DNA from: Takakia lepidozioides | Lineage: Eukaryota > Plantae > Bryophyta | NCBI GenBank assembly: GCA_030704615.1 | Contig: CM060734.1 | Location: 30,318,001 to 30,382,000, forward strand | Length of the DNA: 64,000 nt | Reading direction: 5' to 3' | The notes under the pieces: generated by a model | The model's database searches: none | The model's input: only the letters and a program-made list of their open reading frames with translations | Told to the model about the DNA's origin: nothing | Shown: positions 1 through 64,000 of the stretch, one piece after another | How the letters are laid out: each line of letters opens with the position of its first letter | How positions within the stretch are numbered: position 1 is the first letter of the stretch | Made by a program: the position numbers and the translations under genes

Positions 1-409
1 TTTGGAAAGTGAAGGGATAGATATTCCAACTACAGAACAGATAGTGGCAGAAATAGAGAAAGGGGACCTTCTCTATGAATATTCTGGTCTGGTCAAGAGA
101 CAGAAATCCCAGAGGTGCAACAGTTGCCCAAGGGAAATCCTGAGGTACATATAATGCACACACCTGTGTCGAGGTACCACAGGCGGAAGGCCATGACACT
201 GTAGCACCGGTCATAAATGAAGTAGTTCAGGAAGAAAATCCGGTGGGACAATGGTCTGAATGGTTAGTGAGACATCATACTGTTGAAGATCGGGAGGAAC
301 AGCAGCAACCTCACCATGATGACCCTCAACAGGCAATGCTGATGAGTTCCATAGGCAGGACACTTAATTTGTTGGGACTTATGTCAAAACCCATGTTCCA
401 ATTACCCAA

Positions 410-2574
410 TTGACAGCCTTGAAAGAAGAACTCAGGAAGGAGTTTGAGGCTCGACTTGCCACTGAGTGTGCAAACAAGGTCGATGAAGAGGTCACTCTCA
501 AGATGAAGCAGGACTTGGCCAATACAGAAATGGCTTTGCAATTGGCCAAGCAACAATTGATTGAGGCAGGCCTCGCGCAAGACCAGTTGCACGAAGCACA
601 TAAGCAACAGCTATACCAAATGCAGGTGCAGCATGAAAGCAAGTTGCAAGAACTGAATGCACTACATACGGAGTTGCAGACAGTGCATAACAGGATGGCG
701 ATACAATGCGCTACATTTACAACTATGCTTGACCAATCAACAAAAGAAATAAACAGTCAAGCGGAAAAATGTACGAAGGCAGAAGAAGAGAATGTGGAGC
801 ACATGAAGCTCATTGTCGATATGAAGAATACAATCTGTCGCAATGAAGATACTTTCAAGCAATACAGGCAGATGGAAGCTGAGAAGAGAAATACATCGTG
901 GAGTTGCAACAAACCATCGTGGCCAATAGAAATGAAATCGCGGTCAGTAACAAGGCTTCGAAAGAAGCCAATAATCTACTTGCTGCCTATGCGCAATTGG
1001 TTGAGCCACAGGCGAAGCGCATGAAGGCTTTACAACAGCAGTTGGAATTGTATAAGCTAAGAGAGGAGCAAACTCTCAGGGGAACCACAAGCAGCTTGGT
1101 GGATAACAGCCTTATGCAGGTCTGGTTAGCACAAGGGCCAGTAGAGGGCAAAGCCCCACGGAAGCTCACCCAAAGCGAGATGAATGAGCTCAGACTGCAG
1201 GTGCAGAACATTGCCACAACTACTATAGACAATGTCTATAGTAGGATAGCAGAGTTACAAGAGGATGTAGACGGACTCCAGACTCAAGTGGAAGACCTCA
1301 CTTCAAACATCGACCAAAGAGTCTATATCCCTCAGGAACAGCTAATGGCTTCTTATTTGCAAGCCAGAACTCTGGCTTTTCAGTCTTCACAGGAGGTGCA
1401 GGAGATGCCAATGGTACAGGAACCAGTACCACCACCACCACAACAGGTCAGTGTACCAGTAGCTGAACCTGTGGTTACTACAACCACACCACAGCCACCA
1501 CAGCCGGAGGTATGGGGCAATGCAGCTTTTAACCCACCTAAAACTCCAGCTGCCAGGGAGTACAGTAGGGCTATGATTATGCCCTTCAACCAAATTCCCA
1601 TCATGTTGGATTTGGCTTGGAAAGAATTTAGTCCTCCGCAGTCATTCGCACATTACTACCAAATCATGCGTATTTGGCTGCCAGTGGCAACCAGGACTAA
1701 AGTTCTTCCAAACAATCGACATATTGAAGATCATCACTTTGCACAATACTGGCACGAGGCAGGTACCATGTTGAGGGAATTGGTTGCTTTCCAGGTTGTA
1801 CATGGACTCATTTATACCAAGACCAAGGAGATAGCAAGTATTGTCATGGGGTGCGGGCTATACTACGCTGCTTGTTTTCTGATACGTTACCACATTGAGC
1901 AACAAAAGATGCAAGCACGCTTTCAAAGTTACTCCAGTGGAGATCATTGGGTATTACCTTCGGTGCCACCTCATATGTACCTATATGACCCAAAAGTTAT
2001 GATACAGAAGGATTCTCAAATTCGTTCATGGTTTCAAGCAGCCTGCAACAATTTGTCAACACAGAAATTCGGACTTGATGACATTTTCTATAAGGGACAT
2101 ATCGCATGGAAATACTTGCACGCTGCACCAGTAATTGGTACCCCACTCATCTGGACAGACAAGGAGCTCAGTGTCTACACCAATTTTGCTGTTCAACGGT
2201 TACACCAGGTTGTAAAATGCAAACTTCCAGACATGGTAGGACAGCATTGTATGCCCCAGATGATTCCACAAAAAGTTCGAAAATTAAAACACCTGAGAGG
2301 CGATGAGGATTCTGATACAACTGTTTCTTCACAGAATTCTTTTGACATGGGAGAAGACTATGCAATTCAGATGGAAGAGAAGAAACAAAGGGGATCTCCT
2401 ATGCCGGAAAGATTACCTCGATATCAGCCTCCAGAAGGCCTCACTTATCCAGGTAGTGATCAACCATCTCCATCAACCAGAGACAGACCTCGGGCTCGTA
2501 CACACAGCCCACCACGAAACTCTCAACGTCAACAAGGTGCTCACTCACAAAGGTTTGCTACTCGGAAACAGTAA
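410..2574 (+). CDS. Long coiled-coil/Gln-Glu-rich ORF of unknown function (two track ORFs joined by a frameshift near 890; probably continues upstream of 410), in the 3' extra-ORF position of an LTR retrotransposon
   Basis: ORFs 410..1024 and 898..2574 overlap and join if one A is restored in an A-run. The stop is followed ~20 nt later by a polypurine tract and a TG start. No recognisable domain. Confidence 0.55.
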
Positions 2575-2595
2575 ACCGTGAGGACACGGCTTTTT

Positions 2596-3490
2596 GAGGG
2601 GGGAAGGGGTAATGTTAGAGGACTGTAGGGGACTTAGACACTTATACGGGATCTGTAGGGTACCCTTAATTTTTGCACAGACTGAGACAAACAGGAACCT
2701 TAGGGGTGACAGCAGCGCACTGTAGAGGGGGTTACATAGCCACACAGCCGACACAGCAGTCACAGCCCACACAGCCAACACAGCCCGTCACAGTCGTCAC
2801 AGCCCACACAGCCCACACAGCCGTCACATCACAGCCACACAGCCGTCACAGTCGTCACACACAGCCCACACAGCCCGTCACAGTCGTCACAGCCCACACA
2901 GCCCACACAGCCAGTCACAGCCCGGCACAGCCACACAGCCAGTCACAGCCGACACAGCCAAACACAGCCAGTCACCGCTTGACACAGCTGTCACGATAAT
3001 AGGGAACGAAGAGTAGGACAGGGAACGACTGTGGGAACAACACCAGTGAAGGGAACATGTTAGTTCACATACGACGGTTAGAGAGGGAAACGGTTAGAAC
3101 CGCGGATAGGAGGATAAAGGGAAGAACGGGGAATGATGAGGGGATCATTATTATCGGGGAGGACTTCGGAGTCAGGCGGGAGCGGAAGTCGGTGAGCACG
3201 ATGAAGGAGGAAAGAGGATTAGTAGATGCTTGTTATATGCAAAGCTGTAGGGATATTGTAGAGGAGAATAGAGACACAATGGCTTCGGCCTGATACCTGA
3301 TAAATCATAATCTGATACTTATACGATACAATCACACTGTGTAGAGAGATCTGAGTGAAGCTGTGGATTGAATGGAGGAGTGAAGGAAACCGATAAATTG
3401 ATGAAGCAAACTGATACTTAATTATCAATGGTAAGGTAGCTAAGATGAATGCGGAAAAGGGAAACAAATAGGAAACACCCCCATGATACA
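2596..3490 (+). mobile_element. Polypurine tract plus probable 3' LTR of an LTR retrotransposon whose body lies left of the window
   Basis: GAGGGGGGAAGGGG-TAA at 2596-2612 is immediately followed by TGTTAG at 2613. The right end is tentatively GATACA at 3490; no partner LTR or TSD is visible. Confidence 0.5.
2733..2992 (+). repeat. Degenerate ACAGCC/ACAGTC tandem repeat inside the putative LTR
   Basis: Dozens of (C)ACAGCC, ACAGTC and GTCACAG units read directly. Confidence 0.9.
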
Positions 3491-4727
3491 CTAGCTGTAG
3501 GTCATGACTGATTGTTCTGCGCGGGCTGAGTACTTGGAGATTTCCAACTCTTCTATCTTGGAGTTTCCGCCTCGGATAGCGAAGGGATGGGTGAGTAAAA
3601 GCCGCGCGACAGCCACGAGCAACACTGATACGGAAGGGTCCACCAATTCAACCTCGAGTTAGGAAAAATGAGTCCAAGAACACTCCTCTTGCCTCTGCTC
3701 ATGTCACTCCCCCTGTCTATGGTGGTACTCAAGAATGCCCAATTGAGCTCAGTACTGGGTTTCAAGTTGCAATGGCAGATGCCATGAGGTAGTCAGTGTT
3801 CACTGGCAACTCAGACTGTTCAATTCAATTCATGTCGAAGGCACCCAATCAGCAACCAGTGGGCAGCACTGGGGTGAAAAAAAAATCCTCCTCAGCTCAC
3901 ACTAGCATGGTGGAAGCTACAGAGAAGGGTAACAAAATGCTTGCTGAATCTCTGGACAAAATCCAAGAGTCTCAAGAAGTTTCTCCTCATCTTTGTTACC
4001 TGTTTTTGGATACTTTCCCATTGGTAGTATCATGTCAAAGTCACTCCAAAGTACCAAAGGTTCACTCAACTAGCTAACATGCAGAATTCAACATGGAAAT
4101 TTAGGGCAGATTCTGATAAGAGGGGAAAACAGGGTGAAATATGTAAAGAAGGTGCCTTCTCCTCATCCATGTTATCTGTTTTTGGTTACTTTCCTGCTGC
4201 CACATCGGCAGTAACTTGTCAAAGTCACTCCTAACCACCACAGATCCACCCAACGAACTAACTTACAGAATTCAATGATGCTAATTTTCGCAAGGTATGA
4301 TGTTGCCAGGACTGGTCTCACAGTCTTCAATGCACCTTGACTTGTTTAAAATTTCATGGATTCGTCTGGAGTGCATTTCAATTGGTCCATTTTGCACTTT
4401 GGTTATGCTGCGAAGTGGCTACCCCTATGCAAGAGGGTGAGTTCCAAATTGCTGTAAAAAACTGAAGAAGGGGATGTGAGGTTAGGGTTCTTGTGTTTGA
4501 ATGTTCCATTATGATAATTAAGATTTTCATCTCATCATAGCAGCGTATCATGTTCCTTGAACACCACATGCACCATGTGATTCCAAGGTACAAACTTTCA
4601 AAAGGCTGACATCCGACATATGTCTTCCTTGTGCAGGTCATTTCAAGTGCAATTGTGGATAAATACATTGGTGAGGGTGCAAGGCTAATACAGGAGATGT
4701 TTGGATATGCCCGTGATCATCAAGTGT

Positions 4728-4728
<1 letters not shown>

Positions 4729-4784
<56 letters not shown>
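4729..4784 (+). repeat. (CT)n microsatellite
   Basis: About 28 CT units. Confidence 0.97.
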
Positions 4785-4788
<4 letters not shown>

Positions 4789-4796
4789 GAATTAAT

Positions 4797-6735
4797 TCCG
4801 GAAAACCCGGATTAATTCTATATATGAAGGTAAGTCTTACTACCAACGTCAGCCCCTGACAGAGGTAGGTTCTGTCCCTTTTGTTCCCGCTCAAACTGGG
4901 CGCGGGGTCAATGGCCACAAGGCTACGGCAAACAACGTCTTATGAGTACAATCTCTCTCTCTTTCCACTAATTGTTTGTGGTAGAGCTGTTAATTGGTGG
5001 ACCAATGAGATTAAAGATAGCTAAGAGGTGAGTCATCGATAAAGAGTATTGCAATTTGAAAACCAACAAAGAATTTAGGGCTAGGTACTACCAGGTCCGC
5101 AAAGATATCAATCAGCTTGTAAGGTCTCAGAAGAAATCATACTGGGACAAGTTATACAGTGAAATAAACTCAAACCACACCGGTGGTAATGACAAGGATT
5201 CTGGTTGGCCCTTCAATGTTTGTACTAGCTGAAATACTGTCAGCAAGTACAAGCGCTGAAGACTACTAAGGGTGCAGCGGTGACTTAAACGTTGACAGTA
5301 TCCTTGGCAGAGCTTCTTAGGTCTAACAGTAAGGGGTCCTCTGAAGAATGGAAGGACACAGTTGGAAAAACTGTTCCTATGATTCAAAACAGCCCTGATG
5401 AACTGGACTATATTTCAAAGGCTTACAACACTCCCATTAATTCTTCTGAGATTGTCGAAGCAATTGAGCATTTAAACGGATAACTTTGACCTTTGGGGGC
5501 TAGAGGCTAACGTCAGTAAATGTGCAGTGGTGGCATTCAACGACAGAGGAGAGGGAGGAAGTGATCTCAAGTGGCAGTGGGGTAGCCAAGACATTCCGGT
5601 CCTCCCTTCCTACACATACCAACGTCAGCCCCTGACAGAGGTAGGTTCTATCCCTTTGTGTTCCGCTCAAACTAGGCGCGGGGTCAATGGCCACAAGGCT
5701 ACAGCAAACAACGTCTTATGAGTACATTCACTCTTTTTCCACTACGGAGGGATCAACTCTGAGGTAAAAAAAAACCATGTTTTGTCGCGTTATTAGACCT
5801 GCCTTGGAGTACGCATCTTGCAATAATGGGTTTGATAACTCCAACCAGGCTAAGTCTCTAGAATCCATTCAAGTGGGGGTGCTTAAGGAGTGCATGTCAG
5901 TAGGCCCCTAAACAGCCAATGCGGCTGTTCGGGGTGAGTTTGGTTTTCCTTCCTTGAGCTCCTGACGAGATGAATTCAAGGTCAGATGGTGGGGTCAGCT
6001 GCAACATGTCCAACATCAGATATCCGGAGTTAATCGACTCTCTATCTTGGAAGCAAGATTACCCTGTCAAACAGGCTAAGTCCTGGCAGAAGAGAGTAAA
6101 AGAGATTCTCAAGGATTGGAAACTTAGCCCGCAAGTCTTAACCTTGCTGGATAAATCTGACTTAGGGGCTGTAGTGTCCAAACCCGTGTCTGTTGCCAGG
6201 AAAATGTCTGATGAAAATTAAGTTAGGCAGAATACTTCCCTGAACTTGTTTCCAGTCTGTGACATGGGGGAGGACATCATGGATGACCTCAAGGGTCTAC
6301 CCGCTCTCGGCACTAGACAAAAATTTAAACGTAGGGCAGAAAGCCTACCTTTGAACAACAAACAGAAGCAGAGAGGAAAGGGAGAGTGCAATTGCCCGTT
6401 GTGTGGGCAACCTGAAGACAATATTCATTTCTGATTCCTTCTCCGGGGTTCTCTCACCAGAGAGACGCTCTCTTCACATCTATCAAGGGAATTGTGCCTG
6501 TACCTCTGTCTACCAACTTTGAAAGTGTCGAGGCTGAGCCAAAAGCCCAGGCCCTTTTGGGGCCGAGTTATTGGGCAAACCATACACAACATGCTTGTGT
6601 AAAGGGATTTCTAGAGGATATCTGGAAAACCTGGATCAATTGTTTACTCCAAGGTAAGTCTTACTACCAGCGTCAGCCCCTGACGAAGGTAGGTTCTGTC
6701 CCTTTGTGTTCCGCTAGACCCGGGCACGGGGTTGC
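4797..6735 (+). mobile_element. Cluster of truncated/deleted non-LTR retrotransposon (LINE) copies: ORF2 fragments and three copies of the 3' UTR
   Basis: Remnant peptides NTPINSSEIVEAIEHL, LEANVSKCAVVAF, IRPALEYA and the C-terminal zinc finger CPLCGQPEDNIHF. The 3' UTR (..CGTCAGCCCCTGAC..GGCCACAAGGCTACGGCAAAC..GAGTACA-(TC)n) occurs at ~4797-4962, ~5618-5737 and, partially, ~6615-6735. Confidence 0.8.
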
Positions 6736-8815
6736 GGCATTGCAAGTGCAAGTTACAGTATCTTGACCGGGGAGCCACATTGTAGGCTGGCCCGATCGAA
6801 CTGTGTTTATTGTTTTTTGTGCTTTCCGCGATGTCTGCATCATGGCAACCTGTGTTTGAGGGGACAGGTTCCATGGGATGCGATGATGGGCTTGTGGGCG
6901 ACATCAGAGGCTTGGTGGGGTCTCGCATCTCCTTGCTGGATGCTTTGGTGGATTGGACCAAACCATCGAAAGGGGATGTAATTCTTAGGGCTCACGAATC
7001 CGTGTGGATTCTATGATGAGACCGAGAACGAAGGTGCAATGCTCCCCAATACTGTAGTGTTGTGCTCTCGCTTCATGTGTGCCCCGAATGAGGAGTGGGG
7101 GCCGCATGCGGTTGGGCTTGACCCCGCAAAGGAGAATGAGTGTTTCCATGTCTGGACTGTTTTCCAGTGGCTATCTGGGGGTTGGGAGTGCATCAAACTA
7201 ATTGACGCATTGCCTCCCTATCCAAAGGTTGCTACAACGACGTTGTACCCCCGAGAGAGCATGGACTGGTCCAGGGGATGTTTGCATCACAATAGATGGC
7301 CCAGTATTGCATGTGCAGTTTGCTTCAGCCGTGCACGTCCCCAACAACAGCTCCTCTGTATTTCTTCATGTCTTTCCTCAATGGGGCCGAAACCACTTCC
7401 ACCATTGTTTGCATTTCTTCCGGTGGGATCCAAGAGTTGCAGTATGGAAGGAGAGAATGATACGAGTTGGTGTGGACGTTCCTCCATATGAATGGAATTT
7501 CAAGGAGGTGGATTGGCTTGATCCCTGCTGAATATTGTGTGCATGGTGTGCTGATCCATGGGGTCCATTTCACTTCTACGTGGTACAAGTACGAAACATA
7601 GGTGTCCTCTGTCTTACAGTCTTTATAGGGACAACTTTGTATGAAGAGGTCGCACCCATTTCGTCCACATATAGTATTGCCCCACGAATCGTTTCAGCTT
7701 TGCACCCCATAAAATGTGATTTGGGGGGGCATGACATCTTTTGGGAGAGGATAGTTCTTCTTTTTGTGGCTTTCTGACTCTGATGTGTATGCTGCAATGT
7801 GAGAAACGGCAGTAAACATGAACGTCACTCTCAGAAAACTGTCATGTCTTGGATACCTGCTATGTTAGGCTGCAATTTCCCACCGGACCATGGACCCAAT
7901 ACTGGCATCTTCCATGTCCCTAACCAGTCTGGAGTACTTCATATACAGCAAAGACATCTGCCTATGCGTATGAAGAGATTGGGTGCTTGCGAAGCACACC
8001 ATTCACTCGGCTCTTCTATAGTGTAGCAAACGGGGCGTATGTTCTGCCTGACAATGAACACTCTCTGTGCTCAGCATTTGATTTGTATCCAATGAACTGT
8101 ATTCCATAATGCGAAGTGCACAATTTTGGCAATGGAAGAGGCTGCAATTTATTTAAAATATTTCTTGCGGTTTGGATATTCACGGGAGAACATTGAATTT
8201 GTTTTACAGAAATCTGTCTTGGCCACATCATCAATGTCAGTGTCAGATCTTCCACCACTTTTCATTCTATTTGCCAGTGTTCTCAAAGATGCAAGAGCAC
8301 ACCATACAAGGAGCTTTGCTCCACTGCTTGTAGTTATTGGTTTCCCATTCTGCCCCCACTTTCCTCAATTATCAAGTTTGTTGTACATTTTCTTTAGTCG
8401 CACACATACAGGTGGTGTGACAGTGAATTCTGCAACGACAGCACGCCGGATACGCACAGTTGAAAACAATGCAAACACTAAATAGAACGACTGTGGACCT
8501 GAACGGCCAAACACGTCTACGAAATGTTGCACACACTGCATACAATGAGCTATGCATAAAATGAGTATGACAATGAGCAAAGATTTTGACAATGACAATG
8601 GCTTTGACAAATAGCTATGACAATGCATATGCACACAATGTATTCAATGTATACAGACACTGTAGACAACGGTGCTTGCAGAGGCATACACAGGGAGGTC
8701 GGAAGAGCCACATCATAGGACGAAGAGACAACATACTAGGTTCCTGTAAAAGATGAAGGGTCATGGGCCTCCCTTCGCAGCACGGTGGAACTAGAACGGA
8801 GAGGCACGACCAGAA

Positions 8816-9472
8816 GTGAGTCCCCCCCCCCCCCCCCCCACTTCTGTGATACATTACTGTGCTAGGAACATCACACTTTGGTGCATGGAAGAACATTACG
8901 ACGCCGATGACGATTGGAATGAAGATTCAGAGGACGACAAAGATGAAGATGAAGACGAAGACGGTGTGGAATGGCATGACGTCGATGTTGAGATTGCAGA
9001 GGAGGATGAGGATGAAGATGAAGATGAGGACGGTGTGGAATGGCATGACGTCGATGTTGACATTGTAGAGGAGGAATTCGATCCATTGAGCAATGTGAAT
9101 GATAGACACCGGTGGTGCGAGTTGCAGGCAGGAGAGTGGCATGTGTTGTGGCACACAACCATGAATATGGTGGAGTATGGGCCACAACATGCCTCCCGTT
9201 GGATTCAGGTGCATATGCGGTGGGTTCTCATTTTCCGCGGTGACATTGAGGCCCGCTCTTTCATAAGCGCACCCGACGCACGATGCCCTCTCTGTATGTA
9301 TCATTATGGGAATCCTAATGGCACTCATCGATCTCCTTACACGTTGTTGATTTGCCATTGTGCAACGCATTGGATGTCCTGGAAGGTGGAGCACAGAACA
9401 TTGGCCTGGGTTATATATAGAATCATCACTGGTGGAGACATTCGCATCATGACTGAACCAGGCCATCCTTAG
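8816..9472 (+). CDS. Acidic low-complexity ORF with a duplicated EDEDGVEWHDVDV motif and a Cys/His-rich (RING-like?) C-terminus; function unknown, possibly TE cargo
   Basis: 218-aa ORF (first ATG at ~8885) containing CPLC...CHCATH. The ligand set is incomplete for a canonical RING. Confidence 0.3.
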   Translation: MSPPPPPPTSVIHYCARNITLWCMEEHYDADDDWNEDSEDDKDEDEDEDGVEWHDVDVEIAEEDEDEDEDEDGVEWHDVDVDIVEEEFDPLSNVNDRHRWCELQAGEWHVLWHTTMNMVEYGPQHASRWIQVHMRWVLIFRGDIEARSFISAPDARCPLCMYHYGNPNGTHRSPYTLLICHCATHWMSWKVEHRTLAWVIYRIITGGDIRIMTEPGHP

Positions 9473-9921
9473 GTTGAGGTGTACTTGGGAGGGCATATGT
9501 TCATTTTTGAATGGTACATATCAAAACAACTTCATCACAAAAAGTGTAACGAATAGACATTGAGGCTGCAAAATATAATTGGAATCCCCACTGGGGAGAA
9601 GGCAGATGCACTGCATGTCATACATTCGTTGCGAGGATGGGCAACAAGTCCAACATGGGACATTTCAGTGTACTGTGCTACAAGTGAGGAATGCCCAAAC
9701 AATGGGGAGTAGATTACACATTGAAGGGGAAAGAGTATAAAAATAGGAAGGTGAATGCGTCCACAAATGCCATGGCAGTCACAGTCTTCTGGGATGGGGG
9801 TTCTTCGACCTTGTCCTAGGCTGTGAACGGTGGGTGGAGACAGAGAGGGACAGAGAGAGGGGTGAGAGGGATACATCAGGGGGCAACAAAGAAAAGAAAA
9901 GAAGGTGGGGGGGGGAAGTGA

Positions 9922-10650
9922 CTGACCTACCTCTGTCAGGGGCTGACGTTGGTAGTAAGACTTAACTTCACATATAGGATTAATCCGGGTTTTCCAGATA
10001 TCCTCTACAAATCCCTTCACACAAGCATCAATCTGCTGTGTGTGAGATGCTCAAAAACTAGGCCTCAGAAGGGGCTGGACTTCTGGCTCAGCCTCGACTT
10101 TTTCAAAGTTAGTAAACAGAGGTACATGCACAATTCCCTTGATAGATTTGAAGAGAGTGTCTCTTTGGTGAGAGAACCCCGGACAGTGTATCAGAAAATG
10201 AGTATTGTCTTCAGATTGCCCACACAACAGACAATTGCACTCTCCCTTTCCTCTCTGCTTCTGTTTGTTGTTCAAAGGTAGGCTTCCTACCCCGAGTTTA
10301 AATTTCAGTCTAGTGCGAGAGTGGGTAAACCCTTGAGGTCATCCAAGATGTCCTCCCCATGTCACTGACTGGAAACAAGTTCAGGGAAGTTTTTTGCCTA
10401 ACTTCATTTTTATCAGACAATCTTATGGCAACAGACATGGTTGGACACTACAGCCTCTAAGTCAGATTTATCCAGCAGGGTGAAGACTTGCGGTTCCAGG
10501 TCCAGGTCCTTGAGAATCTCTTCTACTGTCTTCCGCCAGGACTTAGCCTGTTTGACAGGTCGGTGTGCGGTCATGTTTCCAAGATATAGAGTCGATTAAC
10601 TTAGGATATCTGGTGTTGGACATATGCTGCAGCTGACCCCACCATCTGAC
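9922..10650 (-). mobile_element. Truncated copy of the same LINE (ORF2 C-terminus and start of 3' UTR)
   Basis: Reverse complement of ~5985-6695; encodes CLLCGQSEDNTHFLIHC. Confidence 0.85.
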
Positions 10651-10684
10651 CTCCCCCCCCCCCCAAACCCATTTTTTTTCATTG

Positions 10685-12720
10685 TTGCCCCCTCTCCCTC
10701 TGTCTCCCTCTACTGGGAATTGGCAGTTTGCTATCAGTGTGGATTTTTTGTTTTTTTATCCTCTATTAGGCTTTTTCATCCATAGCCACCAGGATAGACA
10801 CTGAATTACCTCTAGGATGGTTCTTTTTGGCCTTTTCATTCCTCCTCTATTGACTCTCATCCATACCGGATGAGTCACCATGGAAGAAAAGAATTACTTC
10901 TATGGAGGTTGCCAACACATCCTGTTTTTCCATCTGTACCGGATGAAAAACTACCAGGGTGATAATTTTTCATTCCTCTTTTATTGACTTTTTTTATCCA
11001 TATCGGATGGTCTGGTAAGGAATGATAGAATTACCTAGATGGAAGGTAAGGCGCTGCCACGGATGATATTCCCTACTTTTTCATCCTGACACAAGTGATC
11101 TGTCTATGGATGATGTGATTATGACCTGGAATTGATCTTTACTACCCCTAATTATGATTAATTACGGTGGAAACCCTGACCCCTACCCAAAACCTATTTT
11201 TAACCTTGCTGCGGATGAATCCGTCAGGGTATATGGATTCGTCCTACTATTTTTCATCCACGGATGAATAATCGAGGGACAACCCTATGTCGTCTCTCCG
11301 CTGTCAGAAGCACGCGAAGTGCTTCTGAGCTCGCGAGGAGAGTGTTATGGCGGGCGTGCTTCGGTGGCTGCCCCGTTTGTGGTGTCGTACCCATTCTGGA
11401 CGAGCGCCTGGGGGGGGCACGAAGGGGCGCCTTGTCTCTCTTGCAGGCGGGAAACACCGCTATGAATGCAGTGGCATCTTCCTCTTCTGCTTTTTTTCTG
11501 TGCTTAGCAAGAATGCTTACGATGGGAAGTTCTCTCCCTCCTTTCTAGTGCCTTGCGATTGTGCCTGCTTTGCTTCATTGCTTATGTGCTTGTGGAGGCG
11601 GCTTGCTGCGGGTGGTGATGGCGCATACCCTCTCCCCAATCGCTTAAGGTCCTTTGGAGTTTAGGGATTCTCATGTTCTTATCTCTTTCTCTTGCTTTTG
11701 AGTTTCTTAGTTGATATCGATGACAAGTGTGAGGTCTGTGAATCACCTGGGTTCCACAATCCTCACTAAGTTGTTGGTTTTTGTGGGGGCTTGTGATGGG
11801 ACCAGGTGAGGATCCTCACCTACTTTGAAGTTTCTTGAGCATGCGATTGGGATATGGGCTGAGGAGACCTAGGGTTGTGCGCGCTGTGAGGTGGCTGCTG
11901 GCTGGCAGCCCCAATTTCAACCCAACTGCCCTTGACTTGATATGCTCCAGCCTGCATTCTGCCTTGTCGTTCTGGCCTGACTGGCCTGTTTTTTGAGGCT
12001 TGCATACAAACCATACCCTACCTTTTAATCTTTGACAGCACAGCCTGTGGATTACTAAGCTAGGTTGTAAGTTATTTTGGCCAAGAAGGATATGGTATTT
12101 GGTGGTATGTTTTTGGCGGTTTTGGGTAACTATGGATCTGATGGCTTTGAAGTTCAAGGCGGCAGCCTGGTAGGGTACTGCCCTGCTCCTTGTCAGGCCT
12201 ACTTCTGATGTGTAATGGATCGTAGTAAGTAGGTGTCTTTGCATGTTTTAGATGAACTCCTGAAGGTGAGGATGGTAAGCTGCAATGGAATCCTACCTAC
12301 TGTTCTGGATCTGTCATGACATCAAGCCTATGACCTGCCATCTGTTTTTTATACAAAAGAGGCTGGATCGCGGCTGTTCATGCTGTTTGTTGGTACAAGT
12401 CTTGAACCTGCAATCTGACAGGCTGCATTCACATTCCCTTGATACCTTGTATGATCACATGTCTTAGGCTAAATACAAATGATATGGAATCTACTTCATT
12501 TGGCTCAAGTTGGATTGCTTGGTGGGATACTGAGATTCTGACAAAATGCAGGCTGGTCCTTATGCCTTAGCTGATGCATGACCTGCCATAATTAATGGCT
12601 GAATTGGCAAGCTGCTGGTAGATGTACATGCTGAACCAAGAGGCCTTACAGCATGCACAGGGACAGCAATATCTTATCTTGTCCCACACAAGAACAAATC
12701 CCGCCCTCCCACCCTGTTTT
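10685..12720 (+). repeat. Copy 1 (5'-truncated, internally deleted) of a ~3.2-kb tandemly repeated unclassified element
   Basis: Collinear with 13000-15270 and 34698-35335. Confidence 0.85.
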
Positions 12721-12724
12721 GTCT

Positions 12725-15335
12725 TGGAAAAACTGGATGGTGTATAGATGGGCAGCAGGTTGCTACCATCCTACCTTACACTTATTTGTGATCCATGACA
12801 ACATAATCTTGTTTCATGACATGAGTGGATAAGGAAATAGGCCTTTCCAGCCCCTTTGGCAAATCTGTCCAGGGGTTAGAAGCTACTTTGAAGAGGGAGA
12901 ATCCTTATGAAGGGGTCTGGTATGCACTCCCTTACGGGGTGAGTGCATACCACACTTACTCCATAAGGGACTGTCATACCAGGGGCTGGTTGGTGGGTGC
13001 CCCCTCTCTCCCTCTGTCTCCCTCTCTACTGGGAATTGGCAGTTTGCTATCAGTGTTGACTTCTTGTTTTCTCATCCTCTATCAGGCTTTTTCATCCATA
13101 CCGGATGAGCCACCAGGATGGACACTGAGTTACCTCTAGGATGGTTCTTTTGGCCTTTTCATTCCTCCTATATTGACTCTCATCCATACCGGATGAGTCA
13201 CCATGGAAGAAAATAATTACCTCTATGGAGGTTGCCAACAGCATCATGTTTTTCCATCCGTACCGGATGAAAAACTACTAGGGTGATAATTTTTCATTCC
13301 TCTTTTATTGACTCTTTTTATCCATACCGGATGGTCTGGTGAGGAATGATAGAATTACCTAGATGGAGGTAAGACGCTGCCACGGATGATATTCCCTACT
13401 TTTTCATCCTGACACAAGTGATCTGTCTATGGATGATGTGATTATGGCCTGGAATTGATCTTTACTACCCCTAATTATGATTAATTACGGTGGAAACCCT
13501 AACCCCTACCCCAAAATCTATTTTTAACCTTGCTGCGGATGAAATCCGTCAAGGTATACGGATGCGTCCTACTATTTCTCATCCACGGATGAGTAATCGA
13601 GGGACAACCCTATGTCATCTCTCCCGCTGTCAGAAGCACGCGATGTGCTTCTGAGCTCGCGAGGAGAGTGTTATGGCGGACGTGCTTCGGTGGCTGCTCC
13701 GTTTGTGGTGTCGTACCAATGCTGGACGAGCGCCTGGGGGGGCGCGAAGGCGGCGCCTTGTCTCTCTTGCAGCGGGAAACACCGCTATGAATGCAGTGGC
13801 ATCTTCCCTCTTCTGGCTTTTTCTGTGCTTAGCAAGAATGCTTATGATGGGAAGTTCTCTTCCTCCTTTCTAGTGCCTTGCGATTGTGCCTGCTTTGCTT
13901 CATTGCTTATGTGCTTTGTGGAGGCGGCTTGCTGCGGGTGGTGATGGCGCATAACCCTCTTCCCCAATCGCTTAAGGTGCCTTTGGAGTTTAGGGATTCT
14001 CATGTTCTTATCTCTTTCTCTTGCTTTTGAGTTTCTTAGTTGACGTCGATGACAAGTGTGAGGGTCTGTGATTCACCTGGGGTTCCATAATCCTCACTAA
14101 CTTGTTGGTTTTTGTGGGGGCTTGTGATGGGACCAGGTGAGGATCCTCACCTACTTTGAAGTTTCTTGAGCATGCAGATTGGGATATGGGCTGAGGAGAC
14201 CTATGGGTTTTTGTGTTGTGAGGTGGATGCTGTCTGCAGCCCCGAATTCAACCCGACTGCCCCTAGTTTGGCATGCTACAGCCTGCGTTTTGGCCTTTGT
14301 CGTTCTGCCGCCGATGTGCAGCTCGGCCTGACTGGCCTGTTTTTTGAGGCTTGCATACAAACCATACCCTACCTTTTGATCTTTGACAGCAAGGCCTGTG
14401 GATTATTGAGCTAGGTTGTAAGTTCTTTTGGCCAAAGAGGATCTGGTTTCTGGTGGTATTTTTTTGGCGGTTTTGGGTATCTATGGATATGGTGGCCTTG
14501 AAGGTTATGGCGGCAGCCTGATAGGGCAATGCCCTGCTCCTTTTCGGGCCTGCTTCTGATGTGTACTGGATCATAGTAAGGTGTTCTTTGCATGTTTTAG
14601 CATGGAACTCTTGAAGGATGAGGATGGTAAGCTGCAATGGGATCCTACCTATAGTTTTGGATCTGACATCAGGCCTATGACCTCCAATCTGGTTTTTTAT
14701 ATGCAAAAGAGGCTGGATCTCGGCTGTTCAAGTTGCTTGTAGGTACAAGTCTTGAACTTGCATTTTGACAGGTTGAATTCACATTCCCTTGACACCTTGT
14801 ATGATCACATGTCTTAGGATGAATACAAATGATATGGAATTTATTTCATCTTGCCCAAGTTGGATTGCTTGGTGGCATATTGTGATTTTGACAAACTGCA
14901 GGTTGGTCCTTATGCCTTGGCTGATGCATGACCTGCCATAATTAATGGCTGAAAAGGTAAGTTGCTGCAACCCGTGGATCATGTCCAAGATACCTGTGTG
15001 AAAACGTGTCTTGAAATGGTAATAGGGCAGGCTGGACCATGGTACCTTGCCCTTTGCATGACCTCAGCATTTTTGTGCTCCTTCAATATATGACCTGCTG
15101 GTAAGGTATGTGTACAGGCTGAACCAAGAGGCCTTGCAGCCTGCACAGGGGCAATAATATCTTATTTTGTCCCACACATGAACAAATGATTCATTGGCCA
15201 AGATGGCCGGATCTCGGGTGTTCAAGATGCTTGCATCCCCTACATGAAACCCCACCCTCCCACCCTGTTTTATCATGACTGATTGGGTGATGTCAATTCA
15301 TGGGAAGCTATGATAAGAATGGAAATGTTAGATGA
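12725..15335 (+). repeat. Copy 2 of the ~3.2-kb tandem unit, left part (continues at 33818-34410 after the inserted chromovirus)
   Basis: Starts TGGAAAAACTGG..ATGGTGTATAGATGGGCAGC as at 34411; interrupted by the LTR at 15336. Confidence 0.85.
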
Positions 15336-15977
15336 TGTCAAGGACGAGAACATGACTGAACACAAACAAGAGATAAGACTAGAGGTACAAGGCTAGACAA
15401 GAAGTCAAGGTCAGCGTGGCCGAATGCCCGATGAGTAAATAAAAATCAAGACGATCTTTATAACAATGAACAAGAGTACAAGATATTGGAACACGACTTG
15501 AATACTGGAATGCTGGAAACTGGACTGGAGTACCAGATACTGGAAACTGGGCTAGGGTACTGGGAACTGGACTGCAGTACTGGGAACTGGAAACAAGAGT
15601 AGCTTGAAGTGGTGTTGGCGAGACTGAAGAGTGTCCAGTCTCGCCTCCTATATATACTGGCTACTAAGAAGCTTCCCTAAGAAGCTTCCCCTATGGAGGT
15701 TGCTTGCTGGAAAAAATTCCAAGATTAAACAAAGGTTTCTTGATGGAGAAGTTTCCTTAAACAAATGAGGTATCTTGACGGAGAAGTTTTCTCCAAAGGA
15801 AGCTTCCTGAGCAGTTTCCTAAGTTACTCTTGGTAATTTGGTAAACTCCCGGTAACTTGGTAAGTAATGGTAAATCATGGTAAATCACGGTAAGTCATGG
15901 TAACTTTCGGTAACATGGTAACTTGATAACTTCTGGTATTGACTCCTGGTAAGTTCCTCTAGACTCTGTCCGTGACA
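15336..15977 (-). repeat. 3' LTR of the chromovirus
   Basis: TGTCAAGGACG...CCGTGACA; direct repeat of 33169-33817 with scattered substitutions and indels in ACTGG and TGGTAA sub-repeats. Confidence 0.95.
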
Positions 15978-16440
15978 TTACCCCCTCCTCTAGCGCTGAG
16001 TTCCTCGAGGAGCGGTAAAATCTTGGACTTGCTTATAGTTGGAGAAAATCCAAAATCCGGCGAATGGTACTTGCCAAGTATTCGGCTCTTCGTTCTTGAC
16101 TCAAATGATTTATAGGTCCCTACAACCATCGATAGTGTCCAACACCTTGAACTTGGGACCACGCAGTGATTTGAGCATTCTGATTTTCGAAACTCCCTTC
16201 AAACATGATTTCGTTGCCATCTGGGTCCGAAGCCTCAACCTCCAACAAAATTATCAGACTTTGAGTAGGCTCCACTTGCCGTTGTACGGGATCCTGACGA
16301 GGAAGTACGCGTCGCATTGGTGGCCCATCGTCTCGAGAACGTCGGCGTGATGTTGAAGGTCGTGAGAGTCAAAACGGCTGATCTGGTAGCTGGGTAAGCG
16401 ACAACTCCAATGTATCTGGTTCCTGCGACTCCATACTGCC

Positions 16441-16534
16441 TGTCGTGCGCATACATATCGCTACACAACTACATCGCTGTCCAAACCACACCATACATAT
16501 ATGCACAATAAAGTAGTCTGCCACAATCGCCCCC
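16441..16534 (-). repeat. Repeat B2 (3' terminus of the DNMT element)
   Basis: 94 bp with 2 mismatches to 16894-16987; in element sense GGGGGCGAT-TGTGGC...CGACA. Confidence 0.95.
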
Positions 16535-16537
16535 TGA

Positions 16538-16891
16538 TCGAGTGATAGAAAACCAACGAACACACTGTTTACACAAAACATGAAAACCAAACCATCACTC
16601 TTAGAAATAGTAGTCGAGCCAGGGGCACCCCAAGCTATGGGGACTCCACCCCACAACAACCTACACTCCCATCATGAGTACACTAAGATCTAAACGCATG
16701 CAGGAGCTCGGTCGCGCAGGCTCAACTCGAGAAAGATGAGCCGCGCGACTGCCGCTCTCGTGAAGATAAGACGGACCAGGTGTCAAACTAAACTTGACAT
16801 CTGATTTAACACTTGACCTAAATCCAAGTGTTAAATACAAATAACTAGTTTTATTCTAGCTGTTTTCACACTGTGCTTATTTAACTTGACA
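16538..16891 (-). repeat. Repeat A2
   Basis: 354 bp; one mismatch seen against 28112-28465. Confidence 0.95.
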
Positions 16892-16893
16892 GC

Positions 16894-16987
16894 TGTTGTG
16901 CGCATACATATCGCTACACAACTACATCGCTGTCCAAACCACACCACACATATATGCACAATAAAGTAGTCTGCCACAATCGCCCCC
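16894..16987 (-). repeat. Repeat B1, beginning within a PPT-like AGGGGGG
   Basis: Direct repeat of 16441-16534, separated from A2 by the dinucleotide GC. Confidence 0.95.
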
Positions 16988-17237
16988 CTAGCTGGTGGAT
17001 AGGTCCCTCTACCTCCAGATAGCTACAAGATGAAATAGCCACAACCGTACTAAGTCCTCCATCACTGTCCCTATTGTACTCAAACTCTATAGATCAAGAG
17101 GCCGGGTACAAGAGTAGCCCCATCGTTAGTCGCCGTCTTGCAATCTGTGAACTTGAGCCAGGATCTCGTGTGTTCAAGGTCTCCTAGTAGCGGGCCTTGC
17201 GTTTCTTGTTAGCCTTCCATGGTTGTATCCACTCCCA

Positions 17238-17381
17238 CTATCCAATGCAATGTGGACATAACCAATCCCCATCTGGAACCATCTCAAGAGGTGGAGTCAA
17301 GCATCCCATATGCCAACCTCTGGAGCATCGATCACACACCAACATGGTGGCTGCCCCTTTAGCAGACCCACACAACATGCA
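17238..17381 (-). CDS. PHD finger (C4HC3) at the polyprotein C-terminus
   Basis: Hand translation: CMLCGSAKGAATMLVCDRCSRGWHMGCLTPPLEMVPDGDWLCPHCIG-stop. Not in the ORF track. Confidence 0.9.
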   Translation of the reverse strand, partial: CMLCGSAKGAATMLVCDRCSRGWHMGCLTPPLEMVPDGDWLCPHCIG

Positions 17382-17556
17382 CCTCAAACCTGCAGATACC
17401 ACTGCCAGGTTGGGTCAATCCTGCCATCGACATTCGGAAGGTGACATGGCGCACAATTACGCACATGGTCCTTCCAAGTTATGCCATCCCGACCCTCCAA
17501 GACCAAGACGCCTGAGGGCAAGACCTCTCGAACCCTCAAAATAACACGTCCTGCAG

Positions 17557-19240
17557 TCACATCCAGGGTTGTAGAGCAGTCTGCTGCAGATAGACATAGT
17601 CACCAGGGTTGAATCTCCGAACCCCAGGACGATAGCCCCCACCACGTATGGTAGCATACCTCAACGTATCACGGTGTTGTGCAATGGCAAGGTTCTCGAA
17701 AGCCATGGGCATGACTCTCTTGAACAACTCTGCACGCTGCTCACATGCACGTGCCCACACGTCCGGATCGTCAAGGTTAAGAACTGTAGCAGTTTCTCTG
17801 CGAATGGATGTAGGCAAATCCGGCTCTCGGCCAAAGAGAAGAAAGTATGGTGAGAAGGAGGCAAGTGATGCTTGCTTGCTGAACCTGTAGCCCATGGCTA
17901 ACCAGGGTAACTGAAGGTCCCAATCTCCTAGGTGTCCCTTCTGCAAGCCATACTTGCGCAAACCCCTCTTTACTGTCTGAACAACTCTCTCTGCCAAGCC
18001 ATCGGCCTCAGGATGATCCCGAGAAGTGGTGCGGTGGTCTATCAAGGCCTTGTCACACAAAGCCTGAAACTCCCCCAAGAACTCTCTCCCTTGGTCCGTG
18101 AGTACCTCAGCTGGAGCACCGAATCGGCTAAGCACACAATCCAAGAATGCATACGCAGCTCCCTCACTAGCCTTATCAGGCAATGGAACCAATTCAATCC
18201 ACTTGGAGAAGTGCTCCACCATCACCAACACGTACTTGTTGTGGCGCATGGTCAGTGGCAACGGCCCTGCGAAGTCAAGACTCCACCTGTAGCCCAATCC
18301 CATGATCGGAAGAGGGTGCAATTGTGGAGTAGGGGCGTTGAATGAAGCACGCACCCTGTCACACACCATGCACCTAGCCACAAATTGTTGCACCTCTGTG
18401 TGCATACCACGCCACCAATACTGCCCCTGCAGTAGACTATGAGTGCGTCGCACCCCAAAATGCCCCAACTCCTCATGGGCATGGCGCACTAACCGTGCCC
18501 GCTGTGTTGGGTGAGGCACAATCCTCACTCGACCATCCTCCCACACTCGGAGCAGGTGTGTCCCCTCCCACTTGAACCTCTTGGCTCGTTGTAGGATCCG
18601 ATCCCTCTCCTTGGCAGTCACAGTGGCTGCCGTGTCTCCAGTGCGGAGGTAGTCCAACACAACTGAATCCTCATGTATATCTTTGGCGCCACCTTGCTCA
18701 TTGCTGGCCTCAGGGTCCTCAGACACTTGATCTACAGTCATCCCTGTTGCAGGTCCAACCTGGCCTTCCGCTGCCAAGATACACAGAAATGCAGATGCAT
18801 GCCATCCGGGCACCATCTCCTCGTCCGTCTCACCATGCCACCGAGCTCCAGTGTCATCCTGTTGGCTCGTGCATGGATTGCGACTCAACCCATCTGCATT
18901 GCGATTGACCAAACCCGGTCGATGCACCACCTGAAAGTCATACTCTTGAAGGATGAGTGCCCACCGTGCAAGCTTCCCCGTAAGCTTGTCTGACTCCATC
19001 AACCACTTGAGTGGTTGGTGATCCGTGACAAGGGTGAAGAGATTGCCGTATAGATAGCACCTGAAGTGTGCCACGGCCCACACTGCAGCTAAGCATTCTC
19101 CCTCATATGAGCTATACTTAGACTCTGCAGCATTGTTCGAGCGGCTAGCATAAGCCACTACGAACTCTCTTCCCTCATCATCCACCTGTGTGAGCACCGC
19201 TCCAAGCCCCAGCATGCTCCAATCTGTATGCAGCTGAAAA
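17557..19240 (-). CDS. RNase H and DDE integrase of the DNMT element
   Basis: RNase H motifs TDWS, YEGECLAAVWAV, TDHQPL, NADGLSR. Integrase HHCC HEELGH...CMVC and core WSLDFAG, TDQGREF, DGLAERVV. Confidence 0.95.
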
Positions 19241-20367
19241 GACGCCCCCTGATAGGTCGTCTCAAGATGGGCGCCGAGGTCAACCTCGCCTTGAGCTCTT
19301 GAAAAGCTTGTTCTTGCTCATCTTCCCACTGCCACTCCTGGTCCACCTTGGTCAGCTTGGTTAGAGCCTTTGCAATGGCACTAAATCCCTTAACAAACCG
19401 TCTGTAATAGTTTGCTAACCCCATGAAAGCTCGAACTCGGCTCACATCCGTGGGGCGTGGAACCTGTGCAATGGACTCTACCTTAGTCTGCTGTACCCCC
19501 AATCCTCCAGGATATATCATGTGACCCAGATACTCAATCTGGTTGTGGAAAAACTTGCACTTGCCCGGATGTAACTTCAATCCGTGCGTCCTCAAGCGCT
19601 CAAATACCCCCTGAAGGTGTCTCTCATGCTCCTCCACCGTAGCACTAAAGATGATGATGTCATCTATGTAGCACCGAGCAAACTCCACCCCTGCTAGAAT
19701 CCTGTCCATGACTCTTTGAAACTCAGCGGGAGCGTTTTTAAGCCCAAATGGTAAGAACCGCCACTGGTATAGGCAATCCTTCCCGTGCTCATTGATCCCC
19801 CAGAATGCCGTTTTTTGCTTATCCGCCTCCTTGATCGGCAACTGGTGATATCCGGATCGTAAATCCAACGTGCTAAAGACCTTGGAATGCCCAATGGCAT
19901 CAAAGATCTCCTCTGGTTGGCATGGCATACCTATCGGACTTGGTCTGACGATTTACAGGCCGGTAATCACCGCACATACGTCTCTCCGTCCAATTGCCAT
20001 AGACATCCTTCTTAGCTGGCATCACTGTGGCTGAAGCATACTCTCCACCAGAGAGCTCCACCAAACCTGCCTCCCAGAGATCTTGAGTCCTCATCTGAAT
20101 CAAAGACCTCTCCATGTCACTGTATCTATAGGGTCTCCGAAAGATTGGCGTGTCAGTGGCCAACTCAATACGGATCTCTTGACCCTTCAGTGCTCCCAAG
20201 TCCTTCAAACTGAAGGCAAAGCAATTCCTGTAAGCCCTCAGGAACCGCCGTATACGTCGTCTCTCTCCTCCAGTGACAATGGGTCCAATATCAGGCTCCC
20301 AATTGTCCTCCGTAACTGCAACCTTAAGTCCAGTGGGCTTAGAGGTAGAGGACGCGTCCCGTGGTTG
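19241..20367 (-). CDS. Ty3/Gypsy reverse transcriptase of the DNMT element
   Basis: RMCGDYRPVN, LDLRSGYHQ, LPFGLKNAP, YIDDII, YLGH. Confidence 0.95.
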
Positions 20368-20669
20368 CTATGCTGCAACCTCTTGAGCAGTACTCCCTTC
20401 CTGCTCAGTCAATGACAAGGCCTCATCCTGCCCCATCCTCTCATCATTGAGAACCTCCTCATCCCGAGAAGAATCCCCAACCTCATCCATCACAGCTGCC
20501 TTCGCTGCCAACTCCCTCTGAACCTCGAGCACCTCCCACGTGTGCCATGGATGTCTACACCCCGTGGTCCTCACCGGCTCGCCCCCACTCGCTGCCTGTA
20601 CCGTCTCGGTAGGCAGAGAGACCGTCAAGGGAAGTGCACTCCGCACTCTACGTTGCTCAGCCATAGCCA

Positions 20670-21615
20670 AGCTGACAATCCAAGTCAAGCAATTGAGATC
20701 CATTGCTTGCCCCAACACCTGACGACGTGATGCCTCAGAAAGAGAAGGCACCGCCGTGGTCCCAGTGGAAAACCCCATAGCCCGCTCTCGCTCGTCGGCA
20801 TTAGGCTCCACTAACTGCTGCAACTGAGCATCCCACAGGAGGCCAGGTCCACCATCCCGAAAAGCATGGGATCCTGGGAAGCTGAGCAGTGTAGGTAATG
20901 CTGCTCGTGGTTGACCCACCCTGTTGACCACTGCCAAAGGCGAACGGTCATCGTGTCTCACACGTTGAGACTGCCTTCCTGTGTCCAAAATGCCATCCAC
21001 GGTGAGGTGTGCTGGCCGCTGCACCCCATCAAATGCACGCTTGAGCAGTGCGGGTGGCATCAAGTTAGTCCACCATAGTCGTGGACGATGAGCCCGTGAC
21101 CCCACTGCAGCTGCATCCAGCAATACTGCTGACCCAAGCCACGACCGGACTTGATGCACACTGGCCATCACCCTGGCCCGAGAATCACCCATCAGTGGTA
21201 CATTCTCCAAGATGTATGCTGGAGATACAGCTTGATGAAGCTGCAAGCAGCGCAAAATCCGCACCATCTCCCAAAACAGACCCGTCCTCGAGTCTCGCAA
21301 TCCATTGCCATGCCCGGCTGATGAATGCCCTTGGCAGGGCCAACCTGCCACTATCAGATCAATGGAGCCAACCTGCTCCAAATCTTGCGCCCCAACAAGG
21401 AAATGTCTGCTGGCAAGGCTTGTTGGTATCCACGAACTGCAGACACAGGCAACAAGTCAGGGTACTGCTGTACCAACTGAGCCACATGGCGCAGTGAGAC
21501 GCGTCGTGCAGTCTCATCCCTCTCCACATACAGGTAACGCCTTACCCGCACACCTGCCTGTAGCACAGCAGCCAATCCGGTGCTGATCCCGCCAAACAAG
21601 TCCAGAAGGCAAATG
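20670..21615 (-). CDS. C5 cytosine DNA methyltransferase domain, DNMT3-like, embedded in the polyprotein
   Basis: Motif I LLDLFGGISTG; II YVERD; IV DLIVAGWPCQ (catalytic PC); GLFWEMVRIL; VI YILENV; VIII LDAAAVGSRAHRPRLWWTNL; IX ERERAMGF; X RRQVLGQAM. One frameshift near 21390. Confidence 0.92.
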
Positions 21616-22029
21616 CCTTCATCCGGCCGCTGCCACACAAGAGGTGTGGTGTCCAATGGCGACAACTGAGGTGGCCCTGGTGCAATCACCGCACTCTCCT
21701 CCTCTCCTGACGGTACAAAAGCTTCTACCCAAGCTTGTTGCACCCGTCCATCAGCAGCTTGCTGCAAATCCTTGCTCGTACCCCACAACGGAGTGTGAGC
21801 AACCATGGCAGGCAACTCCGCCGTACCATGCATGTCATCCTGCTCTGCTGGAGGTGGCACATCCTCTGCATGGGCATTGCCTTCCAGCAACTCTCCAGGC
21901 CAACTAACTGCAGCTGTGAAGGCGGCTAGTGTTGGCATCTTGCCCCGCTGGGCAGCTGCAATACCCCCAATGAATGTCACAGGGAGCTGTGCACGGCGAC
22001 CATCCCCTGACTGCCATCCAGGCCTGTAG

Positions 22030-22400
22030 GATGCTGACTCCTCCCAGAAATCCAGGGTGAAGCCCATGGGGTATAACACTGCCCCACCAACGAGGACATC
22101 GTAAGAGACCGCGTCTGTCACAATGGCCTTGGCTCGCATCACTGAGCCATCTACAGGATGATCCGGCTGCAGTCTAATAGCCAACTGATGTCGTGTCATG
22201 CCACGAGCCTGCTCTGATCCTCCCAGAGATGTCTGTATCTGGAAAGGACAAGGCTCCATATCCGCCTCCATGAGGCCCAAACCTGCAATAGCAGCTCTGC
22301 CCAACATCAGTGGCTGAGCTCCTGAGTCCAACAAGACCCGCAGTGGCCGGTACTTCTTGCCTGCCGGTCCACTCAAAGTGAAAATGCCTCCCTGGTTGTC
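22030..22400 (-). CDS. Aspartic protease of the DNMT element
   Basis: VLLDSGAQ and YDVLVG motifs. Confidence 0.85.
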
Positions 22401-23094
22401 TAACAAGACAACTCCAGGTGTCACCATGGCGCGCTCAATGGCTGGCCTAGCTGGCAGCTCCGTCAACCTGGCAGCTGCAGCTTGCCAGGGCGCAGCCGTG
22501 GCAGTCTTGACCCTCAAATCGAGGATCCCTCTGCCACTACACCTTCCACTAACTCCGCAGAAGATGAAGTGACCTCCCCACTCTCACAGAGTGTTGCTGC
22601 TAGTCTGAACACTGCAGCTGGTCTCACCCCCGGCGTCGCAATCATGGTTGCCGAGAACAGTGGGGCTTGACACACAGAGGTGGCTGCCCCCAATAACACA
22701 CCGGCTGCACTAGCCTTGGTAGCAGGTGTCAGTGCTGCACGTGTAGCTCTCCCCAATGGCATAGTAACCTCCGCCTCGGTAACAGTCGGGCGAGAACTAG
22801 GTGCCATGGATGGCGTCGACACAGTCTCCGCCAATGTGAATGACTGAGGCAGCCTTGCCTGACGGCTTGCCTCCCCACGTTGTGGATCCAACTCCACCTC
22901 TGCACCTCGTGGCTCAGGAACTCGTGCTGCTCCTCGAGTCACGGCTGCAGCAGACTCCACCTGCTCTAGTGGTAGTGCTGCTCCGCACATGAATCCCATG
23001 CCTCCCATATCTCCTCCCTCAGGAGCAGTAGGTGGACCATCCCGCCTGGGAGCCGGTACCGCCTGAGCTATAGCCATGGCAGCGAGCCTCTGCT

Positions 23095-24566
23095 CTAGCT
23101 GCTGAAGCCAATTGGCCATGCCTTGGTCAACACCCTGACCTCCGCGTCCTTGGCCATGTGGAGCTTGCCCTTGGCCTGCACCTCGTGCCCGACCACCTCG
23201 TCCTCTTTGGGCTGGTCCACCTCGCCCCGGCCACCATTGTTCCCTTGGAACTGGCCTGGGCGCAACTCAGGATGCAAGTCATAACACTGGGCATCTCCAT
23301 GCCCATACTTGCCACAATGCCCACACTGCAACTGTGCAGGCTGTGCTTGTGCCGGCCTTCTGCCATTCTCTGGGCAATCTCTTTTGACATGGGGTCCTCC
23401 ACATGTCCAACATATCACCCCTGGTTGCTGTTGGCCTGCAAAAGATGCCACGGGCCTCTGCACCTGAGGTCCCCTGTAAGCTCCATGGAACTTGGGCTGG
23501 GCAACCTTGCCCCCCTGACCACGCTGTTGGGCAGTCCCTTGTGCCTGTGGGCTGACAGCTGTGCCCCGTACAGGCATGTCCTTGCCAAATCCAATTGTAA
23601 CAACTCGCTCCTCCACCATGTTGAGCTCAATCCGCTCAGCCAGCAGAAACACATCTGCTAATGTGGGTTGGGCTGCTTGTAACAGGGTTGCATCTCGCAC
23701 CCTTCTCTTGAGCTCCTTGTCCAGAATTCCATACCAAACTGGATTGCCTGAGCTTCAGTAACCCCTTGGGTCACACTTATCAAGCGCCTCATACGAGTGT
23801 ACGCCTCTCGCAGGCTCTCACTGGGTTTGCGCTGGAAGTCTTGCAAACTTCGCAGCTTCTCTGTCCGTACACCTTGGTAGTTCCTCCGCAACTCCTGGAA
23901 GAACTCCACCACCGGGTTGAATCTAGGCACATGTGTTGTAGTTGTGGCAGGAGGAGTAGTAGCACCTTTTGAACTGGTACCACCTGCAGAAGTACCAGCA
24001 CTACCTGCTCCACTACTAGTGCTGGCAGTGGGAGCTATTGGTACTGATGCAGCTACTGGTCGCGTCGTGCCTCGAGTAATGGAGACGTAGTCAGGTGACC
24101 AATACATCCTCCACTCCTCAATCTCTGCTTCATGTCCTCGCCTGAACTCGTGGTAATCGTCCATAGGCGGGCCTTCCAAATGCTGGAACAGTCCCTTCCA
24201 CGCCATGAATGGGGTGAATAGCTGTGGATTGCGCATCTGCTGCAAATCACACCAGCTGTCGAACTCCTGGATAAAGTCATCCAACTCGATTGTGCCCACA
24301 GCTCCAGAGTACCTACGAGGCCCCTTGGTAGCTCCATACATCTCCTCCATGTCGTCCCACAACAATGGCGAATGAAAGTGCACACCTGTTGATGAAGCCT
24401 CCGAGTCTGTGTCTGACTCTACAGTAATTGAGGGTGGCGGTGAAGGTGGTCTGAACCGAATACCTCGTCTTGTGAACCCACTCTCACTGTTACTGCCTGT
24501 AGCCGTACTCCCCTCAACACCCTTGGGTAACTCCGTAATGACACTCACAATGTGCACCTCCTCCAC
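23095..24566 (-). CDS. Gag with two zinc knuckles (DNMT element)
   Basis: Capsid-like FQRKPSESLREAYTRM; knuckles CWTCGGPHVKRDC and CGHCGKYGHGDAQC; frameshift near 23737. Confidence 0.85.
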
Positions 24567-25084
24567 GTGACACTATAAGGCTCTAGTACTAATCTAATAG
24601 TGACACGGGTGGGCACCTGTTGCAGTTTAAGGGTCATATCCCAATGGCTCAGGGCACCTGCACCTGCATCCACCGCAAAACTCCTATGGTTGGCTGGTCA
24701 TCAACCCAGCCTCACCATAGAAGAAACACTGGTGGTCTTGCTGGTCATCACTCCAGCCTCACCACCGACAGCATACTCTAGGATTGACCGGTGATCAAAT
24801 CCGGCCTAATCCCTATGAAAGCAAGCGCCCACACAAAACCAACATGGCGCACAGTCAAGCATGCAGGTGTTGGGGGGGATCCAAACACAAGAAATCAAAA
24901 CATCAACACCCCCACACCAAAATCCAGCTGCAATGCTGATCCTGCAGAATATCCCAGCCCAAAACCCCGGACTGACTGGCCTCCACCAAGAGAGGCTTTG
25001 GCAACTACAAGTACAAGGTAATGAAAATAGTACAGAGATGGAGGGGAAGAATAGAAGCCCGACCAAGCAAGATCTAATCCTGAT

Positions 25085-25834
25085 CTATGCTATCAACTGC
25101 CAGACTTCTCTCAAAGTGCCTCGCTCTGCATGATGGTAAGGTGTAGGAGGTATATCTATGTCCAGAAACCTGCCACTAACCTTGTCCCAAGCTACAGTAG
25201 CTCGCTCTAACCAACCCTCCTCCTCTTTCTGCCAGGTAGAGACAACGCAATACTCCCCTATCTCCCGCTCACTGAACACTAAAGAAAACAAAGGTAGGGT
25301 CTGATAGTCTCTCAACTCGAAAGCTTTGAGACGGTTGCGGGTGTCCTCATTGCGAATGATTGCATCCCCTTCAAACAGAACAAACTTGTCCTCGGTAATG
25401 AACCCCCGCTCGTGGTTGCCTTGTGCAGAGCGTGTCCGGCTGCAACGCTGTCTGATTGCACAAACTTGTGTAGCTCCTGCTCCTCTACTCCAGTACACCA
25501 CGGCCTTGTGGCTGAACACCTTGGTCCCCGGGGCTGTCTTTGGCTGTGTTCCAAGCCTAGCTTTCACCCACTTTGGTATTTCACCTACAGCTGCAGAACT
25601 GCTGGCTCCAACAGAGTTCTGACTGTCCAAGGCGATATTGAGGCCCTCAATGCCAACTACAGCAGTCTGTTGTCTACTGCTAATGCCTGACTCCCAGTAT
25701 GCAATCAACTCGTCCAACTGTTCTCCACTCAAATCAGTCTGAGTTCCTTGGGAAACATAAATCCTGTCCCCTTGTGTGCACAGACTAAGAGAAGAGACCT
25801 GCCCTTCAATTACGTCCTCATTTCCCCCAGCCAT
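25085..25834 (-). CDS. Extra 249-aa ORF upstream of gag inside the DNMT element; function unknown
   Basis: Uninterrupted ATG-to-stop ORF on the gag-pol strand. Confidence 0.55.
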   Translation of the reverse strand: MAGGNEDVIEGQVSSLSLCTQGDRIYVSQGTQTDLSGEQLDELIAYWESGISSRQQTAVVGIEGLNIALDSQNSVGASSSAAVGEIPKWVKARLGTQPKTAPGTKVFSHKAVVYWSRGAGATQVCAIRQRCSRTRSAQGNHERGFITEDKFVLFEGDAIIRNEDTRNRLKAFELRDYQTLPLFSLVFSEREIGEYCVVSTWQKEEEGWLERATVAWDKVSGRFLDIDIPPTPYHHAERGTLREVWQLIA

Positions 25835-28100
25835 GCAAGGAGTACATCCACCAATTTGTCTCTCATATAGACCAGAACAGGTTCTAGAAATAGGATTGTG
25901 GATCTTTCATGGCACACTCACACTCTAAAAATTCCATAGATTTTTAGCAGAGTCCTAAAAACAAAAACCAGGTCTAGGTAGGTAGATTCCCCCTTTCTGC
26001 AGCTATCCCCTCAAAAACTGTGTCAAACGGAGTTCATTTGCCAAAGATATGACCAATTAGGCTCTAAATCCTTTAACTTAGATCAAAAGGGTTTTTTTCT
26101 TTTCTTTTCTTTTCTTTTCTTTTTCTTTTTCTTTTCAAATTTAAAAATTCAAATGAAGGTGAGAAGCTCTTTGGAAACTTCCCCTATCCTTACATGCTTT
26201 TCCACCTGGGTCATGCTTTTTCCCTGCAGGGGTGGAATTTGCATATGCTTATCAGCGTTGGAGAGGGCGGCAAGAGCGGACGTACTGATTGCGGGCGTAC
26301 AGAGCTGAAGGATGGGCTTTAGGGGCTATGGCGGCTGTCTCAATGCAGGTTGCAGCGGGAGTCTCCTGCTCGACTCTATGCAAGTCGGGCTTTCTGGCGG
26401 GCTCCAATGTGCTGATGGTTACCACCTCCATGGGGATGCTCAACAGGGTTCATGGCCACACCTTGCACCTTAGTCCAGCTATTGCGCTTCACCCTGTACT
26501 TGTGATATGCACACCTTCAGCATAGACACCAGCAGAGACATGACAATGGCATAGTCGCCAGAAGCTCTAGCAAACGCACCCTTATCACCCATACGATGCT
26601 CAACGTTGCACACTACAGGATCTGGACTGATCAAGGAGTCGTTTCTCCAGAATGTGACTCAGTCGAAACTATGTGGTTTGTTGTTGCAATGATGGAAGCG
26701 AGAGAGCTCGGAAGAAGCTTCACGAATTCGGCTTCAGGGACGAAATCGCTGACAACTCGAGCATTTCTGTCTCTCTTGTGTTTGTGACTGCAAACTCTAC
26801 ATCTTGCCAGGATGATCCGAAACGGAGTGATCTTACCACCCGGCTCTGCTCAGCTCTCCGAAAGCCTGTTAGATAATAGAAGCCAGGAAACCTAGAACCT
26901 TCACTCCAAAACTTCTTGACTGAATATCGGTGGAACTAGGTAGAGTGCACACTGCGTGTAGAAAGGGGCGGGAAGGTTGGTAACAGTAGCAACTCGGAAT
27001 AGAAAGGGCAGCACGTCGCGCGCCATAGATTTCTAGACGGGCCACCTTCTCTGCCACTTTCACCGCACATAATCTCGATTCAATTCGAGATCTTGGCTGC
27101 AAGACTTGCCGGTACCGAGCTTAACGCTTCTCAAGTGATGTCACCCGCTGAGTGAGCTCGGCAACTTCCATGGCCTGAACGTTGCCACTGTGCAAGTTAG
27201 CTGGGGAGGTGGCGTGCAAGTCAATGACGAACAACCTGGTGAGGACATTTTCCTGCCTTTTCCTCCCCCTTCCCTCCTCGCTTTGGCGTCCTTTCAATGT
27301 ACTAAGCTAGTGAGCCATGGCCAGAACTAACACCTCCTCTCCATTCAGTTTGATCACCCTTTGCACCTCTGCTCCCCGCATTTCTCTCCACTACTTTGAA
27401 GAGTCCACACCCGCATCTTTATACCGGAAGCTGGCCTTTCAACAAACACACAACCCAACTAAGGCATCTGAAAGCAAGATCGGGAAGAGCACATCGAAAC
27501 TCTCCACGTACAAGCCGGGGTCCTCCAGATTCTATGCCCGTACCACCTACTTCCCCAGCAACGAAACCAGACCCTCTTCAAGCTCTACATCATCGTCTTC
27601 AAAGTACCGCAGGCCTGGCCGTCACCTGCTCCAAAACTTGTAGACAGCTTTTCCCAAGCACTGTCCTTTCCTAGAAAACTGGGATGCCCACACTCTTCCG
27701 CACATTGGCGAATTGGGCCTTTAACATACAGATGTGACTTTTAACTCCCAAAATGTATGGGCCTGAGCAGCTCTCCAGCTATCCATGTCACTCCAGGCAC
27801 TTTGTATTCATCCTAGGGACGTTGTGGTAGTGCAGATATCAGCGTTCACAGCTTGCCAATGCTGCTCCATGCTGCATTTTTAAGTCTCTCCTTGTGTACT
27901 CCAAAGCCTCTGGTGACTTGGTAGCTTCAGCGACTGTAATAACAGTGGCGGCTCTGGCATCGTCATCCTCCAGGCGTTTCAGGGCACGCTGAATCTTGTG
28001 GTCACATTCAATGATATGCTTCTCAAACTAAGCACTACTTACACACAGGTAATCTTGCAAGTGCTAACCCTCAACTCCTACCTTGCACTCACAGGTAAGA

Positions 28101-28111
28101 GCTCATCTTTC
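28101..28111 (-). promoter_or_regulatory. Putative self-priming primer-binding site of the DNMT element
   Basis: 28101-28117 is the exact reverse complement of 28299-28315 inside repeat A1; 11 nt of it lie outside the repeat. Confidence 0.7.
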
Positions 28112-28465
28112 TCGAGTGATAGAAAACCAACGAACACACTGTTTACACAAAACATGAAAACCAAACCATCACTCTTAGAAATAGTAGTCGAGCCAGGGGC
28201 ACCCCAAGCTATGGGGACTCCACCCCACAACAACCTACACTCCCATCATGAGTACACTAAGATCTAAACGCATGCAGGAGCTCGGTCGCGCAGGCTCAAC
28301 TCGAGAAAGATGAGCCGCGCGACTGCCGCTCTCGTGAAGATAAGACGGACCAGGTGTCAAACTAAACTTGACATCTGATTTAACACTTGACCTAAATCCA
28401 ACTGTTAAATACAAATAACTAGTTTTATTCTAGCTGTTTTCACACTGTGCTTATTTAACTTGACA
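28112..28465 (-). repeat. Repeat A1 (5' terminus of the DNMT element)
   Basis: Starts TGTCAAGTTAAAT in element sense; matches 16538-16891. Confidence 0.95.
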
Positions 28466-28609
28466 TGCCAATACAAGATGCAAGAGTGCTGGAAGTGTAG
28501 CTATATATAGTGATGTGTGGTGCTCCTCCCTCCTTAGCGTGTATCAGGTTCATTGAATGCGGAGTCTTCACCTTGAAGCTAACTTGGCTGACATCATCGT
28601 TGTGACGTC

Positions 28610-31600
28610 TTATTGACGTGTAGCTTGGGGCTTAGCTGGATATCGTTGATGACACTCTTGGACTTTGTCAGATGCATTAGCGAGGTTGGATGAAGGTTCC
28701 CACGTTCGTTCGCTGATGTCGTAGCCTTTCCAATGTACGAAATACTCAAGACGTTTATACATTATGCGAGAGTCTAGGACTTCGTCGACTTCATACTCAA
28801 TTTCCTGATTGACTTCGATTGATGGTGGTGGTACGAAAACTCTCTCTGGAATATTCGATGGATGATACAACTCCAATAATGAAACATGAAAGACTGGATG
28901 GATGCGCATACTTCGTGGGAGTTCAAGCCGAAAACTGACCGGATTTATTTGTCGAATAATTTTGAATGGGCCCAGGCGTTGATAATCCAACTTCCTTGAT
29001 GGTCGCGAGGTTTGTATGTCCCGTCAAAGAAGCCACACAATATCTCCGACCTTGAACTGAGGTTGGAGTTGGCGACGTTGATCTGCATACTCCTTGTATT
29101 ATTTTTGAGCTTCTGCGAGGTGGAATGTAAGCTCCTTGTGAATCGTAACAAGATGAATAGTAAGGTTTTCTGCAGCAAGGCTTCATGTGGAAAGGGTTTG
29201 CTCGAGGATGATGACCATAATTGGAGAAAAATGGAGTTTGCTTAGTTGAAGAATGTATAGTGTTGTTGTAGGCAAACTCAGCCAATGACAGAAGGTCCGT
29301 CCAATTATCTTGGTGATAATTTATCGTATAACGAAGATACTGCTCCAAAATCTGGTTTATACATTCGGTTTGACCATTAGGCTGTGGATGATTAGCTGTA
29401 GAGAGGTTGATCTTAGTATCCAATATATAAAATAATCCCCTCCAGAAATTTGATATGAACTGTGGTCCTCGATCAGATACGATGTCCTTCGGGAGTCCAT
29501 GAATGCGGTAGATATTATTGAGGAAGAGTCTTGCAGTTTCCTCGCCGGTAACCGTCTTATTATATGGAATGAAATGTGTCATCTTCGTAAAACGATCTAC
29601 AATAACAAGGATTGAATAGGTAGTCTTGGAAATTGGAAGGTCCGTAATAAAGTCCATAGACACGGACGACCATGGACCCTTGGGAATGGGTAATGGTTGA
29701 AGAAGGCCGTAAGGTCGATGTCGTGGTCCCTTCGCTCTAGCACACGTGTCGCAAGATTTTATAAATTCTTTTACGAATTTCCATATCTGCGGCCACCAAT
29801 AGTCCCTGAATATTAACTCCATTGTTTTGTTGAAGCCGAAATGTCCTGCAGCCGGAAGATCATGACATGTTTGAAGAATTCGAAGTCGTGTAGGTCCTGG
29901 AGGTACATAGAGAAATCCCTTGAAGTAAAGTAAGTCATCTTTGAATTCGAAGTCGTTTGTAACATGTGGGTTGTCTCGAGGTTGATTTAGTTGACTTCGT
30001 AATGTCGTAGCAAAATGGTCGTTCTTCAGTGCTTCCTGAATTTCTTTTATGATCTCTGCATCGTCATAGGTGGACATGGATAGCATATTCAATTGGAGAT
30101 TTGCTGGTTTTAGGATGATGAATTTTTGTTGGTCAAAAGCTGCATCCCCTTCTTTTGGCGCAAGATACGATCGTCGAGAGAGAGCATCTCGTTTTTCTTG
30201 AAGATGTCCGGGACGGTAGGTAATAACAAAATCAAACCTTGCTAATGACATACTCCATCTCGCTTGACGTCGATTCAAAACACGAGCACTCATAAAATAT
30301 TCGAGATTTTTGTGATCGGTATAGACAGTGACCTGATGTTTAGCTCCTTCCAATAGATGACGCCACTCCTCAAAAGCATCGATAATCGCTAGAAGTTCTT
30401 TGTCATGGATTTCATAATTGATCTCCGCAATGAAAAATTTGCGAGAACGAAAACCAACAGGGTGAAGTCGGCCATCTGTACCGTATTGTGAGAGTACCGC
30501 GCCAAGTGCAAAGTCCGATGCATCTGCTTCTAAGAAGAATGGTTTAGATGGGTCTGCATGTACGAGTATTGGAGCCGTTGTAAATGCCTGCTTCAGCCTT
30601 TCAAATGCCTGGTCAGCCTTCTCGTCCCATACAAATTTGTCGTTCCCTGTGAGTCGTGTCAATGGTGCAGCAATTTTGGAGTAGTCATTGATGAAGATTC
30701 TATAGAAATTTGCAAAACCCAGAAAACATTGTACATCTCGGACCGAAGTTGGTTTAATCCACTCGATGATGATTTGTATTTTTTTCTGATCCATAAAGAC
30801 GTCTTTGTCGGAAATAATGTAGCCCAGAAATTCAACCTCAGATTGATGGAAAAGACATTTCTTCAACTTGGCATATAGTCCTCTTTCTCTTAATTTATCA
30901 AGGACAAGGCGTACATGGCGGCCATGTTCTCCTTCATTCTGTGAAAATATCAAAATGTTGTCCAAATAGATGACTACAAAGTCATCTAAAAATTCTCGAA
31001 AGATGTCATTCATCATATGTTGGAAAATTGTTGGAGTATAAATAAGACCGAAAGACATAACACTATATTCAAAATGTCCATACCTTGTTCGAAAAGCTGT
31101 TTTCCATTCGTATCATTCTTTTATCCGTACAAGGTTATAAGCTCATCTCAAGTCGATTTTGGTTAAAATCTTCGCTCGTCCCAGCTGGTCGAGAAGCCCA
31201 GAAATCAGCGGCAACGGATAACGATTCTTGATTGTGACTTTGTTGAGACCGCGATAGTCGACACACATGCGTAATGATCCGTCCTTCTTTTTCACAAACA
31301 AGATAGGCGCCCCGGCGGGTGATTTTGAATGTCGGATGAAGTGCTTTGACAAATTTTCATCAATGTGCAGCCAACTCCGTCCGGGATAAGTTATAGATTG
31401 GGTCGAATGGTGGTTGGGCTCCTTCTTGTAATTGCACAGTCATAAGGTCGATGTTCTGGCAATATGTCTGCATTTTTATTCTCGAAGACATCTTTGAAAT
31501 CTTGATATTGAGCGGGTAATGTTGAAGTACCTTTGTCTGTTGTGGTCTTGATCGGAGTCGCATAAAGTGCAAATGCCGTCTCTTTTTTGGTAGCTCTCAT

Positions 31601-32130
31601 GAAGGCTCTAGCTCCAAGAAACAGAGGTTGAATACCTTTGGTACTTTTACATTTTTGTCTTGCCGAAATTTTTCGTGATTGCCAGTCGATGTCAGGATTA
31701 TGAAGTATAAACCAGGGAAGTCCAAGGATCACAGGATTTGTTGGAGACTGGATGACATTAAAACAATATGTGATGCTTGATTTTTAAGCTTCACTTCAAG
31801 GGGTCGAGTTTCATGGTCAATATTTCCTGATGGTAACGGTCGTCCATCGATAACTTCAACAGGGGCCGAGAATTTCTTTCTTACGAGCGTTAAATTGTGT
31901 TGCTTCGCAAAGTCTTTGTCAATAAAACACGCCGAAGTGCCCGAGTCCAAAAGTGCTTCTACGGAGATATCTCGATTTTGCATCCTGATCTTTACTAGAA
32001 CTATGAAACAAGATACAGGGTCTGGAGGTAGAAATAGACCTTTTTTTGGTGAGGAATTTGGGGGTGTCCAGCCGCATGGTCCATACTGTGACTGGACATC
32101 TTTGTTTTCCGACCTCCTCGTACCGAACAC
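28610..32130 (-). pseudogene. Chromovirus pol (PR-RT-RH-IN-chromodomain), disrupted
   Basis: ALLDSGTS; [11 protein letters not shown]; YLDNI (YxDD altered); EADASDFALGAVL; SMDFITDLP; SDRGPQF; chromodomain YEVDEVLDSR..YFVHWKGY..TWEP. Several stops and frameshifts. Confidence 0.93.
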
Positions 32131-33130
32131 TTGAGTGGTGCCCCGAGCTTTGAATCTTCTCTTGTTGGGCAGTTTAATGTCATGTGATCATTTTCTCCAC
32201 AATAAAGGCATAATCCATTCGAGCGCCGTCTTTGTTTTTCATGTGGCATCAATGGCTTGAATCAGACAACATCAATCTGCATATGATCATTACCGGATGT
32301 CTGATGGATCGTTGTATTTGGTGCCGTAGTAGCAGCGGCATGGTGCGTCGTCGTCCATCCAGATCGCTTCTCTTGACGTCTTTCGAACAAACGATTATCG
32401 CATGCAATGACTTGGGTGATGAATTCGCTCAGTGTACTCACGTTTGACATTGTCAGCAACTAATATTTAACATCATCTTTTAGGCCACATCGAAACTGAC
32501 TAATGAGGCTCTTCTCATTCCAGTCAAGGTCGCACGCAAGTTGTCGAAATTCGGCAGCATAAACGGAAGCTGGACGTGCTCCTTGTCGAAGATTTCGCAT
32601 CTTTGTCTCTGCAACTCTCTCTCTCTATCATTCTCTCCAAACGTTGCAGTGAACTCGGACATGAACGCTTCAAAATTGTATAGTAAATATGAATTTTTCT
32701 CTAATAGCGGTGCAAACCAAGATAGGGCAGTGCCTGATAGAAGGGTGCCCACGAATCCCACTTGAATACCTTCATCAGAGTAGCGTTGTGGATGTAGTCG
32801 TAGGAACAATCGTACTTGTTGAACAAAACCGCGAAATCTTGATTTCGTCCCATTAAATTTCTTGGGCATGTTGACCTTTGGTTCCCTTGTAATCTGTTGA
32901 AGATTTGGAGGAACCGTTGTAGTAGAATTTGTTGTAGTAGAGACTCGTAATGTTGAAGATCCATTGTTCGACTCCTTCAACTCTGAAATTTGTTGTTGCA
33001 AATTGTTGAGAACATTGCCAAGGTCTTGAGACTGGTCAGCTTGTAGTTGGGCATTAGAAGCACAAAGTTCTTGCATCTGAAGCTGAAGACTTTGCAATGT
33101 GGCGACCATTTCCGCAAATGTGCCTTCCAT
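32001..33130 (-). pseudogene. Chromovirus gag, disrupted
   Basis: PKKFNGTKSRFRGF, LLSGTALSWF and knuckle CLYCGENDHMTLNC across three frames. Confidence 0.88.
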
Positions 33131-33155
33131 CTTAACTAACTAAGGAACAAACTTT

Positions 33156-33166
33156 AGTCTCGCCAA
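33156..33166 (-). promoter_or_regulatory. Self-priming PBS of the chromovirus
   Basis: Element-sense TTGGCGAGACT is complementary to AGTCTCGCCAA at 33448-33458, about 30 nt downstream of TATATATA (33482-33489) in the 5' LTR. Confidence 0.8.
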
Positions 33167-33168
33167 AC

Positions 33169-33817
33169 TGTCAAGGACGAGAAGATGACTGAACACAAAC
33201 AAGAGATAAGACTAGAGGTACAAGGCTAGACAAGAAGTCAAGGTCGGCGTGGCCGAATGCACGATAAGTGAATAAAAATCAAGACGATCTTTATAACAAT
33301 GAACAAGAGTATAAGATATTGGAACACGACTTGAATACTGGAATACTGGAAACTGGACTGGAGTACCAGACACTGGAAACTGGGCTAGGGTACTGGGAAC
33401 TAGACTGCAGTACTGGGAACTGGAAACAAGAGTAGCTTGAACTGGTGTTGGCGAGACTGAAGAGTGTCCAGTTTCGCCTCCTATATATACTGGCTACTAA
33501 AAAGCTTCCCCTATGGAGGTTGCTTGCTGGAGAAGTTTCCAAGATTAAACAAAGGTTTCTTGATGGAGAAGCTTCCTTAAACAAATGAGGTATCTTGATG
33601 GAGAAGTTTTCTCCAAAGGAAGCTTCCTGAGCAGTTTCTCAAGTTACTCTTGGTAATTTGGTAAACTTTCGGTAACTTAATAAGTAATGGTAAATTATGG
33701 TAGATCATGGTAAATCATGGTAAATCATGATAAGTCATGGTAACTTCCGGTAACATGATAACTTGGTAACTTCTGGTATTTACTCCTGGTAAGTTCCTCT
33801 AGACTATGTCCGTGACA
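33169..33817 (-). repeat. 5' LTR of the chromovirus
   Basis: Direct repeat of 15336-15977. Confidence 0.95.
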
Positions 33818-35335
33818 AATGATGCCCTGTTTTGGGTTGTTTATGTCTTTAATTGACAATGACCCTAGTGGGCCTTGTCCATGTCTTGACATGACATGAA
33901 TATCTTCCCTCTCTTTCTATTTCCAATGTACTTGGTGGTTCTTGTACACACCATCTACCACTTTCCTTTCTGGTTATTTCTTCATCATGTTGATATACTA
34001 ACATGGTTTGTTTCTGGCCTGGCAGAAGGTCCCTCCATGACAAAGATATGGAGCTATGACCTTTATAAGGTATGTCCTCCAGCAAAAAATTTGTTGGTGA
34101 ATTTGGGCACGGAGGTCTTTGAGATAGACATAGTGCTTTTGAGGTTTATCTTCATACCGATATATTGAGCTAGGCCCAGGTAAAACCACCTGCAGGAGTA
34201 TGTGTACACCTTCTACATGATCCGGTCAATGCACACTACTCGTGTTAGGTGGTTTACTGTAGCTGATGCCTTGTATCAGTTTTAGATACTTTTTGGCTCA
34301 TATGCTTTCATACCTCTCTACAAGTGGCTTTGCTCTAAGTAGCACCACTAAATAAATATGCATATGTAATATGCTATGTGCTTACATATGCTATGTGCTT
34401 ATCATACATTTGGAAAAACTGGCCTTAAAACCAGGATGGTGTATAGATGGGCAGCAGGTTGCTACCATCCTACCTTACACTTATTGTGATCCATGACAAC
34501 AGAATCTTGTTTCATGACATGAGTGGATGAGGAAGTAGGCCTTTCCAGCCCCTTTGGCAAATCTGTCCAGGGGTTAGAAGCTACTTTGAAGAGGGAGAAT
34601 CCTTATGAAGGGGTCTGGTATGCACTCCCTTACGGGGTGAGTGCATACCACACTTACTCCATAAGGGACTGTCATACCAGGGGCTGGTTGGTGGGTGCCC
34701 CCTCTCTCCCTCTGTCTCCCTCTCTACTGGGAATTGGCAGTTTGCTATCAGTGTTGACTTCTTGTTTTTTCATCCTCTATCAGGTTTTTTCATCCATACG
34801 GGATGAGCCACCAGGATGGACACTGAGTTACCTCTAGGATGGTTCTTTTGGCCTTTTCATTCCTCCTTGGATGAGTCACCATGGAAGAAAATAATTACCT
34901 CTATGGAGGTTGCCAACAACATCATGTTTTTCCATCCGTACCGGATGAAAAACTACCAGGGTGATAATTTTTCATTCCTCTTTTATTGACTCTTTTTATC
35001 TATACCGGATGGTCTGGTGAGGAATGATAGAATTACCTAGATGGAGGTAAGACGCTGCCACGGATGATATTCCCTACTTTTTCATCCTGACACAAGTGAT
35101 CTGTCTATGGATGATGTGATTATGGCCTGGAATTGATCTTTACTACCCCTAATTATGATTAATTACGGTGGAAACCCTAACCCCTACCCCAAAACCTATT
35201 TTTAACCTTGCTGCGGATGAAATCCGTCAGGGTATACGGATGCGTCCTACTGTTTTTCATCCACGGATGAATAATCGAGGGACAACCCTATGTCATCTCT
35301 CCCACTGTCAGAAGCACGCGATGTGCTTCTGAGCT
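33818..35335 (+). repeat. Remainder of copy 2 (to ~34410) and 3'-truncated copy 3 (34411-35335) of the ~3.2-kb tandem unit
   Basis: 34434-35335 is nearly identical to 12735-13657. Confidence 0.85.
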
Positions 35336-35576
35336 GGGAACATGGGATACTCATTGAAGCATACCTGACTGTACATTGTAATTTGCTGCCAGCACTGTCT
35401 CATTTACCTGTTCGGGTATAACAGTGCTGTTAAGGGTTGAAGGATTGTGTCTTCGTCTTTGCTTTCAAGTTTGTATACAGTAGTACTATCCCAATTGCAT
35501 GCCCCGAGCTATTGTCCAAAACTCTTTTAGGCGCTCTCCCCTTTTATTCCATTAATGCAAGATTCTTTCTGTTGTA

Positions 35577-36296
35577 GGTACCACTGCTCATTCGGGCCAG
35601 AGGACAAGACTTCTGCTGTCTTGCAGGTTACATCCGCCATGGCAGCGAAGAAGTGGAAACCGAAATCTCCAAAGAAGAAGGGTAGAAAGGCACGAGTTGT
35701 TGCAACCGTTAAGGAGCAAAAACCAAAAATATTGAGGACGTCCAAAACGGAATCTGGTGAAGGCATCAAGCGGGGATGTGTATGCCGATTTGCAGTCAAA
35801 CAATGCTATTTGGACCCAGAAATCGCAGAGGTTGTGTACTACGAGAAGAGGCACGTTAATCGTGCAGGAGACATATCCCATGGGCCAGCACATGATTGTG
35901 GTCGGGTTGCCTTGGCCCCCCACATCAGCGAAGAGATGAAAGCCTGGGTACTGCATAACTTGCGCCTTGGACTAAGCATCAACAAAATCATGGCGAAGCA
36001 CATGCAGCGGGTGAAGGAAACTATGGAAGCTGGATTGGAGGCAGATTGTGACACTTTCTTGCTCTCCTGGGGCATCCGCAACATTGCCAACAAGTGTGAT
36101 GAGGAAACGTTTAAAAAGCACCCAAATGATGCTCGCAGTGTGCGAATGTGGGTGGAGGCCAACCCTGACAGTGTTTTCTACTACCAGGAAGAGTCCAATC
36201 ACCCTACCTGGTCTTCGAATAGCCGTAAACTGGACCTTCCTTTTGTGTTGGGCATACAGACAGAATGGCAGAAAAAACAAATGATGCATCACGAAG
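35577..36296 (+). pseudogene. N-terminal fragment of a MULE/SWIM-type transposase-like gene
   Basis: YHCSFGPED, KRGCVCRFAVK, YYEKRHVN..HGP, DARSVRMWV..VFYYQE, PFVLGIQTEWQ resemble plant SWIM/MULE proteins. Cut off before the DDE core. Confidence 0.7.
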
Positions 36297-36299
36297 TAC

Positions 36300-36380
36300 A
36301 ACCACCTGGCCCGCGGTTTGGAACATCTCAACGTGACAAAACAAAACAAGACAAAACAAACGTCTCGCTTCATATATTGA
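36300..36380 (-). mobile_element. Helitron-like 5' terminus (A|TCAATATATG)
   Basis: Similar to 44365-44443, the 5' end of the intronic Helitron. Confidence 0.6.
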
Positions 36381-37184
36381 TGCCCGACGTCCTCCTCTTC
36401 CCAATTGGACCGGTTATTTCATTTTTCATCTCAACCATATGACCAGACAGATAATTGCCGATATTAGAGAGAACTTTAAATAATTGTCCAACATTGGTAA
36501 AATTCCACCAAGTTTAGGTACTTGTTGTACGGGGATGGATTAATGTGATACATTGAAGATTACTAGAGAGAGATTACACCAACCAAAGTTTGTGCAAATA
36601 AGTACCCAACGTCAGTTGGGGGAAATTTTGAAGGTAAAAAAAGGAGAGACGATTGGAACGACTAATAGGGATGTAGGAAAGGGTGCAGGAGGGCAGGATG
36701 AAGAAGTGTGTCCAGCCAAGTCCAGGCGCCAACTGTGGGAATGTACACACTTGGTGCGAACGAGGCTCCTAGAAGGTGAGACGGCTAGCCTCGCTGCCCT
36801 GACAGGGTATATAAGGGAGGGTCTCCGCCTCACTTAGTACCCTCTACCTGCTACTAAGAGCACCCCCAACGTAGGTATGCTATGCCATTTCCAATGCCAT
36901 TTTGTCGGGCTGTTTCCCGGATCATGACCCACCGCACCTTGCCAACGCTATATTTTGAGCGTGAGGGACCTACTAATCTTCACCAAAGACCTCCTAAAAA
37001 GTAAAAATATGGAAGAGGTACCATAAGAAAATTATATGTTCGCTCTTCTCTAGAGGACTAGATTAGAATTGATGTGATTGGATACGACCTATACTACCTA
37101 TCTTGTGATTGATACTACCTATACTAGGGCATAGCTAACACACATCCGCTTCTTGTTACATCAAAGGTGGACACAAAGCATATA

Positions 37185-37560
37185 GGGTAACTGTACCTAT
37201 CATTGCACAAACCCCTATCATCGTGCACCCCGGCCCCTATCATTGCGCACCTGTGGACCGCGCAAACCCCTATGATTGCGCATCCCAACGCCTATCACTG
37301 TACACCCGTCGACCGTGCTTAGGGGTTTGCGAATGGTGTGCAATGATAGGGGCAATGATACTTGGTTTTATGAAGATTATATAGGCTCATTTTGCCCAAC
37401 ACTTCAATGCAGTGCATTGGGTTTTGTAAATTTCGAAGTTGGGTTTTGAAGCCAACTTGCCAAACTCCCCCTAGGTCCAAATTTTGCACCATAATATGAT
37501 CATATGAACAAGTTATGGCTTCTCAAAGTCTTAAATGGGCAATGATAGGTACAGTTACCC
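37185..37560. mobile_element. MITE with TA TSD (Tc1/mariner-type by TSD)
   Basis: Perfect 22-bp TIR GGGTAACTGTACCTATCATTGC flanked by TA on both sides; internal CCTATCATTG repeats. Confidence 0.85.
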
Positions 37561-38034
37561 TACATATGATGCCACCCAAATTTAGCCATTTAGCCAAATT
37601 CCATATCTGCCTGTTGGGTTTCAGAATCCAAAAGGCTAACTACTTGAGAAAGAAGCCAGGCCCTTAGTAAAAATCAATTGAAAAAAAGACCCTTGGCACA
37701 ACCGGCAAGCATGATGACCAATCAAAAGAACGAAATAAAGAAATAAAATAAAAATAAAAATAAACTTGTAATAAGAAATGGTTATGAGGGCAGAAAGTTT
37801 GAAAAAGTTTGGATAACCTTGGACCTAGTAGTGGGTGGTGCACTTTCAATGCCCACATGCACTGATCCTCCGATGTATTCATTTATTTTAGGCAAGGGGG
37901 CAACGAGGAAAAAATAACCTCAAGAGGCTTGAACAAGCGGTGGGCCACCCACCCCACTGTCAGCAAGCAACACCAACGCAACAGAGTCTGCAGGCCTAAA
38001 ATCCAAACACTCCCAAGATACTTAGAGAAACTAC

Positions 38035-38387
38035 CAGTGTTGGGCGGTTATTTGATTTTTTTCATAACCTGCGGTTCCTGTTGCTTCAAATTATGGAAAA
38101 CTATTAAACCTGCGGTTGCGGTTATTAAATTTTTTATGGCTAGATATAACCTGCCGGTTAGGGTTACTTGCAAAAACCTCAAATAACTGGTGGTTTTCAT
38201 CAAATAACCGCGGGTATTGGGCGGTTCTTTAAGAGGTTTTTTGCTCGGTTATTCGAATGCGTGACCTCCGCCAGTTCCTAACTGGACCGGTTGCTTCATT
38301 TTTTCACCTCCGCCGGTCATATATACCTATAACTGGATAGGTAACTGCCGGGTATTAGAGAGAAATTCAAATAACCGCCCAACACTG
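38035..38387. mobile_element. hAT-type MITE
   Basis: TIR CAGTGTTGGGCGGTTATTTGA; 8-bp TSD GAAACTAC on both sides. Confidence 0.92.
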
Positions 38388-39465
38388 GAAACTACCTATC
38401 AAGGCAAAACAAGGAGCCAAACACCCAGATTCATAAACCCTAAACCCCTACATCTACCAAATCATTTCGTGTATGCAAGTATCGATACGTAGAAGTACGG
38501 AACCGTACATTTATCCTGAGTATATACGTCCATCCGGGCGGCGCAGCGGCCATGCACGCGCCACGTGGCCATTCCGACGGTGCTCCCAAATGTTGTTCCC
38601 CGAATCACTGCGACGACGTCGATACTGGCAGCACGAGGCGGTCGAGGCCGAGCGATAGCGATGGATGCGCCATCGCTGGCGTGTGATGGCGAAGTCTGCA
38701 GCAGAGGCAGTGGTAGGGGGACGGCCATGGCTCCACATACATGCCAGCTCTACTGTCCCCCACTTTCATTCAACTGTTGGATGCATTCTGGTAGATCTCA
38801 GAAGACGTTATTGCTGCCAAAGCTAGGATGATGTGCAGCAATCTGGATCGATCTGAGATACGGAATTCTGTACTTTGATGTTGTGTTTTCGCAATTCCAG
38901 GATTCGAAGGGAATGGGGAAGGAGGTAGGAGAGATATAGTGCTATTAGTGGTTATTTCTATTGTAAGTACCCCGCTTATTTACAACAGAGAGAGGAGGCG
39001 GAGGGGCGGGACGGAGAGACCACAATAGTTTGTTTCTGGCTGTTTTTAGTTGGCGGGGGCAGGGGGAGAAGAAGCCAGTGGGGACGAGTGTGAAGTCTTT
39101 AGGGGATTGGATTAATGAATTTAAGAGTATACGATGCTTAGCGAGCAAGAGGGAGGAGAGCGAGAGAGATGCTGGTGATAATCCAGTCGTGTCGGATTTT
39201 CGGGACATTAGGTCATCTGTGCACAAAGAGAGAGTCGTTGAGTCCGGCTAGATCGGGGAGGCTTTGAAGGAGATTGACACCAGGAGGAGCAGCAATGCAA
39301 GCATTGGGAAAGATATGGACGTTGGAGGCTTTATGAATCTTTATGCCGTCAATGGCATCCATGGCACATCTTCTGTGAGCTTGCAAGGGATTTGAAAGAT
39401 TCAAGAACTTCAAAAATAAAAATAAAAATCATAGCTGCAATGTAAGGTAAGTTGGGTAAGATACG

Positions 39466-42400
39466 ATGCCAGGAATGGCACTGATGGCCACAACTCCGGT
39501 GAGCTGCAAGAGGTTCACGCCTGTTCCACAAGTCGATGCATTTCCCTCGAGAACTGGGTTGGTTGTGAGGAGGTGGTGTTCCGTTGGCAGGGAAGCATTT
39601 CGCCGATCTTGCTCGAGCAAGCTCTGTCCAGATCTTCTCTGGTACTCTGCAGGAGCTATCGGGAAATTCAGCATCTGTGCAAATATGTGCAACGTGTCCC
39701 TCTCGGAAGGATGGCGTTACAAGGAAGACCGGAAGGACAAGGATGAGAGTTTGGCAGGGTTGGAGCCAATCAGAACGCTCATTCTGGACAACTACGACAG
39801 TTACACCTACAACCTGTTTCAGTTACTCTCCGTCGTCAATGGAGGTCAGTTGAAGAGATTGAGCTACATCAAATGTATGCTTGAATGCAAGACATGTTTA
39901 GGTAGAGCTTATCCGGACAACTTTTGCAGGCATTAAGCTGATTTGAAGCTCAACAATGGAGATATATATATTCTGTAGTTGGAGACTACGGAGCTGTTCA
40001 GGGAGGCTTCAGTGACATGAGTATTGTTTCCCACGAAATGCCGAAATTCTTATTAGTTACGAAAAGGGAGGGATACTTCCTAGCATATTTGAAGGGTTTT
40101 TGCTACAATTGAATTTACCCTGACATGCTACCAGTGGGTCTTTTTCTCTGATGGATGAGGGCAGTGGTGCCGGTGGTGTTAAAGAATGATGAAATTACTT
40201 GGGAGCAGCTGCGACATCTGCTATACATAGAGCGTGCTTTCCACAATGTTGTTATATCCCCAGGACCTGGATCCCCAACCTGTGCAGATGATATTGGTAG
40301 GTGTTATTACCACTACAAATTTTCCTGTGCATTAGGATTCCAGGGACAGGGTTTCCATCTCTTGCAACTTATTGTGAGGCTACAATGTCGAACAAAGGAA
40401 TGTAGTGGGCCTTCTCTGGAGCTGAAGGCCAGAGTCTTTCTGGATCACTAACTGGTTCAACAGCATGGAGTTAAACACACTCCTTGTGAGGCTATATCAC
40501 TAGCTTCCTTGGATGTATGAGGCATGCAGTATTTCAAGCCATGTTTGATAGAGAAACCACTATATGCAGGCATGCCATGGCAATTCCAAAACCCTATTTA
40601 GGGTTTATGAATTCTGGACTTTTATGAACCATTCCAGATTATGTTGAGGTCCCCTATCTTTGCTGCACCTGAAGTCAAGTATTTTCCTTACTGCTCCATT
40701 CAGCAAGCTAAAATGGCTTGCTGAAGTTGGTTATTTGAGCTCTGATGGGAAGCTTGGGCCTGCCGCGGCAGGAATATGCATGCAGTTGCTACAGGAGTGC
40801 CAGGACATTCCCATCCTCGGTGTTTGCTTGGGCCACCAGGTTTTCCATCCCTTTCCACTTTGAACTCACACAATAGTCTAGGGTTTATCAGAAGGGGGTT
40901 TAACTGCATGTTGTCTTCTATGATCTGCAAAATAGTTGTTCAGAATCTATTGGAAGGTGGGTGATAACTGTTGTCCTTAAGTGGGAAGTGGAAGAGGAGG
41001 GACAGGGCAAGACAGCTGGTTTGGGTAGCGTTTGCCAATGTAGTTGAGTGCAACTTCCAGAGACATGTCGCTACAGTACAACCAACACAGTGGTGCATTC
41101 CTGGGTTTGCAGGCTTTGGGATTTGCTCATGGGGCCAAGGTTGTACATGCCCCCGAGCCCATCCATGGCCGTCTGAGGTGTGCCTCTGGTTCTGTTTCTT
41201 TGGCCATGTCTCTTGATATGTGCTTCCATTTGTTGCCAGAGCAGCCTCGGTGCAAGTGTGGGCCTTTACATCTTACGCCCACATGTCGGAGAATGCTTTA
41301 TGTTGTCCATGCCCATTATCACATTCAGCCTGTACAAAGCTCTTTGGCTTATCGGAGTATGTTAGGATAGAGGAAATATCTATCACCTGCTATTGAGATG
41401 ACTGTGGATTGATTACGGTTTGGTTGGACCGGTCAATGCAGCGAAATTGAGCACACTGGGCATCCACTTTTCAAGAACATCCCTTCTGGTGCTGGTTCAG
41501 GATTCAAGGTAGGTATTGCACTCCTCAGATGTCCAGTTTATGTTGCTTGTTCGTAATTCTTTGTTGCTGATCATTATGGGGAGAAATGCCACAAAGTTTG
41601 ACTCTTTGTGGTTTCTATGTTGCCTAGTTTTGCAACTTTTCAGAGAGGGAGGCCAGATGAATCAAACAAAACATAGGAAAGATTCCTGAGTTGTTTGGCA
41701 GTTTCCTCTCCTCAAATGCAGGTGGAGTTTCCAGATTTTCTAAGAGTGCACTACGTCCATGTAGGTTGTCCGATACCACTCCTTAATGATTGATGCAGCC
41801 TCGCTGCCAGACGATCTGATTCCAACAGCTTGGACGGTGCTTTCAGAGGGCTCCCAGTTCCCCAGTTGCTCCGACAAAGCTTCATCTGCTGGCTTCTGTC
41901 AGGGGCCCCAGTCATTTGAGGGGGGGCTAAGCTGGCCGTACAAGGGTGCATCAAAGGAAAACCTTATATATGGGAGCCCGGGTATGTCTAATGGTGTTCC
42001 CATGCAATCCAATTCCGACAACGACAAAGGTATGGTGATGCACCTGCAAGATGGCACGCTAATGTGGCCAACGCGGGGCTCACTCCCAGACGTGGTTCTT
42101 GGGGACCTTCCAAGTGGGCAGCCCTGGTTGGCTGAGCTACCTGAGGTGACATGCAACAAGAAGCAGGCAGTTGTTCTTATGGCTGTGTCTCATCGCAGTC
42201 GCCCCCATCATGGGGTTCAGGTACAGATGTCGCCTCCGATGCCGTCTTTTTGCTCACTCCTAGTCCAAAGTGCTCCTTCTATAAACAAATCCGAGGAAGA
42301 GATTTGCCTTGCATTTGTCTGTCTAGTTCCTTTCAACTAGTTAAATCTCTCCTCAAGTCTGCATTCATTCTGTCTTTCCTGTCTTTCTGCTTCTCTTTAT

Positions 42401-45400
42401 CCTTCTATATCTTCTGGACTTACAGCCAATTTTTTTGGGTATTGCAATTGCCAGTTTCATCCAGAGAGTGTGGCTACAGCTCATGGAAGGCAGATTCTGG
42501 AAAACTTTTGCAACATGACGCGTGAGTATTGGCAAGAATCCTTGCCATTTAAGCAGGTAATACCTCCCTCCCATGCATGGCACGCCGTTTACTCTGTTAG
42601 TTTTGACAGGGCTTCCTTTAGGAGATCATGGCTTAACAGGAGGTCCGCAACAATGGCCCCCCTGGCTACCTGTCTAGCTAGAAGACTGTGAATTAGTACA
42701 TTGATGAACAGCGAAGTTACAGTGAGCATGTGGGAGCCCAAATGTAAACGGTTACTGATGGTTGTTGCACCTAACTCCAGGGCTAGGATCGTTGTGAACC
42801 TTTGGTTGTGGATATGTATGTTGCAGGTTGAGAAGATTTTAAAGCAAGGAGCACCAGTAACAGCACTGGTAGCTTCTCCTCCTGTGGTATTCATGTCGGT
42901 TGCAACCCCTGAGGGTGAGCCTACTATGGATGAGGCCCATGCTGATCAAGTTTGCCATGACCATGCTGCCAGTGGAGCGACACCTTCTCACTTGTTAGCA
43001 AAAGAAATTCCAAAAAAGGATGATATGGAGGAGAGTCTTCTGAGATGCACTCAAGGCTTGCAGCCTATTTCAGTCCATGTCTCCTGGCAAAAGCTTTCAG
43101 GGTTTGCAGGAAGGGCTGGAGGGTCTGAAAATATCTTTTGTGAGTTGTTTGGGAGAGGCACGGCGGAGGATACGTTCTGGTTGGACAGTTCTACTCGCGA
43201 CCAGGTAGGATAGGGTTGTATTGTATTAGTCCAGAAATAAGGATATTTTGGCAGGCAGGAAAGTCAGGAGTGATATTAGATGATGACCAGTCAAGACTGC
43301 AGGAGTAAGCATGTAAAGGAAGAAAGAGCTTATGTATACTTTCAGTGGTACAGGGTGGAGCACGGTTTTCGTATATGGGAGGAAAAGGTGGGCCATTGTG
43401 GCGGCGAGTCACCTACTCCATTTTTCCTGATTCTTTGTAAGTGCACCTCTCATACAACACTCTTTCCCTCTCCGTCGTCTTTCCATCTCTCTGGCACAGT
43501 TCCAGCAGTGACAAGGCCACAACAAGTGTGTCTTTTTTGGTGTCTTTCATACGCCATTCTAAGTTGAAAAGTTGTTCTTTCATTTGGTTGCTTGCTAGCT
43601 GCATAAGGTACTAGGGTAGCCTGTGCCGTTGGCCCAAGTGTTCAGTGTCATCTAAGTCCAAGTGCAATCCTCTATGTATCCAAGTGCGTCTCCTATGTCG
43701 AGGCCCAAATGCGACCTCTAGGGTAGCATGTGCCGTGGGCCCAAGTGTTAAGTGTCATTTAAGTCCAAGTGTAAGATCTTATATGTATCGCCGGCCCAAG
43801 TGCAACCTTTAGGATAGCCTACACCTTTGGCCCATGTGTGAAGATTTGAAAATCTAAGACCAAGTGCAATTTCCTATGTATCCCAGTGCGTCTCCTATGT
43901 TGAGGCCCAAGTGCGACCTCTAGTGTAGCCTATGCCGTCGGTCCATGTGTGAAGAATTGAAATCTAAGACCAAGTGCAATTTCCTATGTATCCAAGTGTG
44001 TCTCCCATGTCGAGGCCCATCTAAGCCCAAGTGCAATCTTCTACTCATGTATCCAAGTGCATCTCCCATGTAGAGGCCCAAGTGTCTGGAGTCCAAGTGC
44101 AATCTCCTATGTATCCAAGTACGTCTCCCATGTCAAGGCCCAATTCATTTTTTTCCATAGTAATATATCCGATCATTATTGATATATCCCCCGTCGAGGC
44201 TCCAATCATTGTCCCAGGAAAGCCCACTTTGCTATTTTCCGCGAATTTCCCTCGACCAAAAGTACTTGAAATTTGACATCTCCCACACCGTAGATCCAAA
44301 AATCATGAGACCAAGCCCGTGCACCCCTCCTCGTCGAGGGCTTTCCAATGGTACCAATCACCAGGGCTGGGGCCTCGCGGTTTGGGACATCTCAACGTGA
44401 CAAAAGAAACAAAACAAACAAACTGCCTTCCTTCATATATTGATTTGTTGGTCGGTGCTATATGTATTATACAGAGCTTAAGTAGCCTTCATTGGTTTTT
44501 TAATAGAGGAGGAACAGGAGCGGGTGGAGCAGTGAGGATTGAAGATACAGCTGGCAACATTGAGCAAAGAGTTTTGGAGGAGGGATTTTTTGATTTTCTC
44601 AACAAGGTGGCCTTTTCAGTTTGCCTGTGATGTAATTGCACTGCCTCAGGGAGTAGCTGAGTGTAGACCAGTTTATGTGCTTCTGTGCAGACTTCGTGTT
44701 AGTAGCTACATGTTCATTTCATCAAGGAAGACAACTGTGGAAATGGCAAGAAATGTTTTTGATCTACTTAATAACAGAAAGGTGTTGGTGATTGGCAGGA
44801 GTTGCAATTGCGATCCTGCCCAGAGGCTGATTACGAAGGCCTTCCCTTTGACTTTTGTGGTGGTTTTGTTGGCTACTTAGGGTGAGTGCCTGTGTCTTGC
44901 TTTACCTTGTAGCTACTTCAAATATGATCAACTTCCTGTTCTTACTCTCGGGTTAAAAGTGCATGTTGCTCCTGCCTCAATGCACTGTTATTTGGTATTC
45001 TTGCTCTTCCCTTTCTCATTCTTGGGTGATCTGAAATATAGGTGTGGCGCAACTTGTTTGCAGGTATGAGCTGAAAGTGGAATGTGGTGCTAGATGTAAC
45101 CGTCACAGATCCTCACTGCCTGATGCTGCCCTGTTCTTGGCTGACCGGGCAGTTGTGATTGACCACACAAATGAGGATATCTATTTTTTGGCCTTGTTTG
45201 AGGATCCATCCTCATTGCACCAGAGTGTAATGGAAGGCATCGGTAGATCCAGCCAGGAGGACAAAGGAAACGTGAGCAAAATCTCTCTCCCTGTCTTGGA
45301 AAATGGAAGATATTGCAATGGCAGGCCCTCTTTTAGGGGGAATGGGCTAGCTAACTCTAGCAGCTGTCTGAATGGCCATCTCAGTCATGAAAAAGAGACT

Positions 45401-46787
45401 GGAGGGTTAGACACAAACTTGGAATCTCAAAAGAGGGATGCTGAAGCCTGGGTGAACTTTACAAAAAAAAGAGTAGAAACTATGCGTCAGAGAGGGATGG
45501 ATCTGGCATCTGAGAGGAGACATTCATTGCATTTGTCATCTTCTACTGATGCTGGGGAGGAAGTGGTTACACCCCCATTTGTCCTACAGAAGTCGAGGGC
45601 CACATACATCAGTGACATAAATGAATGCAAGCGCCACATTTGCAACGGGGAAAGCTATGAAATATGCCTGACAACTCAACTTCGGAGAGAGACTAAGGCT
45701 CTAGACACTCTTGGACTCTATCTGACACTCCGCAAAACAAACCCTGCCCCTTATGCGGCATGGCTCCATTTTGGAGAGGATGGCCCCCGTATTTGTTGTT
45801 CTTCACCGGAGAGGTTTTTACGATTGGATCGCACTGGTACACTGGAGGCAAAGCCTATCAAGGGAACCCTACCCCGTGGCAGCTCACCACTCGAGGATGA
45901 GAGGCTCCGTTATGAGTTGCAACACAGGTGATCTCTTGGCTTACGTCTTCATTACATGTTGGGAGGTGATTTCAGCGAGGGTGTTGTTTACTTCAGATGG
46001 CTACTAGTGTGGATTCTCAGCTTTCATTGCGTATGCAGCTTGGACTTTGTGAATTAATCTATCCAAGTTCTACAGCACTTCTTGGCCTCAAAAGAATACA
46101 GTGCTCTCTCCCTCCTCCCTCCTCCCTCCTCCCTCCCTCTATTTTCTCCCACCTTACAGGGTGATGGGTGTCAGGCTTCATGTGAGGGCACTGTTTCTGT
46201 TGGATTCTCACCAGACCTACTTGTTGGGTGTGATGTGGGTTTGCAGTGAGAAAGACCACGCGGAGAATTTGATGATTGTTGACCTTTTGAGAAACGACTT
46301 GGGCCGTGTGTGTGTGCCAGGTTCTGTTCATGTACCAAGCCTTATGGCAGTGGAGTCCTACACAACTGTGCATACCCTTGTCAGCACAGTCAGGGGTGAA
46401 AAGAGGAGTGATATCACCCCTATTGAATGCATCCGTGCAGCATTTCCAGGAGGTTCTATGACTGGGGCACCTAAATTGAGGACTATGGAAATACTAGATT
46501 CAATCGAGAGTGGCCCCAGGGGGGTTTATTCAGGCACAGTAGGTTTTTTGTCATTTAATAGGGCGTTTGATTTGAACATTGTGATAAGGACGCTGGTGAT
46601 ATCAGAGGGGGAGGTTAGTATTGGGGCTGGTGGCGCAGTTACTGCACTCTCCGACCCTGAAGCAGAGTATCAGGAAATGTTGTTAAAAACCAAGGCCCCA
46701 ATTCGGGCCATTGCCGAGTTTGAAGGGGAACGCAGTGCCACCAGCAGTCAAGGGCAAAAAGGGGCTGCCTCAGCCTTATCAACTTGA
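39466..46787 (+). CDS. ADCS: Aminodeoxychorismate synthase (PabA-PabB fusion, probably plastid-targeted). 13 exons: 39466-39844, 40165-40296, 40772-40839, 41113-41177, 41442-41508, 41765-42220, 42455-42556, 42827-43204, 43354-43436, 44507-44606, 44799-44881, 45064-45927, 46247-46787
   Basis: GATase motifs [38 protein letters not shown]. PabB motifs [46 protein letters not shown]. All introns GT-AG with consistent phase. Confidence 0.95.
43611..44443 (-). mobile_element. Non-autonomous Helitron in ADCS intron 9
   Basis: Minus strand A|TC...imperfect hairpin (CTTGGGCC-AAC-GGCACAGG)-CTACC-CTAG|T; no TSD; CCAAGTG sub-repeats. Confidence 0.8.
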
Positions 46788-47767
46788 TTTGATTGGTTGT
46801 TTTTCGGGTCACAAGTGTGATGCGTGATGGGTGCTTTTTGTTCTTCCTGTTGTAGGTGCTGAGAGTCCTGCATCCTTATGTGTCTAGTGTGTTGCTGTCA
46901 CATAGTTCAATCCCCATTTCACCCTGTCAATTTTGCAATGTATCTCCATGTGATATGAGAGAGTATCCAATAGAGTGGTTACAGTGCACTAAGTGGTTGT
47001 GGGTTTAAAGCCACATTTGGTGTATGTTGGGTGCCATCCATTATATAGCCAAATCAGCTATAAGGGGGTTGCTGGGTTAACCGGACATCCATGTGCAAAT
47101 CCTTGGGGGAGGTTTGGGCAACCACAATGACTAGTTATGGCCACTGGATGTATGTTCTATCTACAAGACACTAGGCTGTCCGGCTGTAACGCGAACAGTT
47201 AATGACAAGGAGAATGACACTGATGATCAGTTACACTCTGCTCCATGTTCTTTCTAATGCATTCCACTTGAAGTGTGTTCTTGCGGTTGGATCAAAATGC
47301 ATCTGAAGGGAGCTGAAGTTGCAGCTGGAGAGTCTCACAATGTTTTCCTTTTCAACATATAAAAGCTAGCAGGAGACTTGGACTTACCACAATTTCTGGG
47401 GATGCACACCAAGCCAGGACCAACCAGCCAGATCACATACTGTTGTTGAAGGCAATCCTTATGAAATGATAGACAGGATTCAATTCTCCACCAAGGCAAA
47501 TCTTCTCTCTCTATACTATCATGCCATCTTCTCCATGACACTGTCTCTTTCCCACCCTCTACCTTTCAACCTGTCTAAGCACGTCTGAGACAGATTGTTG
47601 AGAATAGAAGCTGGACTTCAGGCAGATTACATTTGCAAAAGTCAGAAGATTAAATCCATAGAAATGGTGATCCAAAATGTTTTCAGAAACAAAGCCTCAC
47701 AATACACCATGGTGAGGTGCCACTTAGAGCTTGTTATAATGTCTGACTAGAGCGAACCCACAAGAGC

Positions 47768-48295
47768 CTATAGCAACCCTTGCAGAGACTCGCTTCTTGC
47801 AGGTTTGGAAGACAGTGGAAATGTCACCTCAGGAGCCGGCACCCAGTCGTTCATGGCAGGATTACTCTTGTTTTTTGTCTTGAAAGCTGACTCCCCATAG
47901 TCAGGAGCGAGGTGAAATCCTTGGTTGCTCCCCTGATTGTCCATTTTGATGAAGCCAGTTCCGGTGGTGTAGTGTTCCTTGCCGATTGCGTCCAGGTCCT
48001 TGTAGTAATCATTCTCCACGTAGTCGTCTCCACTCACTACTCCTGGTCCGTTCATCTGCAGAGGCTCTGAGTGCGCTTCTAATTCCTCGAAGCGATGGAG
48101 CTCGGGAATGTCTGAAGGAACTTCGAAGTCAAGAGAAGCATCCTCAAACTCGCTGCGCGAAGGCTTGTGTGCTCTCTTTGGGGCAGCTTCCTCCATCAAC
48201 TTCTGCACTTCCTCTCTTACCCGTTCTTGTTCTTCCAAAGTACCAATCTCATCGCTTCTGCTGGGCTTCGGCGGTTGTGCTATCTCTCCCCCCAT
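47768..48295 (-). CDS. MEE59: MATERNAL EFFECT EMBRYO ARREST 59-like protein
   Basis: Three KPxRS(D/E) motifs, YYKDLDAIGKEHYTTGTGFI and KSNPAMNDW, recognised from memory of the plant family. ATG at 48295. Confidence 0.75.
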   Translation of the reverse strand: MGGEIAQPPKPSRSDEIGTLEEQERVREEVQKLMEEAAPKRAHKPSRSEFEDASLDFEVPSDIPELHRFEELEAHSEPLQMNGPGVVSGDDYVENDYYKDLDAIGKEHYTTGTGFIKMDNQGSNQGFHLAPDYGESAFKTKNKSNPAMNDWVPAPEVTFPLSSKPARSESLQGLL

Positions 48296-49859
48296 ACTCG
48301 TCACCAAATCCCGCGCTGGCAAGCTATGTGTACTCCGCAAACACCCTCTGCGATCCTCAACTCTTCAAGTCTTCCTGCAACAACGTCCCTCAAGCAGGCA
48401 GTAAGTTACAAACCAGGAACTCTATGCTACTTAACCCCAACTTGGTCTACATACTTGATCTTCCTCTCTACCCTCCAAGACTACAATCTCACCTCTGGCT
48501 TTCAATTTCGCTTCCGAGTCAACGATCCACAAAGCCCCTATAACCGTCAGCCCCTTCTTGACTCTTCCTTCACATGGACCCGAGCAGAACCTTCCACGAC
48601 TAGAAGGAGAGGCGAACTGCTGACAACTCCCCAGCGGATCACGTAAGATGTTTGTTGTTCGTGCGTAATTGGACATGGGGTCGTATTACAGCTGCCACCC
48701 AAGGTTTCTCAGGGTTTGGCCCTTCACTTGTCCAGGGAGTTTGCCACATTGCACCACGTGGCACGTTTTTCTTGGCTATCCTATCGACATCTGTGTAGCC
48801 CGAGTAATACTCCCCTATTCCAATTACGTTCGATAATGGCCACCTGTTGACCCTGCTCGCGGCCCCGCCGCTCGCCGGGTCCGCCCGGTGGCCATTATCT
48901 AGTACATATCCTGTCGGTGCGCTCAAACATTTCTTATTACAGTCGGGATATTCTGCGATAAGGCACTCCCTGCCGCGTCACTCATTCCGGGCCCACACAT
49001 TTTCCTTCACCTCGTCACTGTTCTCGTGTTCGCATCAACCAAACATAAAATCCGTACAGCTTTTTATAAAATACCGAGTCGCATGTCGCATCTTGTCGAC
49101 TGGACTCGGGATGCTCGATAGTCTCAAATTTGTCGCATCCTGATTCCTTATTAACAAAAGCCTTGCAGCTGACATGGCACGAGGAGGCCATAGCCGATCT
49201 TAACCGACGATACGGGCCACCTAATCGAATATCCTGTCACTATAACCTATGAAGGAAATATTTACACTTTGAACTCGAGCCGGCTGTTCCTACTACGCGA
49301 GAAGACAAGCTACTCTGTGAACACACATGGAGGAACTGTGGGAGGTGGAGAAGTATGGTGGGCTTGATGTGGTAGAGAGGTAAGCTCTCTCCCTCTTATG
49401 AATATGTCTCCCTTCATTATGAGTCTCTCACAAAGTGGGAAAGGGCATTTCTACAAAGTAATGAGATAATGAGGAAGTGGAATGTGCATAAGAACTACCA
49501 ATTCTTCTTTATGTCCGTGTGTTTAGCGACGGTTCTTGTGTGTGTATGTATTTGGCATCTGTGCTGTTTGCGACATTTAGATTCTGATGGATCCGGAGCA
49601 TCGCTTTGTGTTAAAATCTTATATGGCCCATCCACCAACAGCTGTTGTTCTTATGGTTTATACATTTATTGTTGTTTGATTTGTTGTTGTGAACAAGAAG
49701 CACATCTGCCATGGACTTTGTGGAGCCATAATTCGCATCATCAATATCAACATTGCATTGCAGATCCTGCTTCGTAGCCGTATTGAGGTGAGCCCAATGT
49801 ATAATGTTTCTATTGATTGGATATTCCTAATTTCCTTCCTTTCCTCCGTAGTCACACAA

Positions 49860-51020
49860 AGATAACATAGTACCTTGTAGGTATTTGAAGATTTTCTTCA
49901 ATGTTGTACAGTGTATTATTTTCTTTGGATTGTGACAATATTTTGAAACATTATTGCAATGTCCGGATTGGAACCCCTCATTGCAAACATCAAACTACCA
50001 ACAACCTCTTGATAAAGAAAATCGTTCTCATTGTCTTGATGGTCGTCCCTTGCGTAAACGGGTAAGTGTACATTTGGATTACTTGGGGTCCTCATAAGAT
50101 GAGACTTATCAAACCCAAACTTCTTTTGAATTTGCAATATGTACCTAATTTGATCAGTGTAAATCATTCTGAGTTCACGATTTCTAACCACATGAAGTCC
50201 CACATAAACAGTCCGCTGGTGTTGATGTGACTTCAATCATCTCATTTAGGTAATTCACCATATCTATCAACTTGTTGCCATCTTTTGAACAAGCAAGGCC
50301 ATCATCAACATATATGCAAGCAATTGTCATTGGTGACATCTTCCGAAAAGTAAACACAAGGATCTGTTGCACTTGCATGCAAATCATATTTGATCAGGAA
50401 TGGATCAAATTTGTGATTCCGAGCATGTGATGCTTAACAGAGGCCATACAAACTTTTATGTAGTCTACAAACCATATGTTTCTAACATGGTATTTGGAAG
50501 CCGGAAAGCACTAGTCGTTTCTTACACCCACGGCAGGTGTGGACTGCGGCTGATTCCACAGCAAAAAGTGTAGAAAAAACCGTGGAAAAAGCCGGTTTCT
50601 CTTCTAGGCGTCTTTGGTTGTGCCCATGTTAATTTCCTCAACTAAATTGCCATGTAAGAACACGATTTTTCATGTCGAATTGTAGTAACTCGAGATCCTC
50701 TGTTGCTACAATTGACAAAATGGCCATGATAGAATCGAACTTTCATTACATGTACATATGTTTCATTAAAATCGATATCATGCTTTTGTGAAAAACCTTT
50801 TACAACAAGCTTGGTTTGGTAATGATCGATAGTGCCATCAGATTTTGTTTTCAGTTTGAATACCCATTTGCATTGAACGGGTTTGCATCTATGCGGCAAA
50901 CTGACGAGTTTCCATGTCTCCATTTCATAAAGGAGTCACATTCCTCTAGCATTGCAACTTGTCACTCTGTCTTTTGCAACTCAAATATTATGGTTACATC
51001 ATTAGCATTATGGTTCCTCG
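49860..51020 (-). pseudogene. Degraded Ty1/copia reverse transcriptase
   Basis: TWKLVSLP..CKWVFKLK..LVVKGFSQ, IYVDDGL, YQEVVGSLMF; many disruptions. Confidence 0.85.
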
Positions 51021-53279
51021 AGTAAGGACAAAAATTGTATTATCTCGACATATGTCATCCCAACAAATGATGGATAGTTGCGCCTAATACATTCACCAAA
51101 TGATTTAGGGTAGTTGCAAGGTAGGATGGACCAAAAGTGGCATATGCCCTCTTCCATGGAAGTCCGTCACAAAAGAAACTCATGGGGTCACATAGGCTTC
51201 GGCAAATCTGAGTGGTCCATGCAGTTTCATTTTCAAATTTGCCCGCCAAGGTTGTGCGCGCACTGACCGGAGAAAACCTACAATCACTAGTCACGTTGAA
51301 TGGTACGTCGTTGTTCCATTTCCAGAGATGCTCAAGTCGTTCATCGTAAAGCACAAACACCTTGAGATCAACGTTATCCGAGCTCAGGTATTCATCGTCT
51401 GAATCATGAATCAACATACTTATCAAACTTGAAACTCACCCAAACATCTCTGGCAGATTACATGAAGTGCAGATGTAGGACGAACAATGTGCAACGTGAG
51501 AGAGAAATCACAAGTGGTCAGACAGCCCGCGACTTTCCACACTCGCGTTCAAAATCAATATGGATAGTTAAAAATTAAACTAAAAATACGTATTTTTAAA
51601 AACTGATACGTCATCCATAACCGGATGATAACGGGAGTGTCTACATCCAAATTTTGCCGTGATTTTGTCAAATATCCATAAAAAATCCATTGTACATAAT
51701 ATGACCTTATACCTTTTTAGTAAAGAAAATCACCCTAGAAAAGCTAAAGAAATGACACCATGGACTTGTATAAAAACGTGTATTTTTTACGCATATATTA
51801 GTCCATAGGTCCTAAATGACGAAGTGTTTTGTCATTCTAAGATCATGGTTAAGATTATCTCTAAATTGGCATCTCCCACTCAAAATTGCAAATCAATAGA
51901 GGTTGTCCACATTGTACTTTTGAAGTCCACAACACTACCTTTCTGTGCGCCGACAGTCCATTATAAAGTGGGATTCAAAAGTTCATAGCTCATTGGCATT
52001 TTATTTGTTTGGCAATTGGTCAATTGCTATAGGTACAACTTGAAGTTACCAATCCTAGACCATATATCTGTGATTGCAAAAATGGCTCTATAAAAAGAAT
52101 TTTGGGTACCATCAACCGGGGTCGCTGTAAATTGACTTGGCGACTCCCATTTTGGTCCACCCTACCTTGCAACTACCCTTATTGAGGTCTCATCGATCGT
52201 GGTGGTAATCATGTTCGCCACGTTTGCACTCTTGGATTGTTTGCTTCTCTCTTTATCTTTATCCTTATCTCTTCTGACTCATCTTCTTCCACAATGTATT
52301 TACACTGACACATGATTTTGAGGAACATGGTTGTTATCAGGATCTTCAAGAAAAATCAATGGATCCTCTGACCTATCTTTTCCATTTTCTTGGAATATTT
52401 TTCTTCATCAAACAATACATCTCTACTAAGAAGTATCTTTTGATTTATTAGATCCCAAAGTTTGTATGTCTTGGACTCAGCATTATAACCCATCAGTATG
52501 TAATGAGTGCTCTTAGAATCAAGTTTCTTTTGTTTCTCCTTGGATATGTGTGCAAAGGCCTTGCACTAAAACTCTCTCAGACGTTTCACATCCAGCTTTC
52601 TTCCACACCACGCTTCCATTGGTATTTTTATCTTTTAACAACCGTCTTCCAATCCTATTGAACACATATACTGTAGTCACTACAGCTCTTGCCCATAACT
52701 ATAATAAGAAAATGGGAGTAGTAGGTTATGGATAGCATGGGAACGAGGAGGGCCAAAGTTCTTAGACTACTGTTTCTTTCCACAACCAGAAAACAAGAGC
52801 CTTCTCACTAAACCTTCTAAACTTTATTTTGAAAAAAATGGATTGCACTTGTCCTAGATTATCTCATGTTAGACTTATGTATCTTAAGCTAATCAGTGAT
52901 ATTTCATACTGCCAATTATAAGTTGACATATGTCAAAACTCCAGTAAACCACAAACTCTAATGTGATTCATTTTACTTCGCTTGCATTCTATTTCAAAAA
53001 CGAGGAATTCAATGTCGACTTTTTTGAAAGATTGGGATATGCTCTCAAATCCGGCAGCAGTTCCTGCTGCTGCAGCTTTTGCCCATAACAGAGATTGTAT
53101 GTATACACACTCAGGGTGTATTGAGGAATCAACGAAGCCTCTTCCCTTGTTTGCCTCCTCATGGTCGATTGGTTGTATTGAGGAATCGATATAGCCTAAC
53201 CACTTTTGTCCCTGCAGGCCTTCAAACCGTCCTTGATGGCTTGGAATTTCAGGTGTGGTCTTGGACCACACTGGGGCAT

Positions 53280-53392
53280 CAGACAGTCTTGGGCATCAGA
53301 CACGGCTTGGACACAACTCCCTCCAGGTCAGCTTCATCCAGTAGGGTCAATTCATCTGGTCTAATATCCAGATAATCAGAGAGAGAGAGAGT
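53280..53392 (-). mobile_element. Short internal fragment of the LINE family, preceded by (CT)n
   Basis: Similar to 6141-6213 (reverse complement); (GA)n at ~53379-53392. Confidence 0.55.
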
Positions 53393-53640
53393 GAGATAGT
53401 AATATCATTGTCTGATCTTTAGTATATGGGGTACATTGATGACCAAGGAGGGACAAAAGATGAATGTTAGGGGGAAGAAAAGAGACACTCAGTACTATCC
53501 TGGAAAAAGTCTTCCACTGGAGGGACTTAGTGATTGATGTACCACTCAGGTTGCACATGTAAGGACAACTATTATATGACCAAGTGTCCATGACATTTTA
53601 AACTAGTACAAATGGAAAAAGTGAAGGATAGGACACATAC

Positions 53641-55227
53641 GCTTGTTTTTGCTCTCCGATCTTCTGAGGGTCAGCTTCATGCATGTTCTGCCTGAACTGT
53701 TGTCGTACCAGAGCTAATAGCACCTCCCTATTCCCTTGCTGCCCCCATGCACATGCCCCGTGAGCACCACAAAAACAGAACAAGAGGGCTAGATTGAGAG
53801 ATAAGCTCTGAGTGCTAAAAACAACAGTATTGTGGCTTTTGTTTTGTCCCATTCTTGCTGGGTGTTGCTCTTGGTATGACTGTGCTAGGTTCTCTGCCCG
53901 CTGCCCGCTGCTCCTGCTAGGGCCAACATGTCTTGGCTTACAAGGTTGTCATGAAGGTTTTTGCTTTTTGAGTTGTCGGGGTAGTTTCCGCTTTCCATGC
54001 TGAGAGAGAGAGAGAGAGATCAATGCAGAGCCTCCAGATGAAATAACAAAATAACATACGGAACCATCTTGAATGCCACTGCCTCCTGTTGTGAATACCA
54101 AACCAGGAAATCTGCCAGTATAAACACATAGCCCTAACCTCCAGGCTATCTGTTGTTGTAAGAAAAGGAATAAGCCTACCTGACTGCCCAGGTAATCAGC
54201 CCTTCGCAGACATTCCCGATACAGCTGCACCCCACCATCATCCAAAATATCTTTGTCAGGTTTTTACACCTTTGAAGTCGATTGTTTCAATCACAATATT
54301 CTGTCACTAGAGGATCTGCTTGTTCACCACTCAGATATGGGCGCTTTATTGTTGCACAGAAAGAAATCGTCCCAGTTCAAATGACAGATATTTTTAAGGG
54401 AGAATGGGTATCGAACTTTGAGACATCACGGCAATTGCAAAATCATCATCTAAACAAGGGTTATACTCGCTTGCCTCTGACCACAAAACCACTAGTGGCA
54501 CATGAACGAATTTCGGACCTAAGTAAAACCACCAGGCAGCCAACAGCATAGAGGTGGGTTGGTGAAGTAATTGCCACATCGGAAGTGACATCGATTCCGC
54601 CCAACTACTTGTGCGTATGGGCCATCGACCCCACACACCCTTTGCGTTATCACAGTTAGGCTGAGGCAGTTGTGACAAAGGGTATTCTTGTAGATGGTTG
54701 AGTACAGCTCTTATGATTTTTTATGTGGCTTGAACTTGGTACCTAGGTCTGAATCAATTTCAAAACATTAGCCAAGGTTCCCTTTTCTTACAATGTGTCC
54801 TAAGTCGCACCTAGAATCCGTCATCCAGACTCTCTACAATATCTTTCGGGATTATGGCTTAGCCTAACACCCTTTCAGGCAGGTCGATGATGTAGTTCCA
54901 TGGAATAAACTAGAGAAGAAGCTCTTGTTGATCATTTTTTCCCAAAGACAGGGTCGATAATCCCCGTTTTAACCCTAATTACAAAGTTGAGCTCGTCTTT
55001 CTATCTACCCGAATCTACCAACAATGACAGAGATTTTTCATTGCTCCGCATCCGAATATAGCAATCCATGTCCCCTTTTCACATACGTCCTCACAAAAAC
55101 ATGAAAAGATGACCAGCATTCTCAAATCAAGTACCGCAAAAGAAATGTGAGAGAATGAGAAATTCGGGGAGAAGACGAATACATTGCGGGCACATTCGGC
55201 TATATGAGAAGGCACTGCGGACTGCAT
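53641..55227 (-). CDS. LYR-motif (Complex1_LYR family) protein; exons 55183-55227, 54180-54224, 53641-53738; last exon not identified
   Basis: Spliced MQSAVPSHIAECARN|LYRECLRRADYLGSQ|QGNREVLLALVRQQFRQNMHEADPQKIGEQKQA with GT-AG boundaries. Exon 1 is less certain. Confidence 0.7.
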
Positions 55228-57744
55228 TTTCTCCACCCGCACAGCGACCCGCCTCCTTCAACTTTCCAACCTCCGTGCGTGTTTCTCACTGTGATTCCTT
55301 CAACAGCGGCCTATGCGAGAAGCCATCGACAGAGCACCACGACTAGTGTTCTGACGAATCCTAACCGTTCATGACAATGAGATGGACGATACAAATAAAC
55401 CGCCCAGAACATACCACACCAGTCAAGGTAGCAAGATTTGACCCCAGAACCATCTGGGTGGCACTAAGTGCATTTTCAACTGAGCTACCAACTGTTGGTG
55501 TAACTTAACTTAGGAGTACATCAAAGTAGACAGTTATAGCCGTAAGGCAAAGGGCTCTTGGTTATGTCTGCTTTTGGCCGGAGTCTTATCTCTCTCCTAA
55601 AGCTAGTTCAGTGAAAGCTAGATGTGAATTCAAATTTGAGCTCTAATGAGACAATGAAGAATGGAAATCCAAAAACATTCGCAACATATACTCAAATTTA
55701 TAGCAGATTTGCAATCGTGTTATTGTGAATGGCAACAAGAAAAAATGTACGGGGAGTTCCAAGCATACTTTTGAAATCCTCAAGTACATTGCATTTGAAG
55801 AGTATCGACCTCATTGTAACTTATTGTGGGTTGATGAATGTACTCATCTCCTTTTGGATCACAAAACATCTTGTTCAAAAAGATAAAATACATATGACAT
55901 ATTCCCCTCTTATACTAATAGTACTATTCAAGGATAGCATGCAAATGAAATCATGACAAGTGCAACTTAGTGAAAGTTAATGAAACTTAGTGAAAATTTA
56001 CCAATGATGTAGTGCATGTCCTATCCTGATTGAATGCAATGTAGGGTAGACCAGAATGGACATGGAGGTTCAAGCAAATCCTTTACAAATTATTTCATGT
56101 CGTTCCATTCTGTTCAAGATCTTGAATGTTAGAACATGAAAATCAGAAAATAGAATTGTAGAAAACTATTTGAGCATGGAGCTTAAGGGATCCAATCTTT
56201 GTAATCTTTTGTTTCTTCTTTAGAAATGTGGAGTGAGCTTCAAGACGATGACACTCTCCTACCACGAAGTCTTGAATACGATGACGACAACAACATTAGT
56301 GGATGTGCCAACAGAAATGGTGCATATATCCGAGGATAGGGGACGGTGGAACATTTTCAAATTAGACTTAAAAAAATCGTTAACGTCCTATATCCACTTG
56401 TTTCGATTTTGCAGTTACTACGGTCTATGGTACCATCCATATTCTTAAGAAAAACTCATCATTGCATCCAAATGTACATAATTTAGAATTGCCAACTCTA
56501 GTATCTACATGTACCAATTGGTGGATTGTAAAATGGACAAAGTATGTCTGAGCTATGGACTTCTGAACCGAATGATGCGGATTGGAGACATCGTAAAACT
56601 ATTTGATGGTCCAGGAGGCAAACGCGGGAAGAGGCTTCGTTGATTCCTCAATACACCTGAGGAGGTAATATAGGATAGCATGCAGCAGAGTACGTACGCA
56701 TATATAACAAGGATAAGCTTTGCCTCCACCCAATCACAGTGAAGGTAGGGGAAACGTTGGTGCATCCACTGCAGAATAGAACGAACGCCCCCACCAAATT
56801 CGTCGTAGTGGTCACGAAGGCATATCCACGTGAAACTGTCAAGAATCTGTATTTTGTTTCTGACATGGACGGGAAGGGACAATATTTTCCCCTGCAAATA
56901 GAAATCCATGAGTCTGTCACTTGTCCCCCCTGGGTTAAGCAACAGATCTGCGTCATCTAGTCTAAGATTGATGTGGGGGCCTATAGTTGTGCAGAAAAAC
57001 CACACATCTGAGGAGTTTTTGACTTGTGCACCACATGCTATCCTGAAGACAGCCAACATAACGATACATGTCAAAGAAGGGAGATTTCAATAATGAGGGT
57101 GCACGAGGTAATGATAGTGCGGAATGCAAAACAGTACCATTGCAAAGAAGGGAAAAGAGCACAATTTGTTGACTCACAAAGCTTCCTTGAGCCTTTCATG
57201 GACCCTGCAATCACATACAGAACGTTCATGTCAGCAAGATGATGCCGAAGGGGCTGGGGCATTGGGAGAGGAAATTCCAAATTGACAGGTGCAGAAAGAG
57301 GGCATTCAGTAGCTTGGAACAGAGCGACTGCAATCGAGAATGGGAATGGGAACATCTTCATGAAATGTCGATTCTGTGCAAGTACCCCAAGCAACCCTGT
57401 CGTAACTTTCTGCGGCCTCTAGAGTACAATTGGTAGGTTGGTAGCTATCTTCTCTTTAACCTAAAAAATTACTAAATGCTTACACGCTGCAATATTTATC
57501 AAGTCTCATAAGAAGCGAAAGAAGCTCGGTTAGGCAAGTCGCGAATACTTTTACTGATGGAAACCTCATGACAGATCCATCTGTAGCCAACTTGGAGCTT
57601 GAATAACATCAACATTTGGTACATATGTGAACTGGTCATTATAACGTTCATAAAATTGGTCCCCACCACTTTAATTTCTAAGAGCAATTGCCTAAGCTAA
57701 GTGCACATTACATTTATATAATCCAAAAGTTTAATATTGTTATG

Positions 57745-59030
57745 AAGTTAGGCATAAAACTCCCTGAACTTGTTTCCAGTCTATGACATGGGCAAGGACA
57801 TTGTGGATGATCTGAACGGCCTACCTACCCTCCGCACTAGAAAGGAATTTTAAGGCGGGGAGCTTACCTTTGAACAATAAGCAGATGCAGAGAGGAGACG
57901 GAGATTACAATTGCCTGATGTGCAGACAGCCAGAAGACAATTATCATTTTCTGATACGTTGTCAGGGGTATTCTCACCAGAGAGTGACCCTCTTCAGGAA
58001 CATCAAGAACATGGTTCCTGCACCTCTGTTCACCAACTTTCACCATCTTGAGGCTGAGCCTAAAACCCTGGCCCTGTTGGTGTCGAACTTTTGGGCTGCT
58101 CACATACAGCAGATTGATGCGTGTGTGGAAGGCTTTCTAGAGGATATCAGAAACCCCAAACTAATCGTTTATGTCAAGGTAAAGTCACACTACTGGAGTG
58201 AGCCCCTCACAAAGGTAGTGCCTATTCCGTATGATTCCTTCTAAACTGGGCGCGGGGTCTATGGCCACAAGGCTACGTGAAAGAAAGTCTTATGAGTACA
58301 TTCTCTCTCTCTCTCTCTCCCACACCCGGATCAATTGTTTATTCCAAGGTAAGTCTTACTACCAGCGTCAGCCCCTAGGTTCTGTCCCTTTGTGTTCCTC
58401 TCAAACTGGGCGGGGTCAATGGCCACAAGGCTACGGCAAACAACTCTCTCTCTCTCTCACACACACACAGCAGATGTGATGCTTCTGTGAAGGGTTTTCT
58501 AGAGGATATCTGGAAAGCCTGAACTAGTTGTTTATCCCGAGGCAATTCACACTACCGGAGTTACCCCCTCACAAAGGTAGTTTCTGGTCCCTTTTGTTCC
58601 ACCCAAACTGGGTGCGGGGTCAATGGCCGAAGGCTACGGCAAACGACGTCTCATGAGTACATTCTCTCTCGTATGTCTGTTCACCAACTTTCAAAATCTC
58701 AAGGCTAAGCCTAAAGCCCTGGCCCTGTTGAACTTTTGGGCTGCTCGCTCACACACAGGAGATTGATGCTTGTGTGAAGGGCTTTCTAGAGGATATCTGG
58801 AAAGCCCAAACTTATGTTATATGAAGGTAACTCCAACTACTGGAGTGAGCCCCTCACAATGTAGTGTCTATCCCCTCTGTTTCCGTCCAAACTGGGCGCT
58901 GGGTCTATGGCCACAAGGCTACGGAAAACAAAGTGTTATGAGTACATCCTCTCGCTATCTCTCTCTCTCTCTCTCTCTCTCCATGATGCTACAGCAAACA
59001 ATGTCTTACGAGTACATTCTCTCTGTCTCC
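57745..59030 (+). mobile_element. Head-to-tail stack of 4-5 5'-truncated LINE 3' ends, each ending in (TC)n
   Basis: Copies at ~57745-58320, 58324-58460, 58465-58670, 58676-58981 and 58985-59030; zinc finger CLMCRQPEDNYHFLIRC in the first. Confidence 0.85.
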
Positions 59031-59766
59031 CACTCTTCAACTGTGTGACTAGGAGCACAACCACAGGCACATATGCCACCTATTTTTCGAGCTAAGGGCT
59101 AGAGGAGCATGGCCTCCTGCTTTAACGTATGATGTTCCATACCAGGACATCAAAACTGAACCCCTGTAGATCTAATGTCATCGGCTGTCTGTGACTGCCA
59201 TACCAATTTCATGTTGAGATTTAATTGGAGGATGCAGCAGTTCTTGAGTCTACGTTGTGTTTGAGAACATATGTTAGCAAATAAAACAAACATACAAGAA
59301 GCTAAAACATTAAACACTCAATTCCCTGCCTGACCACAAGCACTATGAGAAATTGGGAATGAGTCTTCCGATACTCTGTTGGGTTGATACTCCACAGCCG
59401 ACTCTGGGAGGGACAATGCTGGTAAGGTACATCATAACCGGTCCACAGAAATACCTTTCTCAGTGCGTCCTTCTCTTGTTTAGAGCATTAAATGCATATT
59501 CTGACATGAGATTTGGCAGGGCTACAAGAGCCTTGTTCAACCATATGTATTATGAAGCGGAGCGAATGGCCACCGTACAAATTGATGATCCTTGAATCCT
59601 TGCCTTTCTATATAGAAGGTGTGCCACTCATGCCAGAATTGTTGGACTCGTCACTGAAGCAATCAATCCTGAGAAGATGGCAAAATTCGGAAGGAAAAGC
59701 ATGTGAGGTCAAATGAATCAGTTGATTTGGTTATGAGATTCAAGTAATGCACATGCAGATAAGTTG

Positions 59767-59803
<37 letters not shown>

Positions 59804-59905
59804 GGGGGGAGAGAGTTGATAGAGAGGGAGAGAGAGAATGTGCTCATGAGAAATTTGCCATAACCTTGTAGCCATAGACCGTGCGCCCAATTTGGGCGGG
59901 ACACA
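59767..59905 (-). mobile_element. LINE 3' end with (TC)n/(CA)n tail
   Basis: Reverse complement of the same 3' UTR; (GT)n(GA)n on the plus strand. Confidence 0.75.
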
Positions 59906-60909
59906 GAGAGAAGATTGGTGGCAAAGATTGTTTTCCAGACAAAAATAAAGTCTTTGAAATACGTTTGAAAGGTGACAGTCAAGTAGTTATTGTTGAAAGT
60001 GGTTGGAGTGATCTCTATTGCTTTTGAGTTTTGATGGTTTTCATATTGACACTCTCACGTTCTAATCTTCCTTGCAACCAGAAATAGAGAAAGAAATATG
60101 AAGTGTGTAGTAGTTCCCAATTTCAATGCAGTGACTGTTTTTATGTTGGTATTTCAACTGCTGGTCTCCCACATCAATCATGCACAGGGCAAGATAGTGT
60201 ATAATTCAGGGGCGTAATGTTGCGGGCGGAAACTAGAGGTGAAATAATACCTTGTGTCTTCGCGAAGCAGGTCTGGAAATAGAAGCTTGGATGTTCAATG
60301 ATCTGTTGCAATGGCTATCAATAGCCCCAGCACCCCGGCATGAAATGGTCGTGAACTAACAAAAACCTTGTTCACGTCTGAACAGGTAAGCAAGACTCCA
60401 TCAACAAGTATGTCAGCCACTCCAAGCCTGGAAAGGAGAAGGAACACATAATCTCCAAAATTCAGTTAAAATCAAGGGCTGACAGGGCCAACAGAAAACT
60501 GCATTGACTGCCAGCAGGGCGCTCCTCCACCCATCCGATCCCTATCCACCACGGTTTGTCGTTTCCAACGGTCTGGATCCCTTGGACGCGTGTGCTGGAG
60601 TGGGTCAGATTGCGAAAAGCACACTGCAACCCACGCGTCTGTGCATGGGTCTGGCCACTGGAAACACGCCACATCATTGGCCGCCTTTATTGACGACTGT
60701 TCCGTCCATCGAGCTCCAGCGGCAGCCTCCTCTCTCCTCCCGAGGACGATGCTTCCTTCCTTTGTTCTTTGCAGATGTCTGAGAGAGTAAGTAGCTGCAC
60801 GTAATGAAGCAGTGAATCTGGCCGAGTACGAGTTGATCGGTCGTGGCGTAGAGTAGTTGGGAGCTTACCTTGTTGAGGATCTGGTGTTGGGTTTTTGTGA
60901 TTTTCCCAG

Positions 60910-62392
60910 ATGGATGCTGGAGTGGCTGGAGTAAGCAGGGTAGGGGTGGCCTCGTGTTCAATTGTGAAGGAGAGTCATTCTGTACGGGCTGAGCACCAAT
61001 TGCAGCCTGCCCATCGCTGTGGCTTCAAATTGAATCGCGCGTATGGAGGGGCTCTTGGGCTCAGGCGTAGGGTGGACAGGGATTTGCTCCCTAGCCGTCT
61101 TGACTCGTCGGTGTTTGCCGATAGAAGCCATGAGTGTTTTTACTTGCCTGTGGTTTGTGGGAAGAAAGAGAAGGTTAAGAAGATGGCCAAGGTTCGGGAG
61201 ATGGTGAAAGCAGCGAGGCTTGAGCTACAACCGTTGCAAGGGCTGACCGCATGCCAAACTTCTGCGATCGTGGATTTGGAGACTGAAGAAGCTGCACCAT
61301 TAGTTTCTTCTCTTGGTTCGGTGAGTTCCCTGATGCTTGTGGTTTCTTTTCACTCGTCTCTCCTTTTGGCTATTAAAGGAGAGGTTTTTCTTGAGGTATT
61401 GTGGGGGTTGTTCCGAGTGAGTTCTTACTGCTTGAAGTTGAAGTTGTATAACCATTAAGGCATTGTTTATTTGACCTGTGATTGTGGCTCCCGCAATGGG
61501 ATGCACTGTAAGTCAATTAGTAAGTGAGAGAGTAATAAGAAGGCATCTGGAGAGGAAAGATTGAGAAGAGCAGTTGGATTCAACTGCAAGAAATTCAAAC
61601 AACATCATACTTCTGGTGCAGGATACGATCGAGAATGTGATGAAGCGGCTCGCTGAGATTGAGGCAGAGTTGGATGACTGCAAAGGAAAGAAGCAGAAGA
61701 ACAGCTCGTCTTCCTCATCCAGCTCTTCGTCAGAGTCTAGTGACAGTGATACTGGAATGGACATGCGGAGCTTGCGGAGGTCCAAGCATGGACGTCAGAT
61801 TGCAGTGGCCCCGACCATTGGAGATCAGAGCCAAAGGGAACCGGACGGCACTAGTCCCGAGATGTTATCATCGCAGTTAGTCGCAAGCCTGCCTGCAGTG
61901 CGATTGAACTCGGAGGCACAGGAAGAGCCAGCGATTGTAGCTCAAATCCGAGCTAATGTAGGTGAATCTCGAAAGCAGAAGATTCCATTGGGCGGTGGTG
62001 TCATTCTAGAAAGCCCACCTCCTTCTTGGTCTTCTCTGCTTACGTCACCTGCGATTCCAATACAAGTTGGGACCAGAGGCCGTGTTGAGGTTTGCGTTGG
62101 AGGAAAATGCAAAAAAGCAGGATCTCAACAGATCCTCTCAGCTTTTGAAGAAAACATTCCCGAGGGTAACATCTCAGTAACACCTTGCAAGTGCATGGGG
62201 AAATGTAAGAGTGCAGCAAATGTCCGGGTCCAGAAAGAGGAAGTAGAGCCCCAGCTCCATAGTCATGTTAGTGTGGAAGATGTTAGCACTCTACTGGAAC
62301 TGCACTTCGGTTTGGGCAACCCTGCTTCGGGCCTCCAGAGCCCCTCTCAGCCGTTGTTGTCCAGAGTAAGTCCGGTGACTGCAGTTGCATGA
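60910..62392 (+). CDS. DGAT3: Soluble diacylglycerol acyltransferase 3-like protein (thioredoxin-like 2Fe-2S domain); exons 60910-61320 and 61622-62392
   Basis: VEVCVGGKCKKAG...CKCMGKC..NVRV and the SSSSSESSDSD tract; phase-0 GT-AG intron; probable 5' UTR intron ending at 60909. Confidence 0.8.
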
Positions 62393-64000
62393 AGCTCATG
62401 TTTGCAAATCTAGAATGGATTCGGCTCCAATGATACACTATCTGCCCTTCAGTGATAATGAGGCCTTTAGTTGGCATCATGAGTACGATACCTAGGAGTG
62501 ATGTATTTAATTCTTCAGAACAGGTTACTCTTCCTTCAGCACTTCAATGGAGGTTTGTACAACATAAAACTTATATTGTTACAGTCCTGATTTTGCCTTC
62601 ACCAATTTGGTGTGGAGTTGATAAAGCTTTTCTCTTGGTGTGTACATGTAATAGGATACCCTTCAATTTCTGATGAGTTTTGACGTCCTCCTCTGTCATG
62701 CTCAGAGGTTAGATGATTGACAGGTTGGGCTGCAGTTCGAGTGTATGCTTACATAGCAGAAGACTCCCACAATCTGTCATATGTCTAAAAACAATTCTTC
62801 TCATTTCTGTAAAGGGAATGGCCCAGGGAGTTCTCATGTTTGATCATGTGAAGAGCCCTTCACCTGCCGATAAGAACTGTTGGGAATTTTCTGCCACATG
62901 TAATGTAAATGGAGATGGGCACCTTACAGAATTGGAAGTGAACTGATAATACAAAGGAAATTCCCAGTGGTTCTTTACACTTTGGTGTAGTGATTTGAGA
63001 ATCTCGCTAAATATTTGTAGGTGTGCATGCGGAATAGGAGTGGCAGTGATTGCCTAGTGAACAGGCTCTGTGGTTGTGCTGTGGTCCTGATGTATGTGTG
63101 ATCCGTAGCAAGCCCCATGACACAAAACATGTTGGCAGTGGTGACAAACTGCCACAACAGACTCTCCTTTTAGGCGTCCTACCTGGGTGCTATAATCAAG
63201 AGAAACTTAAACATCATAATCAAATGAACAGTAGTGTAATACAAACCACCTCCCAAAAGGTAAATTGTTTTGTTTTGTTCGTTGACATCAAGGCCTCCTG
63301 CCCGGGGTCTTATTACAGCTGGAAAGCCCTCAATGAATAAAAGGTGCATCCTGGTGGTTTCATAATTTTGGACCTTATAATATGTGAGATATTGAATTTT
63401 AAGTTTTTTTGTCACTGGAAATTCATGGGTTGTTATGGAAGATTGGCCCGTCAGTTGTGTGTTGGTACACATGGTCATAAAATGTATTCTATTTAACTTT
63501 GCCGTTTACATGTGAGCTCAACGGCATACGACACACTATTATATATGATACAATCTAAGGAGAACAACGGCAAAGTTCAGCGCCTTTTAGTAAAGCTCAC
63601 CGGGCCTCTGTCCCTTTATATGTATATATATAAACCCTTCTTGTCTCATGGCAATACAGTGACTCTCATTGGTTGAATTTCGTGGCTTGGCTGTTACACA
63701 CGATTTTCACACACGATTTTGTCCACAAAACAAGAGTGTCGAATAATCACTCAACGCCTTCTAATTCAGCGGACAACGCAAGCAAGCAAGGGGAGGGGAT
63801 GGGAATGTCCAGGTATGAGACGGTTATTAATTTTGTAGCAACGTATATATTCCGGAATGACATGGTATTGGTATACTGAAACGAGGTGAAATAACATGTA
63901 TGCAGGCTCATGTCGGTCTCAGTGTGCTCAAGTGACCAGAAGCGAATATTTAGTATATTCCTTGATTTGTTTTTTGATACTACGACGAAACAAATTGACA

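Follow-up and report, generated by a model that had tools for sequence, protein, structure and literature searches.

What a DNA methyltransferase does inside a retrotransposon has been an open question since 2018, and the hosts in which such elements are known are hard to work with. A stretch of 64,000 nucleotides from the bryophyte Takakia lepidozioides (contig CM060734.1, positions 30,318,001 to 30,382,000; hereafter the window) raises this question in a land plant, as an initial annotation had placed a DNMT3-like cytosine methyltransferase within a retrotransposon polyprotein. Capture of DNMT genes by retrotransposons is already known. What is new here is the presence of such a family in a model liverwort, together with its putative expression at Gag levels and a candidate integration route that would yield permuted elements.

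Structure of the element

Repeat mapping delimited a whole element on the minus strand, and contigs of runs X2 and X5 join position 16436 to 28466 with four shared bases, which corresponds to the empty site. The domain order is Gag-PR-DNMT3-(UAG)-RT-RH-IN-PHD, i.e., the Gag-PR-RT-RH-IN order of Ty3/gypsy elements with a DDE integrase. Instead of two identical terminal LTRs, the repeats are laid out as A1-coding-B1-A2-B2. The features are as follows:

16441..28465, minus: whole Ty3/gypsy element, 12,025 bp, TG...CA ends (repeat mapping and empty-site joint)
28466..28469, minus: 4-bp target-site duplication, 5' copy (3' copy at 16437-16440)
28112..28465, minus: repeat A1, 354 bp, starts TG, 353/354 identical to A2; predicted transcription start at about 28315
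28101..28117, minus: predicted self-priming primer-binding site at the end of A1, 17 nt complementary to 28315-28299
26164..28100, minus: copy-specific insert of about 2 kb, depth about a thousand-fold below that of the element body
26379-26516: broken piece of ribosomal protein uL2/L8 inside the insert (PF03947, E 8e-10)
25085..25906, minus: 273-codon open frame upstream of gag, multi-copy by depth
23224..24350, minus: Gag, frame broken at about 23735 and 23224 (PF03732, weak, E 7e-4)
23412-23389 and 23325-23299, minus: two zinc-knuckle-like motifs in Gag
21984..22469, minus: aspartic protease, DSG at 22334-22317 (PF13975/PF13650, weak)
20644..21620, minus: DNMT3-type C5 cytosine methyltransferase (PF00145; motifs I, IV, VI, VIII, IX, X), frame break at about 21390
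20362..20370, minus: in-frame TAG (20370-20368), then CAA CCA (CAR-YYA context)
19236..20367, minus: reverse transcriptase, YIDD at 19670-19659, broken at about 19915 (PF00078, E 2e-31)
17575..19236, minus: RNase H and DDE integrase, catalytic acidic residues present (PF17917, PF17921, PF00665)
17241..17411, minus: PHD finger at the end of pol (PF00628, 46.9 bits, E 3e-12)
16893..16987, minus: end of the polypurine tract and repeat B1 (ends CA), followed by a 2-nt spacer and A2
16538..16891, minus: repeat A2, starts TG (repeat mapping)
16441..16534, minus: repeat B2, ends CA, 93/95 identical to B1

Gag is 48-65% identical to Marchantia proteins, and the 273-codon frame had no match in Pfam or in the Atlas. 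The 5' region measures 3,762 nt here versus 1,142-1,233 in six relatives; the private insert with its uL2/L8 piece is perhaps a captured host mRNA.

The methyltransferase domain

The C5-methyltransferase motifs named in the initial annotation were all found on the minus strand by motif reading, in the canonical (non-DRM) order and with the catalytic Cys, Glu, and Arg:

21599-21576, minus: motif I
21360-21331, minus: motif IV (GWPC)
21213-21199, minus: motif VI (ENV)
21093-21061, minus: motif VIII (HRPR)
20787-20770, minus: ERAMGF string
20727-20707, minus: RRQVLGQ string

The suggested profile check was positive, as frame 20368-21456 matched PF00145 with 49.3 bits (cut-off 22, E 6e-13) in a Pfam profile search. 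When a profile of 18 family domains was compared with the PDB, DNMT3A ranked first (E 9e-26), followed by DRM-type enzymes (3e-15 to 6e-12), HaeIII/HhaI (5e-10), DNMT2 (4e-9), and DNMT1 (0.09). The structure predicted for a Calypogeia relative (P0001) has pLDDT values mostly of 85-96 across the DNMT domain, and Foldseek returned DNMT3A/B as its top matches (DNMT3A E 2e-15, TM 0.81 by target). By sequence similarity and predicted fold, the domain is nearer to DNMT3 than to DRM, DNMT1, DNMT2, or bacterial enzymes, in agreement with the identity first proposed. The catalytic Cys, EN, and HRxR are invariant in all 18 aligned domains (37-76% identical to the first). In the assembled Takakia copy, the motifs described as intact are indeed present, but motif I lies in another frame than motifs IV-X (break at about 21390); at this position the DNMT frame is uninterrupted in the relatives P0001, P0004, and L026. 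Natural relatives with an uninterrupted DNMT domain include Marchantia Mp4g09160 and Calypogeia CAM6115131.1.

Distribution, phylogeny and selection

Searches with the DNMT domain retrieved 59 longer proteins among 2,838 candidates, including matches from Calypogeia fissa (73%) and Sphagnum fallax (54%) and 15 gene models of Marchantia polymorpha (56-73%). In M. polymorpha the family appears as annotated hypothetical proteins, with 18 members in one cluster. The question raised by this locus is therefore testable in a genetic model with methylation mutants; annotated copies of the family can also inflate DNMT gene counts in bryophytes. A profile search yielded 97 shorter proteins, two of them from Closterium, and no protein named Klebsormidium occurred among the 59 and 97 matches, most of which carry no species name.

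Among representatives clustered at 50% identity, 572 clusters were matched at E≤1e-30. A retroelement domain is present in 104 of the best 150 of these, and the other 46 are all shorter than 700 residues. The catalytic Cys motif was found in 146 of the 150, with E replacing P before the Cys in 89 of those 146. The largest group of relatives has the order RT-RH-DNMT-INT-PHD (full form in 33 of the 150). One of ten representatives that were looked up is a Scenedesmus pol protein with its DNMT between RNase H and integrase; the initial annotation had spoken of a land-plant lineage, which proved too narrow since the lineage reaches chlorophytes. The sister clade with this arrangement (P0046-P0056 and P0210-P0354, including the Scenedesmus pol) has many members with E before the catalytic Cys. 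In both the RT (100/99) and the DNMT (0.98) trees this clade is a single branch, so the domain moved once within pol. A further family member, P0114 (HEY9806811.1), bears the annotation of a bacterial DNA cytosine methyltransferase and comes from a metagenome-assembled genome; since its cluster also contains a 1,359-aa protein from a 9.3-kb contig, it is likely a plant or algal retroelement contamination.

The 80 metagenomic loci used here are the best of 311 confirmed. Trees of DNMT and RT were compared for 82 proteins or loci that have both domains and proved congruent (Mantel r 0.77, versus at most 0.20 in 999 shuffles), and 16 of the 22 strong DNMT splits recur in the RT tree, an agreement inflated by near-identical rows. 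This agreement fits one old DNMT capture in green plants that is not confined to Klebsormidium, with relatives that span chlorophytes to bryophytes. The Takakia element falls near the base of the RT tree, with no firm placement; its RT is only 33-37% identical to that of a chromovirus in the window and is joined to chromovirus RT by a long branch. In three scans of the virus collection, the only methyltransferases found were distant ones of phages or giant viruses (best E 4e-15, 26-52% over part of the domain); the RT-integrase ORF had no relative there, and no viral donor of the DNMT emerged.

The selection check gave dN/dS ratios of 0.10-0.13 in the three least saturated DNMT pairs, which compare families rather than copies of one genome. 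The other 12 of the 15 pairs, with dS of 1.7 or more or saturated, gave 0.08-0.28 or upper bounds. RT ratios were 0.06 in L026/L035 and 0.47 in L012/L013, a pair of decayed copies. Judged by these substitution ratios, the DNMT is under purifying selection.

A conserved stop codon after the methyltransferase

The DNMT does lie between protease and RT, as first described, but the in-frame TAG at 20370-20368 cuts it off from RT. It was therefore misread as part of one polyprotein run with RT: in this lineage the DNMT belongs to the Gag-protease ORF, before a conserved stop. Specifically, TAG CAA CCA separates Gag-protease-DNMT3 from RT-RNaseH-integrase-PHD in this copy, and an in-frame UAG with a context of TMV type divides the two parts in most of the land-plant relatives examined. 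In one subfamily, a stop occupies the homologous codon in 32 of 33 aligned metagenomic loci, some of which are the same insertion in different assemblies; 21 read TAG CAA CCC and 9 TAA CAA CCC, and CAA-CCY follows in 31 of the 33. Another subfamily has TAG CAG TTA or TAG CAA TCA (CAR-YYA) in all four loci. CAR-YYA after UAG is the readthrough signal of TMV (PMC2754532). This context is shared by the Takakia copy and the four-locus subfamily, and CAR-YYA occurs at 0.35% of element positions; the stop-codon scan missed its motif in 13 of the 80 loci. In L026, the frame before the stop is open for 1,369 codons (Gag-PR-DNMT) and the frame after it for 1,047 (RT-RH-IN-PHD), and many proteins from liverworts and metagenomes terminate 70-194 residues past motif X.

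From this arrangement, the UAG quite probably stops most ribosomes, with a few reading through to RT-RH-IN-PHD. As the stop separates Gag-PR-DNMT3 from RT onward, production of the enzyme likely matches that of Gag and exceeds that of RT and integrase. Such a dosage is not universal, since a third subfamily (L044, L046, L055, L073, P0108, and P0111) lacks the stop and the largest subfamily has CAA-CCC, not strict CAR-YYA.

Priming, split repeats and integration

The sequence that follows A1 is complementary over 17 nt to a site 151 nt into A (null maximum 9 nt). The predicted transcription start was deduced from this pairing, and RNA from that start folds back onto the primer site (z -4.9). 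Among 23 older copies with unrelated sequences, pairing of 15-17 nt was found in 8 and of at least 11 nt in 11. The RNA would thus very likely prime itself by the mechanism of Tf1. Self-priming is known for Tf1/Sushi and Tcn1 elements (PMC6317226). Priming by a tRNA was discarded, as no TGG-type site is present after A1 (judged by eye).

The polypurine tract (PPT) lies directly before B1 and the primer site directly after A1. The LTR produced by ordinary reverse transcription would therefore be B-nn-A, and the integrase ends CA and TG would lie within it. The spacer between B1 and A2 measures 2 nt in 13 of 13 cases and reads CA-nn-TG in 10 of them. The A2|B2 junction lacks this constancy. Among 11 copies it is precise in five and substituted in one, and the other five bear scars: a PPT piece and 2 extra bases in the Takakia copy, one extra purine in L049, a primer-site piece in L025, and deletions in L068 and L077. 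Scars of this kind are typical of joined cDNA ends. The L025 junction (L025:5538-5819) retains 15 bases that resemble the primer-binding site. Target-site duplications of 4 bp flank 6 of 8 complete relatives, i.e., 7 of 9 complete elements when this copy is included.

These junctions lead us to infer joining or extension of the cDNA ends, with the integrase cutting at the internal sites. Accounting for the layout by a true LTR of B-nn-A, with internal integrase ends (CA|nn|TG), cDNA ends rejoined in each cycle and A-coding-B-A-B as the inserted form, is somewhat more plausible than not. Integrase can cut an internal palindromic CA..TG junction, as described for foamy virus and HIV-1 circles (PMC1180852, PMC4372172). 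In the published accounts of these viruses the cut junction is the LTR-LTR joint and its use restores a normal provirus, whereas here the site would lie inside the LTR and produce a permuted element. A freely cut two-LTR circle should also give the reciprocal form A-B-A-coding-B, which none of the 23 copies shows, whereas seven loci have A-coding-B forms. Both observations would be compatible with a one-sided extension. The one-repeat forms, which end in PPT-B-flank (L004, L010, L015, L029, L044, L073, and L080), could be one-LTR insertions or products of B1 x B2 recombination; that of L015 is complete, with a 4-bp duplication.

The split repeats may instead have been inherited in the manner of PAT/Ngaro elements, with the RNA running into B2 and B1|A2 serving as an internal template, a less probable account that nevertheless deserves weight and that would leave the reading of the DNMT unchanged. 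The A-coding-B-A-B layout is that of DIRS-like elements, and both the five precise A2|B2 junctions and the missing reciprocal product would suit it. However, DIRS/Ngaro elements have a tyrosine recombinase and no target duplication, while this element has an rve integrase and a 4-bp duplication, as found in most complete elements of the family. The positions of the polypurine tract and primer site also fit ordinary LTR reverse transcription with a DDE integrase, and scars occur only at A2|B2. If the B-nn-A model is true, this DDE integration route differs from that of textbook LTR elements, which would explain how the clade was overlooked.

Age and state of this copy

The two A repeats differ at 1 of 354 bases and the two B repeats at 2 of 95 (together 3 of 449). 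Since the repeats are about 99% alike, the insertion is young, which upholds the description of a recently active element. At a moss substitution rate of 9e-9 per site and year, their divergence gives an age of about 0.4 million years. Summed contig depth in run X2 was about 0.6-1.3 million over the element body versus 500-940 over the private insert, with similar ratios in runs X1 and X6; this depth is not a copy count, and it suggests a family of at least hundreds of copies. Run X5 (RNA or DNA) had no cover over 20821-21231, a gap that carries no weight in either direction.

The assembled coding region contains eight frameshifts, one of them inside the DNMT, and no premature stop in 2,308 codons (ten pieces). 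At six of the eight breaks, contigs of all four runs differ from the assembly by 1-2 bases, and all six are losses of 1-2 bases at short single-base runs. Such losses are the usual error pattern of long reads. Because these six breaks are not common to sister contigs and lie at single-base runs, sequencing error is the likelier cause. The contrary view, that the frameshifts are real, this copy is dead, and only its sisters are competent, is unlikely. It can draw on the number of frame changes in the assembly, on the private 2-kb insert, and on the breaks at about 21390 and 17575, which are not among the 12 of 29 indel rows listed. However, the absence of premature stops, the near-identity of the repeats, and the long-read-like character of the six breaks all speak against this view.

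Putative role of the methyltransferase

In the proposed mechanism, a Gag-protease ORF that ends in DNMT3 would yield the enzyme at Gag levels, the enzyme would be packed in the particle with Gag, and it is predicted to CG-methylate the element's own cDNA before integration. New copies would then arrive with a CG-only, gene-like mark that the host maintenance enzyme could keep, while the PHD finger would steer insertion to chromatin with unmethylated H3K4. The parts of this mechanism differ in strength. From its conserved motifs, the DNMT is probably active. That its main substrate is the element cDNA is a reading that we slightly prefer, and the same marginal preference applies to the mechanism of a Gag-level, packed DNMT3 acting on its own cDNA when taken as a whole. 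Steering by the PHD finger is evenly balanced between being right and being wrong. A broader picture remains tentative and on the doubtful side: an ancient Ty3/gypsy clade found throughout green plants and still expanding in land plants, which would combine DNMT3 at Gag stoichiometry through a leaky stop, CG methylation of cDNA, integrase sites inside the LTR of an end-joined cDNA in place of the ends of a linear one, and permuted repeats missed by LTR-finding programs.

The base composition of the element bears on CG methylation. Its observed/expected (o/e) ratio of C3pG1 is 0.32 (51 vs 158 expected), compared with 0.35 in L026 and 0.78 in the neighbouring chromovirus, a control of one element whose GpC control is also low (0.67). 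CHG is not depleted (o/e 1.10). However, host exons are equally CpG-poor (C3pG1 o/e 0.33-0.45), so host enzymes could explain the depletion. The solved fingers nearest to the PHD are those of CHD4, PHF12, and KDM5A/B PHD1, with ATXR5, BAZ2, and UHRF1 also matched. The PHD fingers of CHD4, PHF12, KDM5, ATXR5, BAZ2, and UHRF1 are readers of unmethylated H3 tails. A targeting role of the finger would be in line with the place of this copy inside another element.

An active enzyme might also work mainly on host chromatin or on the target site, within the pre-integration complex or in trans, rather than on cDNA. DNMT3A carries an ADD domain, an H3-tail reader, which offers a parallel to an element that combines DNMT3 with an H3-tail reader, and in the largest group of relatives the DNMT directly precedes integrase and PHD. 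On the other side, DNMT and IN-PHD lie on opposite sides of the stop in this lineage and are thus likely separate and unequal in amount, and the methylome of Klebsormidium nitens is described as plant-like (PMC5890265). This makes action on host DNA distinctly improbable. Slightly less probable still is a domain that acts with no DNA methylation, whether by binding nucleic acid inside the particle, by methylating RNA, or by oligomerising with host DNMT3 as a decoy. Production in bulk would be in keeping with either a structural or a decoy function, and E-C is frequent in motif IV. The algal relative KnitGypsy-Dnmt3 gave no methylation of yeast DNA, in a test that its authors regard as inconclusive; SymbioDIRS-Dnmt3, in favour of CG methylation, methylates CG de novo in yeast (PMC5890265). 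Against a non-methylating role, the residues for SAM binding and catalysis have been retained even between very distant elements, and the nearest folds are the DNA-methylating DNMT3A/B, not DNMT2. Finally, a one-off passenger, nested host fragment, or assembly chimera is ruled out for practical purposes, even though a private piece of host origin is present in the 5' region of this copy: the DNMT is carried by the whole family, at the same position in liverwort and metagenomic relatives, its depth equals that of the rest of the body, its tree agrees with that of RT, and its dN/dS is about 0.1, all of which also dispels the concern about a single capture raised at the outset.

Comparison with known elements

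The closest published system is KnitGypsy-Dnmt3 of K. nitens, an element with split repeats whose capture was treated as specific to that lineage (de Mendoza et al. 2018, PMC5890265), whereas the relatives reported here span chlorophytes to bryophytes. As described there, both elements share Gypsy domains, an unrearranged and intronless Dnmt3 with its catalytic residues kept, DIRS-like A-coding-B-A-B repeats, and purifying selection (Ka/Ks below 0.2 in the alga). By that published description, the Takakia element can be likened to KnitGypsy-Dnmt3 in how it would work. They differ in host (alga versus land plant), in apparent abundance, with the present family looking far more abundant, and in reading frame: Dnmt3 shares the ORF of RT and RNase H in KnitGypsy-Dnmt3, and that of RT in L046, P0108, and P0111, whereas a conserved stop intervenes here. 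The text of that report makes no mention of a PHD, self-priming, readthrough, or internal integrase ends. SymbioDIRS-Dnmt3 likewise holds a Dnmt3 in a retrotransposon with split repeats (PMC5890265), but is described as a tyrosine-recombinase element, unlike the DDE integrase and 4-bp duplications found here.

Several other systems share single traits, as far as their published descriptions go. EpiLTRs of Cymbomonas and Euglena are LTR elements that also pair a DNMT with a chromatin reader, in their case a DNMT4-related enzyme and DAM with a chromodomain as opposed to DNMT3 with PHD (bioRxiv 10.64898/2026.05.21.726589). Host DNMT3 genes of non-flowering plants have the same type of catalytic domain in canonical order (Yaari et al. 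2019, PMC6453930); they carry DUF3444, which the domain in the retroelement lacks. Tcn1 and Tf1-Sushi chromoviruses are self-priming Ty3/gypsy elements of mosses (Neumann et al. 2019, PMC6317226), as here, but differ in having a chromodomain and neither split repeats nor a DNMT; in the Takakia element a PHD finger takes the place of the chromodomain after integrase. Gypsy-7a_cRei and REM1 of Chlamydomonas have a gypsy polyprotein with PHD and an intergenic insertion bias, but ordinary paired LTRs and, in their description, no DNMT (10.1101/2022.06.16.496473).

Morozov et al. 2019 write that land plants, such as tracheophytes, lack methylase-coding transposons (PMC6338049). In the survey table of de Mendoza et al., Physcomitrella has 9 and Selaginella 10 DNA_methylase genes, and Marchantia is not included (PMC5890265). 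Two later papers, in the text available, say only "streptophytes" for such elements. The accessible text of PMC11982613, 10.1101/2021.11.30.470311, 10.1101/2021.02.12.428880, PMC8557442, and PMC5784723 holds nothing on the family. In the literature searched, with Repbase, subscription papers, and some figures and supplements outside its scope, we found no report of such elements from land plants or chlorophytes and none with the readthrough, priming, or integration features.

Genomic surroundings

The element sits inside the 3' untranslated part of a chromodomain-bearing Ty3/gypsy element (window 15336-33817, minus). The LTRs of this host chromovirus (33169-33817 and 15336-15977) are 90% alike, and its chromodomain ends at about 28615. 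The chromovirus itself lies inside a repeat pair (12728-13657 and 34427-35335) that is 96% alike.

Two host genes were identified, an aminodeoxychorismate-synthase-like gene (PF00425; 39349-46787, plus) and a DGAT3-like gene (60901-62392, plus). Their exons are CpG-poor (C3pG1 o/e 0.33 and 0.45, respectively), which may point to gene-body methylation in the host. The DGAT3-like exons gave 24 matches, including a JGI protein (49-50%), Ceratodon purpureus (40%, E 2e-33), and angiosperms at E 4e-10 or weaker. With no liverwort or fern named among them, these matches give moderate support to a moss as host. Long open frames occur at 368-2574 (plus) and 35531-36442 (plus); the frames at 883-2574 and 35531-36442, which had no match in Pfam, probably belong to other mobile elements. 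A dispersed repeat family is present in both orientations at 4767-6732, 9916-10652, and 57742-59035.
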